Below, in pieces: positions 1 to 64,000 of a stretch of 64,000 nt of DNA. A model generated the notes under the pieces. It worked only from the letters and a program-made list of their open reading frames with translations. It was not told the DNA's origin and did no database searches. The stretch comes from Escherichia phage IME08. The position numbers were made by a program, and so were the translations under genes. The DNA lies in the sequence record NC_014260.1; one strand, written 5' to 3'. Numbering within the stretch: the stretch's first letter is position 1; each line of letters begins with the position of its first letter.

Positions 1-621
1 TGTTTTACGGAAGTCAGGAAAGTTTTGCTTAACTAAGGCAGCAATAACTTTAAGGTCTTCGACTTCGACATTTTCGTTTTTACAGATTGCTACAGCACGA
101 TGAATCATTTCTTTCATCATGGATGTTTGGTCTGCCGGAGTGGCTTCACCAAATTTAATAACACGACAACGGGATTGAAGTGGACCGATAATACCATCAA
201 TATTGTTTGCTGTAATAATTACAGAACAGTTTGAGGAATAGGCTTCTAAGAACGAACGAAGGTGACGTTGAGCTTCAGCAACACCGGCACGGTCGAATTC
301 GTCGATAACAATTACCTTACGCTTACCTTCGATAGATTTAGAAGATGCAAAACGAGTAAGTTCATTACGAACGAAATCAATACGGCAGTCAGAACCGTTA
401 ACAAACAGCATGTCTGAATTTGTATCAGCACACAATGCTTTAGCTACGGTAGTTTTGCCCGTGCCTGGTGAAGCAGAGACTAGGATAATGTTAGGGATTA
501 GGCCCTTATTAACAATGGCTTGGAGAGTTTCTTTATCATGTGCAGGCAGAATACATTCAGATAAAGTACCCGGACGATATTTCTGTTCCCACATGAATTC
601 ATTATTATTTACTGTAAGCAT
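1..621 (-). CDS. 44: Clamp-loader large subunit gp44 (AAA+ ATPase), N-terminal part; gene runs past window start
   Basis: Minus-strand frame absent from ORF track because it leaves the window; translation starts MLTVNNNEFMWEQKYRP (T4 gp44 MITVNEKEHILEQKYRP) and contains Walker A SASPGTGKTT; SD GAGGAAA before ATG at 621; lies downstream of gene 45 as in T4. Confidence 0.85.
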   Translation of the reverse strand, partial: MLTVNNNEFMWEQKYRPGTLSECILPAHDKETLQAIVNKGLIPNIILVSASPGTGKTTVAKALCADTNSDMLFVNGSDCRIDFVRNELTRFASSKSIEGKRKVIVIDEFDRAGVAEAQRHLRSFLEAYSSNCSVIITANNIDGIIGPLQSRCRVIKFGEATPADQTSMMKEMIHRAVAICKNENVEVEDLKVIAALVKQNFPDFRKT

Positions 622-658
622 ATTAATTTCCTCAGGTTTGTTTTTACATTATACTCCA

Positions 659-677
659 AGGGAGGAGATTCCTCCCT
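659..677 (-). promoter_or_regulatory. Intercistronic hairpin (AGGGAGG/CCTCCCT stem) between genes 45 and 44, followed by a TATAAT-like hexamer
   Basis: Perfect 7-bp inverted repeat 6 nt after the gene 45 stop; minus-strand TATAAT at about 648-653; function not determined. Confidence 0.3.
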
Positions 678-682
678 ATGCT

Positions 683-1381
683 TTAGAACGAGTGGCTTGA
701 GCCTGCTTCCATAGCTAATACGTAAGAAGCTTGTGAACCTTCAAACTTAGCAGCGAAACGAGCATCTTGACCTTCACCGCGTGCCCATAGCAATACATGA
801 TAATCAGCCGGCATCATTTTCATATTAGTTTTGTTAATAATGAATTTGAATTCAGGGCCATCATGGTCTGCAACCACTAAGGAATACAACGGTCGAGTCA
901 ATTCTTTATCGTCAACTTGTTTATAACCGTTGATAACGATTTTACCATTGTCTACAGTGATAGCAAATGTATCAATACTCAGTCCAGAGGACACACGCAT
1001 CAACTGTTGATAATCTTCGGCTTTAAGGTCAAAAATAACTTCAGCCACCGGGAACGGAATAGCTTTGCTTGGGAATGCAATTGTGCTTGGGTCGGCAATA
1101 GGCCACTTAATAGTTGAACGTTGGTCTTTAATAATTAAAGTGGTTTGGTCTTCACTTACTGAAACTTCAGCACTATCGGATACCAATGACAGGATACTTA
1201 AGAAGCCATTCAAATCATAGATTGCGGCTTCGATATCAAAGGTGTCATTTACAGTAGCTTCACCATAACTGGCACCCGTTACTGAACGGGTTAGAATAGT
1301 GTTACCAGGTTTAAGCATGATACCTGGGTTAATACCGGAGAAGTTTTTCAGAATGTTCAGAGTTTCTTTAGAGAATTTCAT
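683..1381 (-). CDS. 45: Sliding clamp gp45 (DNA polymerase processivity factor)
   Basis: 232 aa, MKFSKETLNILKNFSGINPGIMLK matches T4 gp45 N-terminus and length (228 aa); synteny 46-rpbA-45-44. Confidence 0.9.
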   Translation of the reverse strand: MKFSKETLNILKNFSGINPGIMLKPGNTILTRSVTGASYGEATVNDTFDIEAAIYDLNGFLSILSLVSDSAEVSVSEDQTTLIIKDQRSTIKWPIADPSTIAFPSKAIPFPVAEVIFDLKAEDYQQLMRVSSGLSIDTFAITVDNGKIVINGYKQVDDKELTRPLYSLVVADHDGPEFKFIINKTNMKMMPADYHVLLWARGEGQDARFAAKFEGSQASYVLAMEAGSSHSF

Positions 1382-1409
1382 AATGTTTCCTTATCAAGTC
1401 AAAAATTAA

Positions 1410-1823
1410 TTAAGCAATAACGATCATTTGTTTACGAATGGATTCAGGCAGAGATTCAATATACTCTGGGATTTGGGAAGCAACAATAGCACCGGCTTCA
1501 AGCAATTGTTCGTCAAAATCTACGCAATAATCATCTTCGAGACGTTCAGAACCATCACGGTCGATAACCAGTTTAGCACCTGCGGCCAGTGAATCATTAT
1601 AGTGGCGACGCATAATTTCTACCCACTTATCGGATACGTCGTTATCAATGATACCGTAGAGCATGAACTTAGTTTCTTGTGGAAGAGACTGCAGACGACG
1701 TGCAGAGTCGGTATCAATGTTCAGTACCCATGATTTACGGATACGGTTTTGATTATGTGGGTTGGAATCAGTACGGATAGTTTTAACTTGGATATCTTTA
1801 ACAGTAATAGCGTTAGCAAACAT
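1410..1823 (-). CDS. rpbA: RNA polymerase binding protein RpbA
   Basis: Position between 45.2 and 45 as in T4; start placed at internal Met (MFANAITVK) preceded by SD GAGAGAAAA; the track ORF extends to 1865. Confidence 0.55.
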   Translation of the reverse strand: MFANAITVKDIQVKTIRTDSNPHNQNRIRKSWVLNIDTDSARRLQSLPQETKFMLYGIIDNDVSDKWVEIMRRHYNDSLAAGAKLVIDRDGSERLEDDYCVDFDEQLLEAGAIVASQIPEYIESLPESIRKQMIVIA

Positions 1824-1853
1824 AATATTTTCTCTCATTTGGTTGGTAGATGT

Positions 1854-1877
1854 ATTATAAATCAATATTTTAAAGCA
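1854..1877 (-). promoter_or_regulatory. Candidate MotA-dependent middle promoter upstream of rpbA
   Basis: Minus-strand TGCTTTA (MotA-box-like) 11 nt upstream of TATAAT; matches the T4 middle promoter architecture. Confidence 0.35.
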
Positions 1878-1885
1878 CTTAACGT

Positions 1886-2077
1886 TTAATCAAAGTATTC
1901 ATAAACGAACCAGGCAGGGTTCCTGTTCGACATGATTCTATCATACTCTGACTTAAAAGCATTTCGGAGATAATCTTCAGTAACAAGATGTTCGTCTCCA
2001 GAGAAGTTGTTAACTAAAACATAACGCCTTAGTTCAGGAACGGCCAACAGATGTTGGCCTGTTATAAAATCACTCAT
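1886..2077 (-). CDS. Small conserved protein (T4 45.2-like)
   Basis: 63-aa ORF, ATGA-type overlap with the gene 46 stop; synteny. Confidence 0.5.
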   Translation of the reverse strand: MSDFITGQHLLAVPELRRYVLVNNFSGDEHLVTEDYLRNAFKSEYDRIMSNRNPAWFVYEYFD

Positions 2078-3756
2078 TCCATCACCGTGAATCGTCCAAC
2101 TTTCTTCATTTGAAGATGTTGGCCATAAGCTTGTGGGTCATGGTCTCGGTGAGAGATAATAAACACGTTCGTATCCTCAAGGCTATTCAAGATGGTTGCA
2201 ATGGTCTTAACGCCTTCAGCGTCAGTAGCACTGTCAAATACCTCATCAAGAATTAACGTGCTGATATTAACACCAGATACCTTTGAAGCAATATCACGCC
2301 ATGTAAAAAGTAGTGCGATATCAATACGTGCTTTCTCACCCTGTGAAAATGAAGCATAACTAAAGTCTTCACGTCCACGTGATTTAATCGTCTCATTGAA
2401 CTCTTCATCTAGTGTAAAGACGTAGTCGGCTTCCATAATCTTCAAATAAGAATTTATCTGCTTATTAAAGATAGGAATGTATTTCTTAATAATGGAGCCT
2501 TTAATACCCGTGTCCTTCAACATTTCTGTCAGAATTCCACGATGATATTTTTCCATTACCAAGGACGATTTGGTAGAGACGATTTTATCAAGCTCTGCTT
2601 GAAGCGCGGCAATCTCTTCGGCATTACTTACGAACTCAGCAGCTGCTTGGTCGATTAATACTTTAACTTTTTTAGCTTTCTCTACAGCAGTAATGGCTTG
2701 TTGCTTATGAGTAGCTATCTGAGATTTAATAGCCAGCGCTTTATTACGTTGTTCGGTTACTTGGTCCTTAATGAGCTTGAGTTCTTGGTACTGCTCATTA
2801 ATCTTATCCAAAGATTTTTGAAGTTCAAAGTTCTTATCCTTAATTTTAGTAAGGATATTTCCATGCTCTTCCAATCCTTGCATACATGTAGGACAACTAC
2901 CACCGGTTTCGTATAATTTCACAACCTTAGTAAAGGTTGCCATATCATTCTTGATTGCAAATCCTTTATTGCTCAGGTCACTCATAGAGTTGCTAGGGTC
3001 ATCATCGACGATGACATTGAGTAATTCATCAGTCAGTTTTTCTATATTGCCCTTCGCAGTCCTGGCTTCTTTAACCAGCTCATCGTACATTAACTGTAGA
3101 CGTGCTGCGTTCTCGCCGGATAATTTACGCTGACGTTCTTCGTTGTCATTATAAATTTTAATTTGCTGGGTAATAGAATCCTGTTTAACGTCGATTACCT
3201 GGATTTGGCTATTAGTCTCACGAATCAAAGATTTGTTCAACTTGTCCATATCCGCTAATACAGAAACCTCTAACAGGTCTTCCACAAGCTTTCGGCGCGC
3301 AGGGGTCGACAAACCCATGAAAGGGGTATACCCTGCTGTACCAAGTACGACAATCTGTTTGAAACTGGCATATGACATTCCGATAAGCTGTTCAAATTCT
3401 GCTTGGAAGTCTTTACTGCTGGCAGATTCATCAAGACGTTCACCGCCACAAGTGATTTCAAAAATATTGGGTTTTTGCCCGCGCTTGATATAGTATTCTT
3501 TGCCATCATATTCCATCCACAGTTCGACCAAAAGGTCTTTCTTATTACTTGAGTTAATCAACTGCCCTTTCTTAACATCACGAAAAGGCTTACCAAACAG
3601 AGCAAATGTAACGGCTTCAAGGAACGTAGATTTACCAGCGCCATTTTTACCGGTGACTAAGGTCTTTTGGACCTTGTCAAGTTGGATTGTAATAGGTTGC
3701 TGGCCTACCGACATAATATTTTTATACGTTACTTTCTTTAACTTAAACGTTTTCAT
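2074..3756 (-). CDS. 46: Recombination endonuclease subunit gp46 (Rad50/SbcC-like ATPase)
   Basis: 560 aa, same length as T4 gp46; N-terminus MKTFKLKKVTYKNIMSVGQQPITIQLDKVQKTLVTGKNGAGKST (Walker A), C-terminal LILDEVFD signature region. Confidence 0.92.
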   Translation of the reverse strand: MKTFKLKKVTYKNIMSVGQQPITIQLDKVQKTLVTGKNGAGKSTFLEAVTFALFGKPFRDVKKGQLINSSNKKDLLVELWMEYDGKEYYIKRGQKPNIFEITCGGERLDESASSKDFQAEFEQLIGMSYASFKQIVVLGTAGYTPFMGLSTPARRKLVEDLLEVSVLADMDKLNKSLIRETNSQIQVIDVKQDSITQQIKIYNDNEERQRKLSGENAARLQLMYDELVKEARTAKGNIEKLTDELLNVIVDDDPSNSMSDLSNKGFAIKNDMATFTKVVKLYETGGSCPTCMQGLEEHGNILTKIKDKNFELQKSLDKINEQYQELKLIKDQVTEQRNKALAIKSQIATHKQQAITAVEKAKKVKVLIDQAAAEFVSNAEEIAALQAELDKIVSTKSSLVMEKYHRGILTEMLKDTGIKGSIIKKYIPIFNKQINSYLKIMEADYVFTLDEEFNETIKSRGREDFSYASFSQGEKARIDIALLFTWRDIASKVSGVNISTLILDEVFDSATDAEGVKTIATILNSLEDTNVFIISHRDHDPQAYGQHLQMKKVGRFTVME

Positions 3757-3977
3757 GTATTGTTCTCACGAATTGTTTGTTCAGCATATTCTAGCATTTC
3801 TTCGGAAGAAGCAAACACGTCGTCAAGTTCCATGGCCCATGAAACACCTTCAGAATATTCAGAAGTGATATACATAGTTCCGGTATACCAAGAACCATCC
3901 ACGTCCCATTCTACATTACCGAACCAGCCATCGCCAATATGAAAATCATGTTTATACATTTTCATCATTATAAGCAT
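3753..3977 (-). CDS. Hypothetical protein (46.1-like position)
   Basis: 74-aa ORF between 47 and 46, overlapping stop/start arrangement. Confidence 0.45.
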   Translation of the reverse strand: MLIMMKMYKHDFHIGDGWFGNVEWDVDGSWYTGTMYITSEYSEGVSWAMELDDVFASSEEMLEYAEQTIRENNT

Positions 3978-4215
3978 CCTTGATGCATGATTCAGCCATA
4001 TGAATTAATGTTTCTGGAGTATCATCTACCATTACATTAAAGCTAAATTCCACAGCCCAATCAGTGAAAACATAAACCTTTACGACATCTTCGCTTTCAC
4101 CGTCAGTACAGCCTTCGAACCAGAATTTAATGATTGAAGGATTGCCATCGTCGTCAATAACCATACAATCATGTTTAAAGCATAATCCTGATTTTTTGAA
4201 TTCATCTAAAGTCAT
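3952..4215 (-). CDS. Hypothetical protein (46.2-like position)
   Basis: 87-aa ORF, start overlaps the gene 47 stop. Confidence 0.45.
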   Translation of the reverse strand: MTLDEFKKSGLCFKHDCMVIDDDGNPSIIKFWFEGCTDGESEDVVKVYVFTDWAVEFSFNVMVDDTPETLIHMAESCIKDAYNDENV

Positions 4216-5234
4216 CGTGTAACCTCATTATAAAGTTGTGCAGCCATAGTCTTAAGGGCTTTAACATCGTCTTCAGTGTGGCCATCAGGAAGGGCGTCGA
4301 TATAATCATACATCATATCCAAGAGGGACTTAACTTCATCTTCCTCTTCAGAATCATCGATATCAACACTGTTATCTACCTTAGACACGATACGTAAAGA
4401 ATGGACGACCTTTTCAAGCTCTGATTCGAACTTAGTAAGGCCATCATCGATTTTATCGACTATAACACGAACTGCAATATTTGTAAAATCTTTGTAATCG
4501 ATAGTCGCGTTAGGATAATGAATCTTACGGTGCCAACAGGTTTCATTGATGACGAAATCCATTGTATGGGTTTCTGTATCGAAAATCCAGAAGCCGCGAG
4601 GGTCGTTTTCATCACCTGCAGTCAGGGTCCATGGCGTACCAATATACTTAACGTTTGCTGCATCAGAAATAGTGTGGAAGTGGCCTGACCAAACTTGCTT
4701 ATACCTCTTAAGGAAATCAGGTTCTAAACCATGAGATTTCATTCCTTTATAGAAATAGAAACCATTTAATTCCCAGTGACCTATACAGAAATCTGCTGTA
4801 GTATTTTTGATATGGTCCATGATATCAGTAGTGTTTTCTTCACACATCCATGGAATCAAATCAATTTCGGTACCATCAAAGTTAACCGTAGTAGGTTTCT
4901 CAATAACCTTGATATGGTCGTATTTACCCAGAACTTCAGAAGCAGCGTTCGGAGTCAAGGTATTTTTGTAGTGTGCATCATGGTTGCCGACGACAGTATA
5001 CATGGTAATGCCGTTGGTTTTAAGCAAATCTGAAATATGTCTAGCAAATTCCATACACTTATGAGTAATTGCTTTACGAACATCAAAAATATCACCATAC
5101 TGAATCCAGACAGTGATACCATTTGCTTTAGAATAATTGATGGCATCTTTGATGCCTGCCAATTGGATGTTTTGCACCCAAGGGTCGTCGTTCTTCACTC
5201 CAAGGTGCCAGTCACCCGTATTAAGAATTTTCAT
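4212..5234 (-). CDS. 47: Recombination endonuclease subunit gp47 (Mre11/SbcD-like phosphoesterase)
   Basis: Start at MKILNTGDWHLG (metallophosphatase motif I), about 340 aa as T4 gp47 (339); GNHD motif present; synteny with 46. Confidence 0.88.
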   Translation of the reverse strand: MKILNTGDWHLGVKNDDPWVQNIQLAGIKDAINYSKANGITVWIQYGDIFDVRKAITHKCMEFARHISDLLKTNGITMYTVVGNHDAHYKNTLTPNAASEVLGKYDHIKVIEKPTTVNFDGTEIDLIPWMCEENTTDIMDHIKNTTADFCIGHWELNGFYFYKGMKSHGLEPDFLKRYKQVWSGHFHTISDAANVKYIGTPWTLTAGDENDPRGFWIFDTETHTMDFVINETCWHRKIHYPNATIDYKDFTNIAVRVIVDKIDDGLTKFESELEKVVHSLRIVSKVDNSVDIDDSEEEDEVKSLLDMMYDYIDALPDGHTEDDVKALKTMAAQLYNEVTR

Positions 5235-5838
5235 TACGTATTCGTTCCCACATTTTGGAGGCTGCTTTAGAAGCAGAGCCAGGAAGTTTACCTTTGACCC
5301 ACCCATCAGGAATATTAGATGGGTTAATCAGTTTATGTTCTATTCCGTTATTATACCACTTCCTGCCCTTATTATGACTAGATGCTTTATAATTAGGTGA
5401 ACGACCTTCTACATATCCTTCGGGGACTGTAGGTGCAAAGGTTTGTTCTAATGTAACAGGATTATAGGAATGAATATACCCTTTAGCATTATGAGAGCCG
5501 TAAAGAGGGTGTTGCTCTTTAGGTAGCGAAAGCCCAAAGAATCCTTTAGGAGCTGCGACAGCCCTATTAAAGAATAGAGGATTTTGGGCTGCATCGGTTC
5601 TTAACTGGTACATTCTTTCAGCTTCTAAAGCCTCTTCTCTTGTAGGGTGTTCACTTACAATACATGAGTCAAATAATTCTGGATGCTCTAAAAGCTCATT
5701 TTTATAGATTTCTTTATATGCTTTAGAAAGGACACTCCCGTGATATCCTTTTAAATGCTTCTCTAAAGTGGTAGACCCTATATAAAACGGTGGAAGCTTA
5801 GTCCCGGAATATATTGTCAGGTATGTGATGTATTTCAT
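5221..5838 (-). CDS. Putative homing endonuclease (GIY-YIG-like N-terminus, WYNNG-type C-terminal motif)
   Basis: 205 aa; N-terminal LTIYSG...FYIGST...KHLKG resembles GIY-(8-10 aa)-YIG; C-terminal GRKWYNNGIEHK...IPDGWVKG resembles DNA-binding modules of phage homing endonucleases; occupies the locus where T4 carries alpha-gt. Confidence 0.45.
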   Translation of the reverse strand: MKYITYLTIYSGTKLPPFYIGSTTLEKHLKGYHGSVLSKAYKEIYKNELLEHPELFDSCIVSEHPTREEALEAERMYQLRTDAAQNPLFFNRAVAAPKGFFGLSLPKEQHPLYGSHNAKGYIHSYNPVTLEQTFAPTVPEGYVEGRSPNYKASSHNKGRKWYNNGIEHKLINPSNIPDGWVKGKLPGSASKAASKMWERIRNENS

Positions 5839-5867
5839 AGATTTATTTTATCATCCATTCAGAAAGC

Positions 5868-5893
5868 AAAAAAGGAGCCTAAGCTCCTTTACC
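5868..5893 (-). terminator. Rho-independent terminator (minus strand)
   Basis: Minus-strand RNA GGAGC-UUAG-GCUCC stem-loop followed by UUUUU. Confidence 0.5.
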
Positions 5894-6294
5894 AACTAAT
5901 ACACCATACAGAGGTTCGTGATTAGACCTGAACTTGATAGGCTTATATGTAATAGTACCTTCATTTTCTGCTTTAATACGAGCGGCTTCAAATTTAAGCA
6001 ACATCTCATTTTTGTCAGATTTAATCTTATCAAAATCCATCGAATTCGTCATTCATACAACCTCTTAAACTTTTTCGTATTCGTCTTTCATTAGCCACCT
6101 GTCCATGTTATCATCGTTGCCACCATTTCTTAAGTTGGTGTGAATCCACCCAAACCTTGGCTACAGGCTCAATCCGAAAAATTTCATCGGAATATTGACC
6201 CATCATTTTGTATTCGGTTTCGGACTGCTTAATACAGATATTACCGTATGAGCGAAGTCTAAAGGCGGCTCCAATAAGAAGCCGTTTAAAGGGT

Positions 6295-6606
6295 TTATTT
6301 ACTAGAGCCATTGACGATTTCCCAAATTTGTTTGCGGGTAGATTCCCACATCAATTGAACAAGTTCATCAGTAACAGGTTGACGGTAAATACCACGTAAT
6401 TTAATTAAAGCGTACTTATATGCTTCAAAGTTGTTTTCAAGTACAGCGCCTTGGGCATGGAGATTTAAACGACGGATTTCACGAGCATTCTTCTTAAGAA
6501 TCTTAGCCGCTTGAGAATTAGCTTCTTTAATATTGTGCTCTTCTAAACGTTGCTGGGCTTCTTCAATTTGCTCATCAGTCAATTGAGAAATGTCATGGCT
6601 TTGCAT
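6295..6606 (-). CDS. Hypothetical protein
   Basis: 103-aa ORF, coiled-coil-like basic protein; same strand, tight packing. Confidence 0.45.
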   Translation of the reverse strand: MQSHDISQLTDEQIEEAQQRLEEHNIKEANSQAAKILKKNAREIRRLNLHAQGAVLENNFEAYKYALIKLRGIYRQPVTDELVQLMWESTRKQIWEIVNGSSK

Positions 6607-6607
6607 A

Positions 6608-6838
6608 TTAATCCTTTGGAGTCAATTCAATAGTGAAGTAGAAATTAGCGTTCTCAACATGATAACGATAATCTACGTTATTGTCAGGAGAAGTGAATTC
6701 AATATTCCTGACGTTAAGTGGGTCAATATCAATAGGAAGGCCTTTAACATCCCGTAATATCAATTTAATAAAATAAGGGAGTGCTTCGAAGTCTTCCATT
6801 CCATCTAAAAGTGGAGTGATATTAATCTGATGTTCCAT
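6608..6838 (-). CDS. Hypothetical protein
   Basis: Track ORF 6608-6874 begins with a non-ATG codon; first ATG at 6838, slightly overlapping the gene 55 end. Confidence 0.4.
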
Positions 6839-7379
6839 ATAAAAAATCCAGTTCACCGACTTTAGGTTCGGCACTCTTATCAGACCCTGGTGCTTTAGTT
6901 AAAGAGGTTTCATACTGAGTCATTTTGTCGTAGATATCTTGGATAAAGGTTTCATCTGCGATACCTACCATGTCGTCATCATTACTGTCATAGACGTTAT
7001 GGACGAAGTAGCTATATTTCTTTGCCATTTCTTTACGTTCTTTTTTGATACGCTGAACGAAGGCATTAAAACAAGCCATAGTGATATATGCATGTGGGTT
7101 GTCGTATTTTGTTTCGTCGAAGTTGTGAAGACCTTTAATCGAAGCTTCGATTCCATCAGCAATCATTTCTTGCTTCCAAGATTGGGTATATCCTGAGAAG
7201 TTGAAACGTTTACTTAGTCCTTCAGCAATGAGCATAATAGCCAAGCCAATAACGTCGTTCTGGCGAACTATTTTATTAGGATCAGTATTTTCTCTGAGCT
7301 CTGTTTTCCATTGGGTAATAGCTTTCAGAAGCTCCTTATTATTTACATAGTTATTTTTAGTCAGTTTAATTTCGGTCAT
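6822..7379 (-). CDS. 55: Late-transcription sigma factor gp55
   Basis: 185 aa, same length as T4 gp55; near-identical core [13 protein letters not shown]...[57 protein letters not shown]. Confidence 0.92.
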
Positions 7380-7404
7380 TGTTACCTCAGATAACTCAAA
7401 TCAT

Positions 7405-7445
7405 AGGTCTATTATATCATGGTATTTGAAGACCCTTTTAAAGCA
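7405..7445 (-). promoter_or_regulatory. Promoter-like element upstream of gene 55
   Basis: Minus-strand TATAAT followed by AGACCTATGA, resembling the downstream half of the repeated early promoter cassette; no canonical GTTTAC -35. Confidence 0.3.
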
Positions 7446-7709
7446 TCAACGGAGTAAGCAATAAGCCTGAAATACTGTTTCAAGGATTTTTTTGAACTCT
7501 TCAAAGGAAGGAGCTCCTTCAAACCCTTGGCTTTGAATGTAAAGACAGAATTGTTGGTAAAGGACCAAATATTCTGATTGGTTATATTTGGAAATATGGG
7601 ACTTCCATACTTCAGAAGTCTCTCCACAAATAAACTCAACATTCATATAACTATCTATTAAGAAAATCCCTAGTCCTTCGTAGGCGAGGGTAGTGGATAC
7701 AGGGGTCAT
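7446..7709 (-). CDS. Hypothetical protein
   Basis: 87-aa ORF; overlapping 76-aa ORF 7412-7642 is in another frame and judged less likely. Confidence 0.4.
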   Translation of the reverse strand: MTPVSTTLAYEGLGIFLIDSYMNVEFICGETSEVWKSHISKYNQSEYLVLYQQFCLYIQSQGFEGAPSFEEFKKILETVFQAYCLLR

Positions 7710-7972
7710 TGTAGGAATCGAGCTCCTTCCAGTGCGTCATCAAGATTATCAAACTCATCGACGTAATCAACACCGCCAACTTCATCCTTCGCATAAAGCC
7801 AGTACTGTTTAAATTCGTATTCGATGATAAAGTGGTCACCCTCAATCTGGAGAGTCCCATCACCATTAAATTGAACTGCATAACCTGTAAAGCGGACATC
7901 ATTCAAGAGTTCTTCTTTCATAGCAATCATTTCCAAGTTTTTATCGTAATTAGAGAGTTTTATTTTAATCAT
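7706..7972 (-). CDS. Hypothetical protein
   Basis: 88-aa ORF, ATGA overlap with downstream gene. Confidence 0.45.
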   Translation of the reverse strand: MIKIKLSNYDKNLEMIAMKEELLNDVRFTGYAVQFNGDGTLQIEGDHFIIEYEFKQYWLYAKDEVGGVDYVDEFDNLDDALEGARFLQ

Positions 7973-8213
7973 TCAAATAATCCTCAAATTCATTTAATGT
8001 CATGCCTTCATCCCAAGCTATTTTTGGGTCAGGCATTTTCATATAAGTGGTTTTAGAGCTTATAGGAAATATCCTGAAATCACGATGACTTCCACTTAGC
8101 ATCTTAGCCGCTTTTATAATAGTTTCAATATTATTCATCATGGGTGTACGTTGGAACCCGGCTAAAGCTTTAAGGACTATTATAACCGATACACCCTCAG
8201 GCAAATTATTCAT
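7965..8213 (-). CDS. Hypothetical protein
   Basis: 82-aa ORF, same strand, overlapping neighbours by a few nt. Confidence 0.45.
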   Translation of the reverse strand: MNNLPEGVSVIIVLKALAGFQRTPMMNNIETIIKAAKMLSGSHRDFRIFPISSKTTYMKMPDPKIAWDEGMTLNEFEDYLND

Positions 8214-8539
8214 TTAGCTGCCTTAACAATTTTCAGGTCGACGAATTTTTTCTTACGTTGGTTTTTCATACGACGGATAGTTTTATCCGTGATTTCACCA
8301 GGGCACCAAGCTTTGGATTCAACACCAAAGGCAGCGACATCGAATTCATCAAGGATATATTGGACCAGGATTTCACGAATACCATTCTTACCAATTTTCT
8401 GGTCTTTGGAGTGCATGATTGGTAACAGTTCGGCAACCCATTGGTCAAGAACCTGAGGAGTTACAAAACCTGTTTTCATCAGTTCGTTTACTTTATCGAA
8501 AGCGAAAGAGTTCAGTACGTTTTTAATTGCTTGTGACAT
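8210..8539 (-). CDS. Hypothetical protein (N-terminus MSQAIKNV, shares its initiation region with the gene at 15319-16161)
   Basis: Start moved to the ATG preceded by SD GAGGAAATT, because an early promoter lies inside the longer track ORF. Confidence 0.5.
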   Translation of the reverse strand: MSQAIKNVLNSFAFDKVNELMKTGFVTPQVLDQWVAELLPIMHSKDQKIGKNGIREILVQYILDEFDVAAFGVESKAWCPGEITDKTIRRMKNQRKKKFVDLKIVKAAK

Positions 8540-8578
8540 AATAATTTCCTCAGTTTTAAAGTTATAATCCGTAGGACC

Positions 8579-8608
8579 ATTATACTCTGGTCCCAAGAGT
8601 TTGTAAAC
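8579..8608 (-). promoter_or_regulatory. T4-type early promoter (PeSL-like cassette)
   Basis: Minus strand: GTTTAC (-35), 18-nt spacer, TATAAT (-10); inverted repeat GGGACCA/TGGTCC flanks the -10. Confidence 0.55.
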
Positions 8609-8808
8609 TATTTTTGTGCTTTAGCGCCTTTCCAACCTTCGAACATCATTGCTGCGGAAATTAACAAAGCGCCTGAACAAGCTGAATATTTGTGGTTCCA
8701 AAACCAGTTCAGAAAAACTTCGTCATCAATACCTTGGGCTATCATATTTTCAAAGAACTGACGACGGGCTTCAGAAATTTGCTGTGATAATTTAGATTCA
8801 GGATTCAT
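8608..8808 (-). CDS. Hypothetical protein
   Basis: 66-aa ORF. Confidence 0.4.
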   Translation of the reverse strand: MNPESKLSQQISEARRQFFENMIAQGIDDEVFLNWFWNHKYSACSGALLISAAMMFEGWKGAKAQK

Positions 8809-8940
8809 TTAAATTTTCCAATTGCCATTTTCATCAATGAATTTAACCCAGTCATTTACTGACCACTTGGTTGTATCGCCTTTTGGAGCAACATTTAAAG
8901 TATACAACCCTTGCTTAAAAAGCATTCGTTTGATATTCAT
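8809..8940 (-). CDS. Hypothetical small protein (43 aa)
   Basis: Internal ATG of track ORF 8809-9033 with strong SD GAGGAAACT, 8 nt after the upstream stop. Confidence 0.35.
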   Translation of the reverse strand: MNIKRMLFKQGLYTLNVAPKGDTTKWSVNDWVKFIDENGNWKI

Positions 8941-8947
8941 AGTTTCC

Positions 8948-9241
8948 TCAGCTGTAACGATAACATTCGTTTGATTTACGTTTTGCAACTTGATGAGAAG
9001 TATTGTAATCAGGTTCATCATCGTTGTAAACATCTTTTTTCAGCTTTCTCACTTCTTTACGAAGTTGGCGGTTCATTTCATTCTTAACTTCTGAGTCAAC
9101 GCCTCTCATACGTTTCCACTTGTCGGAACGGAAGATATTTTCTTCAACCAAATCCTGACTTACGCCGACCGGTGCTTTACGACGCCCGGAATAATAAAAA
9201 TCTTTTACAGACAATTCTTTACGACGGATAGTTTTACCCAT
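8948..9241 (-). CDS. Hypothetical basic protein
   Basis: 97-aa ORF, Lys/Arg-rich. Confidence 0.45.
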   Translation of the reverse strand: MGKTIRRKELSVKDFYYSGRRKAPVGVSQDLVEENIFRSDKWKRMRGVDSEVKNEMNRQLRKEVRKLKKDVYNDDEPDYNTSHQVAKRKSNECYRYS

Positions 9242-9243
9242 AG

Positions 9244-9498
9244 TTACCTCAGCAGTTTGTATCCAATAAGATTTTTAATGTATTGGACATCTTTGACATC
9301 CAAATCTAACTTAATATCTTTCAGGCGTTCAGCCAGAGTAAGAAATGTTACACGTTTCCAATTCTTAACAGGACAGCAATAAGTTTTAGGGCCGTTGGCG
9401 ATTTCAATATTCTTATCAGTGACGGTGAGAAAAATCAGGCGCTCATCATCCAGATTAAGGGTAATGATATTTTTCATTGAATGTAATTTCAGGCTCAT
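9244..9498 (-). CDS. Hypothetical protein
   Basis: 84-aa ORF. Confidence 0.45.
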   Translation of the reverse strand: MSLKLHSMKNIITLNLDDERLIFLTVTDKNIEIANGPKTYCCPVKNWKRVTFLTLAERLKDIKLDLDVKDVQYIKNLIGYKLLR

Positions 9499-9677
9499 AA
9501 TTTAATTTCCTTAGCTATCGAACAAAACAAACTACGGTCACATACCATCAATGGAATATTTCTATGGTCTAGTACACGATACCATACGTCTGAATCGCTA
9601 GCAGCAATTACACGAACCGCACGCCCATTTACCAAATAATACTGGTCGGCTTTAATTTCTTTATCTTGGATAGTCAT
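9495..9677 (-). CDS. Hypothetical protein
   Basis: 60-aa ORF, SD GAGGAG upstream, immediately downstream of an early promoter. Confidence 0.45.
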   Translation of the reverse strand: MTIQDKEIKADQYYLVNGRAVRVIAASDSDVWYRVLDHRNIPLMVCDRSLFCSIAKEIKL

Positions 9678-9706
9678 AATGTTCTCCTCATGTGTTGATA
9701 GGATAG

Positions 9707-9735
9707 ACTATAACATGTGAGGAGAGGAAGTAAAC
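9707..9735 (-). promoter_or_regulatory. T4-type early promoter
   Basis: Minus strand GTTTAC, 17-nt spacer, TATAGT, then CTATCCTATCAAC. Confidence 0.5.
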
Positions 9736-9736
9736 A

Positions 9737-10054
9737 CTAATCTTCAATTAAATCTCGGTCATAACCAAGTTCAATCAAAAGTGACTTAAAGGCAGGAATA
9801 TTTTCTATTTTCTTATTATCGACAAATATGACAGGATAGCGTATCGCTAAGCTCTTGAAGCCTGCACGTTTGGCCAATGATACTATAAGAGGCTTGTCAT
9901 ATACTGCGCCTGACGGCGTCTGATTAATCACAGGATAGAAAGTATGTGGGATAGAAAGGGAATTTAGGAGCGATAGAACAGCAATGCACCCTGGACAGCG
10001 CATGACTGTCTCAGGGATACCATAAATCTCAATTTTAGTTAACTTTTGGTCCAC
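9737..10054 (-). CDS. Glutaredoxin/NrdH-like thioredoxin-fold protein
   Basis: 105 aa with CPGC active-site-like motif after a beta strand (IEIYG) and a P-VIFVD element; occupies the T4 nrdH position between 55 and 49. Confidence 0.5.
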   Translation of the reverse strand: MDQKLTKIEIYGIPETVMRCPGCIAVLSLLNSLSIPHTFYPVINQTPSGAVYDKPLIVSLAKRAGFKSLAIRYPVIFVDNKKIENIPAFKSLLIELGYDRDLIED

Positions 10055-10331
10055 AGGAAATAACTCCTTGGTAGTCCCAGGTTTTTAGAACTTCGTCTTC
10101 ATTAGTTCCGTATGGAACGTAAACCTGTACAAGGAACCCGGTATCATCAAAAGAGAAGTAGACAGTAGGTTTAATACCATGAATCTCTGACAGAGCATAG
10201 ATGTCCTTGAGGTCGTCTTCCTTACCTTTAAAGAATTCCGGGTTCAGGTCACAGTCATGGAAGTACCAATCATCACCGAATTTGTCCCAGGCGGTCCAAT
10301 TGGTAGCTACATACTCTTCAAAACGTTTCAT
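10035..10331 (-). CDS. Hypothetical acidic protein
   Basis: 98-aa ORF. Confidence 0.45.
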   Translation of the reverse strand: MKRFEEYVATNWTAWDKFGDDWYFHDCDLNPEFFKGKEDDLKDIYALSEIHGIKPTVYFSFDDTGFLVQVYVPYGTNEDEVLKTWDYQGVISCGPKVN

Positions 10332-10555
10332 TCTTTCACCTTCATCATTTTAGAAATAACACCGTGAACAGCCTGGATTCGTTTTTCGAACTCAGACCCT
10401 TCAAGACCTTTTTCAGTACTCAGGGCACCGATAATAACAAACAGTAATCCAAACGGGATGACCAGGATTAAAAGGCATACGATAAACAGGGCAAATGTAA
10501 TATTGGCCAGGATATCGGAAACAGCATTACGAAATTTGTTCATTAAAGAACCCAC
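10328..10555 (-). CDS. Small membrane protein (two predicted TM helices)
   Basis: 75-aa ORF, hydrophobic core LANITFALFIVCLLILVIPFGLLFVIIGAL. Confidence 0.45.
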   Translation of the reverse strand: MGSLMNKFRNAVSDILANITFALFIVCLLILVIPFGLLFVIIGALSTEKGLEGSEFEKRIQAVHGVISKMMKVKE

Positions 10556-10664
10556 ATGTTAGTTACAACAAATAACCATTGAGCAGGATACTCAACACCC
10601 ATAATACGCACCGCATCGTTCAGAGATTCGGTTAAAGCATAAAATGTGTAGCCATAAAAATTAA

Positions 10665-11138
10665 TCATTTAAGCGATTTCCTCAGTTGTTTTTTAAACGA
10701 ATCGACCATTTGTTTCTTAGTAGCAGATTCATTATAAGTCATTCCATGTGAAAGCATTTCAGCAATCATTTCTTCCTTACCCAACCTGCTGAACTCTTTG
10801 GTTTTATCGGGAACGAAATTAGGATGAATATTGTTTTCAGTATAATCAGCTTTCAGATAGACCAGCAAATTCTCTAACCATTCGAGGTAGTCAACGTTTT
10901 GACCTTTAAGACCAGAACGGTTGAACTTATGCTTCATTTGTCCTTCTGCAGCATTGCACAGGTTACATAGTAAACCACGAACCTTACCGGCTTTTGGCCC
11001 GTTTAACTCGTGGTCGTGGTCAAGGTGGTTACTTTGAACATCAGGGTTTAATTCACGTTTACAAATCAAACACTTACCACATTGTGCATCATAAAGTTTT
11101 TGTTTTTCTTCTTTGTATAATTTGCCGGTCAACAACAT
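10665..11138 (-). CDS. 49: Endonuclease VII (Holliday-junction resolvase) gp49
   Basis: 157 aa, identical length to T4 gp49 and near-identical sequence MLLTGKLYKEEKQK.YDAQ.GKCLIC.RELNPDVQ.NHLDHDHELNGPKAGKVRGLLCNLCNAAEGQMKHKF. Confidence 0.93.
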   Translation of the reverse strand: MLLTGKLYKEEKQKLYDAQCGKCLICKRELNPDVQSNHLDHDHELNGPKAGKVRGLLCNLCNAAEGQMKHKFNRSGLKGQNVDYLEWLENLLVYLKADYTENNIHPNFVPDKTKEFSRLGKEEMIAEMLSHGMTYNESATKKQMVDSFKKQLRKSLK

Positions 11139-11270
11139 AATAAACCCTTACCATTATTAGATAAGGGTATTTATTAATATCCTAATAGTTTAGCAGTGCA
11201 ACTTAGCACTAACAACAATCCGAATAAAACAACTCCTACCCAAAATACCGTAATAAGAGCATCCATATCA

Positions 11271-11444
11271 GACCCCATAGAACGAACGATGCAAACGTTT
11301 GAATTGACGAATCATCTTTTTAGTAGGACGGGTGTATAATCCTACACAGGTGGCCATAAACTGGTCGGTAGGACTTCCTTTGATAAGAAGTTTCCAGACC
11401 TTACCACCATTCAACTTTTCGGTATAGACTAATTTAGTTTTCAT
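11271..11444 (-). CDS. Hypothetical small protein (57 aa, below the ORF-track cutoff)
   Basis: ATG overlapping the upstream stop (TGATG coupling); translation MKTKLVYTEKLNGGKVWKLLIKG...; coordinates approximate. Confidence 0.3.
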
Positions 11445-11659
11445 CAGAACGCCTCGTCGGAAAAGCGAAGTTGAGCTTCAAGCCAATGAATATAATCGGC
11501 TGCAGCTTTAATCAAATCGGATTCTAAGTCAGGTAAAGAACCCGAATCCGACAATTCGTAAAGCGAATGTTCAATCAGACGGCCTTTATGACGGCCAACT
11601 TCAATTTTGGTACCCATATCCAAACTCCATATCGATGAAATCATTGTTTGAAGGTTCAT
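11444..11659 (-). CDS. Hypothetical protein
   Basis: 71-aa track ORF; the true start is probably an internal Met because the -10 of the upstream promoter overlaps the first ATG. Confidence 0.4.
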   Translation of the reverse strand: MNLQTMISSIWSLDMGTKIEVGRHKGRLIEHSLYELSDSGSLPDLESDLIKAAADYIHWLEAQLRFSDEAF

Positions 11660-11686
11660 TATACTCTATTTCGGAATCGTTGTAAA
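11657..11686 (-). promoter_or_regulatory. T4-type early promoter
   Basis: Minus strand GTTTAC, 18-nt spacer, TATAAT. Confidence 0.45.
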
Positions 11687-11733
11687 CCGGTTCCTCTGGC
11701 TCGGTAGTTTTCCACCGAGCGACATACCATGGC

Positions 11734-12042
11734 TTAACGGTCACACCACCAACTACTTACTTCAAAATCAGGTTCACCGTGTTCCCAGTACCAAGGGCCG
11801 ACTGGATGCCAATCGCCATGTTCATCTTCTTCAAATTCTTCAGATTCAAGCCCAACATATTGCCATTGGACTTCATAAGCGGTGCCACCTATTACAACGG
11901 TGTTCTCGCCATATGGGTGAGCTACAGCAAAGTCTATACCTTCTGCTTTAGCCAACCAAACCATATATTCGTATAGTTTATATTCCAGGTCATCTTCGGT
12001 GCCATCACCTAGAAAAATGGTTTGTTCGTTTAATTCAATCAT
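11734..12042 (-). CDS. Hypothetical acidic Trp-rich protein
   Basis: 102-aa ORF. Confidence 0.45.
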   Translation of the reverse strand: MIELNEQTIFLGDGTEDDLEYKLYEYMVWLAKAEGIDFAVAHPYGENTVVIGGTAYEVQWQYVGLESEEFEEDEHGDWHPVGPWYWEHGEPDFEVSSWWCDR

Positions 12043-12215
12043 AATTCCACCATAAATTCAAATAGCTGGTCACGTACACAAGTATCAGTCCAGCCCCATT
12101 CGTTGGCTTCTTCTTTTAACCAATCCGGGAGATTTGCCAATACGGTTTCTTTACTAGGCGCAGGAGTATCAAACTCACTTGCGCAGGTTCCATAAGCTAT
12201 ATCAAATTCAGTCAT
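12039..12215 (-). CDS. Hypothetical protein
   Basis: Track ORF 12039-12284; likely start at MTEFDIAYG, with ATGA overlap onto the upstream small ORF. Confidence 0.4.
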   Translation of the reverse strand: MTEFDIAYGTCASEFDTPAPSKETVLANLPDWLKEEANEWGWTDTCVRDQLFEFMVEL

Positions 12216-12379
12216 TTGAAGTTCCAGAATGAAGCACCAACCAGAAATAAAGGCCAACAAATCATAGACGTCAGCCACCAACAAAAGTCACCTGCACCGA
12301 AATCATCTAATTTAGCTAGGGTCTTAGCATAACCAATACCGATGATAAGATACAAAATACCCAACAATAATTCAATCAT
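12212..12379 (-). CDS. Small hydrophobic protein (55 aa, below the ORF-track cutoff)
   Basis: ATG overlaps the nrdC stop (ATGA); translation MIELLLGILYLIIGIGYAKTLAKLDDFGAGDFCWWLTSMICWPLFLVGASFWNFK; coordinates approximate. Confidence 0.35.
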   Translation of the reverse strand: MIELLLGILYLIIGIGYAKTLAKLDDFGAGDFCWWLTSMICWPLFLVGASFWNFK

Positions 12380-12639
12380 TTGAAATACGCTCGCAGTTGG
12401 TCAAAGCCGCCAATAGAAGTTCCGTCTGGAGCAAATACCTGAGGCATAGTCAAACCTACCTGAGATTCACGTCCAAGAGCAGCCAGGAGTTCAGCAATCT
12501 TCTCATCATCAAATACGCCTTTTTCCGGCATCACGTTAATGAATTCGTAAGGTTGTTTCTTAACATCAAGCAGACGTTTGGCGTTATCACAGAAAACACA
12601 ACGGTGGATATTTGAATCGTAACCATAAACTTTAAACAT
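12376..12639 (-). CDS. nrdC: Thioredoxin/glutaredoxin NrdC
   Basis: 87 aa; MFKVYGYDSNIHRCVFCDNAKRLL...GGFDQLRAYFK closely matches T4 NrdC (CVYC active site). Confidence 0.88.
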   Translation of the reverse strand: MFKVYGYDSNIHRCVFCDNAKRLLDVKKQPYEFINVMPEKGVFDDEKIAELLAALGRESQVGLTMPQVFAPDGTSIGGFDQLRAYFK

Positions 12640-12640
12640 T

Positions 12641-12877
12641 TTAAATTCCTAATATTTGTTTGAATGCTTCAGAACGGTCAAGTTCTGTTCCATATTTTTC
12701 CATGTGCTCATATTTTAAATCATACACATCAGATAGTACATTATTATATGAGCGAGTTAAAGCAGATTTCAATACTGAATAACTGTCCGGGAATTTACCA
12801 TGCTCTTTATAATAAGCTACGGTGAGTTCGCGGACTGCCTTATCGGCAGCCTCTACATATTCTTTACGCTTTGCCAT
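12641..12877 (-). CDS. Hypothetical protein
   Basis: Internal Met ([10 protein letters not shown]) of track ORF 12641-12991; the N-terminal part overlaps the better-supported ORF 12864-13175. Confidence 0.35.
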
Positions 12878-13175
12878 TTTCGTCTCGCTCAAATTTGTGT
12901 TTACAATGGCGGCATTTGTAACGAAGATTACTAGTCTGCCAATGGACCAATTGGACCTGTTCTGTACCACACTCAGGACAGTTAGGAACATCCTTAGAAG
13001 CTTGTTCTCGTCGTGCGACCATAGCCATTACAGCATCCCAATTAACGGCATCACCATAATCATCACAACCATGAATTTTACCAACCAATTCAACTTCAAC
13101 ATCCGCGGCTTTAATAAATTTCAATAAACCGGTATTAGATGCTGAAGCAATATCTTCAGCTAAACGTTGTTTCAT
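12864..13175 (-). CDS. Hypothetical zinc-ribbon protein
   Basis: 103 aa with CPECGTEQ...CRHCKHKF (C-x2-C...C-x2-C). Confidence 0.45.
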
Positions 13176-14182
13176 TTCAGCAGCTCCAGAGCTTGTTCAA
13201 GACGGTCTAAACGATTGGTAGACTCTTCCCAAAGTTTCTTGGCGGCGGTATATTGGCCGGTCAGTTTTTTGTTAATAGCAAGGGCATCTTTATACGCTTT
13301 TTCTAAGGCCACGATTTCCGGTAACTTGGATTTAGTAATTGGTGTAGGGGCCATGATAGGGCTGTTCAAGTCGTTAATCAAATCTTCTAATGTAGCAGGC
13401 TCTTTATCAGTATTCACAATTTCCTCACATTTTTCTTGGTAAATTTCAGCGTCAGTTTTTGGAACGGTACATTTGATTTCACGGACTGTTACTAAAACTT
13501 CATATCCTTTCCAGCCTAAGTGATGTTTAACTTCTTGGGTCTCATATTTCTCTACGGTATCCATCAGAGCTAAAGCTTGTTCGATAGTATTCAAGGTATC
13601 GTAAGCAATATCTTGATACTTTACAACTTCCGCATCATCTTTAGGTTTCCTATTAGGTGACCAAATAACAGAAATAATAGCTTTTCCTTTATAACTATTT
13701 GTTTTAATCATGCAATTGGCCATCGGGTGAATAGTACGACAATCACCGGAAACTATAGTTTTAGAGGCCGCTTTGAGAATTAATGCAGAGTTAGCTTTGA
13801 ATTCGGTAACCCAACGTTGTGGAAATAAACTACTAGGGTCCATACCTTTAATTTTGATATAACTTTTTATGGTATCACCAAACCATTTGTAGCTAACAGC
13901 ATGGCTAGAACCCGGATGTTTCTCTTTGCCAAACTCTGAAAGGATGTCCTTATTGACCAGTCGCGAAAGCAGTCGAGAACCTTTAAATGTTTTAATGATA
14001 TCATGAATGCACAAACGGCCTGCAATCTTTTCGATTTCAGCTTTGAAACAGCGCGATAATGCATCATCAATTTGGTCGACCCATTTATTGATATTAGAAA
14101 CTATTACCACATATGGGGTTAATGGAGGGGTGTTGGCAGTGATATACGTAGTAAAGGCATTGATGTATTCAGTACGAGTCAT
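13172..14182 (-). CDS. Hypothetical protein (336 aa)
   Basis: Long ORF, SD GAGGAG, immediately downstream of an early promoter. Confidence 0.55.
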   Translation of the reverse strand: MTRTEYINAFTTYITANTPPLTPYVVIVSNINKWVDQIDDALSRCFKAEIEKIAGRLCIHDIIKTFKGSRLLSRLVNKDILSEFGKEKHPGSSHAVSYKWFGDTIKSYIKIKGMDPSSLFPQRWVTEFKANSALILKAASKTIVSGDCRTIHPMANCMIKTNSYKGKAIISVIWSPNRKPKDDAEVVKYQDIAYDTLNTIEQALALMDTVEKYETQEVKHHLGWKGYEVLVTVREIKCTVPKTDAEIYQEKCEEIVNTDKEPATLEDLINDLNSPIMAPTPITKSKLPEIVALEKAYKDALAINKKLTGQYTAAKKLWEESTNRLDRLEQALELLK

Positions 14183-14208
14183 GATATTCTCCTCAAGTTG
14201 ATAGAAAG

Positions 14209-14238
14209 ATTATACTCCATCCATCCTTGGATGTAAAC
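14209..14238 (-). promoter_or_regulatory. T4-type early promoter
   Basis: Minus strand GTTTAC, 18 nt, TATAAT, then CTTTCTATCAAC. Confidence 0.55.
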
Positions 14239-14239
14239 A

Positions 14240-15133
14240 TTATTTTAGAGCTAATACTGCGGCGCGGAGCTTGTCACGCTGGAGTTCCATGTTCTTGATG
14301 CGAATCAATACGTCTTGAATACTCTTTTTCTCATCTTCGATCTGACCATTTAAACGGTGGATTGATTCCTGGAGGTGGTCCTCATGATACTTCTCGATAG
14401 GTTTCATCGTAGGGTTAGTAACCACCATAGAATTCTCAGGCTTGATTTTCCACTGATACTGTTTGGAATTGAATGGACTAGGCACAGCCGTGGTTTTGAA
14501 TTTGTCATAGGCTGCATACTGGCCTACGCTGTCACATGATACTGCAGAGATACGTCGTTCCATTTGTGGGTCCTTTTGTTGGGATTGATAAGGGGCATAA
14601 GACAAAAGATATTCACGAGTTAGTTTAATATTAAAATAAACTGCATCAGCCCGACCAGAACAATCAGCGTATTCATCGGTTGTAACCTTATATGATTCTA
14701 CTGCCTTAATACGAGTCATTGCTTCTCTGAATAAGGTTTCAAATGCTCCACGAAGGGCCTTATTACCTTTTGAGGTAGGACGGAAACGAACTTGAATACC
14801 GTCAGCCAAAATATTAATGACTAGGTTACGAGCCGTAAAATTAATATTCTTGATATTGATATGAACCGTAGAAATACGTCCTGCGGTAGCCAAGAGGTCT
14901 TTGATATTAGCTCGTAATGTTGCACCGAACAGGTGGGCTGGGCAAAGGCAATAATCGTTCAAAGAACTAATATAAGTCCCTTTACGGCCTACGCCGTAAG
15001 TATAATTACCATTACAAATATGGCCAAAGTCGGCCAGACGGTCAATAGCGATACGACGTGTGGTATCAAAATCATATCGGGAATATTCTTTACGTGTTTT
15101 AATGTTCATATTAAAGTCCAAATAATTTTTCAT
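14240..15133 (-). CDS. Hypothetical protein (297 aa)
   Basis: Long ORF, same strand, tight packing. Confidence 0.5.
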   Translation of the reverse strand: MKNYLDFNMNIKTRKEYSRYDFDTTRRIAIDRLADFGHICNGNYTYGVGRKGTYISSLNDYCLCPAHLFGATLRANIKDLLATAGRISTVHINIKNINFTARNLVINILADGIQVRFRPTSKGNKALRGAFETLFREAMTRIKAVESYKVTTDEYADCSGRADAVYFNIKLTREYLLSYAPYQSQQKDPQMERRISAVSCDSVGQYAAYDKFKTTAVPSPFNSKQYQWKIKPENSMVVTNPTMKPIEKYHEDHLQESIHRLNGQIEDEKKSIQDVLIRIKNMELQRDKLRAAVLALK

Positions 15134-15317
15134 AGAGTTTAGCGATAGGCCAGGTTATAATAAAAACTATCCCAAACATAGCAAGAACTGGCCAGATAAA
15201 GGTGGCAAACACTGCTTCACCACCCGAGTTAATTTCCATATGATTGCGGCCAATAAGGACGGTAATGAATCCTATCACAAGGTATCCAAAAATAAAACTG
15301 ATAATTAAAGTAGCCAT
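15111..15317 (-). CDS. Small membrane protein (two TM helices)
   Basis: 68-aa hydrophobic ORF. Confidence 0.4.
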   Translation of the reverse strand: MATLIISFIFGYLVIGFITVLIGRNHMEINSGGEAVFATFIWPVLAMFGIVFIITWPIAKLYEKLFGL

Positions 15318-15318
15318 A

Positions 15319-16161
15319 TTAATCCTTAAGAAGATTTAGGATATCGATATATTTTTGACGTTCAGCCTTAGCTTTAGCGTTCAGACCGGAGAGTCGGAAA
15401 ATCTCATCATCTTGTTGTTGAATTGTAACATTCAAGCAAGTAAGCAAATTACTAAAATACTCAATCTGGGCTTGATGCTTCTCATTGCTGCGCACCGGCA
15501 CAGGTTCCGGTTTAGGAGCTTCTGAATGACTCTTAACTTCATTACCTGGCTTAACAAGTTTAATACGCCAGCCTGTACTGGTATTAACATTATCAAAGGT
15601 AAGAATACCGCTACGTTCGAGTTCGGACAAAGCCAGTCGAAGATGGAATTTCCAATTGTCATATTGACAACCACTAAAAGTTGAAGTAAGATACTCGTTT
15701 TCGTTACCTGGTTGGTTGACAATATTAAAGATAATCCAATCGCCTGAACCATTAGTCTTAAATGGCATTTGCTTATCTTTACCTAAAGCCAGACGAGCAC
15801 CCAGTGCTAGTAAACGACGTTGGTTAGTACGAAGGTCTTTAACAACTTCATCAAATGACATCGCCGGGATTAAACGACCATAGAGGTCATAGCCTTTGTT
15901 ATAATTTCTAAGAATAATTCTGGCGTTAGCACGAGTCAACATACCGGCCCTGTGAAGAGATTTCATGACTCGGTCTTCTAACGTAAACAAACCTTTAGTC
16001 TTGTCAAAGATTTTAGTGAATTCATCTACAGAAATACAAACTTCAAACTTTTCCCACATCATGGCCAAAACCTTTTCAACCACTTCTTTATTCAGTGGAA
16101 TACGACCAAATTTAATAACCTTTTTAACTTCAGAACGAATTTGATTAATTGCCTGTGACAT
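15319..16161 (-). CDS. Hypothetical protein (280 aa; N-terminus MSQAINQI)
   Basis: Long ORF; its leader, SD and first codons are nearly identical to those of the gene at 8210-8539. Confidence 0.5.
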   Translation of the reverse strand: MSQAINQIRSEVKKVIKFGRIPLNKEVVEKVLAMMWEKFEVCISVDEFTKIFDKTKGLFTLEDRVMKSLHRAGMLTRANARIILRNYNKGYDLYGRLIPAMSFDEVVKDLRTNQRRLLALGARLALGKDKQMPFKTNGSGDWIIFNIVNQPGNENEYLTSTFSGCQYDNWKFHLRLALSELERSGILTFDNVNTSTGWRIKLVKPGNEVKSHSEAPKPEPVPVRSNEKHQAQIEYFSNLLTCLNVTIQQQDDEIFRLSGLNAKAKAERQKYIDILNLLKD

Positions 16162-16224
16162 AATAATTTCCTCAGTAAGTAATTAAGAACCTAGAACCAT
16201 TATACCATCCTTGGTATAAAGCGT

Positions 16225-16749
16225 TTATGCGAGAACCGTCTTTAAACGCTCTTCAAATTTCTGAAGCAGAGCTTGGCGTTCAGCTCGTTGTGATTTGTAC
16301 TGCTCGATACGACCTGAAGTGAGGGCGTACTGTTCGTTTACTGATTCCCGCATGAATTCAGGAATCTCTTTACAAGCTTTTATTTCGTCAAACTTATCAA
16401 TAACCGCTTGTTCCTCGGCAATCAGATTATCGAAATAAGCGATATCAGATTTAACGTTTGCCAGGTCAGATTCAGTAGGCATTAAACGTTTGTTACGTTC
16501 AGCTTGATAAGCTTGATTGGTTTCACGACTCCAGTGAAGAGTACGTTTTTTGTTAGTGTTTTTATAGAGCTCTACAATACCAACTGAATCGATGACTGCA
16601 ATCCAGTTCCAACGGCTTTTGTAAATCTCTCCTCCAGATACGGTAATCTCATTACCACAAGCAACGTCGTTAAAGAACTTGCTTTGTTTTTCAGATTTGA
16701 AATTACCGTTGTTGAAATTAATCAGTGAAAAAATATCTTTAGCGTTCAT
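16225..16749 (-). CDS. Hypothetical protein (174 aa)
   Basis: ORF with SD GGAGG, directly downstream of an early promoter. Confidence 0.5.
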   Translation of the reverse strand: MNAKDIFSLINFNNGNFKSEKQSKFFNDVACGNEITVSGGEIYKSRWNWIAVIDSVGIVELYKNTNKKRTLHWSRETNQAYQAERNKRLMPTESDLANVKSDIAYFDNLIAEEQAVIDKFDEIKACKEIPEFMRESVNEQYALTSGRIEQYKSQRAERQALLQKFEERLKTVLA

Positions 16750-16775
16750 GATAACCTCCAGTAGTTGATAGGTCT

Positions 16776-16804
16776 ATAGTATCATTTCTACCGGAGATGT
16801 AAAC
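16776..16804 (-). promoter_or_regulatory. T4-type early promoter (PeSL-like cassette)
   Basis: Minus strand GTTTAC, 17 nt, TACTAT, then AGACCTATCAAC. Confidence 0.6.
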
Positions 16805-16806
16805 AA

Positions 16807-17148
16807 CTAATAGAAACTTTTTTCACCTGCTTGTCCACTAAACCACGCTGATTGGGTGTTCTCTTTCCGTTGATGTTCAATACGAATGCGATATTCATTC
16901 CTGATGGCGCAGAGTTCACCTCGGAAGTCGCCTGTCAACTTTACCTGCTTGTGGTCTAGATTTATTAAGGCCTGGGTCTTCGCGGCCAGGAGCAGTCTCT
17001 TGTAGTCTCCTTCTTCACAATCAGTTTTATAAACTCTATTAGTATATCCATCGATAAGTTCTTTATCATAGTCCTCGACAGACTGTTTCATGGCTTTGGA
17101 AAAAGTCTGACCTGCGTTATAAAGATTGTAACTAAATTGTTCGAACAT
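16807..17148 (-). CDS. Hypothetical protein (113 aa)
   Basis: ORF with SD AAGGTGA. Confidence 0.45.
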   Translation of the reverse strand: MFEQFSYNLYNAGQTFSKAMKQSVEDYDKELIDGYTNRVYKTDCEEGDYKRLLLAAKTQALINLDHKQVKLTGDFRGELCAIRNEYRIRIEHQRKENTQSAWFSGQAGEKSFY

Positions 17149-17158
17149 AATTTCACCT

Positions 17159-18139
17159 TTATTTCAGAAGTGTAACTTCAGCGATTTCGTTCCAGTCATT
17201 TTTATCGGTGGCAATGAAGTCCGCCAGATAAAGAGCTGTACGTAATGATACGTTACGAAGACGAGATACATTAGCCTTCATCCATGCTAAAGCTTGATAA
17301 GTCTCAGCATCAGTCAGACCTCGATTTTGCATCATATCAGTAGACAGGATAACGTCTTCAACACGAACCATAATCTCTTCGTTCGAGTGAACTCCGAGGT
17401 CTAAGTAAACTGAACGAGATACTAAAGCCTGGAGGTGCGGAGCAAGTTTAGTTCCACGCTCTAATTCACGGTCAATATCTACGTTGGTGATGAACACGAT
17501 GGTGCCTTCGTATTCGAATTCTTTATCGATGTTTTTATCATCGAGGTAAGAACTTGAAGTGCTCCAGCACACCTTACGTTTTTCACCAGTATCCAATGCT
17601 GCTTTTAACAGGTTCAGGATATCCATATCAGAGAATACATCAACATCATCGATAAGAAGAACACTATTAGGGCCGCGGTTATTCCAAAGCTGCTCGTAAA
17701 GACCGATTCCACTAATCTTTCCGTTGATTGATTTATATTCGATAGTTTCATTTTCGTGGGCATTTTGTAATGCTTTATCCAAAGAATACGTTTTACCAAT
17801 ACCTGCGGCACCAGAGATGATAAGGGAACGAATTTTACCATCGATGATTCCGTTGGTCATCATGTTCATTACTTTAAAACGTTTGTTGATGCGATGTTTC
17901 ATTTCTTCGGCGGATTCAGTAACCATTGCAGGAGCTTCAGCACCTTCCATTTCAACGTCACATTTGAACACCCATACACCACGTTCAACACCATCAATCT
18001 GTACGAATACCTTACCATCACCGAGATGAGCTTCGGATTCATGAATTTTATTAGGGAACCAGGTTTTACCTGAACTCATGAACGTACCAGAGATTTCATT
18101 ACCGCGATAGATACCTTTGTTGATTTTGATAGTTAACAT
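17159..18139 (-). CDS. P-loop ATPase (Walker A GAAGIGKT, Walker B LLIDDVD)
   Basis: Start placed at MLTIKINKG with SD GGAG, because an early promoter lies within the longer track ORF 17159-18226. Confidence 0.55.
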   Translation of the reverse strand: MLTIKINKGIYRGNEISGTFMSSGKTWFPNKIHESEAHLGDGKVFVQIDGVERGVWVFKCDVEMEGAEAPAMVTESAEEMKHRINKRFKVMNMMTNGIIDGKIRSLIISGAAGIGKTYSLDKALQNAHENETIEYKSINGKISGIGLYEQLWNNRGPNSVLLIDDVDVFSDMDILNLLKAALDTGEKRKVCWSTSSSYLDDKNIDKEFEYEGTIVFITNVDIDRELERGTKLAPHLQALVSRSVYLDLGVHSNEEIMVRVEDVILSTDMMQNRGLTDAETYQALAWMKANVSRLRNVSLRTALYLADFIATDKNDWNEIAEVTLLK

Positions 18140-18176
18140 TATATTCTCCGTTTCACTCAGTAGATTTGATAGGTCC

Positions 18177-18205
18177 ATAATAACATGCTCTACGAGGGTG
18201 TAAAC
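18177..18205 (-). promoter_or_regulatory. T4-type early promoter
   Basis: Minus strand GTTTAC, 17 nt, TATTAT, then GGACCTATCAAATC. Confidence 0.55.
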
Positions 18206-18224
18206 TCTTTTTTGCACTAAACCC

Positions 18225-18246
18225 AAAAAAGGCCCGAAGGCCTTTT
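18225..18246 (-). terminator. Rho-independent terminator (UUCG tetraloop hairpin)
   Basis: GGCC-UUCG-GGCC followed by UUUUUU on the minus-strand transcript, just after the stop of the 18248-19258 gene. Confidence 0.55.
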
Positions 18247-18247
18247 A

Positions 18248-19258
18248 TCATTTATAATACGAGTTATGGTTTTCTAGGTAAACCTCTTCAACGAACTTGT
18301 CCCAGAACTTCATGTCTACCTTCTCAGGCATACCATTCTTAGCGGCCCAGATAGCATTAGTTTCGACTTCATCAACGATGGCTTCAAGTTCAGCCTGTAC
18401 ATCTTTAAAAGCATGAAGCCCTTGTTTGATTTCAAGGATAAACGGTGCTGTACGTAAAGGATATTGGAGGTCGCCTGTTTGATAGATTTCCTTCAACTGA
18501 TATCCAGCACGATAAGCATGGCTCAGAGCTTTCCAGTCAATACCTTCGTTAGCTTCAGCTTTACGAGCACGTTCGCCATATTCCGAATCGAGCTTATTCA
18601 GAGATTGCTTGAGCTCGATTAATGACAGAGTGGTTTGGTATTTACGTCCGAGAACAGTATAGAACGTTTGAGGACCTGTTTTCTCATGGTTGTAGAATAC
18701 CCATTCACAGAACTCGTTTTCAGGGAGTCGATGTTTGATATCTTCTACCTTAGTGCGACGTTGCTTAGTAGAACCATCTTCTTGATAATCGACCCACTGT
18801 TCGGGAATCTGGTTAACAATAGCCAGTACACCACGCAGAGCAGCCAGTCGAGAACCTTTAACGCCATATTTAGAAGCTTGCTTACGGACATACCCTAAAT
18901 AGGCTTTCATGTTGGTTGTATAGAACCGTGAACGATTATCTTGGATAAATTTCCATACATCAGGTAAATCAGATTTAACCACCAGTTCAGCTGGAGTGTG
19001 GAGCATATCCAGAGCAACGGTTTCGCCATCAGCCGCTAGTTTAAAGAAATATTTCAGGCTGTAAAGCTCATGGTCAACATCATCTTTAGTGTTTTTGGAA
19101 GCAGTGTTATTCGTGTTCAGGTTGGTATGGTTCATAGCCGTACCTAACAGAATATCACGCGGATGTGGAACAAAGATTTCTTTAAAATCGACATCAGATT
19201 CCGGAGTACTTGTTCCATAAAGGTGGCTACCGAAGTAGCCTTTCATAACTGTTCTCAT
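18248..19258 (-). CDS. Putative nucleotidyltransferase (Pol-beta-like NTase fold motif)
   Basis: 336 aa; N-terminal GSHLYGTSTPESDVDF fits hG[GS]-x9-13-Dh[DE]; a third acidic residue candidate lies in VALDMLH. Confidence 0.45.
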   Translation of the reverse strand: MRTVMKGYFGSHLYGTSTPESDVDFKEIFVPHPRDILLGTAMNHTNLNTNNTASKNTKDDVDHELYSLKYFFKLAADGETVALDMLHTPAELVVKSDLPDVWKFIQDNRSRFYTTNMKAYLGYVRKQASKYGVKGSRLAALRGVLAIVNQIPEQWVDYQEDGSTKQRRTKVEDIKHRLPENEFCEWVFYNHEKTGPQTFYTVLGRKYQTTLSLIELKQSLNKLDSEYGERARKAEANEGIDWKALSHAYRAGYQLKEIYQTGDLQYPLRTAPFILEIKQGLHAFKDVQAELEAIVDEVETNAIWAAKNGMPEKVDMKFWDKFVEEVYLENHNSYYK

Positions 19259-19707
19259 TCTTTGTTCTCGAAGTGGATTACAGGGCAGACCTTAGATTTA
19301 CGAGCTTTGATATATTGGATGACAACGTTTTCTTTAGTTTCTCGGCCTTCACGCTCAGCTTGAATACGCTGCCATTCCTTTTCTTCTCTACGTGCGTCAT
19401 ACCACGAGTGTAAATTCATCGCACCGAATGCCAAACCAATGGATAGCGCAATAATAAGAGATATTGCAACCAACCCTAAAACAAACCCGAGGCTCAACAG
19501 AACAGGGGTACTTAATACAAAGAAATGCTCTAATACACCAGCACCTGCTACAGTTAATCCAAAAAGCGTACTACCTGCAACAACAGCACAAGCAAAACAA
19601 GCCCAAACCATTTTCCAGAAGTAAGCACATAAAGAGTGCGGTCGAGAATGACGGTCATAAAAACGGTCGTGTAATTTAACGTGCCAAGAGTTTGTATTGA
19701 TAATCAT
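19255..19707 (-). CDS. Membrane protein (about three TM helices)
   Basis: 150-aa ORF with long hydrophobic segments. Confidence 0.45.
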   Translation of the reverse strand: MIINTNSWHVKLHDRFYDRHSRPHSLCAYFWKMVWACFACAVVAGSTLFGLTVAGAGVLEHFFVLSTPVLLSLGFVLGLVAISLIIALSIGLAFGAMNLHSWYDARREEKEWQRIQAEREGRETKENVVIQYIKARKSKVCPVIHFENKE

Positions 19708-19717
19708 AATATTTTCC

Positions 19718-20278
19718 TTAAGAGTTCATAGTTGGGATAACAGAGTTCAGATAAGAGACTAAAGCTTTGAGCTCGTCCTTAGTAAATACCACTTCATTTT
19801 CACCGTCGTGTCTTTGGGTCAAGGATAGCAAATCACGGCCCTGATGTTGATACACGGATAATTCAGTATCGTAATCCATTTCTTCTTCATCACCTTCAAA
19901 GGTTTCACTAGAACGAATTACCGCATCTTGGCCAGGGACTTTCCATTCAACTTCCGGATGGCATTCTTCCTGGAACAGTTTAAAAATACATTTAAAGAAA
20001 TTAGCAGAATCACTAATGCTTAGACATTCCCCATCCGTTTCCAAATTAAACCCGTTGTCATGGTTATAAATCTGGGCCCACATATCATCGTTAATATTAA
20101 ATACACCTCTAAAACTACCATTAAGATATTGGTGTTTGTCCAAAACCTTTAAATCGTAAAGTGGTTTGATATCTTGGATAGTCAGTACGATTTTATCGTC
20201 TTCTTGTGAAAGCACAATTGCATTATCAACTACTTCAGCGGTCAGGTCACCAAACAACCCAGATGTTTCAATAATCAT
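19718..20278 (-). CDS. Hypothetical protein (186 aa)
   Basis: ORF, same strand. Confidence 0.45.
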   Translation of the reverse strand: MIIETSGLFGDLTAEVVDNAIVLSQEDDKIVLTIQDIKPLYDLKVLDKHQYLNGSFRGVFNINDDMWAQIYNHDNGFNLETDGECLSISDSANFFKCIFKLFQEECHPEVEWKVPGQDAVIRSSETFEGDEEEMDYDTELSVYQHQGRDLLSLTQRHDGENEVVFTKDELKALVSYLNSVIPTMNS

Positions 20279-20288
20279 TTCCCGTTCC

Positions 20289-20471
20289 TCATTTCACATT
20301 TTGTTTAATAAAATTTAACAACTCTTTAAGAGCTTCATCTTCTTCTTTAGAAAGCCTGCTGCATTCACTAGCTGGGTAATTACGACAAAACGCGGTTTCA
20401 AATCTGGTCACTGCTCCAGCATATGACTCGATAAGCTCTTCAAGTTTTAAATGCTTTTCTTCAGTTTTCAT
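20289..20471 (-). CDS. Hypothetical protein
   Basis: 60-aa ORF. Confidence 0.4.
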   Translation of the reverse strand: MKTEEKHLKLEELIESYAGAVTRFETAFCRNYPASECSRLSKEEDEALKELLNFIKQNVK

Positions 20472-20474
20472 AAA

Positions 20475-20693
20475 TCACCGGTTGTGTTTTAAAATACTAT
20501 AAAGCTCTTCGACCTGGCTTGCGTTCAGACAAATCATATCATTTTCTTGTTGGAGCGTAATTCCACCTTTTTCTTCCCAATCTTTAACAAAGATGTCATC
20601 GTCAGACTCTTCAACATCGGCCAAAAGGACGATAATACCGTCTTCAGAATTACCACTCGGGTCATATAACATTACAGTTTCCTCGCTAACCAT
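20475..20693 (-). CDS. Hypothetical acidic protein
   Basis: Track ORF 20475-20747 begins with a non-ATG codon; first ATG gives about 72 aa. Confidence 0.4.
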   Translation of the reverse strand: MVSEETVMLYDPSGNSEDGIIVLLADVEESDDDIFVKDWEEKGGITLQQENDMICLNASQVEELYSILKHNR

Positions 20694-20791
20694 GAAAAGA
20701 ATAAACCAATTAAAATGGGCCCTACAGCCATTGTTAGCCAAGCCCAAGGCTCAAGATAGTAAATCATCTCATGCTCCTATGCCATCAGCCA

Positions 20792-20974
20792 TTATGCTTT
20801 CAATTCTTCTAAATAATCAACCAAAGCCTGTTTTGATTTAGCCAAATCTCGTTTACACCGTTCTATTCCGGAATATGAATAACCTTCACACATCTCAACC
20901 GCAAGGTCGTTAGAATCTCTTTCAATTTCAATAGCCAATTTAAGAATTTTTGCACACTGTTCAGTAGTTAACAT
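20792..20974 (-). CDS. Hypothetical protein
   Basis: 60-aa ORF. Confidence 0.4.
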   Translation of the reverse strand: MLTTEQCAKILKLAIEIERDSNDLAVEMCEGYSYSGIERCKRDLAKSKQALVDYLEELKA

Positions 20975-20978
20975 AATA

Positions 20979-21215
20979 TCACCAGTATTTGTTAATGGTA
21001 GAAATTAATTCTTGGGCCTGGGCTGTATTCAATTTACATCCACAACCCTTTAATGTGTCTTTAAGGAGCCACGGTTCCTTGAGCTCATCCTTTTCCAGAC
21101 GAATTCTGTATCCTCGATAATCGGCAAATATACTTCGGTCGTCGAATATCTTAATCTCAAGGATACGACCGTTGATTTCATATTCTAATGAAACCGTAGT
21201 ACTTGTAAGTTTCAT
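20979..21215 (-). CDS. Hypothetical protein
   Basis: 78-aa ORF. Confidence 0.45.
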   Translation of the reverse strand: MKLTSTTVSLEYEINGRILEIKIFDDRSIFADYRGYRIRLEKDELKEPWLLKDTLKGCGCKLNTAQAQELISTINKYW

Positions 21216-21228
21216 ACTGTTTTCCTCA

Positions 21229-21459
21229 TTAAATTTTTTCGAATAATGCTAAAGCTTTTTCGATAGCTACAGATTTGGTACCAATAACCATTTTAGGCTG
21301 AGATTGGAACTTAGTAGCTTCGTAAACTTCTAAACCGGTTACTTTACCATTTTGTTCGATAATAGCAAAGGTGGCGTTTTCAAAATCTTCAGCTTTAACT
21401 TTAAGTGCTTTAGAAGCTTTAGCGATATCGATAACTTTCAGGTTGGTGATGGTTTTCAT
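21229..21459 (-). CDS. Hypothetical protein
   Basis: 76-aa ORF with SD GAGGAG, first gene after an early promoter. Confidence 0.45.
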   Translation of the reverse strand: MKTITNLKVIDIAKASKALKVKAEDFENATFAIIEQNGKVTGLEVYEATKFQSQPKMVIGTKSVAIEKALALFEKI

Positions 21460-21487
21460 TTTGTTCTCCTCATTAGTTGATAGGTCT

Positions 21488-21516
21488 ATAGTATCATGTT
21501 CCTAGAGGATGTAAAC
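21488..21516 (-). promoter_or_regulatory. T4-type early promoter (PeSL-like cassette)
   Basis: Minus strand GTTTAC, 17 nt, TACTAT, then AGACCTATCAAC. Confidence 0.6.
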
Positions 21517-21524
21517 ACCTAAAC

Positions 21525-21555
21525 GAAAAAAGGTCCCACCGAAGTGAGACCTTTG
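21525..21555 (-). terminator. Rho-independent terminator (UUCG tetraloop)
   Basis: GGUCUCAC-UUCG-GUGGGACC followed by UUUUUU, right after the stop of the 21557-21940 gene and just upstream of the next promoter. Confidence 0.55.
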
Positions 21556-21556
21556 A

Positions 21557-21940
21557 TTATTCTAACGTCAGCAAATACTTAGTCTGGTAAAAGACGCCAG
21601 TGATATCGTCCAAAGTCGACTGGATGGCCTTGGGAAGGGTGTCATAGATTTTATCAGTTGCTTTAAGAAGCTCATCAAGGAAATCTACAGGGTCCTTAGG
21701 CAAGTCTGAAGCAGACGGTAATGATGCTTTATATTCTTTGCCACTGAATCCAAGATATTGCTCACTAAATTGGTCCAGAGGTCCTTGAACTTCTACATAA
21801 TAGAAGTCATACGCTTTGTGTCTTGCATAGCTTTTGGTTTCTAAATGGGCTGACTTAAAATAGGCTAAAGAAACCAGTAGCCAACCAATATAAGAATCCA
21901 CTTCAGACCCTCGACCGGGTACGAAATCATTGAATTTCAT
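21557..21940 (-). CDS. Hypothetical protein (127 aa)
   Basis: ORF downstream of rI. Confidence 0.45.
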   Translation of the reverse strand: MKFNDFVPGRGSEVDSYIGWLLVSLAYFKSAHLETKSYARHKAYDFYYVEVQGPLDQFSEQYLGFSGKEYKASLPSASDLPKDPVDFLDELLKATDKIYDTLPKAIQSTLDDITGVFYQTKYLLTLE

Positions 21941-22220
21941 CTTCTACCTTCATTAGTTTTGCATAACGCTCTCCGATGGCACGACCTTCAATTGAGCATG
22001 CTTCTATAGTCCGACAACTTGAATTCTTCCAGGAAGCCGTAACATAGGCCCAATAGTCTTCGGAGGCCTTTACGCTTGGTCTACTCATTTGCGCATAAAC
22101 AGGCATCGCACTACTAGCAAACGCGTCCATCAATTTATCGTTGGTATCATTTGCTAGTGAAACTGAAGGGCCTAAACATCCCGCCATAAGGATACAAGCC
22201 GCTGTACGGAAAATATCCAT
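21927..22220 (-). CDS. rI: Lysis-inhibition regulator RI (antiholin)
   Basis: 97 aa, same length as T4 RI; N-terminal signal-anchor-like segment and C-terminal KNSSCRTIEACSIEGRAIGERYAKLMKVE resembling T4 RI KNDPCSSDFECIERGAEMAQSYARIMNIK; adjacent to tk. Confidence 0.7.
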   Translation of the reverse strand: MDIFRTAACILMAGCLGPSVSLANDTNDKLMDAFASSAMPVYAQMSRPSVKASEDYWAYVTASWKNSSCRTIEACSIEGRAIGERYAKLMKVEDEIQ

Positions 22221-22309
22221 ACAAATGTCCTTTGTTGTTTTATACTATTTGCCTTTCGGCCTTAACCGATAGCGATTACCAAAAGCTAAAGCTCTACGGT
22301 TAGTATTAT

Positions 22310-22317
22310 TATTTATA
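22310..22317 (-). promoter_or_regulatory. Candidate late promoter upstream of rI
   Basis: Minus-strand TATAAATA overlapping the stop codon of the upstream gene. Confidence 0.35.
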
Positions 22318-22591
22318 GCTTTTTAAGCTTACGACAATAAGAATAGAACACGTCGTTAAAATTATATTCAACCCAATTCCTCTGTATAGGCGAGGTAATG
22401 GAAAGCATATAATGCGCTTTAATTAAATCCATCCCATTTTTATTAGGACACTCTTTATTATTAGCATTATACGTCGCTGCTACAACCTCTATCTCTCTTT
22501 TGTAAGCCACATCATCCATGATAGGCGAAAGAACAATATAAGAAATAGCCACAGCGAACGCTAGAATTAAAATCTTTGAATTTAGGTCCAT
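22313..22591 (-). CDS. Membrane-anchored hypothetical protein
   Basis: 92-aa ORF with N-terminal TM segment, between tk and rI. Confidence 0.45.
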   Translation of the reverse strand: MDLNSKILILAFAVAISYIVLSPIMDDVAYKREIEVVAATYNANNKECPNKNGMDLIKAHYMLSITSPIQRNWVEYNFNDVFYSYCRKLKKL

Positions 22592-22598
22592 AGTACCC

Positions 22599-23171
22599 TC
22601 AACTCGTTATTTCTATCCAGTGCTTCCTGCACAATGACACGTAAGAATCGTTGCCACCTATAGAAACTTGGGCTCCGTCCTTAATTGCGATACCATCTTG
22701 GATACGAGCCGTCATAGTAGCTTTACGGCCGCAATGGCACACACCTTTATACTCAACGAGTTTATCTGCCGTAGCGAGTAATTCAGCAGAGCCAGGAAAC
22801 AGTTTACCCTGAAAATCAGTTCTTAGTCCATAGCACATAACTGGAACATTATAATTGTCTACTATCTTGGCCAGTTGTTTTATCTGTACAGGTTCTAAGA
22901 ATTGCGCTTCATCCACAAACACACAGTGGATATCTTTTTGAGATTCAGCCCAACGATAGAACTCGTATAGGTCCATATCCGGAGTCACTGCATTAGCCTC
23001 TTGGCTAATCCCTATACGAGATGAAATGCTATGGCTTGATTCTCTATTGTCTATCGCAGGCTTTAAAAGGAGTACGCCCATACCGCGTTCTTTGTAGTTA
23101 TGAGCGGCCGTTAGCAATGAAGCAGTCTTCCCAGAATTCATTGCAGCATAGTGAAAATAAAGTTGAGCCAT
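22599..23171 (-). CDS. tk: Thymidine kinase
   Basis: 190 aa; Walker A NSGKTASLL, zinc-ribbon CHCGRKAT...CRKH typical of type II thymidine kinases; matches T4 Tk. Confidence 0.9.
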   Translation of the reverse strand: MAQLYFHYAAMNSGKTASLLTAAHNYKERGMGVLLLKPAIDNRESSHSISSRIGISQEANAVTPDMDLYEFYRWAESQKDIHCVFVDEAQFLEPVQIKQLAKIVDNYNVPVMCYGLRTDFQGKLFPGSAELLATADKLVEYKGVCHCGRKATMTARIQDGIAIKDGAQVSIGGNDSYVSLCRKHWIEITS

Positions 23172-23180
23172 ATTACCTTC

Positions 23181-23387
23181 TTAAAGACTATTTACATAAG
23201 CTATTAATTCATTTTCTTTCTCATCAAATCGATTGGCAAATTCTTCCTGATGTTCGGCATCTATTGGACCGTATTCATCATAAAAGGCGTTTGCTTCCGT
23301 ATGCTCATCCAAAAGCTCATGGATAAGCTCAAATAATTTATCTTTCTGTTCTTTACTCAGACTCATAACCATTGCACCTTTAAGCAA
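23181..23387 (-). CDS. Hypothetical acidic protein
   Basis: 68-aa ORF. Confidence 0.4.
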   Translation of the reverse strand: MLKGAMVMSLSKEQKDKLFELIHELLDEHTEANAFYDEYGPIDAEHQEEFANRFDEKENELIAYVNSL

Positions 23388-23575
23388 TATTCTTCTACAT
23401 GCTGTTTACGTTTATTTTTATCTATAAAAGTATATTCAACATATTCACCTATATACCATTTATCGGTGTTGTGTTGACTTTTTATAGGGCATTTAGTTAC
23501 TCGAGTTTCGGTCCAGCGTCGAATAATTTCCGCTTTGTTTTTAGGGTCAAACGGATGTGGGTAATGGGCTTTCAT
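23363..23575 (-). CDS. Hypothetical protein
   Basis: 70-aa ORF. Confidence 0.4.
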   Translation of the reverse strand: MKAHYPHPFDPKNKAEIIRRWTETRVTKCPIKSQHNTDKWYIGEYVEYTFIDKNKRKQHVEEYCLKVQWL

Positions 23576-24014
23576 AATCTACCACCACTAAATTGATATC
23601 AGGAGTAAACAAATTAATCAATTGATAAACCTTGTCCCAATCACCACCAGCAATACCACAACCAATGCGAGGAATATAAATTCTTGGTTTAAACAAAAGA
23701 CCTTTTGCGGTACGGTTTAATTCTATCATACAGTTTACTAAAGCACCATAATCAAGATTAGGGCCTGGCTCGTATTGCGTATAAAGATTATAGCAAATTT
23801 GCCCATTATTACCTGTGGCTTGAGTAAATGTGCCAAGTTTTTCTACACCGCCTAAATAAGTGGTTTTATCGATAGCGAGAATAGGCGGATAAGCCTTAGC
23901 CAATTGTCCGGCTACACCTGAACCCATTGTATGGAAACAATTGCACCCGTGTGCAACATTATTACCTTGAAGAAACAGGGCGACGATATCGCCCTTAATA
24001 TAATCAATAATCAT
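23547..24014 (-). CDS. Macro-domain-like protein (possible ADP-ribose binding/processing)
   Basis: 155 aa; GNNVAHGCNCFHTMGSGVAGQL resembles the macro-domain N...GGG(V/I).G.I loop; assignment by motif only. Confidence 0.4.
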   Translation of the reverse strand: MIIDYIKGDIVALFLQGNNVAHGCNCFHTMGSGVAGQLAKAYPPILAIDKTTYLGGVEKLGTFTQATGNNGQICYNLYTQYEPGPNLDYGALVNCMIELNRTAKGLLFKPRIYIPRIGCGIAGGDWDKVYQLINLFTPDINLVVVDYESPLPTSV

Positions 24015-24367
24015 TTAGAATTTAATCCTCGGTTGTACGAGTCAACGAGTCTGTCTACCATAGACGCGCACATTTCTTTGTACTTTTTATCAGATGGAAC
24101 ACATTCAGTAACGTTTAGACGTTGCTCGTACCTTTTAGAAAGAGTTTTCTCTTTCATTCTGCGATGCTCTACGTCGTTCTGTCCATCTTTAAAAGCCGCT
24201 GTGATTTTTGAACTGAATTCGATAACGCATTCAGTATTACTTGGATGACAATAATCTTTTGCTGTGCGGGTAGCATACTCAACAATTGAATTATTGCTAT
24301 CATCAACTTGTGACGCTAATACTCCCGGAGCTATCAACATAAGCGCTATAGTCATCTGCTTAATCAT
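24011..24367 (-). CDS. Secreted/periplasmic hypothetical protein
   Basis: 118 aa with N-terminal signal peptide MIKQMTIALMLIAPGVLASQ. Confidence 0.45.
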   Translation of the reverse strand: MIKQMTIALMLIAPGVLASQVDDSNNSIVEYATRTAKDYCHPSNTECVIEFSSKITAAFKDGQNDVEHRRMKEKTLSKRYEQRLNVTECVPSDKKYKEMCASMVDRLVDSYNRGLNSK

Positions 24368-24907
24368 TTAGTATACCGCCTCAAACATCTTTTTAGATTT
24401 TAGGTAATTGGCCTTTTCTAGAACTTCAGAAGCATACTTACTGCCTGCTTTGACGTTCCAGCCCGCATTATAAGAAGCAATCGCTTTTCTCAGGTCACCT
24501 TTGTGAACATCAATCCAATAAGACAGCTCAATGTAGGCCCAAGAGGCACTGTTCTGTCGTTTTTGGACCATGCGAATTATTTCTTTGTCTGACATCTTCC
24601 AACCTACCTGTTGAACACGACTTCTTAACGTAGGCAAGTAATTTTGGAACATGCCATAAGCATGGTGCTTATCTTTATTTAAACCCTGATTAATTCCGGC
24701 AGATGATTCCTGCCATAGTAATCCGGCCATGATATATCCTAATCCTTTTTGATTAGGGTTTTCTTTGAACTTTCCCGACTTTTGGTATTGTTCACCGAAA
24801 GCATACGCATAATGTAAATTATCGAGTTGTTCATTACTGAAAGTAGGCTCTACGCTATGGGCAGACATACTAACTGTCAATAGTAAAGTGGCTAATACTT
24901 TTTTCAT
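24368..24907 (-). CDS. Secreted lytic transglycosylase (SLT domain)
   Basis: 179 aa; signal peptide MKKVLATLLLTVSMSAHS; SLT motifs WQESS (catalytic Glu-Ser), AYGMFQ, SYNAG. Confidence 0.6.
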   Translation of the reverse strand: MKKVLATLLLTVSMSAHSVEPTFSNEQLDNLHYAYAFGEQYQKSGKFKENPNQKGLGYIMAGLLWQESSAGINQGLNKDKHHAYGMFQNYLPTLRSRVQQVGWKMSDKEIIRMVQKRQNSASWAYIELSYWIDVHKGDLRKAIASYNAGWNVKAGSKYASEVLEKANYLKSKKMFEAVY

Positions 24908-24919
24908 GAGACCTCATTA

Positions 24920-25378
24920 TTAAAGATAGATTACTTTCGTGCTGGTTTTACCTTCTAAACGTTTAGAGTTAACAAATGCCATACGACATTTAAGGGAATA
25001 TCCTTTATCAGGATGTTTACGGTCTACGGTCATACCTAGCCATAAGGTTTTATCGGTAATTTCGAGACGCAATGGACGATACACTTTACCAGGGACAATT
25101 TCGGATTCTACATCAGGCAGAGGTTCCTGGATTAAGAATTCATGGATTTCTTTAACATGGTTATGGAGTTGCTTGAATAAAGCAAAAACGTATTTTTCGT
25201 CGATTTCACGTTGGATAGCACGGTCCAACAAATGATTAGAGTACTTAATAAAGAAGGCTGGGACTCCGCTCTTAACGGCGGCTTTTTTGATGGACGCATT
25301 CAGTTCGCGGAATTCGGTTTCGAACTGACGACGTAATTTGTTGCGGCGGATGAATACTTCTGAATTAATTTCTGACAT
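24920..25378 (-). CDS. regB: Site-specific endoribonuclease RegB
   Basis: 152 aa (T4 RegB 153); EVFIRRNKLRR.FE.EFR...HLLDRAIQREIDE.YVF.LF matches T4 RegB. Confidence 0.85.
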   Translation of the reverse strand: MSEINSEVFIRRNKLRRQFETEFRELNASIKKAAVKSGVPAFFIKYSNHLLDRAIQREIDEKYVFALFKQLHNHVKEIHEFLIQEPLPDVESEIVPGKVYRPLRLEITDKTLWLGMTVDRKHPDKGYSLKCRMAFVNSKRLEGKTSTKVIYL

Positions 25379-25406
25379 TTTGTAATCTCCTGTAGTTGAT
25401 AGGTTT

Positions 25407-25435
25407 ATAGTATCATGTCTACAGGAGATGTAAAC
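25407..25435 (-). promoter_or_regulatory. T4-type early promoter upstream of regB
   Basis: Minus strand GTTTAC, 17 nt, TACTAT, then AAACCTATCAAC; inverted repeat CCTGTAG/CTACAGG spans the -10. Confidence 0.6.
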
Positions 25436-25439
25436 AGCT

Positions 25440-25649
25440 TTATTCTTGGAATGGGGTAAGTTTTCCAGCAGCTGAACAAATTTCTACCAGTACAGGGTAA
25501 AACTCTTTCACTTGTTCAAGGCGTTGGGCTGCATACTGTACTTCGCCTTCTTCGAGACAAGCCATTTGGTCGTCAAGCAAGTATTTGTGGTAGCCTGTAC
25601 AGGCTTCACCGATGATACGCTGGAAATCTTGTAAACTTTCAATTTTCAT
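25440..25649 (-). CDS. Hypothetical protein
   Basis: Internal Met (MKIESLQDF) of track ORF 25440-25691; start codon overlaps the upstream stop. Confidence 0.4.
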   Translation of the reverse strand: MKIESLQDFQRIIGEACTGYHKYLLDDQMACLEEGEVQYAAQRLEQVKEFYPVLVEICSAAGKLTPFQE

Positions 25650-25927
25650 CAGTATTTTTCCTCGGGTTGGAAAACGGAACGACATGCCCACATGCTTGCT
25701 TCTTTCAAGCGTTCGATTGCCGTACGAATCTGGGCTAGGCGTTCATGGGTGAGGTTGAATTCTTCATCACTCATTTTATCAACACCGGAGCATGTAAAGG
25801 CTTCAACATATTCTTCTTCCAAGGCTTTAAAGATTAACCCTAATCGAACTTCGGCATCTTTAATCGCATTCACTTTACCAATTTTATCGTCGGTATGTGG
25901 CTTATAACCCTTAATATCTTCAATCAT
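25649..25927 (-). CDS. Hypothetical protein (candidate Vs.4/Acb2-like by size and position)
   Basis: 92-aa ORF in the regB-to-denV interval where T4 carries vs.3-vs.8; the assignment is positional only. Confidence 0.4.
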   Translation of the reverse strand: MIEDIKGYKPHTDDKIGKVNAIKDAEVRLGLIFKALEEEYVEAFTCSGVDKMSDEEFNLTHERLAQIRTAIERLKEASMWACRSVFQPEEKY

Positions 25928-26142
25928 TTCACTTCCTCATCAGATGCAATATCGTATTCAACTAAATGAATCCCGTCATATCCGCCACGAACAGAGATAT
26001 ATGTGCTAGGATAAACGGTTTCTTTACCATTCCATTGTCCACCATCCCAACATTCCAAAAAGCCTTGTTCGCCCTGTTCGTGGAACCAGTCAACAAACAT
26101 CTTCAGAGCTTCATCAGAGCCTTCAATTGTCAATTTAGACAT
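25924..26142 (-). CDS. Hypothetical acidic protein
   Basis: 72-aa ORF. Confidence 0.4.
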   Translation of the reverse strand: MSKLTIEGSDEALKMFVDWFHEQGEQGFLECWDGGQWNGKETVYPSTYISVRGGYDGIHLVEYDIASDEEVK

Positions 26143-26431
26143 ATTTCTTCCAGTCAGAAATCATATGAATCTCTTGGTCATAAGTTAAGAGACTGCGAGT
26201 AATAATACCCTTACAAGGCCCTGAGATGAACTCGAGGGTGAAGTAAGGAACTTGTTTCATTAATCGGATGCTTGGGGCGTGGCATCTAAAACGAGAGCCC
26301 TTAAAGGGCCCTGTCATGAATACATATTCTAATGGGTAAAAATAAGCATATTCAAAATTCATGGTAAGGTCCTCTCTTCGAACCTTACGTGAGAAATAAC
26401 AGAACTCAAAAAGTTCTTCATCAGTCATCAT
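26135..26431 (-). CDS. Hypothetical protein
   Basis: 98-aa ORF. Confidence 0.4.
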   Translation of the reverse strand: MMTDEELFEFCYFSRKVRREDLTMNFEYAYFYPLEYVFMTGPFKGSRFRCHAPSIRLMKQVPYFTLEFISGPCKGIITRSLLTYDQEIHMISDWKKYV

Positions 26432-26973
26432 TGCATTCCTATCACAAAAAACAGAGGACGTGTGGTTTGATTGGTTTCTTCACATGATGCACGGCAGCAA
26501 TGTTGCACCACCTTTATGTGGGCATCATAAATCTTATCCATATCGGGTGTTTTAACAGGCTCATCAATTATATACAGAACCCGTGAAAGTGATAATCCGC
26601 GGAATTTGCATGCAGTATTACCAATAAAACTACGAACAGAATCAATGTACAAACGGTACTTAATACTTTCTGTATGGTTATTAAAATATTCCTTTCGAAT
26701 AGCTGATGCGGAGACATTAGCATAAGCGCTATTTTGCGATAGAACAATAACAGTACCGCCATCAGCTAACCATTCCGTAGCAAAAATGGATACTGCTTTA
26801 GTTTTACCGGATTGGCGCCCACCATCAAGTTTTAAGGTGCAGCATTCTTTAAACAGGGTTTGTGAATCAGGTACATAAAACCCACTATTACAAATGTGTT
26901 CTACTCTAGCATCAGAATGGTTTGCAAAAGCATTCATCAGGGATAGATAACTACCGGTTAAAAACGTTTTCAT
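26428..26973 (-). CDS. Small P-loop NTPase
   Basis: 181 aa; Walker A GGRQSGKTKA and Walker B-like LYIIDEP. Confidence 0.5.
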   Translation of the reverse strand: MKTFLTGSYLSLMNAFANHSDARVEHICNSGFYVPDSQTLFKECCTLKLDGGRQSGKTKAVSIFATEWLADGGTVIVLSQNSAYANVSASAIRKEYFNNHTESIKYRLYIDSVRSFIGNTACKFRGLSLSRVLYIIDEPVKTPDMDKIYDAHIKVVQHCCRASCEETNQTTRPLFFVIGMQ

Positions 26974-27137
26974 AATTGTCTCTTTTTAAGTGGTGGGGCC
27001 ATTCCTTGGCACATAATTCGTCCATGTATCCGTATGTAAACCCTTTACCGCACTTGGGCTCGACCTTATTACAGGTAGGGAAAGGTCCATCACTCAGAGG
27101 ACGCGACGTTCATGAGGAGAGGGCCGGCTTGCCTTTA

Positions 27138-27437
27138 TTAGAAAGAACCAGAACCTTTAATTGTGTTCTGGCGACCTTTATTTTCTAATTCAGAGTGGTC
27201 GATTTCATATGCTTGTGCTACGCCAAAGGCCTTTTTAACTTTAGCTAAAGAACCTTTAGATGTAACAATATTAAAGGTATTGCCTTTGGTAAAATCAACC
27301 AAATCGACTTGTACACCCTGTTTACCGAGGCTTGCTACAATAGCATCAACATATTCTTGGTCTAAATTGCCTTGAACTCCAATTTGAAATGCTTTAGGAG
27401 CTTTGGCTTCTGTAATAAATTCTTGATAAGTTTTCAT
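27138..27437 (-). CDS. ipII: Internal head protein (IPII-like) with capsid targeting sequence
   Basis: 99 aa; N-terminal MKTYQEFITEA capsid targeting sequence; position next to denV and e. Confidence 0.7.
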   Translation of the reverse strand: MKTYQEFITEAKAPKAFQIGVQGNLDQEYVDAIVASLGKQGVQVDLVDFTKGNTFNIVTSKGSLAKVKKAFGVAQAYEIDHSELENKGRQNTIKGSGSF

Positions 27438-27461
27438 ATTATTCCTTAAGTTGATAGAAGT

Positions 27462-27491
27462 ATTCTATCACGGATTTAATTAAGCGTAAAT
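27462..27491 (-). promoter_or_regulatory. Weak early-promoter-like element upstream of ipII
   Basis: Minus strand ATTTAC, 18 nt, TAGAAT, then ACTTCTATCAAC. Confidence 0.3.
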
Positions 27492-27896
27492 AGCCTTGCC
27501 ATAATGTTTGTACCAGGTAGGACGCTGTGCAATTTTTTCGTCCAAACGGGCCTGAGATATAGCAATAGAAGCTTCGTGGGGAACATAATCGCCACGGAAT
27601 TCCTGAGGAATATCACTAATGTCCTGGACTGTAGTATCCTTGATATTAAAGCCACGTTTTAAACATTCGGCTATAAGCTCGATTTGACGCTTACGTAAAA
27701 ATTCAAGCTTATCATAAAAGAAAGTAACATGGCCTGTACCAAGGATAAAAGTAGAGCTAATTTTAAAATCACGAACACGTTTACCATTAGCAACATGCTT
27801 ACGAACTGCACCGAAAACACGTGGTAATTCGCGATATTCAGCCATTAAGTGTTGGTCGGCCAATTCAGATACTAAGGTAAGGTTAATACGAGTCAT
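27480..27896 (-). CDS. denV: Endonuclease V (pyrimidine-dimer DNA glycosylase) DenV
   Basis: From [47 protein letters not shown] the sequence is nearly identical to T4 endonuclease V (138 aa). Confidence 0.92.
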
Positions 27897-27956
27897 TTTA
27901 GTGTTCTCCATGTTTGTGTGAGAACACTATATCACAGCTATTGTAAAAGTAAACTG

Positions 27957-28259
27957 TTATTTACCTTTAATTGCTTTAGCTGCTTCGGTAGCCGCTTGCT
28001 GAAGGTCATCCATAGACATACCAAACTTAGAAGCAAAGTTATCAATTTTCTTTTCGACAGAATTCAAAGGCTTGGCCTGTTTACCTTCATTAGCGCCCGG
28101 GAGAGCGAGAATACGCTCTTTGTCAATATAAAGGCTTACAAGTTTCTTACGGTCTTTATCTGGCAAATCATGAAATGAATGGGCCTTTTTATTTACAGCG
28201 GCTTCTAATTTACCTGCGGTTACGCGGGCTTCAGTGATAAATTCATTATAAGTTTTCAT
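27957..28259 (-). CDS. Internal head protein with capsid targeting sequence
   Basis: 100 aa, N-terminal [11 protein letters not shown]; lies between denV and e where T4 carries ipIII. Confidence 0.65.
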
Positions 28260-28740
28260 ATGCTTTCCAAGTACCTGTTTTAAATGTTGAAATCACGCGC
28301 TTAGCACGATTAGGAGTTTGTTTATACCAACGGGATTGAGCCAGGTTAACTGCCGCATCGTCCCAACGTTTCTGTTGGAGCATACGTAAAGAGTTAGTGA
28401 ACCCAGCTACACCTGCTTCACCCATCTGGAAGACCATGTTAATTAAAGCACAACGACGAACTTCGTCCAGTACATCATAAACAGGTTTCAATTTAGGATT
28501 ACGCAGAATAGCTCTACGAGCATTTTCAACCGATCGGTTAAAGAGTTGTTCAGCTTCAGCCATAGTAATACGACCGTTGCAAACCCGGCCCATAAGCTTA
28601 TCAAGTTCGGCACGAGCAACATCTTTTGAAGGGTTTTTGGTAATCAACTGGCCAATCCCAATAGTCCAATAACCTTCGGTGTCTTTATAAAGATTTAAAT
28701 CAAGACCTTCGTCTTGACGTAACATATCAAAAATATCCAT
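28246..28740 (-). CDS. e: Lysozyme (endolysin) e, glycoside hydrolase family 24
   Basis: 164 aa, same length as T4 lysozyme; [35 protein letters not shown]...[32 protein letters not shown]. Confidence 0.93.
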
Positions 28741-28742
28741 AA

Positions 28743-28771
28743 TACCTCCTGAGTATAGGAGGTATTTATAT
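28743..28771 (-). promoter_or_regulatory. SD-sequestering hairpin plus late promoter for gene e
   Basis: 8-bp inverted repeat (UACCUCCU / AGGAGGUA) pairs the SD of e; minus-strand TATAAATA abuts and overlaps the 5' arm. Confidence 0.6.
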
Positions 28772-29220
28772 CAAAAGAGCGAATCTAAAACCTTAAACAT
28801 CGACTTACCCATGACATATTCCCATTGTGGACGTTTAATCAAGGCAAACGCATCGAATTCAGGAATCGTGCGACCGTCAGGGAACGTATGGTAAGCCGTA
28901 CATTTGCAATTCTTGAACTGCTCGTGTTCCACAGGCACCGTATATAAGAACAGATGTAGATTCTTATTGCTTGAATATTTGAACTCACCTAGGTCTTTCA
29001 GGAACGCAGGATCGTATGCTGTGAATCCAATCTCTTCTTCGGTTTCACGCATTGCCGCTTGAATAGGCTCTTCGCCTGGTTCGACATGACCTTTAGGAAT
29101 GTCCCATTTATGACGCATATTCTCTGGATTACGAGAGCCTGTTACACGCCCCATGACCAGTTCTTTATCAACAGTCATGAACAAAATACCTGCCGATAAT
29201 TCCTTAGCTTTCTTACTCAT
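28771..29220 (-). CDS. nudE: Nudix hydrolase NudE
   Basis: Nudix box GHVEPGEEPIQAAMRETEEEIGF; start set at MSKKAKEL (about 150 aa, T4 NudE 151); position next to e. Confidence 0.75.
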   Translation of the reverse strand: MSKKAKELSAGILFMTVDKELVMGRVTGSRNPENMRHKWDIPKGHVEPGEEPIQAAMRETEEEIGFTAYDPAFLKDLGEFKYSSNKNLHLFLYTVPVEHEQFKNCKCTAYHTFPDGRTIPEFDAFALIKRPQWEYVMGKSMFKVLDSLF

Positions 29221-29449
29221 TGTCTCGGTCCCATGATTGTTTAAAGATATCTCGTATAATAATTTCAACACACGTTTCTGTTGACGGACTTTCACTATCA
29301 GATATTTGGACCATATAATCAGAAATAGGTCGGAACATATCCAAGTCGCTTTCTAAATCTTCTTTGATTTTTTCTTCTGACGTTCCGGTATCATAGGAAT
29401 ACAGATAAGAATCACATGACTCAGATTTAATATAAATTGCAATACTCAT
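29213..29449 (-). CDS. Hypothetical acidic protein
   Basis: 78-aa ORF. Confidence 0.4.
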   Translation of the reverse strand: MSIAIYIKSESCDSYLYSYDTGTSEEKIKEDLESDLDMFRPISDYMVQISDSESPSTETCVEIIIRDIFKQSWDRDNE

Positions 29450-30033
29450 TTACGGCATTCCTCAATAAAAGAGTTTAATGTATTTTTCTTGGAGATATCA
29501 TCATATACCTTTTTAACTTTAGAAATACGAAAAGGTACTTCGATAACCGAGGTCCATAAAAATGACGCAATAAGACCCGAGATAGCCGCAGACATCGCTG
29601 AAGCGAATACACAAATAGGCAGGTCATTATCTGTTGTCAGGAAAAACCAAAGGAGTGGAAAAAATAATATTCCCATCCAAACATAGAACCTAGAACTCAC
29701 TAATTTGTCATATTCGTCACTCCATGCGCGAAAGCCGTATTTTTTACTATAACAAATCAACGGGTCCGGAGTCTGCTCTTTATGTGGTTCAGGTTGCCAA
29801 CCGTTTACGATATAACCCATTTTATATTCCTCAATTAAAAGCTGTTTCATTTCAGCAGTACAACCTGACCAATCTATTGTACTGGCTGAAATTCCTTCAT
29901 CACCGTCATCGAGATTTCGCCAGGACTTTTTAATAATCATATTCTCACCGCTTGGGATAATAATTCCGGCATTTTCCGACCGACGGATGAAGTTTACATC
30001 AATGCCCATACACCCGGGTTCATAAAGGGCCAT
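29446..30033 (-). CDS. Membrane protein (195 aa)
   Basis: C-terminal hydrophobic segments (FYVWMGILFFPLLWFFL, AMSAAISGLIASFLW). Confidence 0.45.
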   Translation of the reverse strand: MALYEPGCMGIDVNFIRRSENAGIIIPSGENMIIKKSWRNLDDGDEGISASTIDWSGCTAEMKQLLIEEYKMGYIVNGWQPEPHKEQTPDPLICYSKKYGFRAWSDEYDKLVSSRFYVWMGILFFPLLWFFLTTDNDLPICVFASAMSAAISGLIASFLWTSVIEVPFRISKVKKVYDDISKKNTLNSFIEECRK

Positions 30034-30719
30034 TACCAGCCCTCCATAGGGAATTCCAGATAAACTTGAGCATTAACACGGATTTCATTAGTAATCTTTT
30101 TAACACGGTCGGTATTACGAGAGACACGACCAAACCAGCGCCAACCGTTACTTACTGCACGAGAACCTGTATGCCATGTCTGCCAATCAAATTGGAGCAA
30201 CGTGCGGTCAGGAGCATCCCACTTGGTTAATTCATTGGACTCAATTTTTTCCAGAACTTCTTTATGCCACTGGCGATAGATAAGTTCGCCTTCAGGAATC
30301 TGGCTAAATTGCGCAGTTCCGGTTGCAAAATGGGTAGGACACACATCAGCGTTAACAAGACCAAGAATATGTTCAGAATGGTAACGAGGATTATCATAAT
30401 CAGGCTGCCCTGCGGTAATAAAGTGTTGGCCAACCGGAATATCCGGACGTGGTACATCATCATGGTGATAACCTGGGATAGCAGGGTACCAGCCAGGCAT
30501 CAGCATATGAACACGAGAATCAAATACAACCCGGTCAGTGTTCCAATCATCCGGTAGGTTCATGATGAAGCTGCGAGTAATAGGGCCACCATTATCAAAA
30601 GCGAAGGCCAACGAGCTGTTGAAGAACATAGGTTCGTTTTTGATTTTATCATTAGAAATTTTACCAGCGAAACCACCTACTGCACGAGCTTTAGAATTAA
30701 AAGTTTTTGGACCGTTCAT
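30033..30719 (-). CDS. Hypothetical His-rich protein (228 aa)
   Basis: Several H-x-D/H clusters (HMLMPGW...GYHHDD...H); no family assigned. Confidence 0.45.
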   Translation of the reverse strand: MNGPKTFNSKARAVGGFAGKISNDKIKNEPMFFNSSLAFAFDNGGPITRSFIMNLPDDWNTDRVVFDSRVHMLMPGWYPAIPGYHHDDVPRPDIPVGQHFITAGQPDYDNPRYHSEHILGLVNADVCPTHFATGTAQFSQIPEGELIYRQWHKEVLEKIESNELTKWDAPDRTLLQFDWQTWHTGSRAVSNGWRWFGRVSRNTDRVKKITNEIRVNAQVYLEFPMEGW

Positions 30720-30733
30720 AATATTTTCCTCAC

Positions 30734-30946
30734 TTACTTTTTGTTGAAAAAGTACATTTTACCTTTAGGGGATAAGGATACACGAAGTGCGTTACCGATA
30801 CCAACTGAACATTTAACCAGGTCAGCAGATTTCAATTCACCGAATGCTTGACGAAGGTCACCGTCACGAGTGTTAACCATCAGGCATTTAGCACCAGCTG
30901 CACGAACTTCGTTTAACATGTTGATTGCTTGGTTAGAAAGTTTCAT
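30734..30946 (-). CDS. Hypothetical protein (70 aa)
   Basis: Start at MKLSNQ with SD GGAGAA downstream of an early promoter; track ORF extends to 31024 across the promoter. Confidence 0.45.
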   Translation of the reverse strand: MKLSNQAINMLNEVRAAGAKCLMVNTRDGDLRQAFGELKSADLVKCSVGIGNALRVSLSPKGKMYFFNKK

Positions 30947-30983
30947 TTTATTCTCCATTTCACTCTGTTGTTTTGATAGGTCT

Positions 30984-31012
30984 ATAGTATCATGCCTATA
31001 GACCTTGTAAAC
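30984..31012 (-). promoter_or_regulatory. T4-type early promoter (PeSL-like; identical 46-bp copy at 39181-39226)
   Basis: Minus strand GTTTAC, 17 nt, TACTAT; perfect 10-bp inverted repeat AGGTCTATAG/CTATAGACCT spans the -10. Confidence 0.6.
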
Positions 31013-31024
31013 AATTTTATGCAA

Positions 31025-31984
31025 TTATTTTTCGAAAGGACGAATTAAATGATGGTTATCTTGGAATCGTTTGATGTAGTCGTTTTCACCTAAAGTCTTG
31101 TACATATTAACCACAGCTTGGTAGTTTTCCCAGGCGTACTCACGGAACCAACCTGAAGTGATTGAGGTACACACTTTCTCAAGAGCCATATAGAAACTTA
31201 ATGATGGTGAAATATTGAAGTCATTAGGAACCTGTGAACGTTCTAGTGCCAGGACACAAGTTTCTTCATATACACCAGCCAGTTTAATAGCTTCAGGCAA
31301 AGCCTCGAACTTCTCACGAGAGGTCATGACTTCAGAACCTTCCTTCATATAAAAGGTATATGCCGGGCGCCCTGCCAATGCCACGGCTTCATGGATAGAG
31401 TCGTGGTCTAGCGTATAAATGGTATCGTTAAAGAACGATGATTTGTTTACATCCAATTTAGGGTGGGAATAGCTCAACGTTTCTTTTTGACGCTGCAGCA
31501 TAATTTCCTGGAGTTCTTCATTCAGGGTGATACCTTTATTACGAAGGTATTTGATGTGGGACATAGTTTTCAAGAAGAAAGGATTATTCTTCAGGAAACG
31601 ATGAGAGGTTTTGATAGCCAGACAGATATCAGGCGTAGCCCAATAGAAACCTGTAAGACGGTCCTTTTTAATACGATTTTCAGCATATTTCAGGAGACGA
31701 TAACTTGAGGTGAAATCTTCGTCTTGGAGCTCACCAGTGATTTCACGTACGTTAGTCAGAGCACGGACGATATAAGCTTCGAAATAGGTTTCTTTACCAT
31801 TATGCATACATTTGAAAGCCTGAACATCAGGATTGTCAACGTGTACATGGGCGCCGAACATCCGAGCTTTAAAGTGGTTCCATGAGCCTTGGTCGGCAAT
31901 GAAATCCCAATCAGAATTTTCGATATACTTATTTTCAATCAGACCAGCGTGGTGCAGTGCGCGAGAACCAATAACTAGCATCAT
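31025..31984 (-). CDS. Hypothetical protein (about 319 aa)
   Basis: Start at MMLVIGSRALHHAG with SD GAGGAAAA; N-terminal GS...SDWD is NTase-like but the spacing is atypical. Confidence 0.45.
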   Translation of the reverse strand: MMLVIGSRALHHAGLIENKYIENSDWDFIADQGSWNHFKARMFGAHVHVDNPDVQAFKCMHNGKETYFEAYIVRALTNVREITGELQDEDFTSSYRLLKYAENRIKKDRLTGFYWATPDICLAIKTSHRFLKNNPFFLKTMSHIKYLRNKGITLNEELQEIMLQRQKETLSYSHPKLDVNKSSFFNDTIYTLDHDSIHEAVALAGRPAYTFYMKEGSEVMTSREKFEALPEAIKLAGVYEETCVLALERSQVPNDFNISPSLSFYMALEKVCTSITSGWFREYAWENYQAVVNMYKTLGENDYIKRFQDNHHLIRPFEK

Positions 31985-32003
31985 AATATTTTCCTCAGTA
32001 AAC

Positions 32004-32243
32004 TTAAATTTCGGCAACGTAAGTGTTATGCAATTCCCACATATCATTGGAATTACTCTCAACGATAGGAATTATCTCATTAGAAATTTCTTCTGCATAA
32101 GGGTCATTGATACAGTGAGCATCTTCAAAACGAACACCGTAATCAGACTTCTTATAAGCAAAGCCATAAATCTTTTTAAACTTGGCACGAGTAATGCGTA
32201 CCGGTTCATTAGACTTATCGGACATCGGAGCGTAATACCACAT
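32004..32243 (-). CDS. Hypothetical protein
   Basis: 79-aa ORF. Confidence 0.4.
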   Translation of the reverse strand: MWYYAPMSDKSNEPVRITRAKFKKIYGFAYKKSDYGVRFEDAHCINDPYAEEISNEIIPIVESNSNDMWELHNTYVAEI

Positions 32244-32286
32244 ATGTTCTCCTCATGTTTGTGTAGGGTAATAGTAACACGTATTT

Positions 32287-32637
32287 TTAGAGTTGTACAT
32301 CACTTCTGCAATATTCTAAAAATAATTTATCGTTGTCTACCGTATCCCAACGACGCCAAGATGGATTCCAGACCAGAGCGTTGTCACCACAATCATTGAG
32401 CTTAAAATGGTCGTAGTACATAGCTATACGTCTAGTTTCGTCACCAGAGAACCCCAGTATAGGCTCGCCATGGGTGTGATACATATGATGGTGCATTGAG
32501 AGGTCGCATTTGTAAAACATCTCACGTTTACCACGAACGAACAAGAAGGCTTGCCCATTCATATAGAATTCTTTATCTGTTTTCAAAAGATATTTGAATA
32601 CTGAATCTTTATGCATAAGTCCTCCTACCACATCCAT
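32287..32637 (-). CDS. Hypothetical His-rich protein
   Basis: 116-aa ORF containing HHHMYHTHGE. Confidence 0.4.
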   Translation of the reverse strand: MDVVGGLMHKDSVFKYLLKTDKEFYMNGQAFLFVRGKREMFYKCDLSMHHHMYHTHGEPILGFSGDETRRIAMYYDHFKLNDCGDNALVWNPSWRRWDTVDNDKLFLEYCRSDVQL

Positions 32638-32646
32638 GTGGTTAAA

Positions 32647-32874
32647 TTATTTTCCTAACGAAACACGAGTAGGTTTTTTACCAAAATAGTCTTCGTAAGA
32701 ACCATCTAAACGGCCTGCTTTAGACCGACAATACGAATCATACTTTTTGTAATAAGTCATCTCGGTATTATAACGTGGGTGTCTATCAGCCATAATAATA
32801 CTTAGTGGCCAACCTTTGGCATAATCGCGAAGACCGTTTATTTTACGAATGTATCGTTTTTTCAATTTTAGCAT
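32647..32874 (-). CDS. Hypothetical basic protein
   Basis: 75-aa ORF. Confidence 0.4.
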   Translation of the reverse strand: MLKLKKRYIRKINGLRDYAKGWPLSIIMADRHPRYNTEMTYYKKYDSYCRSKAGRLDGSYEDYFGKKPTRVSLGK

Positions 32875-33092
32875 GAGCTTGGGTACCAGATTTTACCATC
32901 GGATCGAGCAACGAAGGTGCGACCAGCTTCTTCACCATAACAAGAGCTATTCAGCCAATCTTCGAGACGAACTTCACCGTCATAATCATCGAGCTCAACA
33001 CCAAAATCCTGAGCAGAAGCCATATCTTTTACTTTCTTATACAGTGCAGCCAGTTCAAGTGCCGCTTTTTCTAATTCATTAATATCAGTCAT
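32868..33092 (-). CDS. Small acidic protein, W-SSS-C tail family member 5
   Basis: Start at MTDINELEK (SD AAGGTGA); C-terminus ...GKIWYPSSC. Confidence 0.45.
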   Translation of the reverse strand: MTDINELEKAALELAALYKKVKDMASAQDFGVELDDYDGEVRLEDWLNSSCYGEEAGRTFVARSDGKIWYPSSC

Positions 33093-33102
33093 TTTTATCA
33101 CC

Positions 33103-33312
33103 TTAGCAAGACATAGAGGAGCTAAACCAGAAACCTTCACCTTCAGGAATACCGTAGTCATCACGGACCCATTCGTAATCATCATATTCCGGACTAGAAG
33201 CTGGAATATATTCTTCGCCACCAGCGTGGAAGTGCTGACCTGTTTCGTCAGCCACAGACTGGCCTTTACGTACTAATTCACGGATTTGTTTTTCAATTTC
33301 ATCAATAGTCAT
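33103..33312 (-). CDS. Small acidic protein, W-SSS-C tail family member 4
   Basis: 69 aa; C-terminus ...GFWFSSSMSC. Confidence 0.45.
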   Translation of the reverse strand: MTIDEIEKQIRELVRKGQSVADETGQHFHAGGEEYIPASSPEYDDYEWVRDDYGIPEGEGFWFSSSMSC

Positions 33313-33321
33313 TTTATTTCC

Positions 33322-33519
33322 TTAGCATTCGTAAGAGGAGGACACCCAAGAGGTACCACTAATAGTAATACAACCGTTATAAAGCGTGATATGTCGTTCT
33401 AGGTCACGAACACCATCGATATAGATATCGGCTTCTTCGCGTTCTTCTTTACAAATCTGGATAACGTTTTCAATAGCTGCGGCTGCAGTACGGATTGCAC
33501 AATCTAATTCACGAGACAT
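33322..33519 (-). CDS. Small protein, W-SSS-C tail family member 3
   Basis: 65 aa; C-terminus ...TSWVSSSYEC. Confidence 0.45.
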   Translation of the reverse strand: MSRELDCAIRTAAAAIENVIQICKEEREEADIYIDGVRDLERHITLYNGCITISGTSWVSSSYEC

Positions 33520-33528
33520 AATAATTCC

Positions 33529-33810
33529 TTAACATTCAGAAGAAGAGGACACCCAACCACCATTTTCCAGGTCAGTTGTATAGTCATGAGTATTAACAAT
33601 AGCCCATTCAGGATGACCATCTTCTTCCCAGTGGGCCAGGTCAGCTTTCAGGGCGCCAGGAGAATAATAGTCACCGCCCATACCGCGAGCAGGGTATATA
33701 TTAAAATGAGTCTCATATTTGTCTGCAATTTCCTCAGCACGACGAATAGCTTCATGGATTTCTTTTACTGCGGCCAGAAGCTCCGGGTTGTTATGGTTAT
33801 CATTCATCAT
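33529..33810 (-). CDS. Small acidic protein, W-SSS-C tail family member 2
   Basis: 93 aa; C-terminus ...GGWVSSSSEC; internal EEIADKYETHF. Confidence 0.45.
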   Translation of the reverse strand: MMNDNHNNPELLAAVKEIHEAIRRAEEIADKYETHFNIYPARGMGGDYYSPGALKADLAHWEEDGHPEWAIVNTHDYTTDLENGGWVSSSSEC

Positions 33811-33819
33811 AGCGTTTCC

Positions 33820-34110
33820 TTAGCACATTGCTGAAGAGGAGACCCAAGCACCAACTGTAACGACGCCGTTTTCAACTTCACCGCCGTTGTTTTCAATTTC
33901 ATCTTTAAACCACTGGGAGCATTCATAACCGACAGGATAATATGTACGGCCTGAACCATAATCACCGGTACCGAATTGGATACCATACTTATCGGCAATA
34001 GCTTCACATTCATGTTCGATGGTATTCACTTTATTCAGAAGAGCATAGATAGCCTTTTCTGCAGATTTCTCATCGTTGTGTTCTGGGATTTCGATTTCAA
34101 TTTTATTCAT
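33820..34110 (-). CDS. Small acidic protein, W-SSS-C tail family member 1
   Basis: 96 aa; C-terminus ...GAWVSSSAMC; internal EAIADKYGIQF. Confidence 0.45.
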   Translation of the reverse strand: MNKIEIEIPEHNDEKSAEKAIYALLNKVNTIEHECEAIADKYGIQFGTGDYGSGRTYYPVGYECSQWFKDEIENNGGEVENGVVTVGAWVSSSAMC

Positions 34111-34457
34111 GATTTACATTCCTTAATAAAGATTTCAAGGTCATTACGTTTAGTTTGTTTTACATGCTCATTATAATTAGCCATCTCTAAAGCATATCTC
34201 TTACGGATGGGAGCATTCAAAGCGTTTGTATGGCAAATATCATACACAACAGGGATAAAATAAGCCACGACAGCCGGAGCGATTATCATATAAAAACCCA
34301 TCTCAATAGGCGTGACTCCTTCGATTGCCGCCATAACCGTGGTCATTACCAGACCAACCAAACCTCCTAGCATACCGGTGACAATTCCCATAAATAAGGA
34401 AATAGCAATATCATATTCAGCCAATTGATAAACATGTGATGAAAGACTAGGCCGTTC
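34107..34457 (-). CDS. Membrane protein
   Basis: Internal Met (MERPSLSSH) of track ORF 34107-34634; two or three TM helices. Confidence 0.4.
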   Translation of the reverse strand, partial: ERPSLSSHVYQLAEYDIAISLFMGIVTGMLGGLVGLVMTTVMAAIEGVTPIEMGFYMIIAPAVVAYFIPVVYDICHTNALNAPIRKRYALEMANYNEHVKQTKRNDLEIFIKECKS

Positions 34458-34989
34458 CATTTTGAACCTCTTTAGCGTATTCGCGACATTCAGCAATAAA
34501 ACGATTAAGCTTCCGTTGTTGTTTTCGAATCTCTGATGTATACTCATTAGCCAAAATAATAAGCTCATCTTTATCGTAATTTTTAATATCCGAATAACTC
34601 GGGCGGCGGTCGACCATACCAAAGTGGTCACCATTTTCTAACATCAAATAGCATACTAAATGGTAATCATCGTCAGCATCAACAAGCTGTTTACAATCAC
34701 TTGGTTCATTTAAAGCGTATACTGAATAGCATAATCCAGCGAATTCCACTCGTTGAATACCCAGATTTACGTCAATAATTTCTAAAGCTTCTGCAAAAGA
34801 AAGGTCTTCAGCTAAAGCGAAGATAAAGGGCAATTTGGTAGTGTGTCCATGGCTACTTGTTCGACTTAAGAAATCATTGGAATAACCTAGGTCTTGGCGA
34901 ATTCTATAAAGAACTGCATTAGTTTCATGGGAAAGACCGCTATGTTTAAACCAATCAATATTTGATATCAGGTCATCATATAAACTCAT
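34447..34989 (-). CDS. Hypothetical protein (180 aa)
   Basis: ORF with strong SD GGAGGAG. Confidence 0.5.
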   Translation of the reverse strand: MSLYDDLISNIDWFKHSGLSHETNAVLYRIRQDLGYSNDFLSRTSSHGHTTKLPFIFALAEDLSFAEALEIIDVNLGIQRVEFAGLCYSVYALNEPSDCKQLVDADDDYHLVCYLMLENGDHFGMVDRRPSYSDIKNYDKDELIILANEYTSEIRKQQRKLNRFIAECREYAKEVQNGTA

Positions 34990-35012
34990 AATATTCTCCT
35001 CTCCTCCAAATA

Positions 35013-35030
35013 GGGAGACCGAAGTCTCCC
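35013..35030 (-). promoter_or_regulatory. Intercistronic UUCG-tetraloop hairpin
   Basis: GGGAGAC-UUCG-GUCUCCC between the 35038 gene stop and the 34989 gene SD; no U-run follows. Confidence 0.4.
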
Positions 35031-35037
35031 GGTAACA

Positions 35038-35631
35038 TTACTTAAGTGAATTAATGTAGTCGTCGATATCAGCAGAAGTCGTATCCATTCCAACCTGTGG
35101 GCCTTTAAACGTTTCTACACGCAGCAGGGTATCTTCAATATCAATCTTAGTCAGTGCAGCGATTTCAACAACATCATCGGCAGTAGCAATACCAAGGGCA
35201 GCCATATTACGAGTTTCACGGATGTACTCGAGCTTAACAGCCAGTTCCTGACGAGAGTCATCAAGTTCCTTGACCTTCAGTTTAATTTCATTACGCATTT
35301 CGATATAATCATCGGCTTTCTTACGAAGCTGAGTAGCCGTACGACGATAAAGGAGGCCGAGTTTAGCATGTACCTGGACATCAGCGCCTTCGGCAATCAG
35401 TTTACGAATTTCACGTTCTTTAGAAGCAGCAAGCTGGTCTTTTTCATTAGCCAACGCACGAATACGTTTTTCTTCATTCACAGACTTAACATGAGCAGTC
35501 TGGAGTTCAGTGATTTTATCAATCAGGGTAGAAGCAGCTTTAGTATACTGGTCTTCGATTGACAGGTTCTGAGCCATTGCAGTACCCAGTTTAGAACGGA
35601 TGAATTCAACGATTTTCTTTAAAGTGTTCAT
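35038..35631 (-). CDS. Coiled-coil protein (possibly PspA/IM30-like)
   Basis: 197 aa, long heptad-rich helical sequence with the length and charge pattern of PspA-family proteins; similarity is not established. Confidence 0.4.
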
Positions 35632-35673
35632 AGTATTTCCTTCAGTTGGTTAAGATTTATAATCCATGAGGAC

Positions 35674-35703
35674 ATTATACCCTGTCCTCTGAGGGATGTA
35701 AAC
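35674..35703 (-). promoter_or_regulatory. T4-type early promoter
   Basis: Minus strand GTTTAC, 18 nt, TATAAT; inverted repeat GAGGACA/TGTCCTC. Confidence 0.5.
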
Positions 35704-35706
35704 ATT

Positions 35707-36105
35707 TTATTTCATTTTTGCGAGGCAGATTTCATTGGCTTCCCATTGAGCTTGCTTAATAATAGCTTTGGATACAGGAGCCCTTTGGCCATAAGTTTTT
35801 GACGTTGAGAGAACAATATATTTGTTTGTCTCATTATGCCAGCCCCATGATTTTTCGCCATGGGTACCTTTAACTACAGCTGACACCTCAACAGAGCAAC
35901 CACCATCAGAAATCTTGGTTTCGACAATCCATTCATTTCTTTCGGCGGCTTCAAGTTCTAATCTAGTTTTTTCTTCATACATGGCAGCCCAATCAGTTTT
36001 TGCCAAGTTGAAAGTGAGAGCTTTCTCTAATTCTTTGGCAGCTTTTTGTTGTTCAGGCGTTAATGAATTGTACAACTCTTGCATTTCTTTATCTTCGATA
36101 TTCAT
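35707..36105 (-). CDS. Hypothetical protein (132 aa)
   Basis: ORF with SD GAGGAG downstream of an early promoter. Confidence 0.5.
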   Translation of the reverse strand: MNIEDKEMQELYNSLTPEQQKAAKELEKALTFNLAKTDWAAMYEEKTRLELEAAERNEWIVETKISDGGCSVEVSAVVKGTHGEKSWGWHNETNKYIVLSTSKTYGQRAPVSKAIIKQAQWEANEICLAKMK

Positions 36106-36128
36106 TATGTTCTCCTCAAATTATGGGC

Positions 36129-36158
36129 TCATAATATCTTAATCATGAGCCCATGTAA
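36129..36158 (-). promoter_or_regulatory. T4-type early promoter
   Basis: Minus strand GTTTAC, 18 nt, TATTAT; perfect inverted repeat ATGGGCTCAT/ATGAGCCCAT. Confidence 0.55.
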
Positions 36159-36162
36159 ACAA

Positions 36163-36441
36163 TTATTTCATATTATTGAAATACTCTTCCGCATCAAAAT
36201 CGTTATCATGATAAACTTTGGTAGACAATTTAACATAACCTTCGGCGGCAAACATATTAACCACAACCTTTACAGTATACCACTGTCCGTCATCATTACC
36301 CATTACTGCGTAAGTTTCAAATATAGGATGGTCATCACCTATAACCTTAATATCGTTAACAGTAGCACCAAATTCTTCAGGAACGCATTTCATAAAGAAA
36401 TTAAACAATTCACCATAATTATCCATTTTACTCTCCTTCAC
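36163..36441 (-). CDS. Hypothetical acidic protein (92 aa)
   Basis: ORF with SD GGAG, downstream of an early promoter. Confidence 0.45.
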   Translation of the reverse strand: MKESKMDNYGELFNFFMKCVPEEFGATVNDIKVIGDDHPIFETYAVMGNDDGQWYTVKVVVNMFAAEGYVKLSTKVYHDNDFDAEEYFNNMK

Positions 36442-36461
36442 TCTGTTGTTTTGATAGGTCT

Positions 36462-36490
36462 ATAGTATCATGTTTAAAGGAGGTGTAAAC
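36462..36490 (-). promoter_or_regulatory. T4-type early promoter (PeSL-like cassette)
   Basis: Minus strand GTTTAC, 17 nt, TACTAT, AGACCTATCAAAACAACAGAGTG. Confidence 0.6.
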
Positions 36491-36523
36491 AACTTTGTGA
36501 AATTATTTTTAGTCTAAACCCCC

Positions 36524-36546
36524 AAAAGGAGACCGAAGTCTCCTTT
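36524..36546 (-). terminator. Rho-independent terminator (UUCG tetraloop)
   Basis: GGAGAC-UUCG-GUCUCC followed by UUUU, right after the stop of the 36549-37166 gene. Confidence 0.45.
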
Positions 36547-36548
36547 CA

Positions 36549-37166
36549 TTATTTACGGGTCTTTTCGAACTGGGCCGCGTCACCAGCCAGACGACGAGCT
36601 TGACGAAGTTTGTTGTCGATTTCTTCGCGCATAGGCTGGGTATACTTAAGGCCTTCAACCGTCAGATAGAGGCGATAAAGGTCTGGGGTGTCTAGGTTGT
36701 TAATGTGCTGTCCGTTACGAAGAGTATTGAATTCACGAACAAGGTGTTTAGTTTCGGATTCGATTTCAGAAACCAAAGAAGCCAGTTGATTATATTTTTT
36801 AACTATAGTGCTGGTGTCAAACTTGATTTTAGGTTTAGGAGCTTCTTTTACCGGTTCGGCTTTAGGCGTCGGTTTCGGCGCTGCAACTTTGGCCTGGGCT
36901 GCAGGTTTAGCAACAGGAGCTTTAGCTGGTTTAGCAGGCTTAGTAGCGCCGCCAGCTACGATATCTTTAAAAGCTTTAGAAGCTTTGTAATATTCTTTCT
37001 GGTTACTAGTATCAAAACCATACATATCATAAACGTTTTTAAAGAATTCGGTGGTGGTTTTAGTCCCAGAAATTTTATCATAAGCCGCTTGCCACATATC
37101 TTTAGTCATGCGGACGCCGGCTTCGGTCAGAACGCTTTCGTTCAAAAATTCATTGTAAGTTTTCAT
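36549..37166 (-). CDS. Internal head protein (IPIII-like, basic Lys/Ala/Pro-rich) with capsid targeting sequence
   Basis: 205 aa; N-terminal [11 protein letters not shown]; Ala/Lys/Pro-rich basic middle region; its own late promoter upstream. Confidence 0.6.
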   Translation of the reverse strand: MKTYNEFLNESVLTEAGVRMTKDMWQAAYDKISGTKTTTEFFKNVYDMYGFDTSNQKEYYKASKAFKDIVAGGATKPAKPAKAPVAKPAAQAKVAAPKPTPKAEPVKEAPKPKIKFDTSTIVKKYNQLASLVSEIESETKHLVREFNTLRNGQHINNLDTPDLYRLYLTVEGLKYTQPMREEIDNKLRQARRLAGDAAQFEKTRK

Positions 37167-37194
37167 TATTGTTTCCTGTGTTAATTAACTTATC

Positions 37195-37202
37195 TATTTA
37201 TA
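37195..37202 (-). promoter_or_regulatory. Late promoter (TATAAATA) for the internal protein gene
   Basis: Minus-strand TATAAATA about 29 nt upstream of the ATG, SD ACAGGAAAC in between. Confidence 0.55.
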
Positions 37203-37203
37203 C

Positions 37204-37233
37204 AAAAAAGGCCCAACCTTTCGGAAGGGCCTT
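37204..37233 (-). terminator. Rho-independent terminator downstream of the tRNA cluster
   Basis: Minus-strand GGCCC...GAAA...GGGCC hairpin followed by UUUUUU. Confidence 0.6.
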
Positions 37234-37401
37234 TAACCTAGGGTAACCTTGTCGGGGTTCCACCTGCTAGGCAAGTGTTCGGTGCGCCGTTTCGGCTGTG
37301 AGATAAGGGACTTTAAGAGGAACTCATGTACGCCTTAAAGTCGGGTCTTATTCAGGGAACTTCAGTCCGACGACTTACCGGTAGCGACCCGGTTTCTTGT
37401 T

Positions 37402-37477
37402 TGGCCGAGACAGTAGGGATCGAACCTACGACCCAGGACTTAGAAGGTCCTTGCTCTTCCTTCTGAGCTATGCCTCG
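37402..37477 (-). tRNA. tRNA-Arg (anticodon UCU)
   Basis: 76 nt cloverleaf folded by hand: acceptor CGAGGCA/TGTCTCG, D-stem GCTC/GAGC, anticodon stem AGGAC/GTCCT with loop CTTCTAA, T-arm GTAGG-TTCGATC-CCTAC, encoded CCA. Confidence 0.8.
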
Positions 37478-37481
37478 TATT

Positions 37482-37556
37482 TGGCGGACATGCATGGATT
37501 CGAACCATGGACCAATTGATTAACAGTCAACTGCTCTACCACTGAGCTACACATCC
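37482..37556 (-). tRNA. tRNA-Asn (anticodon GUU)
   Basis: 75 nt: acceptor GGATGTG/CATGTCC (two G-U pairs), D-arm GCTC-AGTGGTA-GAGC, anticodon loop CTGTTAA, T-arm CATGG-TTCGAAT-CCATG, encoded CCA. Confidence 0.75.
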
Positions 37557-37560
37557 AAAT

Positions 37561-37634
37561 TGGTGGCCCTGGGTGGAATCGAACCACCATCCAGCGATTA
37601 TGAGTCGCTCGCTTGACCGTCCAGCTACAGGGCC
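37561..37634 (-). tRNA. tRNA with CAU anticodon (Ile2/lysidine-type or Met)
   Basis: 74 nt: acceptor GGCCCTG/CAGGGCC, anticodon arm AGCGA-CTCATAA-TCGCT, T-arm GGTGG-TTCGATT-CCACC, encoded CCA; anticodon arm resembles bacterial tRNA-Ile2. Confidence 0.7.
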
Positions 37635-37719
37635 TTAATTCTATTATGAAAGGCTCTTTGAGGGAAGAACCTTTGGTAATAGAGGGTATTAATGATAGAG
37701 TAATAATATCACATAATTC

Positions 37720-38004
37720 TTAAAGCATATTAATGTAATCAAGTTTAATAGAAGCAATCTTCAAAGGATTTTTAAAGATGTCGTATTCGACCAATCCATT
37801 TTCAGTTGCGGTATAAAAAGTAAAGTTAACAGAATTATAACGATGGCTGTTAACTTTGAGCTTAACATCGCTTGAACTACGTCCTATATTAACCTGTTGA
37901 ACATCAAGAACAGCATCTTTGCCATAATTGCGAATCAACAACTCAGCTGCAACCTGATCGGATTTATAGCCATTCTCTGGATTAGTAACCTTAACGTATA
38001 GCAT
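37720..38004 (-). CDS. Hypothetical protein (94 aa)
   Basis: ORF upstream of the tRNA cluster. Confidence 0.45.
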   Translation of the reverse strand: MLYVKVTNPENGYKSDQVAAELLIRNYGKDAVLDVQQVNIGRSSSDVKLKVNSHRYNSVNFTFYTATENGLVEYDIFKNPLKIASIKLDYINML

Positions 38005-38406
38005 TTAACCCTCGTCTACAATTGTGTGGGTATTGGCATTAACAATCTGCCACCAGTCAAAACGATTAGAACCGTAACAAGGCTTATTCTCGTTATCTTT
38101 AATGATATTACGTAGTTCATCTTCAGTAGCAGCTTTTGCGATTAAGTCAGTGTATCCACCACGTGGATAATAGTTGTCACCGGCGAACAAAAGGAAATTT
38201 ACCTTTCCAGAAGGAATATATGCTTCCTTAGGATACTTGTTTCCTGCATGGTCTACCACTTCAATATAACGATAAGGGATATCAGTACTTTCAACCCATT
38301 GCCAAGCTGCAGCAGGAGAGTCAAAAGCATCAACACCTAAACGGTTATCTTCATCTTTAGACGGGTTATTTTCATAATCCGCATATACATAATATTCAAC
38401 GTTCAT
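38005..38406 (-). CDS. Hypothetical protein (133 aa)
   Basis: ORF, start overlaps the upstream stop. Confidence 0.45.
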   Translation of the reverse strand: MNVEYYVYADYENNPSKDEDNRLGVDAFDSPAAAWQWVESTDIPYRYIEVVDHAGNKYPKEAYIPSGKVNFLLFAGDNYYPRGGYTDLIAKAATEDELRNIIKDNENKPCYGSNRFDWWQIVNANTHTIVDEG

Positions 38407-38603
38407 TATTCACCTTTAGAGATTTTATCCATTACGAAAGAGATTGAACCAATTAAAAATGCCACTACTAAAGAGATTATATTCTCGGAAGTTGAAAGCA
38501 TATCGAGCATGAATCCTGCAAACATACTAAAGCCAAAAGCAGTAACGGCTGCCAGTGCAGTAACATTTCTAATTAATTCACAACGTTTCATTTTATTCTC
38601 CAA
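38406..38603 (-). CDS. Small membrane protein (65 aa)
   Basis: Hydrophobic ORF with SD GGAG, downstream of an early promoter. Confidence 0.4.
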   Translation of the reverse strand: MENKMKRCELIRNVTALAAVTAFGFSMFAGFMLDMLSTSENIISLVVAFLIGSISFVMDKISKGE

Positions 38604-38627
38604 TCACTCATTTGTTTTGATAGGGCT

Positions 38628-38657
38628 ATAGTACCATCACTAGAGCCCGTTGTAAAC
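38628..38657 (-). promoter_or_regulatory. T4-type early promoter
   Basis: Minus strand GTTTAC, 18 nt, TACTAT, then AGCCCTATCAAAACA. Confidence 0.55.
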
Positions 38658-38659
38658 AA

Positions 38660-38932
38660 TTATTTTAAATAAATTGCATACTTTTTATAACCAGCCGTTT
38701 CGTGACGCAGCCCTTTTTCATTAGCAAAACGTTCAATATTGTTAATTTGATTCTGGTCGAGTTCTGAAGTATCAAATACAAAAAAGTTTCGCTTATTGCC
38801 TAAAGTTACATGATTAGTCAAATCGATGTTATAGAGATGATTTATATTATCAATCATAGTCTTAACAGATTTGTTAATTTTTACTTCTTCATTAAGAATA
38901 GATTCAGCGATAAATTCTTGATATGTTTTCAT
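38660..38932 (-). CDS. Internal-protein-like protein with capsid targeting sequence
   Basis: 90 aa, N-terminal MKTYQEFIAES. Confidence 0.55.
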   Translation of the reverse strand: MKTYQEFIAESILNEEVKINKSVKTMIDNINHLYNIDLTNHVTLGNKRNFFVFDTSELDQNQINNIERFANEKGLRHETAGYKKYAIYLK

Positions 38933-38934
38933 TT

Positions 38935-39159
38935 TTATTCAGCGCCAGCGGCTTTCAAAAGTTTTTTAAGATTAGCGGTGCCTTGAGCAGAAAATGTGAC
39001 CTTGCCGTCTTTTTCGCCGATGCTCCCGGTCAATTTAGCGAGCTTATCACTAGGGACTTTTTTAAAATCAGCCAATGAACCGTCAAAGGTTTTTGTAACA
39101 ACCGGCAGTTGGTCTTCGTGTTTTTTAGCTTCGGTAATAAATTCTTGATAAGTTTTCAT
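38935..39159 (-). CDS. Internal-protein-like protein with capsid targeting sequence
   Basis: 74 aa, N-terminal MKTYQEFITEA. Confidence 0.55.
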   Translation of the reverse strand: MKTYQEFITEAKKHEDQLPVVTKTFDGSLADFKKVPSDKLAKLTGSIGEKDGKVTFSAQGTANLKKLLKAAGAE

Positions 39160-39196
39160 TTTGATTTCCGTTTGGTTAGTTTGTTTTGATAGGTCT

Positions 39197-39225
39197 ATAG
39201 TATCATGCCTATAGACCTTGTAAAC
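39197..39225 (-). promoter_or_regulatory. T4-type early promoter (PeSL-like; identical copy of the 30984 element)
   Basis: Minus strand GTTTAC, 17 nt, TACTAT with AGGTCTATAG/CTATAGACCT inverted repeat. Confidence 0.6.
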
Positions 39226-39237
39226 ACCTTTTTTAAA

Positions 39238-40121
<884 letters not shown>

Positions 40122-40129
<8 letters not shown>

Positions 40130-40883
40130 TTTTATTTCCTAATAATTTATCAATAGTAGTGTATAGTTCAGAAAGAGTGCCGTTATTTTCAACAACAACG
40201 TCACCAGGTAAAATTGGCAGACCCGCTTCAGTGATGTGCGAGTCTTGTACTTGACCGGTTTCAGAGCGAACTACATGAATAATCGTAGCACCCATCGCTC
40301 TGAGCGAATCAATTTCATGTGTTTGACGAACATCAGGTACGACATAGTATTTCGCATCAGAGTATATTTTATCAAAATAGTCTAAAGCGAACAACTTAAC
40401 CCAATACATCTTATCAAATTGGTTAACAATAATATCAGTCCCAAGGGTCTGCATGAGACGACGTACTGACCAATTGTTATTTTTATTTATTACTTCAAAC
40501 AGTTGGTCTTTTGTTTCTTCAGACAGATACTGGACTGGGGTAAGACCATAATGATATGCGGTACGAACATCAATTCCTGGAATAGGAAGGATATTATTCA
40601 GTTTGACAATAGCATTTTCAAAGATATCAATAACATCATATGGTTTTAAAGGAATGATTTCTTCACGGTCGTAACCGATACCTTCAAAACAGTTAAAATC
40701 GAGTTTAGGCATATAACTACGGTCGAATACAGGGTCATCAGAGATGTATTCATAGGCTTCAGCCAGATACTTTTTAATAGGACCCGCGAGCTGAAATTTT
40801 ACCGAATCCATATTTTCGATTACATAGTTAGCAACGGTATCCTTACCGCTACGTTTGATTCCTACAATTGATATTAGTTTCAT
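40122..40883 (-). CDS. 1: Deoxynucleoside monophosphate kinase gp1
   Basis: 253 aa; MKLISIVGIKRSGKDT (P-loop) and WSVRRLMQ.LGTD.IVN.FD.MYWVKLFALDY match T4 gp1. Confidence 0.88.
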
Positions 40884-41473
40884 TATTTTCTCATAGATGG
40901 ATGCATAGACATACGAGCCACACGTTGTTCAGCGTACGAATCAATTTGTGGACGACCTGTAACTATTGTACCATCTATTTCTACAGCAAACGATTTGAAG
41001 TTGAATGTTGCGGTAGCGATTATCGCAGGGTCAGAATCTTCTTTATATGAATACTGGATTTCCGAGAGGTCGGATGGCCAACCACCGTAGTAATGAATGC
41101 TCATTACGATTTTCTGTTTGTTATTATCAAGAATATGGAGCGTAATTGCTTCAGGTAAGCCTTTAGGATGCCAAGCTTCGGATTCATGGGTTACGTAGTT
41201 GTTTAATGACAACATCCACTTATAAACGTCAAGCCATGATTTCAATTCACGGTCTACAAGAAAGTTCACGATCAATGGGTCGAATTCTACAGTAGAACCT
41301 GGCAGCTTAGCACGATGTATGCCCTGGGTCGATCCTGGGACGTCTGAGATCGGAATATGGATACCAGGTAGTGTTACATCTTGTACGTTCAATTTGAATG
41401 ACTGTGTCATTCCTGAGTCACTAACCTCTAAGATAAAGTTGGTGGTGTTAGTTTGGTTAAATAAACCGTTCAT
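40883..41473 (-). CDS. 3: Tail completion / sheath stabiliser protein gp3
   Basis: Synteny 4-2-3-1; start placed at MNGLF (SD AGGA at 6-nt spacing); an alternative start at 41410 (MTQSFKLNVQ) would give the 176-aa T4 length. Confidence 0.65.
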   Translation of the reverse strand: MNGLFNQTNTTNFILEVSDSGMTQSFKLNVQDVTLPGIHIPISDVPGSTQGIHRAKLPGSTVEFDPLIVNFLVDRELKSWLDVYKWMLSLNNYVTHESEAWHPKGLPEAITLHILDNNKQKIVMSIHYYGGWPSDLSEIQYSYKEDSDPAIIATATFNFKSFAVEIDGTIVTGRPQIDSYAEQRVARMSMHPSMRK

Positions 41474-41555
41474 AAGGTTCCTATATTGCTTAAGTCCCAG
41501 ACAGTGTATAATGGTCCTAGGTCTGTTCCATTCAATAACTGGCTGGGATAATAGA

Positions 41556-42383
41556 TTATGAATTCTTCCATACTTTCTGAGCTGAGTAACGCTTGCCTTT
41601 AGACATGAATTGCTGAAGTGGAAGCATGACCACATTAGCCCAATCAGATGGTTTTATCTCTACTAAAGGTCCCTTGATATTTCCAGGGATATAAGCCTTA
41701 ATCATCACGTCGGCTCCGGCGAATCCTTTTACCTTGCTCCAATCGATTTTTAATTTAGTCGAGTTCGTAATGGTAGGCGTACTCGCGTATTGCTTCAGCA
41801 ATTCTTCCAGAAATTGTTGTCGTGCTTTAGGCGGGATATAGTGTAAGTTCAGCCCGTACATTAAATTATGCTTACCTAACCCAAGATAAATGATTAAAGG
41901 ATATTTGTCCCAATACGGTAGGGTATCCTTGTGCTTGGCGTCATAGATATAAGCATAAAGCTTACCGGGAGATGGTTTAGATACCTGGTGTCCACGAATT
42001 CCTTTCTTTAATGTTTCTGTAAACCATTTAGCTGATTTATTGTTTACAGCAGCGCCTTCGTTAGCAATCTTATCACGAATACTCTTTCTAAAACTATTCA
42101 CCAAAATTAATTGACGTTCGGCTTTGGTTAATTTATTGCCAGGTTTATTCTGAAGTTTTTCAACCTGTACAGCAGTTTTAATTCGACTCGAGTATCGAGA
42201 CATCGCAGATGTAAAGCTAGAATACTTAATGCCTTTATCTTCAGCAAATTTCTTAGCCGAGACACCTTTAGCCTTAGCTTTAGCGTATTCAACACCTAAT
42301 GCTATCCATTGTTGTTCTGAACGGGTAGGCTTGGAACCCTTTGTGGTTTCAGTAGCCTCATTGATGTAGGAAAATATACTCAT
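41556..42383 (-). CDS. 2: DNA end protector protein gp2
   Basis: About 275 aa (T4 gp2 274); start MSIFSY by ATGA overlap with the gene 4 stop; track ORF begins 9 nt upstream. Confidence 0.75.
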
Positions 42384-42829
42384 CCTTTCCATCCTAATTT
42401 TTTCAGTGAATGTTCGGTAATCAATCTAAAGGTGATACCCATTTTATCTGCTGTAGCTTTAGCTGCTTTCCACTTATCGGTATTAACAGACCAAGTATAG
42501 TGTTCGTTGATATATCTCTTTTTAGCAGCCGTAGTCATTTTAACAGGCGCCGCAGGAGCATGGGTTTCTTTAAAAGGTTTGACTTCAAAAAAGAATTGTT
42601 GACCTGTATCAAATTTAACCCAGAAGTCCATAAAATATCGTCTTTTCTTTCCTTCGGCATTGCAAAAGTATGGAATCACCACCTCTTCTGAATTCCACTG
42701 GACTACATTAGGATGGTTGTCAAGCCAACGCATAAACCATGCTTCCCAAGAGGAACGATATTGGATTTTCTTCCAGTCACCTTTATATTTTTGTAAGTTT
42801 GTAGGTTTAAATTTCCCTGAGTAAGCCAT
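42380..42829 (-). CDS. 4: Head completion protein gp4
   Basis: 149 aa; MAYSGK...YRS.WE..F..WLD..P....[21 protein letters not shown] matches T4 gp4; divergent from gene 53. Confidence 0.88.
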
Positions 42830-42840
42830 AGTCGCCTCCT

Positions 42841-42848
42841 TATAAATA
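42841..42848 (+). promoter_or_regulatory. Late promoter (TATAAATA) for gene 53 and the baseplate operon
   Basis: Plus-strand TATAAATA 28 nt upstream of the gene 53 ATG, SD GGAGG in between. Confidence 0.6.
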
Positions 42849-42875
42849 TTAATATTATTTATACTCGGAGGCCCT

Positions 42876-43478
42876 ATGCTCTTCTCATTTTTCGATCCTA
42901 TCGATTACGAATCAAAAACAGTCAAGCCAGATTCCGGCTCATTAACAAATGCCGATGTATTGAGCGTGCCGATGACTGATATATTTAGAAATTATAAAGA
43001 ATATTTTGATAAAGTGGCTAAAAATTATACACTAAAGACTTATTATATCAATGGGGCCCCTCGTCCAGAAGAATTGGCTAATCAACTTTATGGCAACGTC
43101 CAATTATATTGGGTTTTATTGATGTGCAATAATATATACGACCCCTATTACGGCTGGATTACAGGTCAAGAAGCGGCCTACCAAGCGGCAATCCAAAGAT
43201 ATTCTACTGCAGGTGGTAATCAGGTTCTTTATCATGTTAATGAAAAGGGTGAGAAATTCTGGAATCTTGTTAATACTCCAGAAAACCCATATACTTGGTA
43301 TGATAAAGGCGATACAGAAAAACGTTATCCTCAATATGAGGGCCCTTTGGCCGCAGTAGATATTTACGAGGATGCTATTCGTAAAAATGAATATAAGCGC
43401 GAAATAAAGATTATAGACCCTAATGATATTGAGTCCTTTATTTCAGCCCTTATTCGTGAAATGGAGAAAGCCCTCTAA
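42876..43478 (+). CDS. 53: Baseplate wedge protein gp53
   Basis: 200 aa; MLFSFFDPIDYESKTV...PMTDIFRNYKEYF...YYINGAPRPEELANQLYGN.QLYWVLLMCNN.YDPYYGWIT matches T4 gp53. Confidence 0.88.
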   Translation: MLFSFFDPIDYESKTVKPDSGSLTNADVLSVPMTDIFRNYKEYFDKVAKNYTLKTYYINGAPRPEELANQLYGNVQLYWVLLMCNNIYDPYYGWITGQEAAYQAAIQRYSTAGGNQVLYHVNEKGEKFWNLVNTPENPYTWYDKGDTEKRYPQYEGPLAAVDIYEDAIRKNEYKREIKIIDPNDIESFISALIREMEKAL

Positions 43479-45220
43479 TGATTAACATGTCTGATAATGT
43501 AAGTTGGTTCGTCGGTGTAGTTGAAGACCGAATGGACCCACTCAAACAGGGTCGCGTGCGCGTACGTGTATGGGGTATGCATCCCTATGAAAAAGTACAG
43601 GGCCCTGTAAAAGGCCTTCGTACAGAAGATTTACCATGGATGTCGGTATTAATGCCTACATCTTCTGCCTCTGTTTCTGGTATACAAACCGCTATGACTG
43701 GTATGGTTCCAGGTACACAAGTTTATGGTCACTTTCTTGATAAGTGGAAACTAAACGGGCTTGTCCTCGGTACATACGGTTCTGCTTCAAAACAAAAAGC
43801 GAATCCTAATGAAGGTTTTAGTGACCCAACAGGCCAATATCCACTTTATTTAGGTAACGATGCCGCTGCACTAAACCGAGGTGGTGAAGTTGGATATGAT
43901 GCAACTTCTAACGTAATACAAGATGCAAACACTGATGTAGGTATTAATCCTGATGGTTTAGATTTAAGTCAAGTCAAGCCTGATGATAATCCCAATTTCA
44001 CAATAGAAAACATGCTTCATCGTGATGAGGGTCTTCGTCTTAAAGTATATTGGGACACCGAAGGATATCCAACTATAGGTATAGGCCACCTTATTACACC
44101 GCAACCTATTAGAGATATGAATCAGATAAACAAAATATTATCTAATCAGGTAGGACGGGAAGTTAAAGGTAACCCTGGTGCAATATCAATGGACGAGGCT
44201 TCTAAATTATTCCAAGAAGACCTTAAAAAAGTCCAAAACGATATAGGCAGGCATAGTGTTGTAGGTCCTGTTTACAATAAAGAAAACCGTTCAAGACAAA
44301 TGGCTCTTGAAAACATGGCTTTCCAAATGGGATTAGGTGGGCTTGCTAAATTCCGTGGAATGCTTAGTGCAATGTTAATAGGCGATTATAAAAAGGCATT
44401 TGAGGAAGCTCGTAATTCAGTATGGTTTAACCAAACTAAAGGCCGCGCATCAAGGGTGTCAATGATTATCCTTACAGGTAATATGGAATCGTACGGCATA
44501 ATGGCCCCTAAAGAAAGAGAATTTAAAGGGCGCTCATATAGAATGATTCAAACCTTTGCCGCTCCTACAAATTCAGACCCTGCCGACCCATGGACTCCAG
44601 AAGACACAAGGATTCTTTTTAAAGAACCCGATTCTAGTTATAAAGGCGAATATCCATATGTCCAAACCATGCAAACTGAAGGTGGACATGTCCAAGAATT
44701 TGATAACACCCCAGGTCAAGAACGTTATCGTTTAATCCATCCTACAGGTAGTTATGAAGAGGTTGCTCCTGACGGACGTAAAACTTCTAAGACGGTAGCC
44801 GATGGATATTATATGACCCAAGGCGATTCTAATACTTATGTTGGTGGTAATAATAAAGTCAACATAGGTGGTGATGAAACCTATTATAATATGGCAAACG
44901 TGCGCCGCCAAACTGACGGGTCCGAAAGCATCCATATTCGCGGTAATGAAACTAAAACTGTAGAAGGTGATGGAACCCTTATTGTTAAAGGAAACGTTAC
45001 GGTTATTGTCGAGGGTAATGCAGATATAACTGTTAAAGGTGATGCAAAAACATTAGTTGAAGGCAACCATGACTATACAGTAAATGGAAACGTTAAATGG
45101 TCGGTAAATGGAAACGTTGATATGACTGTTGCAGGCAATTGGTCCGAAACTATGTCAACCATGAGTTCTATCGCATCAGGTCAATATACTATTGATGGTT
45201 CGAGGATTGACATTGGCTAA
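43478..45220 (+). CDS. 5: Baseplate hub and tail lysozyme gp5 (cell-puncturing device)
   Basis: 580 aa (T4 575); internal lysozyme domain MLHRDEGLRLKVYWDTEGYPTIGIGHLI; C-terminal beta-helix octapeptide repeats (VEGNADITVKGDAKTLVEGNHDYTVNGNVK). Confidence 0.92.
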   Translation: MINMSDNVSWFVGVVEDRMDPLKQGRVRVRVWGMHPYEKVQGPVKGLRTEDLPWMSVLMPTSSASVSGIQTAMTGMVPGTQVYGHFLDKWKLNGLVLGTYGSASKQKANPNEGFSDPTGQYPLYLGNDAAALNRGGEVGYDATSNVIQDANTDVGINPDGLDLSQVKPDDNPNFTIENMLHRDEGLRLKVYWDTEGYPTIGIGHLITPQPIRDMNQINKILSNQVGREVKGNPGAISMDEASKLFQEDLKKVQNDIGRHSVVGPVYNKENRSRQMALENMAFQMGLGGLAKFRGMLSAMLIGDYKKAFEEARNSVWFNQTKGRASRVSMIILTGNMESYGIMAPKEREFKGRSYRMIQTFAAPTNSDPADPWTPEDTRILFKEPDSSYKGEYPYVQTMQTEGGHVQEFDNTPGQERYRLIHPTGSYEEVAPDGRKTSKTVADGYYMTQGDSNTYVGGNNKVNIGGDETYYNMANVRRQTDGSESIHIRGNETKTVEGDGTLIVKGNVTVIVEGNADITVKGDAKTLVEGNHDYTVNGNVKWSVNGNVDMTVAGNWSETMSTMSSIASGQYTIDGSRIDIG

Positions 45221-45230
45221 TATTTTACCT

Positions 45231-45752
45231 ATGAGCACAGATTTAGGAGACTCCATGGAAGGAGCCTCAATCGATGTTACGTTTACTGCTCAATTAGAAA
45301 CAAACGAAACATTAGTTGAAATAAATATAACAGAATATGAGCCTACAGAAGGCATTATTGTCGATGGAGCCCATTTATATGGAACCTACGAATCGGTATT
45401 TGGATTCTCTGAGGATGCATTAAAATACCGATTAGGAGATGAATTTAAAACTGCAGGCTCATGGAAAGATTTACCAGAGGACGAGAGCACTCAATTATAC
45501 CTCTGGAAAGCCCCTAGCAATCTCCAGAAGACGTTTTCTTACACAGTCACATTAACCTATGACTTTCAAGAAGAGTCATCAGGAGGTGATACAGGGAACT
45601 CAGGCGGTAGTAACTCTAGAGCTGGCGCAGAAACCGATCCACCTCCGGCTCCTGTAAGAAAAACCCTTACTAAGGTTTATACCAAGGTTATAGTGGGTAA
45701 TTGGAGCAAATGGGCTTCACAATTAAGAGAATACGTATATGCGAGGCCATAA
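45231..45752 (+). CDS. Hypothetical protein between genes 5 and 5.4 (5.1-like position)
   Basis: Track ORF 45192-45752; first Met after the gp5 stop taken as start; Ser/Gly/Thr-rich C-terminal half. Confidence 0.5.
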
Positions 45753-46045
45753 TGTCAGGCTTAAGTTACAACCAATGCGTAACGGCAGGTCATGAAGCAT
45801 GGCCTCCTACAGTAATAAATGCCACCCAAGGTAAAGTATTTACAGGTGGTATTCCTGTATTAGTTGCAGGAGACCCTATTACAGAACATACAGAAATTAA
45901 AAAACCATATGAAACCCACGGTGGGGTAACCCAACCTAGAACATCAAAGGTATATGTTACAGGCAAAAAGGCTGTCCAGATGGCAGACCCTATTTCATGC
46001 GGAGATACAGTCGCACAAGCCTCATCCAAAGTATTCATAAAATAG
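45752..46045 (+). CDS. 5.4: PAAR-repeat spike tip protein gp5.4
   Basis: About 97 aa from [21 protein letters not shown]; ATGA overlap with the upstream stop; size and position as T4 gp5.4. Confidence 0.6.
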
Positions 46046-46053
46046 GAATTAAA

Positions 46054-48012
46054 ATGGCTACTCCTACGAATTACCAATTAACAAGAACCGTTAACGCTAT
46101 CCCAAAAGTATTTGTGGGAGCTACGTTTGAAGAAATTAAAAAGAATATTATAGACTGGCTTTCTAGCCAGGACGAATTTAAGGATTATGATTTCGTTGGT
46201 TCTCGAATGAATATCCTTATTGATATGCTTGCTTATAATACCCTTTATATGCAACAATTTGCTAACACAGCTTTATACGAATCTTTTATAGGAACAGCAA
46301 ACCTTCGTTCTTCGGTTGTCCAGGCGGCACAAGATAATGGTTATCTTCCTAGTTCTAAATCAGCAGCAAAAACTACCGTAATGCTTACGTGTACTCAGGC
46401 CCTTAATGAAAAGAATATTCGTATTCCAAGAGGCACTAAATTCCTGGCTTATGCCCGTGATACATCCGCCGACCCGTATTCTTTTGTGACCACTGATAAC
46501 GTTATTGCAGTGCGTGATGTTAATAACCAATATTGGCCTATTGTTTCTCTGGCTCAAGGACGTATTATTCGTACCGAACTTAAATACGATCCTAAAACTC
46601 CTATTCTTATTCGTGACCAGGATATTGATAGACAAGAAGTTAAACTTTATGTTGATGGCGCGGAATGGATTAACTGGACCAATAAATCAATGGTTCACGC
46701 TGGTAGCACCTCGACAATTTATTATATGCGTGAAACCGTAGATGGTAATACTGAATTCTTCTTTGGTGAGGGTGAAGCCGAGAAATCTGTTGCGGGTGGA
46801 GTATTAGAAGCTAATTATATCGGCGGTCTAAAACCTGTTAAAGATTCTACCATTGTTATAGAATACCTTCGTACAGACGGTGAAGTTGCAAACGGTGCGG
46901 TTGACTTCAGTTATGCCGACTCCTTGGCTTATATTACTGTAGAAAAAATTACTGAAAACTATAACGATGACCCTGATTATGTTGGTGCCGATGGTGGTGG
47001 TGACCCTGAAGATATTGAACGTATTCGCGAATTGGCTGTAGTTAAGCGCGAAGCCCAGATGCGTGCTGTAACAGGAACCGACTACGATACATTCGTGTCC
47101 GAACGTTTTGGTTCTATTGTACAAGCAGTACAAACCTTTACAGACCCAAATAAGCCGGGTTATGCTTTTGTCACCATTAAACCTAAATCAGGGCTATATT
47201 TGACAGCAGTCCAACGTGAAGATATCCAAGACTACCTAAAAGAATTTAACTTGGCCCCTATTACCGCTTCTGTTATTTCTCCTGATTATTTGTTCTTAAA
47301 GCATAAAATTAAGGTGTCGTATGCCTTGAATAAATTACAGGAATCTGAACAGTGGTTATCGGCTCAAATTCTTTCTCAGATAGACCGTTATTATATTAAC
47401 GAAGTGGAAATTTTTAACCATGGGTTCGCTAAGTCAAAAATGCTGACTTATATTGATAATGCCGACCATAGTATTTTAGGCTCCTCTGCTACTATAACAA
47501 TGGTTCGTGAGGTATTGAACTTTTTCAAAACCCCTGAATCAGGTATTAAATACTATAATCAATACACTAACCGTTCTGTGGTTTCTAGTGAATTTGAGTT
47601 TGTCCCTACTATCGTTTCTGAAGACAGTCCGGCATATAATGTCAGAATTGCCGCTACAGATAAAGACGAACGTGGTGATGGTAAAATTGTTATTGGGCCA
47701 TTCCGTCCAGGAGATGTAATTGAAAACCAATATATTAAACCATATACAGGAAATGACTTTGATAAAATGCCTGCTCCTGCAGACCAATCCGTTTATTACG
47801 TTATAGGTGAAATTGATTATTATTCAGATTTCATTTTCTGGGACATTGCGGCTATCGGTTTAACGTCCGATCGTTTTGAAGTTCAATCTATAGAACTTTA
47901 TGCGGGACCCGACCAAGACAACATCTTTACAAAAGACGGTTCGTTAATCGTATTTGAAGATGACCTCCGCCCTCAATACACGACCATTGAATTAGAACCT
48001 ATTACAATATAA
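46054..48012 (+). CDS. 6: Baseplate wedge protein gp6
   Basis: Start MATPTNYQLTRTVNAIPKVFVGATFEEIK matches T4 gp6 N-terminus; about 652 aa (T4 660). Confidence 0.9.
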   Translation: MATPTNYQLTRTVNAIPKVFVGATFEEIKKNIIDWLSSQDEFKDYDFVGSRMNILIDMLAYNTLYMQQFANTALYESFIGTANLRSSVVQAAQDNGYLPSSKSAAKTTVMLTCTQALNEKNIRIPRGTKFLAYARDTSADPYSFVTTDNVIAVRDVNNQYWPIVSLAQGRIIRTELKYDPKTPILIRDQDIDRQEVKLYVDGAEWINWTNKSMVHAGSTSTIYYMRETVDGNTEFFFGEGEAEKSVAGGVLEANYIGGLKPVKDSTIVIEYLRTDGEVANGAVDFSYADSLAYITVEKITENYNDDPDYVGADGGGDPEDIERIRELAVVKREAQMRAVTGTDYDTFVSERFGSIVQAVQTFTDPNKPGYAFVTIKPKSGLYLTAVQREDIQDYLKEFNLAPITASVISPDYLFLKHKIKVSYALNKLQESEQWLSAQILSQIDRYYINEVEIFNHGFAKSKMLTYIDNADHSILGSSATITMVREVLNFFKTPESGIKYYNQYTNRSVVSSEFEFVPTIVSEDSPAYNVRIAATDKDERGDGKIVIGPFRPGDVIENQYIKPYTGNDFDKMPAPADQSVYYVIGEIDYYSDFIFWDIAAIGLTSDRFEVQSIELYAGPDQDNIFTKDGSLIVFEDDLRPQYTTIELEPITI

Positions 48013-48040
48013 GCCTCTTAGGAGGCTTTGAGGAGATTTA

Positions 48041-51000
48041 ATGTCTGTGCAAGCGCCTTCCGTTACTAGTTTGAGAATCGATAAACTCTCGGCTAACCAT
48101 GTAAGTATTCTTTGGGATGACGTAGGCGCCAATTTCTATTATTTCGTAGAACTGGCCCAAACCAAGGATGCGGGTGAATCTATACCCGATGATAAGTTAT
48201 TTTGGAGAAATTTAGGTTACACCCCGAACAATAACTGGTTCGAAGAAAGATTTATTTCTCCTAATTCGTTTTATAAAATGCGTGTCGCTGTAGCTGCTCA
48301 AGGATTTGAACAATCTGACTGGGTTTATACAGAAGAATTCGAGACATTTTCTACTAACGCATATACCTTCGAGCATATGCGTGAATTCACTTTATCCAAT
48401 AAATTCATTGAAGAAAAATTTACCAAAAATAACCAGAGTTACGTGGATTTTAATAGTGATGCCATTATGGCTTCTATGATGACCGAAGATTTTACTTGGA
48501 CTCCGGCATATTCACACCTTTCTTCAATTTCCAATTATGTATTAAAGGCCGACCGCTTCCACGAGATTCAAGGAAGTATCCAAGCCGTTTGTAAAGACCC
48601 TAATCGTTCTATTTTAATGGAGCTTGGTGGCGTACTTTACCTTTTAGAAAGATTCCAGAACACCGCTAAGGTATCTAACGATAAGGCCCAGAACTGGCAT
48701 TATATCCGTTTGTTTAATGATAGAGTAGGTAATCCGGTTTCACGTACGGCTCATTATCAAACAGATACAACAACTTATGTTCTAGGTTATGACCGTATAT
48801 TTTACGGACGTAAATCGAGTGATATTCGTTGGTCGGCTGATGATGTACGTTTTAGCTCACAAGACGTGACATTTGCCAAAATTGGTAGTGATATCGACCT
48901 GGACTTCGAAATTGAAATTTTTGGTTCTTATGCGCGTTTACCATTAGCTATTTCTACTATCGCAGAAGCTATGTGTGCTTCGGATGATTTTATTTACGTT
49001 GCGGCTCGTGACAGAGTTTATAAAGCAAAAACTACTGATGCCCCTATTGATACCGACCCGGGTTCTCCTACTTATGGTGAAAAAATATTTGAAAGCGGAT
49101 ATTCGACTATAACCGGTAACCCTAAAGCAGTTTGTTATAAATTGGATTCTATCCAAGGAAATACCTTTGCCTTAATTACGGGTGAAGTTAAAGAAGAAAG
49201 AATGGACCCTACTAAAGAAGAAAACGTGGTTGATTCTGAATCTAAAGGTGTTTATTGGTTGGATGTCGAAACTGATACATGGACCCGAGTATTTGGTAAT
49301 ACTGAAGAAGAGAGACGTCGTATTGAGCATGGCTATACTAGCATGTCTACCGATGGCGAAGAAATATTCTTTAGCTCAAGTAACTTCAAATATGAAGTAG
49401 AAGTTGATAACGAATTACCTTTGGAATACCCTATTGTGGCCTCAGCGGTAAAATACGTTAAGGACGAACAGTGGATTCACGATAAACATTATCTGATGAT
49501 GAGCTTTAGAGCTAACAGTAAATCAGATTTTAAAGAATTCAAACCAGGTCGAATGGCCTATTATGCTGAACCATTCTTTAGTTGGTCTAGACGAGATGGG
49601 ACCCGTTCTTGGATTACCACAAGTAATCATGCAATGGTTGTTTATAACGACGCATTGTATCAGAAAATTATTGATTTAAACAGCGGTTCTTCTCCTGAAC
49701 GTATTATTCGCGAAATTTGGGATAAAGGCTTTTGTACCGTAACATGTCCTAACATCGAATTCAATGGATTTAAAAAATACTCTTCAGGTATAATGATTCA
49801 CAAATCATCAGGTGAATTGGTTGGATATTTCGAGTTCGACTACCGAGTTCGAGATGAAGTTAGAATAATTTGGAAGCCTAAAGAAATAATGTTTACGGCT
49901 GAACTTCAAAACCAAGAGCATGAAATTCCATGGACCCCTAAAGAGGAAACCGGTGAACAAGACCCAGATTTGCGTCCTTTATTGGTTAAAATGGTTCCTG
50001 ATAGTTATTTGCTTCAAGATTCTAACTTTGAAAAATTCTGCGAATATTATCTCCAGTTTATTAGTGATGGCTCCGGCACTCATTATAATAATCTATTAAA
50101 TCTTATTCGTAACCAATACCCTAGAGAAGAAGATGCGTGGGAATACTTATGGTCTGAAATCTATAAACGCAATATCTATTTGTCTAAAGAAAAACGCGAC
50201 GAAGTAGTTCGTTTCTTCCAAGCAAGACAATCGGATTTCTGGTCTACAAAAGGTACTGAAGCTTCATATAAATTCCTGTTTAAATTGCTTTATAACGAAG
50301 ACGTTGAAATTGACATCGAGTCCAAGAACTCGATTGAATATGATATCATCGTAGAATCCGACAATATCAGTGAAGATATCGTAGGTCAAACGATTTATAC
50401 CCCTACAGGAAGAAGTAATGTTACTTATATAGAACGAAATTACAAAGATGGTAAATTGCAATGGCGTTTAACCATCCACAATCTTTTAGGCCGTTTTATA
50501 GTCGGACAAGAGATTAAATCTGAACGCACCTCATTTAAAGGTATGATAGTGCAGGGTGTACGCGGTAAAGAATTGTTAAGTAACAATATCGATTATATTA
50601 ACCGTAACCGTTCTTATTATGTTATGACTATTAAATCCAACCTCCCTACTTCTCGATATCGTAATGACGTGTTGAGATTTGTTCACCCTGTAGGATTTGG
50701 TTTTATAGGGATTACGTTGCTTTCTATGTTTGTTAATGTTGGTTTGACATTAAAGCACACGGAAACCATTATTAATATACTTAAGAACTATAAGTGGGAC
50801 TCAGGTCTTCCGTCCGAGTGGTACGATAGAGTTGCTGTAATCGGATTTGATGGTAATATAGAAAGAGACCCTAGAACAGGACTTCCGGTTTATAACGTTG
50901 GACCTAAAGCAGGCGAACCGTTCCCTATTCCTGATGGTTATGATGCAGAAAATGATTTCTCTGTATTCCAAGGTCAATTACCTCATGAACGTATTAAAAA

Positions 51001-51133
51001 GCATAGTCCTTTATTTGACCAAAGTGCAGTAACATTTTCAAAATGGCGTGCTTTAGTTGATGACAGACTTAAAGCTGATATTGGAAACCCTAGAGACCCG
51101 CAAGACCCAACTCAGGTAAAAATTGATGATTAA
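48041..51133 (+). CDS. 7: Baseplate wedge protein gp7
   Basis: 1030 aa (T4 gp7 1032), synteny between 6 and 8. Confidence 0.88.
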   Translation: MSVQAPSVTSLRIDKLSANHVSILWDDVGANFYYFVELAQTKDAGESIPDDKLFWRNLGYTPNNNWFEERFISPNSFYKMRVAVAAQGFEQSDWVYTEEFETFSTNAYTFEHMREFTLSNKFIEEKFTKNNQSYVDFNSDAIMASMMTEDFTWTPAYSHLSSISNYVLKADRFHEIQGSIQAVCKDPNRSILMELGGVLYLLERFQNTAKVSNDKAQNWHYIRLFNDRVGNPVSRTAHYQTDTTTYVLGYDRIFYGRKSSDIRWSADDVRFSSQDVTFAKIGSDIDLDFEIEIFGSYARLPLAISTIAEAMCASDDFIYVAARDRVYKAKTTDAPIDTDPGSPTYGEKIFESGYSTITGNPKAVCYKLDSIQGNTFALITGEVKEERMDPTKEENVVDSESKGVYWLDVETDTWTRVFGNTEEERRRIEHGYTSMSTDGEEIFFSSSNFKYEVEVDNELPLEYPIVASAVKYVKDEQWIHDKHYLMMSFRANSKSDFKEFKPGRMAYYAEPFFSWSRRDGTRSWITTSNHAMVVYNDALYQKIIDLNSGSSPERIIREIWDKGFCTVTCPNIEFNGFKKYSSGIMIHKSSGELVGYFEFDYRVRDEVRIIWKPKEIMFTAELQNQEHEIPWTPKEETGEQDPDLRPLLVKMVPDSYLLQDSNFEKFCEYYLQFISDGSGTHYNNLLNLIRNQYPREEDAWEYLWSEIYKRNIYLSKEKRDEVVRFFQARQSDFWSTKGTEASYKFLFKLLYNEDVEIDIESKNSIEYDIIVESDNISEDIVGQTIYTPTGRSNVTYIERNYKDGKLQWRLTIHNLLGRFIVGQEIKSERTSFKGMIVQGVRGKELLSNNIDYINRNRSYYVMTIKSNLPTSRYRNDVLRFVHPVGFGFIGITLLSMFVNVGLTLKHTETIINILKNYKWDSGLPSEWYDRVAVIGFDGNIERDPRTGLPVYNVGPKAGEPFPIPDGYDAENDFSVFQGQLPHERIKKHSPLFDQSAVTFSKWRALVDDRLKADIGNPRDPQDPTQVKIDD

Positions 51134-52130
51134 TTCAACAGTAATATACCGTTCTATTGTTACTTCTAAATTTAGAACGGAAAAGATGTATAACTTTTAC
51201 AGAACAATCGGTGATGGTGAAGACCAGAACACAATGTATGTATCTTTCGGGAGAGCCCAACCATGGGCTCCTAACGAAAACGACCCAGGCTTTGCTCCAC
51301 CTTATCCTGTAGATGATTCTGAGGGCGTAGAAGACGTCTGGACAAACATGATGGGTTGTGTTAAGGTTTATAAGAGTATGTTGGATTGTGTTGTTCCTCG
51401 CAAAGACTGGGGCGATACCTCTTATCCTAACCCTTTCACTTTCCAAATCGGTGAAATTGTAGTGGCTAACAGCCAACCTCAAAACCGTACTGATGTTGGT
51501 GCAGGTTGGATGGTTTATCGTTGTGTAGACGTGCCTGAATCAGGAGCATGTTCTATTTTGTCCCTTGATAATAAAACCGAGTGTATTAAACTTGGTGGTA
51601 AATGGACTGCTAACGTTCCTTCAGTTAAAGCCCCGGCCGGACAAGGCGATACGGAAGGTATGGTAGACACCGGTGACGGTTACCTTTGGGAATATCTTTA
51701 TGAGATTCCACCTGATGTAAGTATCAACCGTTGCACTAACGAATATATTGTAGTACCATGGCCAGAAGAAATTGCCGAAGACCCTGAACGTTGGGGATAC
51801 GAGAATAACCTTACTTGGCAGCAAGACGATTATGGATTAATTTATCGTATTAAAGGCAATACTATTCGTTTTAAAGCATTCTTGGATTCGGTTTATTTCC
51901 CTGAATTTAGTCTGCCTGGTAACAAAGGGTTTAGACAGCTTTCGATAATTTCTAACCCGTTAGAAGCTAAAGCTCACCCATCCGATCCGATCATTAAAGC
52001 TGAAAAAGAGTACTATGATGTTATAGACCTCTCCCGCCATTCAGGTGAAATGATTTATATGGAAAACCGTCCTCCGGTTATTCGTTCCATGGACCAAACA
52101 GAAGAAATTAACATTATCTTCGAATTCTAA
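51123..52130 (+). CDS. 8: Baseplate wedge protein gp8
   Basis: 335 aa (T4 334); VIYRSIVTSKFRTEKMYNFY and CTNEYIVVPWPEE match T4 gp8. Confidence 0.9.
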   Translation: MMINSTVIYRSIVTSKFRTEKMYNFYRTIGDGEDQNTMYVSFGRAQPWAPNENDPGFAPPYPVDDSEGVEDVWTNMMGCVKVYKSMLDCVVPRKDWGDTSYPNPFTFQIGEIVVANSQPQNRTDVGAGWMVYRCVDVPESGACSILSLDNKTECIKLGGKWTANVPSVKAPAGQGDTEGMVDTGDGYLWEYLYEIPPDVSINRCTNEYIVVPWPEEIAEDPERWGYENNLTWQQDDYGLIYRIKGNTIRFKAFLDSVYFPEFSLPGNKGFRQLSIISNPLEAKAHPSDPIIKAEKEYYDVIDLSRHSGEMIYMENRPPVIRSMDQTEEINIIFEF

Positions 52131-52133
52131 TAA

Positions 52134-52150
52134 GGGCCGCAAGGCCCTTT
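52134..52150 (+). promoter_or_regulatory. GNRA-tetraloop hairpin after gene 8
   Basis: GGGCC-GCAA-GGCCC followed by TTTCGGGGG; weak U-run, possible RNA end/stability element. Confidence 0.35.
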
Positions 52151-52156
52151 CGGGGG

Positions 52157-52164
52157 TATAAATA
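52157..52164 (+). promoter_or_regulatory. Late promoter (TATAAATA) for gene 9
   Basis: Plus-strand TATAAATA 27 nt upstream of the gene 9 ATG. Confidence 0.6.
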
Positions 52165-52190
52165 CATTATATCAATAATGAGGCATACCT

Positions 52191-53051
52191 ATGATTAAGC
52201 AAACTGGTAAGTTACTAATTGACGTCGGTGAGATTGGTAATGCCAGCACCGGCGACATCTTATATGACGGCGGTGTTAAACTGAACACCGACTTAAACAA
52301 CATCTATAATACTTTTGGTGACCAACGTAAAGCAGCCCTTACAGGTGAAACTACCGGTCAGAAATTACATGCCACTGGATACTATCAAAAATTCGGCGAT
52401 ACTGACCAAGCGGGTTCTGTTGACCTTGGCTCTTTGGTTGATATTGATGCCTCTACAGGTTCTATAGTTTTGACAACTGTAAAAGGAGCTGTGGGTGAAG
52501 GTATTGAAATAATTAACTCTAACGGAAGCATTTCAGCTACTAACTATCTTGAAATCCGTATATTGGATTCATTTTTAAATCACCCTACATCAACCCTAAG
52601 AATAGTAACTCCTTATACTCGAGTTCTGTTGTGGTGTGTAAGTGATATAAACGGTATAGCTGTATGGGATTATTCTATTGAGAGTATGTTTGGTGATAAG
52701 CGAGTACCATTAAATAGAACATATAATATTTCTAACGTACCTAGAGATATCCCAGTGGTTTTTTCAGGCCAATATTCTTTGGTTAAGCTTTTAGTTACGG
52801 CAGTAAATGCCAATGAAACCATTTATAAAGCTTCTGAATATCTTTTGTTTATGGATAACCAAGCTAAAAAAATATATTCTACAGAATACGCTGTTATCCG
52901 TCGTGGTCAGGCCACTGATGAAGACGAAATTTACAAACTCGATTTTAAATTTGATGCAACTAACTATATAGTGGCTACGGCATCATCTGAAATCCCTATG
53001 AGATTGGCAATTAAAGTCGTAGATACCCAAACTATTGGAGTCCCAGTATAA
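52191..53051 (+). CDS. 9: Baseplate wedge / long tail fibre socket protein gp9
   Basis: 286 aa (T4 288), synteny. Confidence 0.85.
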   Translation: MIKQTGKLLIDVGEIGNASTGDILYDGGVKLNTDLNNIYNTFGDQRKAALTGETTGQKLHATGYYQKFGDTDQAGSVDLGSLVDIDASTGSIVLTTVKGAVGEGIEIINSNGSISATNYLEIRILDSFLNHPTSTLRIVTPYTRVLLWCVSDINGIAVWDYSIESMFGDKRVPLNRTYNISNVPRDIPVVFSGQYSLVKLLVTAVNANETIYKASEYLLFMDNQAKKIYSTEYAVIRRGQATDEDEIYKLDFKFDATNYIVATASSEIPMRLAIKVVDTQTIGVPV

Positions 53052-54862
53052 TGAAACAAGAATTAAAAATCGGCCAGGCCGTTGACGATGGCTCCGGAGA
53101 TTACCTGCGCGCAGGTGGTCTAAAAATCAATAATAACTTTAATGAGTTATATTATCAATTAGGTGATGGAGATAATCCACATGCGGCCGGTGCCTGGAAA
53201 CAATATTCTACTGCAGACGGTCCTTTACTTAATGCCGTTATGGGTCATAGCTACACATTGAATACCCAAGGTGGAAGGATTAACGTTCAACTTCCTAAAG
53301 GCACCCCATCAGAATACAACTTTGTAATTCGTTTACGTGACGTTTATTCTTCTTGGCAAGCTAACCCTGTAACGATTATACCTGCTCCAGGTGATACAAT
53401 TAAAGGTTCTGCTGTACAGGTTGAAATAGCACGTAACTTTGCTGACCTTGAACTTGTTTACTGTGCTCCAGGACGTTGGGAATATGTTGAGAACAAACAA
53501 GTTAACCGTATCCCAAATAACGACCTCGCTACTGTAGCAACTAAACAGTTTATTGCCACTGAAGGTCAAACTGATTTCTTGGATATTTTCCCAGGTCTAA
53601 CCTATAATATTTCAAGTCTTAGCGTTATCCAACGTGGTAACACCTTGTTTTATGGTGTAGACGATATATTTGATGAAGCTACTTCCGAGTTTGGTAGCCC
53701 AGGTGCAAACCCAGGCGAATTGGTTGAATTGAACGGTAAAGATATCCGTTTGAAATATCCTTGTGAAGCTGGTGATACGGTAATTATTAAATCGTATAAC
53801 GATGGATTGGCCCAATGGCGTAGTTCTTATAACCGTCGTGATATTACCATTTTAGATAAAACCTTGACCCATGAAACCACAGTTAATGGTTCTAAAGTAG
53901 TATTAGACCTTTCTACCGTACAGACTATTACATCAGCAGAATTAAACGTTTCTCCTACAAGCCCTATTAACCCTAATGCTTGTCAGGTAATGCTTAACAG
54001 TACTTTATTGCACCAAGCTGGTACTGCCGGATTCCCTGCTTTCTATTGTGAAGGTGTTGATACGGATGATGCAGGCCTTTGTGCAGATTCAGGTGGTGTA
54101 TGGACCCAATCCAAATCTGATTATATTTTGAATATAGCAGATGATGACAAAATCGAGTCATTTGAATTTGGACGTAAACTGGAACATGGCGATATCCTTA
54201 CTGTAATTTGGTATAATAACGATATCGGTACCACTATGACTATTGATGAGATTTTAGATACAACAAACGATATCTATATTTCTCAAGGTCCTTCGGTATC
54301 TTTGACTGGCCAGGTTCGTATTACTGATGTGGATAATCCATTTTCTCCTAACTTTGAACCTGTAGCAGAATCTGAAGTTTCTATTAATACGGCCGCAGTG
54401 ATGTTTGATTTGTTCCACCCTATTGGAACCATTTATGAGAACACAGTGAACCCTAATAACCCTGCAACTTATATGGGTATGGGTAGTTGGAAACGATTGT
54501 CAGATAGTTTCCTTGTAGGTTGGTCTCCGGATGCCGATTCATTGTTCAATGCAAACAATAATGATTTAGATTCTTCTGGTATTCCTAAATCCACTGCCGG
54601 CGGAACAGGTGGTTCTCATAATATTTCCATTAAATATGAAAACGTTCCTGAACTTAATACAGATGACAAGGTATTAGTTGCTGATGATAACGGTCCTATT
54701 GTTATTGGTGGATGTTTGGTAGACCCGGATGCCCAAGGCCCTGCTTATACAAAATATCGTGAAGATAAAGCTACGATAAACAAGCAGCAATCTACAACGC
54801 CTATTCCTATTGATACTTTGCCTCCATATACAACCGTTTATCGCTGGGTGAGGATTGCGTAA
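53051..54862 (+). CDS. 10: Baseplate wedge tail-pin protein gp10
   Basis: 603 aa (T4 602), synteny, ATGA overlap with gene 9. Confidence 0.85.
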   Translation: MKQELKIGQAVDDGSGDYLRAGGLKINNNFNELYYQLGDGDNPHAAGAWKQYSTADGPLLNAVMGHSYTLNTQGGRINVQLPKGTPSEYNFVIRLRDVYSSWQANPVTIIPAPGDTIKGSAVQVEIARNFADLELVYCAPGRWEYVENKQVNRIPNNDLATVATKQFIATEGQTDFLDIFPGLTYNISSLSVIQRGNTLFYGVDDIFDEATSEFGSPGANPGELVELNGKDIRLKYPCEAGDTVIIKSYNDGLAQWRSSYNRRDITILDKTLTHETTVNGSKVVLDLSTVQTITSAELNVSPTSPINPNACQVMLNSTLLHQAGTAGFPAFYCEGVDTDDAGLCADSGGVWTQSKSDYILNIADDDKIESFEFGRKLEHGDILTVIWYNNDIGTTMTIDEILDTTNDIYISQGPSVSLTGQVRITDVDNPFSPNFEPVAESEVSINTAAVMFDLFHPIGTIYENTVNPNNPATYMGMGSWKRLSDSFLVGWSPDADSLFNANNNDLDSSGIPKSTAGGTGGSHNISIKYENVPELNTDDKVLVADDNGPIVIGGCLVDPDAQGPAYTKYREDKATINKQQSTTPIPIDTLPPYTTVYRWVRIA

Positions 54863-55527
54863 TGACTTTAACAGAAATGAAAAGCGGGTTAAAATCCCGC
54901 CTTGCTGACTTTTTAGAATTTTCTTTTACAACTAATCAACCTGCCGCAGTGGCAGGTCAACGTCCTATTGGCGGTCCATCGGCAAACCAAACCCAAAAAG
55001 GTGTTTATTACCCTACAGTCCAAAGTGCTATTGATGATATTGCTTTCCGTGCAGAACTTCCTGTTAATGCGGTGGTAACTACTACTGAAAACAGGGCACC
55101 TGGTTTTATTCAACAATCGGATAAATTAACTTTCTCTGGCTCCATTTCTTCTGGTGGCGAATTAGGCGATACGGTTATTATTAAGGTGTTCGGTTTGCCT
55201 GTTGAAGTTATTGTAGGCGATTCTTCGGTCCTGGTTGCTTCTAAAGTTAATGATGTTTTTATAAGCGCTATTGCCGATAGTTATATTTTGGCAGAAACGT
55301 CTATTGACCCTCTAGACCAATCTACTTTAAACATTAAATATAACGACTACCAAAACCATATTTTTGAGCCATTTAAACAAGCAGGATGCACCATTTCTCA
55401 GACTATAGTTCAAGAGCCTCGTGCAGGTTATGGATACTGGGAATATTTGGGTTCTACTACAGAATCTATGACAGGTGGAACCGTAAATGGAACAACAACC
55501 TTATATCACTATAAGCGAGTAAGTTAA
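54862..55527 (+). CDS. 11: Baseplate wedge / short tail fibre attachment protein gp11
   Basis: 221 aa (T4 219), synteny. Confidence 0.85.
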   Translation: MTLTEMKSGLKSRLADFLEFSFTTNQPAAVAGQRPIGGPSANQTQKGVYYPTVQSAIDDIAFRAELPVNAVVTTTENRAPGFIQQSDKLTFSGSISSGGELGDTVIIKVFGLPVEVIVGDSSVLVASKVNDVFISAIADSYILAETSIDPLDQSTLNIKYNDYQNHIFEPFKQAGCTISQTIVQEPRAGYGYWEYLGSTTESMTGGTVNGTTTLYHYKRVS

Positions 55528-57059
55528 TGTCTACAAATACACTAAAACACATAAGTGATAAATCAGAATTTAAAACATTCGACCCTACCGGGTCGAATTT
55601 TGACCCCTCTATTACTAATGTCCAAGACGCATTGGCGTCTATTTCCGCTATAGGTGTTACAGGTAATATACCTTCGGCTTCTGAAACAGAACAGGGTATT
55701 ATTAGATTAGCGACCCAACAAGAAGTTATTGATGGTACTGATACTTTCTCTGCGGTAACTCCGGCCACTTTAAAAGGTCGTTTAGATATTCCTACTCAAG
55801 CAACAGAAACTTATGTAGGCATCACCCGTTATGCCACTAATGATGAAGCCATTGCTGGAACAGAAACCCAGGCTGCAATCGTAGCATCGTCTTTGAAAGC
55901 TACTATAGATTATACATTCACCAATCGTTTAGCCACAGAGAACACTACAGGCGTACTCAAGATTTCAACCCTGCCGGCTGCTCTAGCAGGTACAGATGAT
56001 ACAACAGCAATGACGCCTCTGAAAACTGCTCAGGCAATTGGTGCGGCTACATCGGCATTACCGACTTATGCCAGCGCTACCCAAACTGTTGAAGGTATTG
56101 TTAGAATCGCAACAAATGCCGAAGTGGCAAATGGTACATTGACCAATGGTGTGGCAATTTCTCCTTCCGGGTTAAAATCTTTAACTTCTACCCAAGGGCG
56201 AGCAGGTATTATTAGATTAGCCACCCCGCAAGAAGCTTCTGCCGGCAGCGATTCTAATATAGCTTTATCTCCTTCAACTCTTCTTTCTCGTACTGGTACT
56301 ACTGGAAGGTTGGGTGTTGTTAAATTATCGACTACGGTTGGTTCTGGTGATGGGAATACGGCATTGGCATATAATGCTAACGTTATTTCTACCACAGGCG
56401 GCACCATTAACGGTACTTTAAACGTTAATGGTAATTTGCGTCGCAATGGGCGTGATGTTGTTACTATCGACCAATTAAAAGATTCTGTCCCTATCGGTAC
56501 TATTGTTATGTGGGGAGGCCAGATTAATAATATCCCTGCAGGTTGGGCTGTTTGTGATGGTGGTAACTCTGGTGAACAAGGATTCCGAAATGTAGTTGGT
56601 AGTAAATGGGGTTCAACTGGTGCTCGTCCCGACTTCCGTGGATTATATCCGCGTGGAGCAAACCAGACTAATGACGGCGGATTAAGAGAATGGGATGCCA
56701 ACGTTAGAATTAGAGATGCCAAAGGTAATGATGCCAAAGGTAAACCAAGATTAGGCGTAGGCTGTGGTTCATATGGCCATGGTACAGTACAAGCCCAGCA
56801 ACTTCGTTTCCATAAACACGCTGGCGGCTTTGGTGAACACGACAATGCGGGTGCATTTGGTAATACCGTTCGTTCTAACTTTGCTGGTACTCGTAAAGGA
56901 CTGGACTGGGATAACCGTTCTTACTTTACAAACGAAGGATACGAAATTGATGGTTCAGGTTCACGAGATTCAAGAACTACCCTAAACAGTGAAGGGTTAA
57001 TTGGTAACGAAAACCGTCCTTGGACTATGTCCATCCTATTCATTATTAAAGTTGCTTAA
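55527..57059 (+). CDS. 12: Short tail fibre protein gp12
   Basis: 510 aa; C-terminal KPRLGVGC...HKHAGGFGE.D.SGAFGNT.RSNF.GTRKGLDWDNRSYFTN.GYEID matches the T4 gp12 receptor-binding domain. Confidence 0.88.
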   Translation: MSTNTLKHISDKSEFKTFDPTGSNFDPSITNVQDALASISAIGVTGNIPSASETEQGIIRLATQQEVIDGTDTFSAVTPATLKGRLDIPTQATETYVGITRYATNDEAIAGTETQAAIVASSLKATIDYTFTNRLATENTTGVLKISTLPAALAGTDDTTAMTPLKTAQAIGAATSALPTYASATQTVEGIVRIATNAEVANGTLTNGVAISPSGLKSLTSTQGRAGIIRLATPQEASAGSDSNIALSPSTLLSRTGTTGRLGVVKLSTTVGSGDGNTALAYNANVISTTGGTINGTLNVNGNLRRNGRDVVTIDQLKDSVPIGTIVMWGGQINNIPAGWAVCDGGNSGEQGFRNVVGSKWGSTGARPDFRGLYPRGANQTNDGGLREWDANVRIRDAKGNDAKGKPRLGVGCGSYGHGTVQAQQLRFHKHAGGFGEHDNAGAFGNTVRSNFAGTRKGLDWDNRSYFTNEGYEIDGSGSRDSRTTLNSEGLIGNENRPWTMSILFIIKVA

Positions 57060-57069
57060 GGAAATAAAA

Positions 57070-59469
57070 ATGATTGACAAACTGAGTATTAAAGAACTTC
57101 CGTTTGTCGATGGTGTACCTGATGCATCCCAAGAGCGTATCCGTTGGATACGCAATGGAGAATGTATTGAAGGAGCCACGACTAAATACGGTCACGACGG
57201 TAATTTGAACGCCCCTGCTTTAGGAGTACAAACCAACGTAGTTAGATTAGAAGAAAACAGTATAGCTTCTAAAGACAAAATTAACGAGCTTGTGGATAAC
57301 GTTAATTTGATTAATGAAGCCCTAGATATTTCTACTGATACGGCGGTTATTCAGCAAATTGAAAAGAACCGTGTCGATATACTGGCTGTGGATGAAAAGG
57401 CTTCCGAAACTAAACAAGAATTAGGTGACTTAACCGTTAATTTTAATTTTTTAGAAGAAGATGTAGGTTATTATGGCCCGTCTTTAGATGGCCCATATCT
57501 CACCGTCAGAGAAAATATAAATCTTCTTAAATCTGAAATTGGTCACTATGCAAACCAGGACATAAACAGCCAGCCGCTTCCTCCAGGTGAAACCTCTGAA
57601 GCCACCGGCATGAAACGTCGCATTATGGATAATACCAGTGCTATTGTCGACCATTCACAACGTATAGATACCCTTGAAAAGAATTACGAAGATTCTGATG
57701 TAGGGCAACTTGGGCTTAAGATTAACGAAATTCGTGAAGAACTCGGTCCACATATTGATACAGTAGGTAAACAACCAGCATATACCAGGATTTCTGCTCT
57801 TGAAACTGCTGCTGAAAGCTTTAATGAATCAATAGATTCCATCAAGACCAGTATAGGTTTTGATAAAGGCTCTATTGATACAAGAGTAAGCACGCTGGAA
57901 ACTAAAACTTCCACTTTAGAAAACACGGTTAATAACGGTTTGGTTCCTAGAGTTACTGCGGTAGAGACCGCTATCGGTACTGCGGATACCCCTACTTCTA
58001 TTAACGGTAGATTAGGTGGCTTACGTACTGATGTTAATGAGCTAAAAAATATAGTTGGTGATAGTTCGTCTGAAGGGCTTCGTTTCCAGGTTTCTGATAT
58101 TGACCGTAAAATTGGTGCTGATGTAAGTCCGGCGGCAGGAACAATTAATAAACGTTTGAATGACCTTACAACTCAAGGTAATACTTCAGCCTCTACTATT
58201 CAGGACCTGCAGGCAGAGATTGGTAATAACCAAACAGGTATTAAGGGTTCTATTCTTAAAATTACCAACCAGATTGAAGGAACCAACCCTAACGGTAGTA
58301 CTGTAGAAGAACGAGGGTTAATAAACTCTGTTAAAGGCCTTGAAGCCCAAATGCCTACTAAATTGGGTGAAGCTCCTGCTGATGGTAAATTGTATGGGCG
58401 TAAGGATTCAGCTTGGTCTGAAATTATTGACGGCACCACAGAAATTGATGCAGTCAAAGCTTCTTTATTGGTTACAGACGGTAAAGTATCAGCTTTAACG
58501 GCAAGAGTCGATTCCAATGACACTTCAATTTCTTCTCTTGATACACGTACCGGAGCTTTAAACACTTCAGTAGGAGAAATTAAAGCCGATATCGTTTTGT
58601 TAAAATCTAAAGACACCGAGCAAGATAGTCGTATCACAGCTTTAGAAGAAAGTGATGTTACCGTTAATGGAAAAATAACGGCACTTGAATCTAAAACCGA
58701 TACCACTGATTCTGATGTTACTGCTTTGGCCTTAGATGTGAGTTCTATAGAATCGCAATTAACTCCTATTAAAGCTGATATAACTAAGAACAAAGGCGAT
58801 ATCGTTACTTTAACCGGACGAGTAGCTGCTAATGAAGGTGAAATTACCGATATTAAATTGGACACCGCTAAAATAGCTCCTTTAACCACCAGAGTCACTA
58901 CTGCTGAAGGTAAAATTGCCACCTTAGAAACCGGTTTAGCTGCTGTTAAAGTTGAATCTGATAAAGTTGCAGGAATTAATACCCGTTTAGGTACAGCTGA
59001 AGGTAAAATTACCACCTTAGAAACCGGTTTGGACGATGTTAAAGTTGAATCCGATAAAGTTGCAGGGATCGATACCCGTTTAGGTGTTGTTGAAGTTGAA
59101 TCTGGTAAAGTGGCTGGAATCAATACCCGCTTAGGCGTTGTTGAAGGTGAAGTTAGTACTCTTGAAACCGGGTTGGCAGCAGTTAAAGTTGAATCCGATA
59201 AAGTTGCAGGAATCAATACCCGTTTAGGTACGGTAGAAGGTAAAGTTGGTACTCTTGAAACAGGTTTAGCGGCGGTTAAAGTTGAATCTGATAAAGTTGC
59301 TGATTTAGGAACCCGTTTAACTGCGGCTGAAGGTAAAATCACTGCACTAGAAACTGAGTTGGCTAAACGCCCTCCTGTTGCTCCTGCAGCTGATGGACTT
59401 CCGTATGTTCTGGTTGATAATGCATGGGTTCTATTGTCAGATTTTGTGACTTTAAACTCAGCACCATAA
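57070..59469 (+). CDS. wac: Fibritin (whisker antigen control, wac), expanded repeat form
   Basis: Start MIDKLSIKELPFVDGVPDASQERIRWIRNGE resembles T4 fibritin MTDIVLNDLPFVDGPPAEGQSRISWIKNGE; foldon-like C-terminus (AWVLLSDF); 799 aa against 487 in T4. Confidence 0.85.
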   Translation: MIDKLSIKELPFVDGVPDASQERIRWIRNGECIEGATTKYGHDGNLNAPALGVQTNVVRLEENSIASKDKINELVDNVNLINEALDISTDTAVIQQIEKNRVDILAVDEKASETKQELGDLTVNFNFLEEDVGYYGPSLDGPYLTVRENINLLKSEIGHYANQDINSQPLPPGETSEATGMKRRIMDNTSAIVDHSQRIDTLEKNYEDSDVGQLGLKINEIREELGPHIDTVGKQPAYTRISALETAAESFNESIDSIKTSIGFDKGSIDTRVSTLETKTSTLENTVNNGLVPRVTAVETAIGTADTPTSINGRLGGLRTDVNELKNIVGDSSSEGLRFQVSDIDRKIGADVSPAAGTINKRLNDLTTQGNTSASTIQDLQAEIGNNQTGIKGSILKITNQIEGTNPNGSTVEERGLINSVKGLEAQMPTKLGEAPADGKLYGRKDSAWSEIIDGTTEIDAVKASLLVTDGKVSALTARVDSNDTSISSLDTRTGALNTSVGEIKADIVLLKSKDTEQDSRITALEESDVTVNGKITALESKTDTTDSDVTALALDVSSIESQLTPIKADITKNKGDIVTLTGRVAANEGEITDIKLDTAKIAPLTTRVTTAEGKIATLETGLAAVKVESDKVAGINTRLGTAEGKITTLETGLDDVKVESDKVAGIDTRLGVVEVESGKVAGINTRLGVVEGEVSTLETGLAAVKVESDKVAGINTRLGTVEGKVGTLETGLAAVKVESDKVADLGTRLTAAEGKITALETELAKRPPVAPAADGLPYVLVDNAWVLLSDFVTLNSAP
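58860..59360 (+). repeat. In-frame tandem repeat array (about 93-nt / 31-aa unit, roughly 5 copies) inside wac
   Basis: Repeated protein unit TLETGLAAVKVESDKVAGINTRLGTAEGKIT with near-identical DNA copies. Confidence 0.6.
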
Positions 59470-59470
59470 T

Positions 59471-59492
59471 AAAAGGGCTTCGGCCCTTTTTT
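59471..59492 (+). terminator. Rho-independent terminator after wac (UUCG tetraloop)
   Basis: AAAA-GGGC-UUCG-GCCC-UUUUUU immediately after the wac stop. Confidence 0.65.
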
Positions 59493-59494
59493 GC

Positions 59495-59502
59495 TATAAA
59501 TA
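59495..59502 (+). promoter_or_regulatory. Late promoter (TATAAATA) for gene 13
   Basis: Plus-strand TATAAATA 22 nt upstream of the gene 13 ATG. Confidence 0.6.
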
Positions 59503-59523
59503 CGGTTATTAGAGGAATAAAAT

Positions 59524-60456
59524 ATGGCAAGTGAATCATTTAACCCTAAGCAACTCAAGGACGCTATTCTGCGCCGCCTGGGTGCGCCAATTACAAATAT
59601 TGAAGTAACTACAGACCAAGTATACGATTGCATCCAGCGGGCCCTAGAGCTCTACGGTGAGTATCATTATAACGGGTATAACAAAGGTTATCAGGCTTTT
59701 TATATCGGTCATGGCGATGAAGAAAAATTCCGTAATGGAGTATTTGACCTTAAAGGCCGTAATATATTTGCAGTGACACAAATTTTGAGAACCAATGTAG
59801 GTTCTTTAACATCTATGGATGGGCAAGCAACTTATCCGTGGTTTACTGATTTTGTATTAGGCTTAGCAGGTATTAATGGCGGGTTAGGGTCTTCGTGTAA
59901 CAGTTTTGGACCTAATGCCTTCGGTGCTGACCTTGGTTATTTTACCCAGTTAATGCAATATCGTTCTATGATGCAGGACCTTTTGGTTCCACTACCTGAT
60001 TATTGGTATAACGACGCCACCGAACAGTTGAAGGTAATGGGTAACTTTGTTAAAGGCGATTTTATTGTAATTGAAGTTTATACTCACTCTTTTAATGGGG
60101 TCGATTCTATGGTAGGAAATACTGTAGGATATGGTTATGCTTCAGCTTGCGGTGAAGATGCATGGAGCCCGGGTGCTGTTTGGGATAACCCATCACGTCG
60201 TATTTCTGGTATGCGTGTAGGTGAGGACCTAGGTCTTCAAGATGGTGCATATAATAACCGTTGGGTTAAAGATTATGCCACTGCATTGGTTAAAGAAGTC
60301 AATGGTAATATTTTAGCCAAACACCAAGGCATGCAACTTGCAGGTGGAACCACCGTAGATGGTATTCGATTGATTGAAGAGGCTCGTTTAGAAAAAGAAC
60401 GTCTTCGTGAAGAATTAGATTTACTCGACCCACCAACACCTATTTTAATTGGATAA
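59524..60456 (+). CDS. 13: Neck protein gp13
   Basis: 310 aa (T4 309); [35 protein letters not shown] matches T4 gp13. Confidence 0.9.
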
Positions 60457-60458
60457 TT

Positions 60459-61232
60459 ATGGCTACTTTCGATTCGAGTTTATTCGCTAAGCTGGAAGAT
60501 AATACTGGCTATGCTAATACGAACGAAACTGAAATAATGAACCCTTTCGTCAACTTTTACAAGCATGAGAATACCCAAACATTGGCTGATGCTTTAGTTG
60601 CTGAGTCTATTCAAATGCGTGGTATTGAGCTTTATTATATACCACGCGAATACGTTAAACCTGACCAGCTATTTGGCGAAGACCTTCAGAACAAATTTAC
60701 TAAAGCCTGGAAATTCGCAGGTTATTTGGATTCCTTTGAAGGTTATTCCGGTGACAATACTTATTTCAGTAAGTTCGGTATGATGGTTAATGATGAAGTA
60801 ACAATCACAATTAACCCTAACCTTTTTAAACACCAATGCAATGGCACTGAACCTGTTTCAGGTGACTTGATTTATTTCCCAATGGACAATAGCCTATTCG
60901 AAATTAACTGGGTACAACCTTACGACCCGTTCTATCAAGTAGGTGCTAACGTCCAGCGTCGAATCACTGCTACCAAGTTCATTTACAACGGTGAAGAACT
61001 TCGTCCTGAATTACAGAGAAATGAAGGTATTAATATTCCTGAATTCAGTGAGCTTGATTTAATGCCTGTTAAGAATATCGACGGGTTGGCTGATATCTCT
61101 GACATTCAATACGAAGAGGTCAATGAGATTAATGCCGAAGCTGCAGAATTCGTACACCCTTATGTTGTAATTAATGGACGAGGAGAAGATGCTCCTCCTA
61201 CAGCATTTGATGATGCTTTTTTAGATGATTAA
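60459..61232 (+). CDS. 14: Neck protein gp14
   Basis: 257 aa (T4 256), synteny. Confidence 0.88.
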
Positions 61233-61270
61233 ATAATACATGGCGCATGGTGCGCCATTTAGGAGGTTTG

Positions 61271-62133
61271 ATGTTTGGACATTGGTATAATAGTTCGCTA
61301 CGTCGCTATATTGTTTTGATGGGTGATTTATTTTCCCATGTTCAAGTAGCACGTCAAAGAGAAGATACAGGGCTTAAATTTATTAAAGTTCCTATTACGT
61401 ATGCTTCTAAAGAAAGATTTATGGCAAATTTGGGTAAATGGACTGCTGTTCAAAATATTCCAAACCCTAATATGTCTCCTAAAGAACGAGCTGAACAAAA
61501 GGCTAAAGTGGAAACAGTTCTTCCACGTATGAACCTTCAAATGGTTGATATGCTTTATAACTCACAATACAAAACAGCTCTTCAGAACAGAACACAAATT
61601 CAATTTGAGAATGGTGACCCTAGAAAACGAGTTAGCCAATATTCTCCTACTCCGGTTAAAATGATTTTCGAACTGGGTATTTACACTAGAACCCAAGATG
61701 ATATGTTCCAAATTGTGGAACAGATTATGCCTTATTTCCAACCTCACTTTAATACAACAATCACTGAACTCTATACAAACGAGATTAAATTCGACCGAGA
61801 TATTCGTATTGTGTTTCAGTCTATTGCTATGGATGAACAACTTGAAGGCGATACCGCTTCACGTCGTCGTTTAGAATGGTCTATGATGTTTGAGGTTAAC
61901 GGATGGTTATATCCTCCGGTGAAAGAAATGGAAGGCGAAATTAAAACCATTTATCTTGATTTCTTTGCTAACTCAAAGGAACTCGCTCCTGAAGGTAATT
62001 TCGAATCGGTTGATAGCGAAGTGGTTCCGAGAGGTGTAGAACAAACAGAATGGGATGGAAGTTCCGTTCAAACATATTCACAAGATATTCCAGTGCCTGT
62101 CGAGCCAGCGCCTCCAGCACCAAGGAGAAACCC

Positions 62134-62137
<4 letters not shown>
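61271..62137 (+). CDS. 15: Tail sheath stabiliser / tail completion protein gp15
   Basis: Start [21 protein letters not shown] (T4 MFGYFYNSSFRRYATLMGDLF) preceded by SD AGGAGG; track ORF starts 24 nt upstream. Confidence 0.85.

Positions 62138-64000
<1,863 letters not shown>

Follow-up and report, generated by a model that had tools for sequence, protein, structure and literature searches.

Three open reading frames lie close together between the tk and regB genes of Escherichia phage IME08, and the question raised by the locus is what these frames encode and how the encoded proteins might serve the phage during infection. The window, i.e. the whole stretch of DNA that was analysed, comprises 64,000 nucleotides of sequence record NC_014260.1, and derives from a T4-like Dhakavirus that shares 96-98% identity with phages IME341, AnYang and Bp7.

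Organisation and identity of the locus

A first-pass annotation, made from the DNA sequence alone, had described three minus-strand frames encoding proteins of 155, 118 and 179 aa between tk and regB. The coordinates, strand and flanking genes were all confirmed, with the frames tightly packed between positions 23547 and 24907:

22599-23171: tk, flanking gene (Pfam TK, 6.8e-57)
23547-24014, minus strand: tk.4 (adfM), 155 aa, macrodomain of the TARG1/DarG/SCO6735 class, stand-alone
24011-24367, minus strand: vs, 118 aa, annotated as a valyl-tRNA synthetase modifier
24368-24907, minus strand: vs.1, 179 aa, GH23/SLT fold, predicted Sec-exported soluble protein
24920-25378, minus strand: regB endoribonuclease, upstream neighbour (Pfam REGB_T4, 4.8e-69)
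25407-25434, minus strand: promoter-like sequence immediately 5' of regB (TTTACA, 16 nt, TACTAT, with TG), from a consensus scan and reading of the sequence

The stop codon of vs.1 abuts the ATG of vs, the stop codon of vs overlaps the ATG of tk.4, and a GGAG ribosome-binding site could be read for regB. Since the 155-, 118- and 179-aa proteins each have a strong phage-family match (PHROG E-values of 6e-67, 3.7e-34 and 1.9e-67, respectively) and phage orthologues that number from hundreds to thousands, the frames represent real genes as opposed to chance occurrences. Plus-strand frames overlapping the three genes returned no family matches, and neither did an Rfam search of the region. Comparison with named genes of related phages and of T4 revealed that all three are already-named T4 genes, namely tk.4, vs and vs.1, an identity that the first-pass annotation had missed; for each of the three proteins, a counterpart with 100% identity is encoded in public phage records. 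The region itself is therefore ordinary and already known; indeed, the macrodomain and SLT similarities of these genes were in print by 2006 (PMC1524935).

The gene order regB-vs.1-vs-tk.4 is retained in all 27 of the Vs-encoding viral contigs, and data obtained by others with T4 indicate that in that phage tk.4, vs and vs.1 are all non-essential. The three early, non-essential genes form a syntenic block, situated downstream of regB in a T4-like phage. The site at 25407-25434 is probably the early promoter of a regB-vs.1-vs-tk.4-tk.3-tk.2-tk string, but is suggestive only, because promoter-like sites in the region do not exceed the shuffled expectation. A terminator-like hairpin at 23977-23995, within the tk.4 coding sequence, was dismissed, such sites being within the number expected from shuffled sequence.

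Tk.4 is a stand-alone macrodomain

The assignment of the 155-aa protein as a macrodomain, put forward in the first-pass annotation on the strength of an N...GSGVAG loop, was borne out. Tk.4 matches Pfam Macro (PF01661) at 5.9e-8, scoring 33.1 bits (cutoff 22) and covering profile positions 2-117 of 118, and matches phrog_335 at 6.1e-67. The fold was examined by comparing a profile of the family with solved structures, which revealed full-length homology to macrodomains, spanning approximately 135-150 residues in each case. Matches were obtained to 2fg1 (4.9e-20), TARG1 (4e-18), SCO6735 (1.6e-16), yeast Poa1p (1.5e-14) and DarG (PDB 5m3i and 5m31; 2.5e-11 and 1.3e-9). The loop itself is present as N25 together with G31-S-G33-V-A35-G. 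Among 56 homologues, N25, G33, A35, G118 and G120 are invariant, with conservation of 90% or more at G31, A122, G123 and G124; the conserved asparagine and the two glycine-rich ADP-ribose/phosphate-binding loops by which macrodomains are recognised are, in other words, all in place. Two codons are of particular relevance:

23940-23942, minus strand: Asn25 codon of Tk.4 (HGCNC), the conserved macrodomain asparagine, invariant in 56 of 56 homologues
23775-23777, minus strand: Gln80 codon of Tk.4 (CAA), invariant in 56 of 56 homologues and aligned to TARG1 K84

N25 is likely to correspond to N22 of Thermus aquaticus DarG and N23 of PhiKZ AdfM (residues from PMC13309987). Residue K84 of TARG1 is equivalent to K80 of DarG and to Gln85 of SCO6735 (PMC9411070), and the pairing of Tk.4 Q80 with SCO6735 Q85 is through the alignment of each to TARG1 K84, the middle portions of the two sequences not being directly aligned. 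A lysine of the DarG type is thus absent from Tk.4, its place being taken by the invariant Gln80, whereas K80 of DarG and K78 of PhiKZ AdfM are the catalytic lysines of those proteins (PMC13309987). In addition, profile alignment places A122 of Tk.4 opposite D125 of TARG1.

Tk.4 belongs to the same macrodomain class as DarG, but scored only 20.2 bits against the DarG equivalog NCBIfam NF048014 (cutoff 250), the match being confined to profile positions 3-138 of 338. The C-terminal DarT-binding domain carried by DarG is absent from Tk.4, which stops at residue 155. A similar architecture is found in SCO6735 of Streptomyces coelicolor (PDB 5e3b). This protein, too, is a stand-alone macrodomain, and its substrate is ADP-ribose linked to thymidine on DNA, which it cleaves; like Tk.4, it is devoid of a DarT-binding domain, has glutamine in place of the catalytic lysine, and lacks the TARG1 aspartate. 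Unlike tk.4, however, the SCO6735 gene is a bacterial chromosomal gene with a DNA-damage promoter, as opposed to a phage counter-defence gene. Since Q85A abolishes the activity of SCO6735 on thymidine-linked ADP-ribosylated DNA (PMC9411070), the glutamine is of evident importance in that protein. The presence of Gln80 in place of the DarG/TARG1 catalytic lysine, and of Ala122 in place of TARG1 Asp125, indicates that Tk.4 is of the SCO6735 type, in which case its chemistry would probably proceed via an activated water molecule and not via lysine.

The T4 orthologue is likewise 155 aa in length, is 54% identical over that full length, and is encoded at the same place, between vs and tk.3. The two proteins have N25, Q80 and both glycine-rich loops in common, and differ in the genus of origin (Tequatrovirus versus Dhakavirus) and in a divergent loop at residues 60-75.

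A probable role for Tk.4 against DarTG2

Host DarTG2 ADP-ribosylates thymidine in DNA, and a counter-defence role for the T4 macrodomain was published in 2025, when tk.4 was named adfM, for anti-DarT factor macrodomain (bioRxiv 10.1101/2025.11.20.689424). In that preprint, tk.4 was the single DarTG2-specific hit in a transposon screen, clean knockout of the gene rendered T4 more sensitive to DarTG2, and the AlphaFold2 model of the T4 protein matched DarG; the evidence for T4 AdfM is genetic. Resistance to DarTG2 is retained by T4 without adfA and adfN (PMC11825919), and, in vitro, PhiKZ AdfM strips thymidine-modified DNA of its ADP-ribose (PMC13309987). Because the T4 tk.4 knockout is sensitised to DarTG2, the likely job of the protein is the removal of ADP-ribose from phage DNA. 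Tk.4 of the present phage is a cytoplasmic stand-alone macrodomain that most likely hydrolyses the ADP-ribose put by DarT2 on thymidine in single-stranded phage DNA, the same reaction proposed for DarG and PhiKZ AdfM, and in so doing would neutralise the DarTG2 defence. Protection from DarTG2 by a Tk.4-type AdfM is demonstrated for T4 alone. The identity between the present protein and the T4 protein tested genetically is only 54%.

Two other roles have to be weighed against this one. The first-pass annotation had tied the macrodomain to the modification of host proteins with ADP-ribose by the phage itself, which Tk.4 would then read or reverse, and T4-type phages do encode the ADP-ribosyltransferases Alt, ModA and ModB. 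These enzymes modify arginine, however, and macrodomains are not known to cleave the arginine-ADP-ribose linkage. Members of the TARG1 class, to which Tk.4 is matched at 4e-18, can take ADP-ribose off acidic protein residues (PMC9411070), but Tk.4 is without the Lys/Asp dyad that TARG1 employs on protein substrates, and the only condition-specific phenotype reported for T4 tk.4 is the loss of DarTG2 resistance. A host-protein role is accordingly not the best supported and is considered very unlikely. The same T4 phenotype, by pointing to DarT2, argues against Tk.4 being an ADP-ribose 1''-phosphate phosphatase that removes a side product arising from NAD metabolism or the repair of RNA. The PHROG label of Tk.4 is indeed 'phosphatase', an A1pp domain match was reported in 2006 (PMC1524935), and the family profile matches the Poa1p phosphatase at 1.5e-14, yet the label goes back to what the domain was once called and not to an assay, and BT1257, TARG1 and SCO6735 are all matched more strongly than Poa1p. 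A phosphatase function thus seems very improbable indeed, and removal of ADP-ribose from DNA is retained as the preferred role for Tk.4.

Vs.1 is predicted to be an exported GH23/SLT enzyme

The signal peptide and SLT motifs attributed to the 179-aa protein in the first-pass annotation were both found, as was a lysozyme-like GH23 fold. Signal peptides were sought here with a heuristic of our own devising, comprising a basic n-region, a hydrophobic core of approximately 10-15 residues (cores of ~10-13 were found) and a small-x-small cleavage site. The relevant features of vs.1 are:

24854-24907, minus strand: predicted Sec signal peptide of Vs.1, MKKVLATLLLTVSMSAHS followed by VEP, from heuristic n/h/c-region analysis
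24707-24709, minus strand: Glu67 codon of Vs.1 (GAA; WQESS motif), predicted catalytic acid, invariant in 42 of 42 homologues

By the same heuristic, signal-peptide features are present in each of 42 Vs.1 homologues, and a signal peptide is found also in the distant homologues of Ounavirinae and Kuttervirus phages. The signal stretch has low pLDDT values (56-61) in the structure model and is devoid of a lipobox cysteine. Cleavage would leave a mature form of about 161-163 aa, with a mass of 18.6-18.8 kDa and a pI of 9.4, and Vs.1 is accordingly envisaged to undergo Sec export, followed by release into the periplasm as a soluble enzyme of about 18.7 kDa.

All of the catalytic motifs expected of an SLT/GH23 enzyme are present and conserved, with Glu-Ser at E67-S68, G-x-x-Q at G85-M-F-Q88, and (A/S)-Y-N-x-G at Y146-N147-A-G149; residues E67, G85, Q88, N89, Y146, N147 and G149 are invariant among 42 homologues, with S68 retained in no less than 90%. 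At the level of individual sequence profiles, the score against Pfam SLT (PF01464) is below threshold (15.9 bits, gathering cutoff 21.3, E 0.0099), and the family profile matches solved g-type lysozymes only at an E-value of about 0.27. Several Vs.1 homologues carry a precomputed PF01464 match. Vs.1 has a single-Glu GH23 active site and would most likely cleave MurNAc-GlcNAc bonds as a lytic transglycosylase. In size and single-domain architecture it resembles small 'specialised' transglycosylases such as EtgA, but identity to the family 1/GH23 enzymes Slt70, MltE, MltF and EtgA is only 13-18%. It differs from these enzymes also in having a family-specific N-terminal segment (residues 20-56, approximately), and in being phage-encoded, early-expressed and not attached to a known envelope machine.

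The literature on vs.1 function offers nothing beyond the domain note of 2006, in which 'some role in cell lysis' was proposed (PMC1524935). An accessory part in lysis, with Vs.1 acting as a secreted back-up endolysin and not as an early envelope remodeller, would fit with the lysozyme-like fold and with the homologue in phage CHB7, which is annotated as a 'putative lysin' and is located near putative spanin genes. The vs.1 gene, however, resides in the early string behind regB, apart from the lysis genes, and its T4 counterpart tolerates transposon insertions (46 of 52 sites). Lysis by T4 depends, moreover, on a separate endolysin, e, and an early-made, constitutively exported lytic enzyme would be expected to lyse the cell prematurely. 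A lysis function is therefore judged unlikely. A contribution to DNA entry, which had been suggested in the first-pass annotation alongside a possible one to superinfection control, is also unlikely, since expression of Vs.1 from the phage genome has to await the entry of that genome.

Vs: an export signal at odds with the annotated function

The description of the 118-aa protein as secreted in the first-pass annotation was upheld as regards the signal peptide, but had overlooked that the protein is Vs, the annotated modifier of valyl-tRNA synthetase. Vs matches phrog_1256 at 3.7e-34, has the precomputed Pfam assignment PF26829, and is 46% identical to T4 Vs. The latter has the same position, a signal-peptide-like N-terminus, the four cysteines and the C-terminal SMVDRLVDSYNRGL motif; there is no structural difference between the two. 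The signal is located as follows:

24311-24367, minus strand: predicted Sec signal peptide of Vs, MIKQMTIALMLIAPGVLA, with cleavage after residue 18 or 19, from the heuristic

Signal-peptide features were detected by the heuristic in 26 of 27 homologues, the exception being N-terminally truncated, and their character is conserved even though the sequence diverges. One distant homologue has a lipobox (LSGC) instead. Alignments show four invariant cysteines (C40, C47, C89 and C100), which together with the signal peptide are retained in homologues of only about 25% identity. Judged by their spacing, the cysteines could also form a metal site, with the protein remaining in the cytoplasm. In the AF2 model (pLDDT 77.7), helices extend over residues 23-39, 45-67, 73-89 and 94-115, whereas residues 1-21 fall below a pLDDT of 50, placing the N-terminus outside the predicted fold. 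Vs, too, is most likely exported, the mature form being a four-helix protein of about 11.5 kDa (13.4 kDa at full length) that is probably stapled by two disulfides.

The predicted export conflicts with the function given in the literature, namely binding to the cytoplasmic valyl-tRNA synthetase, for which PMC8076793 cites work of Müller and Marchin (1975, 1977). Vs might nonetheless be just what its annotation states, i.e. a cytoplasmic peptide that binds and alters the host enzyme, with a hydrophobic N-terminus that is no functional export signal. The annotation is consistent across records, and the fitness defect of a T4 vs deletion is nutrient-dependent (minimal medium), in keeping with a role in translation. 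Against this stand the canonical signal peptide in every full-length homologue, the substitution of a lipoprotein signal in one, the invariance of the cysteines, an N-terminus that forms no part of the predicted fold, and the insolubility of N-terminally His-tagged T4 Vs on cytoplasmic expression. A cytoplasmic Vs is thus possible but doubtful, and export remains the favoured interpretation.

Distribution of Vs and its relationship to Vs.1

An exhaustive profile search of 1.84 billion proteins for remote Vs relatives returned just 8 representatives at E <= 0.001, all from T4-like phages save for one protein of 3,694 aa. The latter, which comprises 17 near-identical repeats, was rejected as a spurious match with an E-value inflated by repetition. 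No relatives of the Vs fold were found outside the Vs family, which, as judged from sequence, is confined to T4-like phages.

Vs adjoins the vs.1 gene at 27 of 27 loci. By tblastn, Vs.1 was detected in 2009 phage records and Vs in 794, a tally that undercounts diverged copies of Vs. In an Aeromonas phage, regB-vs.1 is not followed by any Vs-like gene, and the Ounavirinae and Kuttervirus homologues of Vs.1 occur in different gene contexts. The idea that Vs is an obligatory partner of Vs.1 was rejected as a general rule and, because Vs.1 is found without Vs in more distant phages, any partnership between the two would be lineage-specific. An analogy for a partner or regulator of this kind is provided by T4 Spackle, which inhibits the gp5 lysozyme. 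It could feasibly be that Vs, listed for some 50 years as a ValRS modifier, is an exported, periplasmic, disulfide-stapled four-helix protein with an envelope role, perhaps as partner or regulator of Vs.1, and that the ValRS association is secondary or belongs to another product; in this full form, the proposal is a speculative one and improbable as it stands.

Implications for T4-like phages

Considered as a whole, the explanation proposed for the three genes, with Tk.4 countering DarTG2 and both Vs.1 and Vs being exported, is likely to be correct. For the T4-type AdfM family, the glutamine that is invariant at the catalytic position is shared with SCO6735, whereas DarG and PhiKZ AdfM have lysine; the two groups of phage 'AdfM' proteins may therefore differ in chemistry. 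Vs.1 represents a conserved, predicted secreted peptidoglycan enzyme of large lytic phages. Finally, the presence of an export signal and four invariant cysteines across the whole Vs family sits badly with the textbook function of this protein.

Organisation of the regB–tk.4 region

The three ORFs that the first-pass annotation had described between tk and regB were all found, on the minus strand, in a tightly packed gene string headed by regB:

24920-25378, regB, head of the gene string
24368-24907, minus strand, vs.1, ORF of 179 aa
24011-24367, minus strand, vs, ORF of 118 aa
23547-24014, minus strand, tk.4, ORF of 155 aa

The string continues beyond tk.4 with two small ORFs (PHROG families 2008 and 653; named tk.3 and tk.2 in phage Bp7) and then thymidine kinase. 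The TAA stop of vs.1 directly abuts the ATG of vs, and the vs stop and tk.4 start overlap as ATGA. Over 2.4 kb the region shares 96-98% identity with the Dhakavirus phages IME341, AnYang, C6 and Bp7, whose records annotate the genes as tk.4, vs and vs.1, and public phage records encode proteins 100% identical to each of the three proteins; identities to the T4 proteins are 54% (Tk.4), 46% (Vs) and 67% (Vs.1). Every element maps to a named, previously described T4-family gene; the original observation holds, and its interpretation does so only in part.

A promoter-like site lies just upstream of regB (TTTACA, 16 nt, TACTAT, with TG), and is only suggestive, since shuffled sequence yields such sites at least as often. 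The regB ribosome-binding site (25385-25392, minus) contains GGAG, the RegB cleavage sequence in a subset of T4 mRNAs (T4 record annotation), which would fit self-regulation of regB, whereas that of vs.1 is GAGG. A G+C-rich hairpin of 8 bp with a T-rich tract behind it (23977-23995, minus) lies approximately 20 nt inside the tk.4 coding sequence, where it overlies the conserved KGDIVALF codons; the region as a whole shows no excess of terminator-like sites. A 92-aa ORF of unknown function with a hydrophobic N-terminal segment (phrog_6298; 22313-22591, minus) is situated between the rI antiholin homologue (21927-22220) and tk, the position of rI.1 in T4. Family searches with plus-strand ORFs overlapping the region returned no matches, and an Rfam search of the region no family match.

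Tk.4 is a predicted SCO6735-like macrodomain

Tk.4 scored 33.1 bits against the Pfam Macro threshold of 22, with the whole domain covered, and a profile of 56 homologues matched solved macrodomains nearly end to end: BT1257 (4.9e-20), human TARG1 (4e-18), SCO6735 (1.6e-16), yeast Poa1p (1.5e-14) and the DarG macrodomains (2.5e-11 and 1.3e-9). This sequence homology argues against a non-macro fold and supports the macrodomain initially proposed for the 155-aa protein. The database label 'phosphatase' derives from the old A1pp domain name, with no assay behind it.

In the family alignment N25 is conserved, as are the two glycine-rich loops; Ala122 aligns with TARG1 Asp125, and the invariant Gln80 aligns with the catalytic Lys84 of TARG1. 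In SCO6735, an enzyme that removes ADP-ribose linked to thymidine in DNA, Gln85 occupies the site of K80 in DarG and K84 in TARG1, and either Q85A or Q85E eliminates activity (PMC9411070); a Gln at the catalytic-Lys position thus appears common to both proteins. Conversely, the PhiKZ protein termed AdfM resembles DarG in its Asn/Lys pair, N23 and K78 (PMC13309987), and the T4-type active site is therefore SCO6735-like as opposed to DarG-like. Tk.4 differs from DarG also in having no DarT-binding domain (20 bits against the NCBIfam DarG model, cutoff 250). Two database entries for Tk.4 homologues, P0139 and P0172 (Shigella phages SHFML-26/SHFML-11; Citrobacter phage CF1), are truncated, one to 130 aa beginning at the MGSG loop and the other to 92 aa with a frameshifted tail, which reflects either faulty annotation or gene decay.

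T4 tk.4 was the single hit in a transposon screen on a host carrying the DarTG2 defence system, a result confirmed with a clean knockout, and the gene was named adfM (2025 preprint, 10.1101/2025.11.20.689424). In agreement, T4 without adfA and adfN remains DarTG2-resistant (PMC11825919). The screen and knockout therefore make reversal of the ADP-ribosylation of phage-DNA thymidine by the DarT2 toxin the best-supported role for Tk.4. Much less likely is the connection first suggested, with ADP-ribosylation of host proteins by the phage itself.

Vs.1 is most likely a periplasmic lytic transglycosylase

The match of Vs.1 to Pfam SLT is marginal (15.9 bits, cutoff 21.3), a single-sequence search of the PDB gave no sequence matches, and the family profile reached g-type lysozymes at an E of about 0.27 only. 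A weak SLT match was published in 2006 for six T4-like phages (PMC1524935), and UniRef names homologues 'Transglycosylase SLT domain-containing protein'. E67 (WQESS), G85 and Q88 (GMFQN), and Y146, N147 and G149 (YNAG) are invariant in the family alignment, the AlphaFold2 model is confident (pLDDT 86, pTM 0.80), and Sec signal-peptide features mark the N-terminus of 42/42 homologues, with no conserved lipobox. Distant homologues from Ounavirinae and Kuttervirus phages keep both signal peptide and motifs. The most probable identity of Vs.1 is therefore a soluble lytic transglycosylase of the periplasm, and its one conserved Glu would favour transglycosylase over hydrolase chemistry. The proposal that it aids DNA entry is unlikely, because vs.1 expression starts only once entry has taken place. 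In T4, 46 of 52 sites in vs.1 tolerate insertions, and a literature search found no paper on Vs.1 function. In several phage records, and in some UniRef entries, the orthologue is called 'RegB', 'endoribonuclease' or 'site-specific RNA endonuclease', names that appear to have slipped over from the adjacent gene.

Predicted export features of Vs

PHROG and database records identify the 118-aa protein as the valyl-tRNA synthetase modifier, Vs. The N-terminus of every full-length homologue follows a basic-hydrophobic-small-x-small pattern, the character of which is kept while the sequence drifts, and T4 Vs shares this signal-peptide-like segment (MTKILVLCIGLISFSASASAD; comparison locus L002, 5387-5734, minus), as do Jiaodavirus-type homologues at about 25-30% identity; in one of these distant homologues a lipoprotein signal, LSGC, replaces it. 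C40, C47, C89 and C100 are invariant throughout the full-length homologues, T4 included. The AF2 model (pLDDT 77.7) is a four-helix domain in which the cysteine pairs flank two helix-hairpin loops and residues 1-21 are unstructured; structure comparison found no fold relatives outside the Vs family. Once mature, Vs would have a mass of about 11.5 kDa in this phage and of about 11.1-11.3 kDa in T4.

The family is tiny, with eight representatives at E <= 0.001 among 1.84 billion proteins, one of these being a repeat artefact. Vs is adjacent to vs.1 in all 27 loci that encode it, and Vs.1 without Vs occurs in more distant phages. Klebsiella phage KpV477 (Jiaodavirus) has an extra 130-aa ORF between vs and the macrodomain gene (L005, 3363-3755) with a clear signal peptide, MKKAAILLCCAFSVNA, giving three consecutive proteins predicted to be exported. 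The Vs of Escherichia phage vB_EcoM_005 (P0225; L012, 3001-3255) is a natural variant of 85 aa that has lost about 33 residues in frame, among them C40, C47 and helix 2; the phage is otherwise near-identical, which fits a dispensable vs.

Deletion of T4 vs impairs plaque formation in minimal medium only, and T4 Vs with an N-terminal His tag is insoluble in the cytoplasm (PMC8076793); both agree, weakly, with export. The predicted signal peptide and cysteines point to export, at odds with binding of a cytoplasmic synthetase. This export-signal paradox of Vs, together with the Gln-type active site across the T4-type AdfM family, is what remains noteworthy in a locus of otherwise known genes.

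Follow-up and report, generated by a model that had tools for sequence, protein, structure and literature searches.

The vs.8-vs.3 early-gene cluster of Escherichia phage IME08: a predicted cyclic-dinucleotide sponge, a putative accessory ATPase and a candidate structured RNA

In phage T4 the interval between regB and ipII holds the small genes vs.3 to vs.8. An earlier note on the DNA of Escherichia phage IME08, made from the letters and a list of open reading frames, described the equivalent interval as a block of five genes in which a 92-aa ORF was a candidate for the Vs.4/Acb2 cyclic-nucleotide sponge and a 181-aa ORF was a compact P-loop NTPase. This raises the question of whether any of the five proteins truly belongs to the Vs.4/Acb2 family, and what the cluster around it might do for the phage. 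Here we address both points using the 64,000-nucleotide stretch of IME08 (NC_014260.1) that was analysed as a whole, which we call the window and to which all coordinates refer.

Gene content and layout of the cluster

Five tightly packed ORFs of 69, 92, 72, 98 and 181 aa occupy 25440-26973 on the minus strand, with exactly the sizes claimed for them. The cluster and the genes relevant to it are as follows.

25440..25649, minus strand: vs.3, 69 aa; PHROG 2037 (E=2.9e-29), 44% identity with T4 Vs.3 over its last 68 aa
25649..25927, minus strand: vs.4 / acb2, predicted anti-CBASS cyclic-dinucleotide sponge, 92 aa; 7UQ2, PF24729, PHROG 717
25924..26142, minus strand: 72-aa ORF of the JS98 orf109 / RB32 ORF119c type; 90% identical to JS98 orf109, PHROG 1986 (E=7.9e-35)
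26135..26431, minus strand: vs.7, 98 aa; 48% identical to T4 Vs.7 and 98% to JS98 Vs.7, PHROG 2049 (E=1.8e-45)
26428..26973, minus strand: vs.8, stand-alone P-loop (ASCE, RecA-like) NTPase by sequence and predicted fold, 181 aa
27138-27437: internal-head-protein-family gene; PHROG 2667, 99% identical to JS98 orf112
27480-27911: denV, between the internal-head-protein-family gene and the ipII orthologue
27957-28259: ipII orthologue, 93% to T4 IpII
39444-39899: acb1 (phosphodiesterase); Pfam Acb1, 197 bits

The description of the block as lying between regB and ipII needs one correction: its neighbour on the vs.8 side is the PHROG 2667 gene, and ipII is found farther out, beyond denV. All five ORFs strongly match PHROG families (2037, 717, 1986, 2049 and 1488, with E-values from 1.3e-27 to 3e-71), and homologues of each are present in hundreds of T4-type phage records; NCBIfam and PADLOC gave no meaningful match for any of the five proteins. 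The gene identities are backed by blastp against T4 and JS98, by shared PHROGs and by synteny with T4, JS98 and ABTNLsp5. Against the T4 proteins, Vs.3, Vs.4, Vs.7 and Vs.8 were all matched and the N-terminus of the 72-aa ORF is related to Vs.5. Vs.8, Vs.7 and Vs.3 fall into the same PHROGs as in T4 (1488, 2049 and 2037), with reciprocal similarity and the gene order kept. Judged from its sequence, the interval corresponds to the early-gene cluster of a JS98-like (Dhakavirus) T4-type phage, with the gene order vs.8-vs.7-orf72-vs.4-vs.3.

Consecutive genes in the cluster overlap by 1, 4, 8 and 4 nt, a layout typical of one translationally coupled operon. Transcription runs on the minus strand towards regB, with the genes apparently coupled in translation. 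Compared with T4, the cluster is without vs.6/GrcA, and the 72-aa protein takes the place of T4 vs.5 and vs.6. Residues 1-29 of T4 Vs.5 match the N-terminal part of PHROG 1986 (E=2e-5), and T4 Vs.5 therefore seems to be a relative that was truncated or has diverged. The vs.3 product is 69 aa long from the ATG, which shares 1 nt with the stop codon of vs.4 (TGATG), and 83 aa from an upstream GTG; PHROG 2037 is a 72-position profile that covers T4 Vs.3 from residue 22 only. This gene is missing in JS98 and ABTNLsp5 and is 100% identical in phage EcWhh-1.

Variation of this sort among phages, some of which lack vs.3 or have vs.5 and vs.6 replaced, could be taken to favour the view that the region is hyperplastic and that its five ORFs are open by chance or are pseudogenes in decay. 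However, 5/5 of the ORFs have intact lengths and strong family matches and they are packed with start/stop overlaps, and this view, which we give practically no chance of being correct, is refuted by the blastp matches to T4 and JS98 proteins together with the PHROG matches. We put a probability of about 0.85 on the reading that the locus is this early-gene cluster, with Vs.4 serving as a dinucleotide sponge and Vs.8 as a RecA-like accessory ATPase.

The 92-aa protein and its predicted ligands

One of the five proteins does match Vs.4/Acb2. The 92-aa product, put forward in the earlier note from its size and approximate position, is by homology a member of this family. It aligns with the solved T4 Vs.4 (PDB 7UQ2) over query residues 1-92 and chain residues 2-89 (E=1.2e-30), reaches 59.5 bits with the Pfam model PF24729 Acb2_Tad1_hairpin (cut-off 27, E=3.6e-16) and matches PHROG 717 (E=1.3e-27), which is the family used for Vs.4 homologues by Jenson et al. 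2023 (PMC10097602). It is also like T4 Vs.4 in length (about 90 aa) and in its position upstream of vs.3/regB. Overall identity between the two is 67% (62/87 aligned residues), with 31/33 residues identical at the N-terminus and 19/23 at the C-terminus, whereas the middle segment has diverged, leaving a net 4-residue difference in length. In this middle third (residues 34-69) just 12/31 positions are identical to T4 and there is a 5-aa insertion.

T4 Vs.4 is a hexamer that binds three cGAMP molecules with a Kd of about 30 nM (Jenson et al. 2023, PMC10097602). The ligand is stacked by Y8 and F82 and contacted by Y8, H11, K23 and R79, and loss-of-function mutations are found at L29, A66, A73, A77, T12 and S74 (PMC10097602). 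In the IME08 protein the dinucleotide pocket is 6/6 identical (Y8, H11, K23, S78, R83 and F86, equivalent to T4 Y8, H11, K23, S74, R79 and F82), as are 5/5 of the hexamer-interface residues (L29, F33, A70, A77 and A81, equivalent to T4 L29, F33, A66, A73 and A77), and T12 is also the same in both proteins. By analogy with T4 Vs.4, a hexamer of the 92-aa protein would bury three 3',3'-cGAMP or related cyclic dinucleotides at its dimer interfaces, starving CBASS effectors of their activating signal, and would complement the Acb1 phosphodiesterase of the same phage.

The Acb2 of Pseudomonas phage PaMx33, a sponge for di- and trinucleotides, shares the Acb2_Tad1_hairpin family, and the same hexameric mechanism is expected for the 92-aa protein. 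PaMx33 Acb2 requires R67 and T74 for cA3, and T4 Acb2 does not bind cA3 (Cao et al., PMC10312549). Mapped through T4 D61 and T68, the equivalents of these two residues in the IME08 protein are A65 and E72. Since the PaMx33-type trinucleotide residues are replaced, trinucleotide binding is not expected, as for T4 Acb2, and we predict a dinucleotide-only sponge like T4 Vs.4. The exact ligand spectrum is uncertain because some Acb2 homologues have a shifted ligand range, 3'cADPR being one example (PMC12393519).

It is conceivable that the 92-aa protein is itself an Acb2-fold sponge whose range has moved away from that of T4 Vs.4 through a re-modelled middle helix region, either by gaining a second pocket (for cyclic trinucleotide, 3'cADPR or 2',3'-c-di-AMP decoys) or by weakened cGAMP binding. 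The precedent of homologues with altered specificity would fit such a change, as would the diverged and lengthened segment at residues 34-69, a region that lines the vestigial trinucleotide pocket in T4 Acb2 (PMC10312549). However, every pocket and interface residue is the same as in T4, and the two residues PaMx33 uses for cA3 are an alanine and a glutamate here, and we consider a shifted range improbable compared with the dinucleotide sponge predicted above.

Vs.8, a single-domain P-loop protein, and its possible partner Vs.7

The 181-aa ORF was called a compact P-loop NTPase on account of the motifs GGRQSGKTKA and LYIIDEP, and this description stands: both motifs are present, the fold is predicted to be RecA-like, and the protein is the orthologue of T4 Vs.8, with the same motifs and the same place upstream of and overlapping vs.7. 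Walker A comprises G51-GRQSGKT-58 (GGRQSGKTKA being residues 51-60) and Walker B comprises L133-YIIDE-138 (LYIIDEP being residues 133-139), with a conserved R125-G126 upstream of the latter. Identity to T4 Vs.8 residues 41-219 is 63.5%, the match to PHROG 1488 has an E-value of 3e-71, and GRQxGK and E138 are nearly invariant among 34 representatives of the Vs.8 family. In the predicted fold, a parallel beta-sheet alpha/beta arrangement of the RecA type, the P-loop follows strand 1 and the C-terminus (residue 181) comes directly after the last core strand; nearly all members of the family are about 160-185 aa. By its sequence and predicted fold, Vs.8 is a single RecA-like P-loop domain with the full catalytic set (Walker A lysine and Walker B Asp-Glu), and most likely binds and hydrolyses ATP.

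The motifs of Vs.8 (GRQxGK[TS], and RG about 10 residues before hhhhDE) most closely resemble those of terminase large-subunit ATPases. The protein scores 18.3 bits against Pfam Terminase_6N, below the cut-off of 22, with sub-threshold matches to the same profile in 16/34 Vs.8 family members, and hhalign against gp17 gives E=6.7e-4 at a probability of 27%. Compared with the terminase large subunit (T4 gp17 N-domain, PDB 2O0H), Vs.8 is 181 aa rather than 610 aa and is without subdomain II and the nuclease domain; a C-terminal RNase-H-like nuclease domain was not found in Vs.8, which ends at residue 181. Vs.8 resembles the terminase large-subunit family and is not a member of it. With the RecA1 (DEAD) domain of SF2 helicases and translocases (Mfd, DDX1 and DDX20) it shares 8-14% sequence identity, but it is without the second RecA domain and the Q, Ia, Ib and SAT motifs were not recognised. 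In SF2 enzymes it is well established that a RecA1 domain by itself does not suffice for a helicase. A PDB sequence search with Vs.8 returned spurious weak matches only.

The vs.8 gene exists as two alleles, whose proteins share about 39% identity, between near-identical flanks. DNA similarity to phages of the IME341 and QL01 type ends at 26924 and returns at 26457, and the alternative allele in those phages encodes 175 aa and keeps GGRQTGKT, YRG and IIIEEP. In IME08 the start of vs.7 and the stop codon of vs.8 overlap over 4 nt (ATGA), and vs.7 is downstream of vs.8 in nearly all T4-type loci with sufficient sequence. Homologues of Vs.7 bear the precomputed Pfam tag PF26834; an AF2 model of Vs.7 from a 5-sequence alignment was unusable (pLDDT 43, pTM 0.30). 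We found no literature on Vs.8 or Vs.7, as the term 'vs.8' mostly retrieves clinical 'vs. 8'.

From the accessory and counter-defence genes that surround it and the exchange of two deeply diverged alleles between near-identical flanks, we infer that Vs.8 may be an accessory ATPase which, with the co-translated Vs.7, takes part in phage-host conflict and not in core replication or packaging. Dimorphic alleles would also be expected under conflict if Vs.8 were a non-enzyme, that is, a decoy or adaptor similar to the terminase ATPase, mimicking the N-domain of the large terminase, binding nucleotide for purely structural reasons and, for example, disturbing host sensors that recognise terminase or modulating packaging. 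The terminase-type motifs, the weak similarity to Terminase_6N, PHROG 2 and gp17, and the presence of one domain without partner domains are all compatible with such a decoy. We regard it as unlikely, and favour Vs.8 as an accessory ATPase.

A conserved element upstream of vs.8 and the meaning of the locus

An unexpected item was seen just outside the interval, where a conserved, apparently folded RNA element lies upstream of vs.8. Its parts are listed here.

26990..27136, minus strand: candidate structured non-coding element; the 147-nt spacer from the internal-protein gene to vs.8, near-invariant and with covariation
27132-27136 paired with 27081-27085: helix P1
About 27088-27122: hairpin P2
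27074-27080 paired with 27040-27049: helix P3, with an AA bulge
27050-27073: near-invariant 24-nt loop enclosed by P3
26995-27025: conserved 3' segment

At the P3 pairs 11:49, 12:48 and 13:46 there are 2-5 pair types and no unpaired cells, and both-side changes are seen in 5/5 pairs of P1. A covariance model of the element detects it once in the window (76.9 bits). Searches of Rfam 15 gave no match to the element at E<=1 (24000-29000) or E<=10 (26940-27170). All sequences would allow a pseudoknot in which the P3 loop (GGUC..CC..GUGC) pairs with the 3' segment (GUGC..GG..GGCC); as this pairing hardly varies, it is neither supported nor refuted. Two other explanations for the element were rejected: the -35-like GTTTACA of a possible sigma-70 or T4 early promoter is unconserved in T4-type copies, and a tRNA or anticodon-loop mimic gave nothing with ARAGORN and had a misfitting loop register on inspection.

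Using blastn, the element was found in 986 phage records, mostly unannotated. In T4-type phages it is directly upstream of vs.8, while in non-T4 phages (unrelated coliphages) it is on the tRNA strand, about 150-600 nt from tRNA genes and usually upstream of them. In these non-T4 loci, nothing but tRNAs and a single group I intron reached gathering score with Rfam. No copies were found among 5,426 E. coli genomes, and the six matches among GTDB representative genomes were all chance matches inside coding sequence and without the 5' half of the motif. The T4 RNAs rnaC and rnaD (species 1 and 2) are likewise phage-encoded non-coding RNAs at tRNA gene clusters, comparable in this to the element in non-T4 phages. 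Unlike them, the element in T4-type phages is away from the tRNA cluster and directly upstream of vs.8, and neither sequence similarity nor homology to rnaC or rnaD is evident by inspection.

Since T4 Vs.8 is annotated as 219 aa with its start inside the element, and JS98 Vs.8 with 17 additional aa, the conserved sequence could be a coding N-terminal extension of Vs.8, or a leader peptide, and not an RNA structure. A mini-ORF reading MD(E/N)(L/S)CA.EWP can be found in several phages, and single-sequence folding of the element is no better than that of shuffles (z=-0.05). However, the same conserved nucleotides fall in different frames or are interrupted by stops across phages, and with the frame unconserved we rejected both the extension and the leader peptide. 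The PHROG 1488 profile begins at T4 Vs.8 residue 43, most Vs.8 homologues begin MK/RTFLT, the changes in two helices are compensatory with essentially no mismatches, and the core also adjoins tRNA genes in phages without vs.8. A coding role is thus very unlikely in our estimation, and the 40-aa N-terminal extension annotated for T4 Vs.8, which overlaps the element and which the 181-aa protein does not have, is probably an annotation artefact.

At the heart of the RNA interpretation is a core (CCUGUAAWAAGGUCGAGCNNNAGNGCGGUAA) that spans about 45 nt, is near-invariant and is set in covarying helices. The element would have spread by horizontal transfer among T4-like, rV5-like, 84-kb, 70-kb and 46-kb enterobacterial phages; in T4-type phages it may lead the vs.8-vs.7-(x)-vs.4(acb2) operon in cis, and in the others may head or accompany tRNA clusters. 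It could work with the dimorphic Vs.8 mini-ATPase as one functional module in phage-host conflict, and residues 1-40 of Vs.8 would be an error of the T4 reference annotation. Taken as a whole, the proposal that the 26990-27136 spacer belongs to an undescribed, horizontally spread class of structured phage RNA, serving as cis leader of the vs.8 operon and as part of a conflict module, with T4 Vs.8 misannotated over residues 1-40, is tentative and has somewhat less than an even chance of holding in full.

The Vs.4/Acb2 and Vs.8 content of the interval is already annotated and is known biology. Vs.4/Acb2 is an already characterised anti-CBASS sponge, and the copy here, which shares 98% identity with the JS98 Vs.4 deposited long ago, is no new sequence type; finding it adds little. 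As to what the locus means for the phage, IME08 carries both Acb1 and Acb2 genes, like T4, and is expected to escape most CBASS systems of the cGAMP type. Vs.8 is a minimal, terminase-like, single-domain predicted ATPase that is cassette-swapped between otherwise near-identical phages, so that a counter-defence or defence-trigger function may reasonably be proposed for it. Should the element that precedes vs.8 prove to have a function, it would add a new class of phage RNA to the most thoroughly studied of all phage families.

Gene identities and flanks of the region

The best DNA matches of the region are Dhakavirus (JS98-like) T4-type phages, namely ABTNLsp5 (96%), vB_EcoM_005 (96%) and JS98 (93%), and the minus strand carries every gene in it. 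Between regB and the internal-protein gene, our ORF listing for 25440-26973 matched exactly the five-gene block described in the earlier note. The ORFs were assigned using blastp against T4 and JS98 proteins, together with PHROG searches of the window and T4 proteins.

Genes of the region and related genes elsewhere in the window (percentages are identities; in order of position, the five ORFs named by length)
24920-25378, minus, regB; Pfam, 231 bits
69 aa, minus, Vs.3; 44% to T4 Vs.3 residues 25-92; PHROG 2037
92 aa, minus, Vs.4; 67% to T4, 98% to JS98; PHROG 717
72 aa, minus, JS98 orf109; PHROG 1986
98 aa, minus, Vs.7; 48% to T4; PHROG 2049
181 aa, minus, Vs.8; 63.5% to T4 residues 41-219; PHROG 1488
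27138-27437, minus, internal-head-protein-family gene with leader; PHROG 2667, 99% to JS98 orf112
27480-27911, minus, denV; Pfam, 97% to T4
27957-28259, minus, ipII orthologue with leader; 93% to T4
36549-37166, minus, gene with leader
38660-38932, minus, gene with leader
38935-39159, minus, gene with leader
39444-39899, minus, Acb1 (gp57B) 2H-phosphoesterase homologue; Pfam Acb1, 197 bits

Read from its ATG the first ORF has 69 aa, and from a GTG 83 aa; that ATG sits in TGATG, where it shares a base with the stop of the 92-aa gene, and GAGG lies 8-14 nt upstream of it. As the remaining junctions are overlaps of 4, 8 and 4 nt, the five genes form a single compact unit and are probably translationally coupled. 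T4 Vs.5 matches PHROG 1986 through its first 29 residues only, and it therefore appears to be a truncated relative of the 72-aa protein. No counterpart of T4 vs.6 (a GrcA-like glycyl-radical protein) is present at the window locus. Among close relatives vs.3 (25440-25648) is a presence/absence polymorphism: it is missing in JS98 and ABTNLsp5, where vs.4 adjoins regB across a 62-nt gap, and EcWhh-1 carries a copy 100% identical to that of the window.

The neighbour previously called ipII proved to be a different internal-head-protein-family gene, the orthologue of ipII lying beyond denV. The stretch 27138-28740 is a mosaic of a JS98 orf112-type gene, denV and the ipII orthologue, which directly abuts gene e; ipIII is absent there, and the gene order is unlike that of both T4 and JS98. 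The capsid-targeting leader of internal proteins, MKTYxEF(I/L)xE, starts at least five window genes, indicating that the repertoire of internal head proteins has been enlarged and reshuffled. By inspection, the sequence at ~37275-37400 (minus), downstream of tRNA-Arg (37402-37477) and after a three-tRNA cluster, is homologous to rnaD (species 2), a small stable RNA of T4, and rnaC (species 1), which is next after rnaD in T4, appears to be missing.

Vs.4 as a predicted Acb2-type sponge

The suggestion that the 92-aa ORF encodes a Vs.4/Acb2 homologue held up, with a full-length match to the T4 Vs.4 crystal structure 7UQ2 (E=1.2e-30) and a Pfam Acb2_Tad1_hairpin score of 59.5 bits (cut-off 27). 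T4 Vs.4 is a hexamer that binds three cGAMP with a Kd of about 30 nM; cGAMP is contacted through Y8/F82 stacking and by Y8, H11, K23 and R79, and mutations at L29, A66, A73, A77, T12 and S74 abolish function (Jenson et al., PMC10097602). Residue-by-residue mapping showed that all of these contact and loss-of-function residues are identical in the 92-aa protein. Identity to T4 is strongly bipartite, with 31/33 residues at the N-terminus, 19/23 at the C-terminus and 12/31 in the middle, where the window protein has a 5-residue insertion.

T4 Acb2 does not bind cA3, for which R67 and T74 are required in PaMx33 (Cao et al., PMC10312549). The equivalents in the window protein are A65 and E72, and we predict from these a dinucleotide-only sponge. 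It is put forward as a prediction rather than a result because specificity has shifted in some homologues of Acb2 (PMC12393519). Acb1 is also encoded, as in T4, and with both homologues present the phage has both known T4 anti-CBASS proteins.

The small P-loop protein Vs.8

The 181-aa ORF had been described as a P-loop NTPase, and both motifs noted in it, GGRQSGKTKA and LYIIDEP, were found. A confident AF2 model (pLDDT 82.6, pTM 0.84), built on a 12-sequence alignment, agrees with that description: its alpha/beta core has five parallel strands, the P-loop comes directly behind strand 1 and Walker B is on strand 4. The family is very small, giving 24 clusters in one of our two HMM searches (word-indexed and exhaustive) and, in the other, 44 representatives out of 1.84 billion proteins. 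Almost every member is a protein on its own, about 160-185 aa long. Fold matches in BFVD were small uncharacterised proteins from many large myoviruses, and a literature search found nothing on Vs.8 function.

Judged by its motifs, Vs.8 is closest to terminase ATPases. Using hhalign, residues 51-149 aligned to gp17 160-267 (E=6.7e-4, probability 27%), pairing GGRQSGKT, FRG and LYIIDE with SRQLGKT, VRG and MIYIDE. The best Pfam match was Terminase_6N, below threshold, and such sub-threshold matches occurred in 16/34 representatives, with AAA_14 matches in 21/34. Vs.8 is not a terminase, since it lacks a nuclease domain and its match stays under the threshold, and with only one RecA domain it cannot be a helicase. 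The near-invariance of GRQxGK and the Walker B glutamate in the 34 representatives argues for a working ATPase.

Several phages, of IME341, QL01 and VR20 type, have flanks with 92-97% identity to the window but share no DNA similarity with it from 26924 to 26457. Their alternative Vs.8 is 175 aa long and about 39% identical to that of the window, and retains GGRQTGKT, YRG and IIIEEP. The body of vs.8 (26458-26923) behaves as a swapped cassette. The vs.8 stop is overlapped by the vs.7 start, and vs.7 follows vs.8 at nearly every locus examined. Given this cassette-like dimorphism and the position among accessory genes, we tentatively suggest a role for Vs.8 in conflict between phage and host, probably together with Vs.7.

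A conserved element upstream of vs.8

The internal-protein gene and vs.8 are separated by a 164-nt spacer that is much better conserved than the surrounding genes; about 40 nt are almost identical between T4 and the window, while the Vs.8 proteins are 63% identical. Using blastn, we located the element within it (26990-27136, minus) in 986 phage records, and hardly any of these annotate it. In T4 it falls within what is annotated as codons 1-40 of vs.8 (64,793-64,912; 219-aa product), and in JS98 partly inside vs.8 codons 1-17 (198 aa) in a different frame; both frames are broken in the window copy. One database protein, of 246 aa, results from reading through two copies in tandem. A coding role was rejected, as the frame in which the conserved nucleotides are read changes from phage to phage or is interrupted by stops and the PHROG 1488 profile begins at T4 Vs.8 residue 43. 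Since most homologues also start at MK/RTFLT, the N-terminal extensions of the T4 and JS98 Vs.8 and the 246-aa protein are probably annotation artefacts.

The element is near-invariant and contains a 24-nt invariant loop. In a gap-free alignment of 31 distinct sequences, P3, which closes the core, shows 2-5 pair types without any unpaired cell at three of its pairs, and its covariation score is 0.53 vs 0.125 in shuffles and <=0.15 in slid registers, although the sequences are related and shuffles overstate significance. All 5/5 pairs of helix P1 changed on both sides in a 28-sequence alignment of T4-type copies, again related sequences, and the P2 hairpin between P1 and P3 is of different length in T4-type and in JS98-type copies. 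Folded by itself, the window copy does no better than its shuffles.

A covariance model found one copy in the window (76.9 bits). No copy was found in E. coli genomes or GTDB representative genomes, and Rfam gave no match. Pattern scans of IMG/VR also placed the core, CCTGTAAWAAGGTCGAGCNNNAGNGCGGTAA, in non-T4 contigs, including 46-kb phages, Klebsiella phage KpCHEMY26 (70 kb), an 84-kb phage, a 38-kb contig and rV5-like 138-kb phages, where it lies on the tRNA-gene strand, within about 150-600 nt of the tRNA genes and usually upstream. At T4-type loci with enough sequence, the Vs.8 homologue always begins 93-150 nt after the core motif start, longer distances being confined to loci with a duplicated element or an inserted internal-protein gene. 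The U-G pairs and the constant orientation to vs.8 or tRNAs favour the transcribed strand. The element may be either a leader that acts in cis on the vs.8 operon, through translation, stability or processing, or a small stable RNA. Some T4-type phages have it twice: Klebsiella phage ATCCa has copies at 2490-2630 and 3030-3140 flanking an ipII-like gene, and phage PS49 has two tandem copies at 2500-2760; these duplications suggest that the element can mark a boundary at which gene cassettes recombine.

The observation in the earlier note is confirmed and its interpretation supported, and the finding is biology already known, because the JS98 annotation has named vs.4, vs.7 and vs.8 since 2007 and the characterisation of Vs.4 dates from 2023. 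Its low interest is slightly raised by the cassette behaviour of Vs.8 and by the conserved RNA element.

Follow-up and report, generated by a model that had tools for sequence, protein, structure and literature searches.

The T4-type lysozyme gene e of Escherichia phage IME08 lies on the minus strand of the 64,000-nucleotide stretch of NC_014260.1 analysed here, which we call the window. Its start codon, ATG at 28740, is preceded by a short leader that separates it from the upstream Nudix hydrolase gene nudE (T4 e.1), a gene of early type. Over its full length (163 residues) the e product shares 76% identity with T4 lysozyme, its best PDB matches are all T4 lysozyme (best E = 1.8e-82), and Glu11, Asp20 and Thr26 are in place. 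The gene order nudE, e, IpII, denV, read from an identical GenBank record, is that of T4, and judged by its sequence the gene is a true ortholog of T4 e. The region is 100% identical to that of Enterobacteria phage vB_EcoM_IME341 (Straboviridae, Tevenvirinae, Dhakavirus, JS98 group). The annotation of MH051917, an identical GenBank record, agrees with our nudE call; no regulatory feature is marked at the e leader in the GenBank entry for the identical phage. Two genes of the late-transcription machinery, 45 and 55, are also present in the window (Table 1), and the role of gp45 in late transcription has been described (PMC2988020).

Several other features of the window were recorded. Between gp47 (4212-5306) and gp55 lies an HNH homing-endonuclease ORF (5221-5838, minus strand; phrog_10820, E = 1.5e-92). 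Its overlap with the 5' end of the longest gp47 ORF is 86 nt, and it is likely a mobile insertion relative to T4. Three minus-strand ORFs, at 27138-27437, at 27957-28259 and in the gene starting at 37166, begin with MKTY(N/Q)EF(I/L), which resembles the capsid-targeting N-terminus of T4 internal proteins. The second of these matches the internal virion protein family phrog_7857, and the third, a 205-residue ORF, is preceded by a TATAAATA (37202-37195) that lies 28 nt from its start. Three tRNA genes are clustered at 37405-37634 on the minus strand. In an Rfam search of the whole window only three tRNAs reached gathering scores, and no cis-regulatory family was reported at the e leader.

Table 1. 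Positions of the e leader elements, the neighbouring and late-transcription genes, and the two comparable leaders in the window.
Feature	Position	Strand	Basis or detail
Gene 45, sliding clamp, late-transcription activator	683..1381	-	phrog_223 DNA polymerase processivity factor, E = 2.7e-78
Gene 55, late sigma factor recognising TATAAATA, trans-acting part of the proposed switch	6822..7379	-	phrog_234, E = 8.9e-69
Leader of gene 49 (endonuclease VII, 157 aa)	11138-11175	-	box AATAAATA at 11175-11168; gene start 11138
Gene e, T4-type lysozyme (endolysin), 164 aa	28246..28740	-	phrog_7 endolysin; T4 lysozyme similarity
Hairpin 3' arm AGGAGGUAUU	28741..28750	-	folds
Hexaloop AUACUC	28751..28756	-	comparison with T4 locus L001
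Predicted late transcription start, +1 = U28757, +/-1 nt	28756..28758	-	-13/-6 rule applied to the sequence
Hairpin 5' arm AAUACCUCCU, holding the anti-SD CCUCC	28757..28766	-	folds
gp55-type late promoter box TATAAATA (-13 to -6)	28763..28770	-	exact match
nudE (Nudix hydrolase, T4 e.1)	28771..29220	-	PHROG phrog_1185 nudix hydrolase, E = 6.9e-72
gp4/gp53 intergenic palindrome, 46 nt	42830-42875	both	gp4 (head closure) start 42829, -; gp53 (baseplate wedge) start 42876, +

Read along the minus strand from 28780 to 28735, the junction is GCTCTTT TGA TATAAATACCTCCTATACTCAGGAGGTATT ATG GAT. The nudE stop codon (28773-28771) directly adjoins the late promoter box, which is spaced 22 nt from the e ATG and is the single TATAAATA in the leader. 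The 5' arm of the hairpin, AAUACCUCCU, lies between the box and the predicted late start, and the box overlaps it by 4 nt. It pairs over 10 bp with AGGAGGUAUU, the 3' arm, which contains the Shine-Dalgarno (SD) sequence AGGAGG (28750-28745) and reaches the e start codon. The initial annotation, made from the same DNA, had described an 8-bp stem, UACCUCCU/AGGAGGUA, with the SD as its 3' arm and a late promoter abutting its 5' arm. Those eight pairs are present (28764-28757 with 28750-28743) and the SD does lie in the 3' arm next to the AUG, but folding extends the stem to 10 bp; likewise the promoter box is where it was placed, but overlaps even the shorter arm by 2 nt and does not merely abut it. 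The late promoter of T4 is TATAAATA at -13 to -6 (PMC1524935), and with the same rule the predicted +1 here falls on the last base of the 5' arm, so that a late transcript would retain at most one of the ten arm nucleotides. The prediction agrees with the earlier proposal that late RNA starts inside the stem and loses the inhibitory arm.

The T4 version of this device, a leader hairpin combined with a late promoter, was reportedly worked out by McPheeters et al. in 1986 (NAR 14:5813). According to a later review, long early T4 transcripts that extend into e form an inhibitory structure, and transcripts from either of two late promoters are made without the 5' portion of that structure and are well translated (Uzan and Miller, 2010, section 29; PMC3014915). 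The same source states that T4 late 5' ends have been mapped to the e late promoters, and it predicts comparable leaders, with a late promoter in the DNA that encodes the 5' strand, for T4-type phages closely related to T4 (Figure 5A of PMC3014915). Both the mechanism in T4 and its conservation in close relatives have already been described. The IME08 leader shares with T4 the gene, the synteny and a 10-bp frame in which AAUACC(U/C)UCU... pairs with AGGAGGUAUU ending at the AUG, and in both phages TATAAATA overlaps the 5' arm and the computed opening energies are nearly identical. The differences between the two are small, one being the number of promoters. The T4 leader, which reads TTTTATAAATACCTTCTATAAATACTTAGGAGGTATTATG, has one late promoter abutting the arm and a second TATAAATA within a loop of 8-10 nt, whereas IME08 has only the first and lacks a loop promoter of the T4 type. 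The loop reads TATACTC here where T4 has TATAAATACTT, and is only 6 nt long. In the GenBank record of phage Lutter the loop box is annotated as a promoter. Two further differences are that a U.G pair in T4 is C-G in the IME08 leader, and that the distance from the nudE stop to the arm is 4 nt instead of the 7 nt found in T4. The T4 element has been tested experimentally; that of IME08 is a prediction from sequence.

As a check on its proposal, the initial annotation had suggested folding the two transcript forms, and the outcome supports it. We defined the opening cost as the free energy needed to force the region from the SD to the AUG (28750-28738) into a single-stranded state. For read-through RNAs starting 60-250 nt upstream this cost was 11.6-15.2 kcal/mol, and it dropped to 3.7-4.8 kcal/mol for RNAs starting at 28757 or 28756. 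These values are close to those of the T4 leader, for which we obtained 14.3-16.1 kcal/mol for the early form, 3.8-4.0 kcal/mol for transcripts from the first promoter and 1.2-2.3 kcal/mol for those from the second. The probability that the SD is unpaired was 0.00-0.08 in read-through RNAs of 180-310 nt. In the predicted ensemble of the late transcript the per-base values were 0.1-0.3, with the SD partly paired with codons 3-6. This pairing is weak, costing about 4 kcal/mol to open, and is no better than in shuffled sequences. Since the low late accessibility comes from such weak pairing, the opening energy is the better measure of the two.

The hairpin was compared with chance in several ways. 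The exact pattern of arm, loop and arm occurs once in the window and not at all in 100 shuffles. The 38-nt e element folds at -14.1 kcal/mol (z = -3.7), with two of 200 shuffles as good, and the hairpin survives in both the minimum free energy and the centroid structures computed in a 140-nt context. By folding energy the e leader ranks fourth among 107 crude gene starts in the window. The promoter box on its own is not enriched: eight copies of TATAAATA were found in the 64-kb window and 7.98 were expected. The count alone is therefore uninformative, and a positional test was used instead. For six of the eight boxes a real gene starts 21-28 nt after the box ends (binomial P ~2e-12), and these genes are gp53, gp4, e, one internal-protein gene and two others; the 22-nt spacing of the e box is typical of these. 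In T4 late promoters the stretch that directly follows the box is normally AT-rich (PMC2988020), and AT-rich sequence also follows the other boxes in the window, among which CCTCC is not general. The CCTCC just downstream of the e box is GC-rich, an unusual feature in a late promoter, and could make this one weaker. Because T4 and the other late promoters of the window are AT-rich at this position, CCTCC is not a promoter requirement, and its presence lends the stem support that does not depend on covariation.

We then assembled 18 e leaders (16 of them distinct), comprising T4, Lutter, ATK47, five further GenBank phages, and loci retrieved by lysozyme protein similarity only. The set includes Dhaka-, Tequatro-, Mosig-, Moon- and Gelderlandvirus phages, Serratia phage CHI14 and Klebsiella phages. 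All 18 leaders carry xATAAATA followed by an SD-sequestering stem. The string ATAAATAC is invariant throughout the alignment, the sequence upstream of the box is unalignable, and the first base of the box is T, A or G; a variable first base has been reported for late promoters of T4 relatives (PMC1524935). Stem energies range from -8.7 to -16.6 kcal/mol, no more than one of 300 shuffles being as stable, and in every leader a transcript from the predicted +1 would lack the 5' arm entirely or almost entirely. The hairpin is also kept in Klebsiella and Proteus phages, where the upstream gene is not nudE. The extent of the stem varies by lineage, with GGAG always covered. In the T4, JS98 and RB69 types the AAUA/UAUU pairs at the bottom form part of the stem, and in CC31-like and Moon-type phages the stem is instead extended upward with UAUC/GAUA.

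Evidence from covariation is thin. A register-free tally of per-sequence folds found two compensatory changes, one from U-A to C-G in VR7-like phages and one between C-G in CC31-like or Moon-type phages and A-U in CHI14, and T4 adds the difference between U.G and C-G. In a formal test on the MAFFT alignment covariation was not significant, as 78.9% of cells were paired compared with 78.3% in shuffles (113/500). The true register nevertheless stands out from slid registers, in which 39-57% of cells were paired. The thin signal can be ascribed to one arm being the SD, which hardly varies, and to indels that shift the register of the stem; for the same reason, conservation of pairing is not fully separable here from conservation of sequence.

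More distant loci with e-like lysozymes were also examined. In L024 (positions ~950-995; IMGVR_UViG_3300045988_066415, a 183-kb contig), whose lysozyme is 65% identical to the query, a stem AACCUCUUCUAAAU/AUUUUAGAGGAGGUU sequesters the SD more strongly than that of e: the 63-nt leader folds at -21.2 kcal/mol, and none of 300 shuffles was as stable. CTAAATA is a late-promoter variant reported for Aeromonas phage Aeh1 (PMC1524935), and its presence in the L024 stem suggests that the design reaches beyond close T4 relatives. In five IMG/VR contigs of 30-35 kb (L036-L040; lysozymes 40-50% identical), a (C/T)ATAAATA-like or TTAAATA string closely follows a CCTC that pairs with a GAGG SD, with weak to moderate significance (z = -1.5 to -4.0). 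Four other loci with e-like lysozymes (L026, L034, L035 and that of phage alia, L086) had no significant leader structure.

We read the leader as an orthologous copy of the T4 gene e translational switch in a JS98-type (Dhakavirus) phage, and put the probability of this reading at roughly 85%. At the level of sequence the initial annotation was right that the T4 mechanism is reproduced, as every element is present and conserved: the e ortholog, gp55, gp45, the position of the box and the predicted opening costs. Transcripts from upstream would read through nudE and carry both arms of the 10-bp hairpin. The hairpin would bury the e SD up to the AUG, so that no 30S subunit binds and no early lysozyme is made. 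After DNA replication begins, RNA polymerase with gp55, gp33 and the gp45 clamp would initiate at the TATAAATA that overlaps the arm. The resulting RNA would start at about U28757, without the anti-SD arm, and would be translated. Three of these steps are inferred from T4: read-through by early RNAs, the site at which late RNA starts, and the consequence for translation. Genes upstream of e lie on the same strand, with candidate sigma-70-like promoters such as that at 31011-30984, and a consensus terminator scan made no call between nudE and e. The candidate promoters and the lack of a terminator call make read-through into e plausible.

A different way to relieve the block would be for ribosomes terminating on nudE to melt the stem, by translational coupling, or for the RNA to be processed, with TATAAATA not operative. 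We consider this improbable. The geometry is suggestive, as the nudE stop abuts the box only 4 nt from the arm (7 nt in T4), and a modelled terminating ribosome covering the RNA to 28760 opens the SD; the usual footprint, however, which reaches 28762, leaves a 5-bp CUCCU/AGGAG stem with the SD still paired. Coupling also does not explain why ATAAATAC is invariant in 18 of 18 leaders whatever lies upstream. It is further opposed by the six of eight boxes in the window that head genes at a similar spacing, and by the T4 late 5' ends mapped to these promoters (PMC3014915). In the model, a small leak by coupling from the nudE stop could be superimposed on the e leader.

Slightly less probable still, at about one chance in twenty by our estimate, is that the hairpin serves mainly as an intrinsic terminator or 3'-end stabiliser for early nudE RNA rather than gating the translation of e. 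Its position directly 3' of the nudE stop codon would suit such a role, and in the GenBank record of ATK47 the homologous hairpin is annotated as a 'putative terminator determined with ARNold' (L003 487-523; NC_055708.1 108323-108359). The stem is not, however, followed by a U-tract, the next bases being AUGGAUAUUUUUG, and the consensus scan makes no call at the hairpin; on these two grounds the intrinsic terminator was rejected. Moreover, the 3' arm is the e SD in every lineage, the Klebsiella and Proteus phages keep the hairpin behind an upstream gene other than nudE, and T4 is reported to make longer early transcripts that run into e (PMC3014915). The ATK47 label is probably a misannotation, in view of the conserved arrangement of promoter and SD and the absence of a U-tract.

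Least probable of all is that the complementarity arises only from the proximity of an A/T-rich promoter to a strong SD and has no regulatory role: the non-significant covariation statistics and the chance-level motif count would fit it, but the pattern was expected zero times and found once, it is kept in 16 distinct leaders with differing stem extents, CCTCC is not a general feature of the other late promoters in the window, and pairing reaches 78.9% in the true register against 39-57% in slid ones.

The proposed e switch has known counterparts of unrelated sequence. In T4 I-TevI and soc, and in Aeh1 mobE (Gibb and Edgell, cited in PMC3014915), the logic is the same: the ribosome-binding site is sequestered in early or middle read-through RNA, and a late promoter close to the structure gives a translatable RNA, as proposed for e, although the genes and sequences are unrelated to it. 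T4 gene 49, encoding endonuclease VII, is also listed among cases with an inhibitory structure at the translation initiation region (PMC3014915). In the gene 49 leader of the window (Table 1), the SD is buried by a 9-bp stem, ACCCUUAUC/GGUAAGGGU, and the AUG is covered by additional pairs. The folding energy is -15.1 kcal/mol, pairing probability averages 0.97 over the SD zone, and the predicted +1 is near 11162. This leader of the T4 gene 49 type follows the same logic as e, but with a different stem sequence, an AAGGG-type SD and a longer helix over the AUG.

A third case is a palindrome between the divergent genes gp4 and gp53, which reads GCCTCC-TTATAAATA-TTAATAT-TATTTATA-CTCGGAGGC. It contains one TATAAATA per strand (42841-42848 on the plus strand and 42863-42856 on the minus strand), and the SD of gp4 complements the anti-SD of gp53 and vice versa. 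On either strand, read-through RNA buries the SD in a fold of about -19 kcal/mol, and the predicted start of each late transcript lies within the palindrome. T4, a Jiaodavirus and a Mosigvirus share this arrangement, and we found no description of it in the searchable literature. In total, four of the nine gene-heading xATAAATA boxes in the 64-kb window (those of e, gene 49, gp4 and gp53) place an anti-SD beside the box. It is conceivable, though we think it rather unlikely, that the e leader is one instance of a more general design shared by these four genes, in which only transcripts from late promoters are translatable and the gp4/gp53 palindrome serves both divergent genes. If that were true, the palindrome would silence read-through or antisense RNA arriving from either direction. 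It may also be a mere geometric by-product of two overlapping divergent promoters.

The initial annotation had gone on to conclude that control of lysis timing is probably conserved, which overstates what the hairpin would do: it would prevent early synthesis of lysozyme and does not set the lysis clock. Lysis timing in T4 is set by the holin T and the antiholin RI, not by the availability of lysozyme. Beyond annotation the finding at the e leader has little significance. In practical terms, edits within 28741-28770 made for phage engineering would hit the promoter, the anti-SD and the SD together. For the JS98/Dhakavirus lineage, the reading that we favour would mean that the classic T4 means of holding back lysozyme until late in infection is still intact, though simplified to a single promoter.

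Follow-up and report, generated by a model that had tools for sequence, protein, structure and literature searches.

Why does an exact 46-bp sequence occur twice in the early region of a T4-type phage, in front of genes without evident similarity? We studied this question in the window, i.e. the whole 64,000-nucleotide stretch of Escherichia phage IME08 (NC_014260.1) that was analysed. The window is from a Dhakavirus, a JS98/JS10-like T4-type coliphage, and shows 99.2% identity to IME341 and 93-95% to other Dhakavirus genomes. The repeats lie in the e–tRNA–ip–57 hyperplastic region (e / e.x / tRNA / ip / 57B-57A), and the minus strand carries every gene of the repeat interval.

The 46-mer at 30968-31013 (site A) is identical to that at 39181-39226 (site B), as the initial annotation had claimed, and comparing the window with itself places this pair at the top of its exact direct repeats as the longest. 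At up to 3 mismatches, no further match to the 46-mer was found in the window, with 0 expected from 100 shuffles. The third copy reported in the initial annotation is real, yet its extent differs: 36 nt are exact (30959-30994 = 36437-36472), not 34 nt at 36441-36474. Likewise, the leader, Shine–Dalgarno (SD) and ATG module, described as near-identical at three sites, is exact over 18 nt between 30940-30957 and 38585-38602, while the copy at 36421 is looser (GAAGGAGAGTAAAATG versus ATGGAGAATAAAATG) and still has ATCAAAACAACAGAGTGAA in common. The proteins after the four copies (a 70-aa ORF; e.8, 87 aa; trna.4, 61 aa; ip8, 74 aa) had been called unrelated, and by inspection alone no similarity is evident to the eye. 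An assembly or sequencing artefact, in which a short repeat was collapsed or duplicated, has nothing in its favour, is practically inconceivable and is refuted by other genomes: IME341, an independent genome, has both copies, C6 and MX01 carry the same site-A allele as the window, and ~24 deposited Dhakavirus records contain the 46-mer at 100% identity, in several of them at 2-3 places per genome. A 41-nt version is also found at a third, distant locus.

The reported copies are three to four members of a 14-member minus-strand promoter-like family, which spans 8.6 to 39.2 kb, the part of the window with early and non-essential genes. The members and their surroundings are as follows.

30918-31037, minus strand: cassette A (P31012), −35 GTTTAC at 31007-31012, −10 TACTAT at 30984-30989, ATG at 30946; it also spans the 46-mer 30968-31013, and its leader is ATCAAAACAACAGAGTGAAATGGAGAATAAA
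30996-31005 and 30978-30987, minus strand: arms of the cassette A stem, AGGTCTATAG / CTATAGACCT, with an 8-nt loop
30734-30946, minus strand: 70-aa early ORF, predicted to be driven by cassette A; the IME341 orthologue is gp155, a hypothetical protein
39131-39250, minus strand: cassette B (P39225), −35 at 39220-39225, −10 at 39197-39202, including the 46-mer 39181-39226; predicted to drive ip8
39209-39218 and 39191-39200, minus strand: arms of the cassette B stem
38935-39159, minus strand: ip8-like internal virion protein gene with the capsid-targeting start MKTYQEFITE, 3' of cassette B
38563-38682, minus strand: cassette P38657, −35 at 38652-38657, predicted to drive trna.4 (38406-38591), trna.3 and trna.2; its leader/SD has the 18-nt exact stretch in common with cassette A
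36525-36546, minus strand: canonical terminator-like hairpin, GGAGACUUCGGUCUCC and then UUUU, immediately 5' of P36490 and after a 205-aa gene resembling those of internal proteins (IPs)
36396-36515, minus strand: cassette P36490, −35 at 36485-36490, predicted to drive e.8 (36163-36426); it has the 36 nt at 36437-36472 in common with cassette A
36066-36185, minus strand: cassette P36160, −35 at 36155-36160, predicted to drive an orf133-like gene (35707-36105)
35609-35728, minus strand: cassette P35703, −35 at 35698-35703, −10 TATAAT, stem GAGGACA/TGTCCTC, predicted to drive e.6 (35038-35631)
32244-32305, minus strand: degenerate cassette, ATGTAC-18-TACTAT then CCCTACACAAACATGAGGAGAACATATG, upstream of an ORF at 32004-32243
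8514-27979, minus strand: eight further family members, −35 at 27954, 25435 (regB), 21516, 18205, 16804, 14238, 9735 and 8608

The cassettes consist of an A-rich, UP-like upstream element, GTTTAC, a 17-18 nt spacer, TAnnAT (often with TGn) and a leader, and every one ends with the SD and ATG of a minus-strand ORF. The start region after the −10 box, AGACCTATCAA, is very conserved (8/14 copies). Using a position weight matrix (PWM) built from the 14 cassettes, the members score at least 27.7 and the next best site 15.0, the scored cassettes being the matrix's own training set. No comparable match was found on the plus strand (best score 1.4) or in the late-gene half (42-64 kb). A generic sigma-70 scan also lists all six cassettes of 29.5-40.5 kb, and in four of these a TG precedes the −10 box.

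This anatomy agrees with the published extended consensus of T4 early promoters, with GTTTAC at −36 to −31, an A-rich element at −40 to −44, TGn and TAnnAT (Nolan 2006; Hinton 2010). The two groups are also alike in their conserved positions near +1 and in lying upstream of early genes, novel ORFs included; no essential difference was found, the Dhakavirus version being marked by its very conserved start region. Judged by their sequence and relatives, the cassettes are probably T4-type early (sigma-70) promoters, and the label of promoter cassette given in the initial annotation is appropriate. Each would provide a small minus-strand early gene with everything from the UP-like element and the two boxes to the start region, leader, SD and ATG. 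The family also has the features of promoter-early stem-loops (PeSLs), namely sigma-70 boxes at 16-18 nt spacing with AT-rich DNA upstream, an SD and start codon at the 3' end, an intergenic position and clustering in hyperplastic regions.

The stem-loop-forming sequence of PeSLs is present as well. In 13/14 cassettes (10 strong, 3 weak), the −35/−10 spacer shows complementarity to either the −10/+1 region or the leader/SD. The cognate spacer/downstream duplexes have a mean energy of −13.0 kcal/mol; non-cognate pairs average −7.8 (p = 2e-5), and duplexes with shuffled spacers −5.4 (p = 7e-8). The mean fold z is −3.1. The arms vary among paralogues while complementarity is kept (AGGTCT/AGACCT, GGGCT/AGCCC, GAGGACA/TGTCCTC, ATCTCCTGTAG/CTACAGGAGAT): the P38657 stem, GGGCTCTAG/CTATAGCCC, is compensatory relative to cassettes A and B, the P36160 stem is 13 bp long (TGGGCTCATGA.../...TATGAGCCCA) and overlaps the −10 box, and in P36490 the spacer, CACCTCCTTT, and the SD, AAGGAGAG, are complementary to each other. 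Some spacers resemble the 16S 3' end, CACCTCCTT. As the palindrome spans the spacer and the −10 box, and the T4 early-promoter shut-off mechanism is described in the literature as not completely understood, the inverted repeats might be operators that bind a dimeric phage protein shutting early promoters off. We consider this very improbable, because the arms are wholly different among cassettes yet co-vary, and half of the cassettes have their 3' arm in the leader/SD, at a distance of 20-30 nt and without symmetry about the −10 box. Co-varying, asymmetric arms fit a folded strand but not a sequence-specific dimer site.

In a folded strand, the 5' arm would be contributed by the −35/−10 spacer and the 3' arm by the −10/+1 region or the leader/SD. 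Since the 5' arm lies upstream of the start, a transcript from the cassette's own promoter would lack it, and read-through RNA alone could fold. The predicted folds have −8.6 to −20.1 kcal/mol in the read-through context, compared with 0 to −2.3 for RNA begun at the cassette's own promoter. In 6/14 cassettes the read-through form alone is predicted to have a fully paired SD, and a seventh does so in part. No difference in folding energy was seen between sense and antisense (p = 0.49), so the structure may form on either strand, and at either the RNA or the DNA level. The embedded stems differ from intrinsic terminators: their 3' arms are followed by AUCAAAAC... or the SD, without a U-tract, and a minus-strand terminator scan found 0 of them. 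This suggests that the published 'terminator' role may not apply. Separate canonical U-run hairpins are found upstream of P36490, P21516 and P18205 only (3/14).

Judged by sequence and relatives, the stem may act in read-through attenuation and/or SD masking. We tentatively raise the possibility that each cassette is both a translational and a transcriptional insulator, with an anti-SD or anti-leader arm placed in the untranscribed −35/−10 spacer; RNA reading through from upstream would fold, in about half of the cassettes right over the SD, and own-promoter RNA would stay open. A related device is known from T4 e, soc, 49 and I-TevI, where long transcripts from upstream fold so that the SD is buried, whereas those begun at the proximal promoter have no 5' arm and undergo translation (Uzan & Miller 2010, PMC3014915). 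The same behaviour is predicted for 6-7 of the 14 IME08 cassettes. The internal promoters of the T4 genes are late and their logic is temporal (early silent, late active), whereas both upstream and proximal promoters would be early in IME08, so the predicted effect would be insulation, not timing. If true, the T4 'promoter inside a hairpin' device, known from a few cases with late promoters, would apply to early promoters in general, and insulation would explain how a gene and its cassette form a portable, self-sufficient unit.

We propose, with high confidence, that the repeats are Dhakavirus T4-type early promoter cassettes of the PeSL kind, with the stem inside, which are used as crossover points. 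As near-identical stretches of 40-90 nt are repeated at intervals of a few hundred to a few thousand bases, phage homologous recombination would cross over at the cassettes; intervening genes would be deleted, inserted or swapped, and the cassettes homogenised by short-patch exchange. Relatives carry such junctions. In UP19 the orf133-like gene is missing and the switch falls within TGTTTACA (−35); in VR5 e.8 is missing as well as orf133, and the switch falls in the leader. JS10 has a single cassette that is 40/41 identical to P36490 from −10 to SD and then 75/76 identical to orf133. In IME341, the replacement of 36503-37634 starts within P36490, at the upstream edge of this cassette. Cassettes thus flank differential ORFs with crossovers inside them, as in PeSLs, and these mosaic cassettes and the IME341 replacement support the initial view of the repeats as hotspots for gene gain and loss. 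The strength of the hotspot depends on the comparison. Between the window and JS10, 9/42 block ends fall in cassettes, which make up 4% of the sequence (p = 4e-5 versus random sequence); against any gene boundary, 7/21 junctions have a cassette where 5.8 are expected (p = 0.36), i.e. no excess, and two thirds of the junctions are without a cassette. Deletion variants with A and B as breakpoints, which the initial annotation had suggested looking for in related genomes, are absent from all deposited genomes, as is the reciprocal A×B junction.

The conserved hairpin-forming element that flanks single small ORFs also recalls site-specific mobile cassettes (attC-like or MITE-like), in which the hairpin is the target of a dedicated recombinase or nuclease; Arbiol 2010 (PMC2839356) floated a stem-binding recombination protein and detected mini-circles. 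There is little chance of this here, as the crossover points vary by event (−35, leader, SD, UP edge) instead of falling at a fixed position, stem complementarity is conserved while stem sequence is not, and no integrase or transposase is present among the annotated neighbourhoods. Moreover, short homology is enough for T4-type recombination, according to Singer 1982 as cited in Arbiol 2010.

How much of the A/B identity reflects exchange can be judged from site A, for which 13 Dhakavirus genomes have three alleles. The common allele, CAGT[A/G]TAC...GGTGTG, is found in 8/13 genomes; the window, IME341, C6 and MX01 have TTGTTTAC...GGCATG, identical to site B; and EcWhh-1 is intermediate, with the first block of changes alone. 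The B-like and common alleles are distinguished by five linked differences. One explanation is pure constraint or convergence, with both sites having the optimal sequence of a promoter under strong selection, the stem making the spacer mirror the −10/+1 core, and no recent exchange. Within the 46 bases, the family consensus accounts for TGTTTACA, ATGATACTATAGACCTATCAA and AACAA, and complementarity to CTATAGACCT fixes the 10-nt 5' arm, so that 41/46 identical bases are consensus or stem-forced; all five site-A changes go towards the family consensus (GTTTAC, CATGA), and the EcWhh-1 allele is what a stepwise path predicts. Nevertheless, constraint as the whole explanation is unlikely. The five changes cluster within 24 bp amid ~100 nt that are otherwise almost invariant in 13 genomes ~7% apart; the allele is independent of the flanking haplotype, as MX01 shares it with C6/IME341 on different flanks; several genomes have the identical 46-mer at 2-3 loci; and the mosaic cassettes show that exchange within cassettes occurs. 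The pattern is consistent with short-patch exchange superimposed on strong functional constraint. The A/B identity would then arise from the promoter consensus and a stem with the conserved −10/+1 core as its 3' arm, plus a patch exchange at site A. Thus, the allele pattern supports the recent recombination or copying proposed in the initial annotation, but much of the 46-nt identity is constraint, not recency. As to direction and timing, site A may represent conversion towards B or decay from B, and the EcWhh-1 allele might just as well be a mutational intermediate.

T4-like cassettes are already known as points of gene swap, gain and loss, and the present case is a clean but ordinary one. 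At the sequence level, its stem-in-promoter layout matches the published PeSL cassette (Arbiol 2010; Comeau 2014). The RB49/phi1 PeSLs have stems mostly between −35 and −10 or over −10, their crossovers were mapped between −10, SD and ATG, and promoter and terminator activity as well as mini-circles were measured (Arbiol 2010, PMC2839356). Both have AT-rich DNA upstream, sigma-70-type −35/−10 boxes, a stem-loop at the boxes, then SD and ATG, and both occur in many hyperplastic-region copies flanking ORFs that differ between close relatives. The −35 of RB49 is TTGACA and most of its stems are GGGG...CCCC, while IME08 has a GTTTAC −35 and stems that are AT-richer and individually different; in about half of its cassettes the 3' arm is the SD itself, a translational side absent from Arbiol 2010 (PMC2839356), where the word 'translation' occurs 0 times. 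The PeSLs of T4/PST (consensus TTTACW-N17-TAYWAT) and KVP40/nt-1 (Comeau 2014, PMC4122927) are alike in their T-even-type consensus, in adjoining indels or replacements in hyperplastic regions and in having degraded 'half' cassettes. The PST stem-loops are described as lying immediately 5' of the promoter, whereas IME08 has an upstream terminator-like hairpin in 3/14 cassettes and in-promoter spacer complementarity in 13/14.

Cassette B, predicted to drive an IP gene, also recalls the T-even IP loci, which shuffle according to Repoila 1994 as cited in Arbiol 2010. IP gene content likewise varies among the relatives of IME08, with breakpoints at the cassette or the targeting sequence. The capsid-targeting start MKTY(Q/N)EF(I/L) is present in six genes of the window; in contrast to the T-even loci, the shared module of IME08 reaches into the coding sequence for this targeting peptide, a second homology besides the promoter.

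The interval at window positions 30000-40000 corresponds, by comparison with annotated relatives, to the T4-type e / e.x / tRNA / internal-protein / 57B-57A region. Its identity is 99.2% with Enterobacteria phage vB_EcoM_IME341 and 93-95% with further Dhakavirus phages, e.g. JS98, JS10 and IME281, and every gene of the interval lies on the minus strand. An Rfam scan matched the three tRNAs alone, with no known RNA family on the promoter cassettes.

37402-37634, minus strand: three tRNAs

Upstream of this cluster, at ~37700-37735 on the minus strand, ATATGCTTTA is followed after 12 nt by TATTAT, which fits the T4 middle-promoter form (MotA box TGCTTtA, 11-13 nt, TAtaAT) and not the early cassette.

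The 46-mer TTGTTTTGATAGGTCTATAGTATCATGCCTATAGACCTTGTAAACA occurs in exactly two copies, at 30968-31013 and 39181-39226, as the initial annotation had claimed; no further copy with up to 3 mismatches was found in the window, and shuffled sequences predict none. No exact direct repeat of the window is longer, the next being 36 nt and then 27 nt; the median longest string common to a pair of cassettes is 9 nt. The supposed third copy is also real, as an exact 36-nt match between 30959-30994 and 36437-36472. The near-identity of leader, SD and ATG held for 30940-30957 and 38585-38602 (18 nt exact), but the copy at 36421 is looser. The downstream proteins, described as unrelated, show no evident similarity by eye, without alignment. 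Both copies of the 46-mer are present in the independent IME341 genome, and the repeat is therefore not a sequencing artefact. The 46-mer is found at 100% identity in ~24 Dhakavirus records, in at most 3 places per genome. A 41-nt version, 100% identical, lies at a third, distant locus in IME281 (26138-26178) and EcWhh-1 (37462-37502), and also in dhabil, MN04 and CUA3. In several relatives this stem variant is therefore dispersed around the genome, as far as a locus remote from the e–ip genes.

On the minus strand the repeat reads TGTTTACA-AGGTCTATAG-GCATGA-TACTAT-AGACCTATCAAAACAA, i.e. a -35 element, a spacer of 17 nt, a TGn/-10 and then a start region. Using a regular expression and then a PWM, we found a family of 14 such cassettes, with the -35 at 39225, 38657, 36490, 36160, 35703, 31012, 27954, 25435, 21516, 18205, 16804, 14238, 9735 and 8608 (named P plus this position; P31012 and P39225, which hold the exact 46-mer, are cassettes A and B). 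A few degenerate cassettes exist besides (e.g. 32300 and 27491); the plus strand and the window's late-gene half gave no comparable match. The hallmarks published for T4 early promoters, namely a GTTTAC -35, an A-rich upstream element, TGn and extended conservation (Nolan 2006; Hinton 2010), recur in the family, and a generic sigma-70 scan picked up 6 of the 6 cassettes of the interval, which supports the reading of the repeat as a promoter cassette.

The spacer directly after GTTTAC is complementary to downstream sequence, in two layouts. In the first, the 3' arm of the stem is the -10/+1 core: cassettes A and B (AGGTCTATAG/CTATAGACCT), P38657 (GGGCTCTAG/CTATAGCCC), P36160 (a 13-bp stem), P35703 and P8608. 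In the second, the 3' arm is the leader/SD: P25435 (ATCTCCTGTAG/CTACAGGAGAT), P16804, P36490 (CCTCCTT/AAGGAG) and P9735, and more weakly P21516, P18205 and P14238. The complementarity is strong in 10 of 14 cassettes and weak in 3; P27954 instead has a hairpin starting from the -10. It is also cassette-specific, because in a swap control the duplex between spacer and downstream sequence averaged -13.0 kcal/mol for cognate pairs, whereas non-cognate pairs reached -7.8 (p=2e-5) and shuffled spacers -5.4 kcal/mol (p=7e-8). Folding was predicted at -8.6 to -20.1 kcal/mol from the -35 to the ATG and at 0 to -2.3 from the predicted +1; in 6/14 cassettes the SD is fully paired solely in the long form, and a seventh shows this in part. 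Across the 14 cassettes, folding energy was no different between the sense and the antisense strand (p=0.49). The argument that G·U pairs prove structure in the sense RNA was therefore dropped, though P16804 has two, and the repeat may act on either strand, as RNA or as DNA. Covariation against the JS10 orthologues offered too few stem substitutions to score (one pair improved, one broken, one shifted). The embedded stems are without U-tracts and were not called in a terminator scan, so that a terminator role is unsupported by this consensus scan; separate canonical hairpins with U-runs stand upstream of P36490 (36525-36546), P21516 and P18205.

From established T4 biology, the cassettes would fire immediately after infection, and their 40-90 nt of common sequence would offer crossover sites to the phage recombination machinery. 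The stem may act on read-through RNA in either of two ways, both plausible and about equally so: as an attenuator, as demonstrated for RB49 PeSLs (promoter-early stem-loops; Arbiol 2010, PMC2839356), or by masking the SD, for which T4 e, soc, 49 and I-TevI provide a precedent (Uzan & Miller 2010, PMC3014915). One point apparently goes beyond the PeSL and T4 literature, and we offer it as a testable hypothesis and not as a result: the 5' arm would be placed systematically in a spacer that is not transcribed, and in about half of the cassettes it would lie opposite the SD.

In public genomes, crossovers can be placed at the sequence level in the -35 (UP19), the leader (VR5) and the SD (JS10). 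UP19 is without the orf133-like gene (window 35707-36105) and has one cassette there, which equals P36160 as far as TGTTTACA and P35703 from the spacer on. VR5 is without e.8 and orf133; its cassette follows P36490, together with the terminator upstream of it, to the end of CTATCAAAAC and from there continues with the e.6 leader. JS10 is without e.8 and the 205-aa IP-like gene, and its cassette is identical to P36490 at 40/41 positions from -10 to SD and then to orf133 at 75/76. IME341 is collinear with the window at 99.8% up to 36502, a point within the P36490 UP region. In IME341, window 36503-37634, with the 205-aa IP-like gene and the three tRNAs, is replaced by 2.2 kb (8004-10208 of the IME341 locus L001) carrying two hypothetical genes and an annotated endonuclease gene; on the left the replacement starts in cassette P36490, and on the right it ends exactly at the tRNA-Met 5' end. 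The replacement may be homing-endonuclease-associated. A terminator-like hairpin GGCCCTTCCGAAAGGTTGGGCC with a T-run precedes the T4 late-promoter motif TATAAATAG (37194-37226, minus strand) immediately 5' of the 205-aa IP-like gene (36549-37166); JS10 has this terminator too, but with an early cassette after it in place of the late motif.

Junction statistics were obtained from JS10 and IME341, and other genomes were compared by targeted alignments. Over 1-42000, the window and JS10 differ at 21 junctions, and 9 of the 42 block ends fall inside 120-nt cassette contexts that make up 4% of the sequence (p=4e-5). Against a null of random gene boundaries, 7 junctions touch cassettes versus 5.8 expected (p=0.36), and we therefore make no claim that cassettes exceed other gene boundaries as hotspots. 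The proposal that the repeats are hotspots of gene gain and loss is supported by the mosaic cassettes at the junctions in UP19, VR5 and JS10 and by the IME341 edge, with no excess over gene boundaries. Deletion variants with the exact repeats as breakpoints, which had also been suggested, did not turn up: among all phage records, none covered ≥80% of a query joining the upstream side of B, the 46-mer and the downstream side of A, or of the reciprocal junction. The remaining 14 of the 21 JS10 junctions are without an early-promoter cassette (e.g. 3756/3961, 7973/8206, 12042/12368 and 23366/23362), about half of them being single-small-gene indels of ~200-330 bp.

At site A, the locus of cassette A, 8 of 13 genomes read AAAACAGT[A/G]TAC...GGTGTGATACTAT. 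The window, IME341, C6 and MX01 instead carry AAAATTGTTTAC...GGCATGATACTAT, identical to site B, and EcWhh-1 carries the first block alone of this allele. Elsewhere in the ~100-nt region the 13 genomes hardly vary. The allele is patchily distributed, and the flank of MX01 is common with CLB_P2 and not with other carriers; an IMG/VR scan for site-A alleles added no isolates beyond five already in the set. For the 46-nt identity we favour a combination of constraint and short-patch exchange, with exchange a somewhat probable contributor. Of the 46 positions, constraint covers 41, each being either consensus or dictated by the stem. Stepwise convergence in place of exchange is a route we consider rather unlikely. 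The initial annotation's reading of recent recombination or copying is supported by the mosaic cassettes and the site-A alleles.

All defining features of PeSLs at the sequence level (Arbiol 2010; Comeau 2014), the level at which the cassettes are known here, are present in the 14 cassettes. The PeSL literature (Arbiol 2010) touches on JS98 only briefly, so the Dhakavirus cassettes constitute a further case of a phenomenon already described for T4-like phages. The JS98/Dhakavirus group thereby joins those T4-like lineages whose promoter/stem-loop cassettes mark the joints of gene presence and absence, indicating where turnover of small early genes is to be expected when therapeutic T4-like coliphages are engineered or compared. 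Shuffling at T-even IP loci was described by Repoila 1994, as cited in Arbiol 2010; as far as that citation goes, the likeness is that cassette B would drive ip8 and that six minus-strand genes (27440, 28262, 37166, 38932, 39159 and 39447) start with MKTY(Q/N)EF(I/L)xE, the capsid-targeting sequence of T4 internal proteins. The repeat encoding it (families D5 and D6) forms a second homology module, with a breakpoint in JS10 (39137).

Further repeats were observed in the window. Five consecutive small ORFs at 32868-34110 on the minus strand (65-96 aa) have a common C-terminal motif W(V/F/Y)(S/P)SS..C and three near-identical gene junctions (repeat family D9: 33302, 33509 and 33800); they are a tandem paralogous family of unassigned function. 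On the plus strand, 58809-59430 holds at least 6 tandem copies of a ~93-nt unit at 61-77% identity, an arrangement resembling a structural gene with repeat domains, and 51-nt repeats related to these units occur at 55695-56255.
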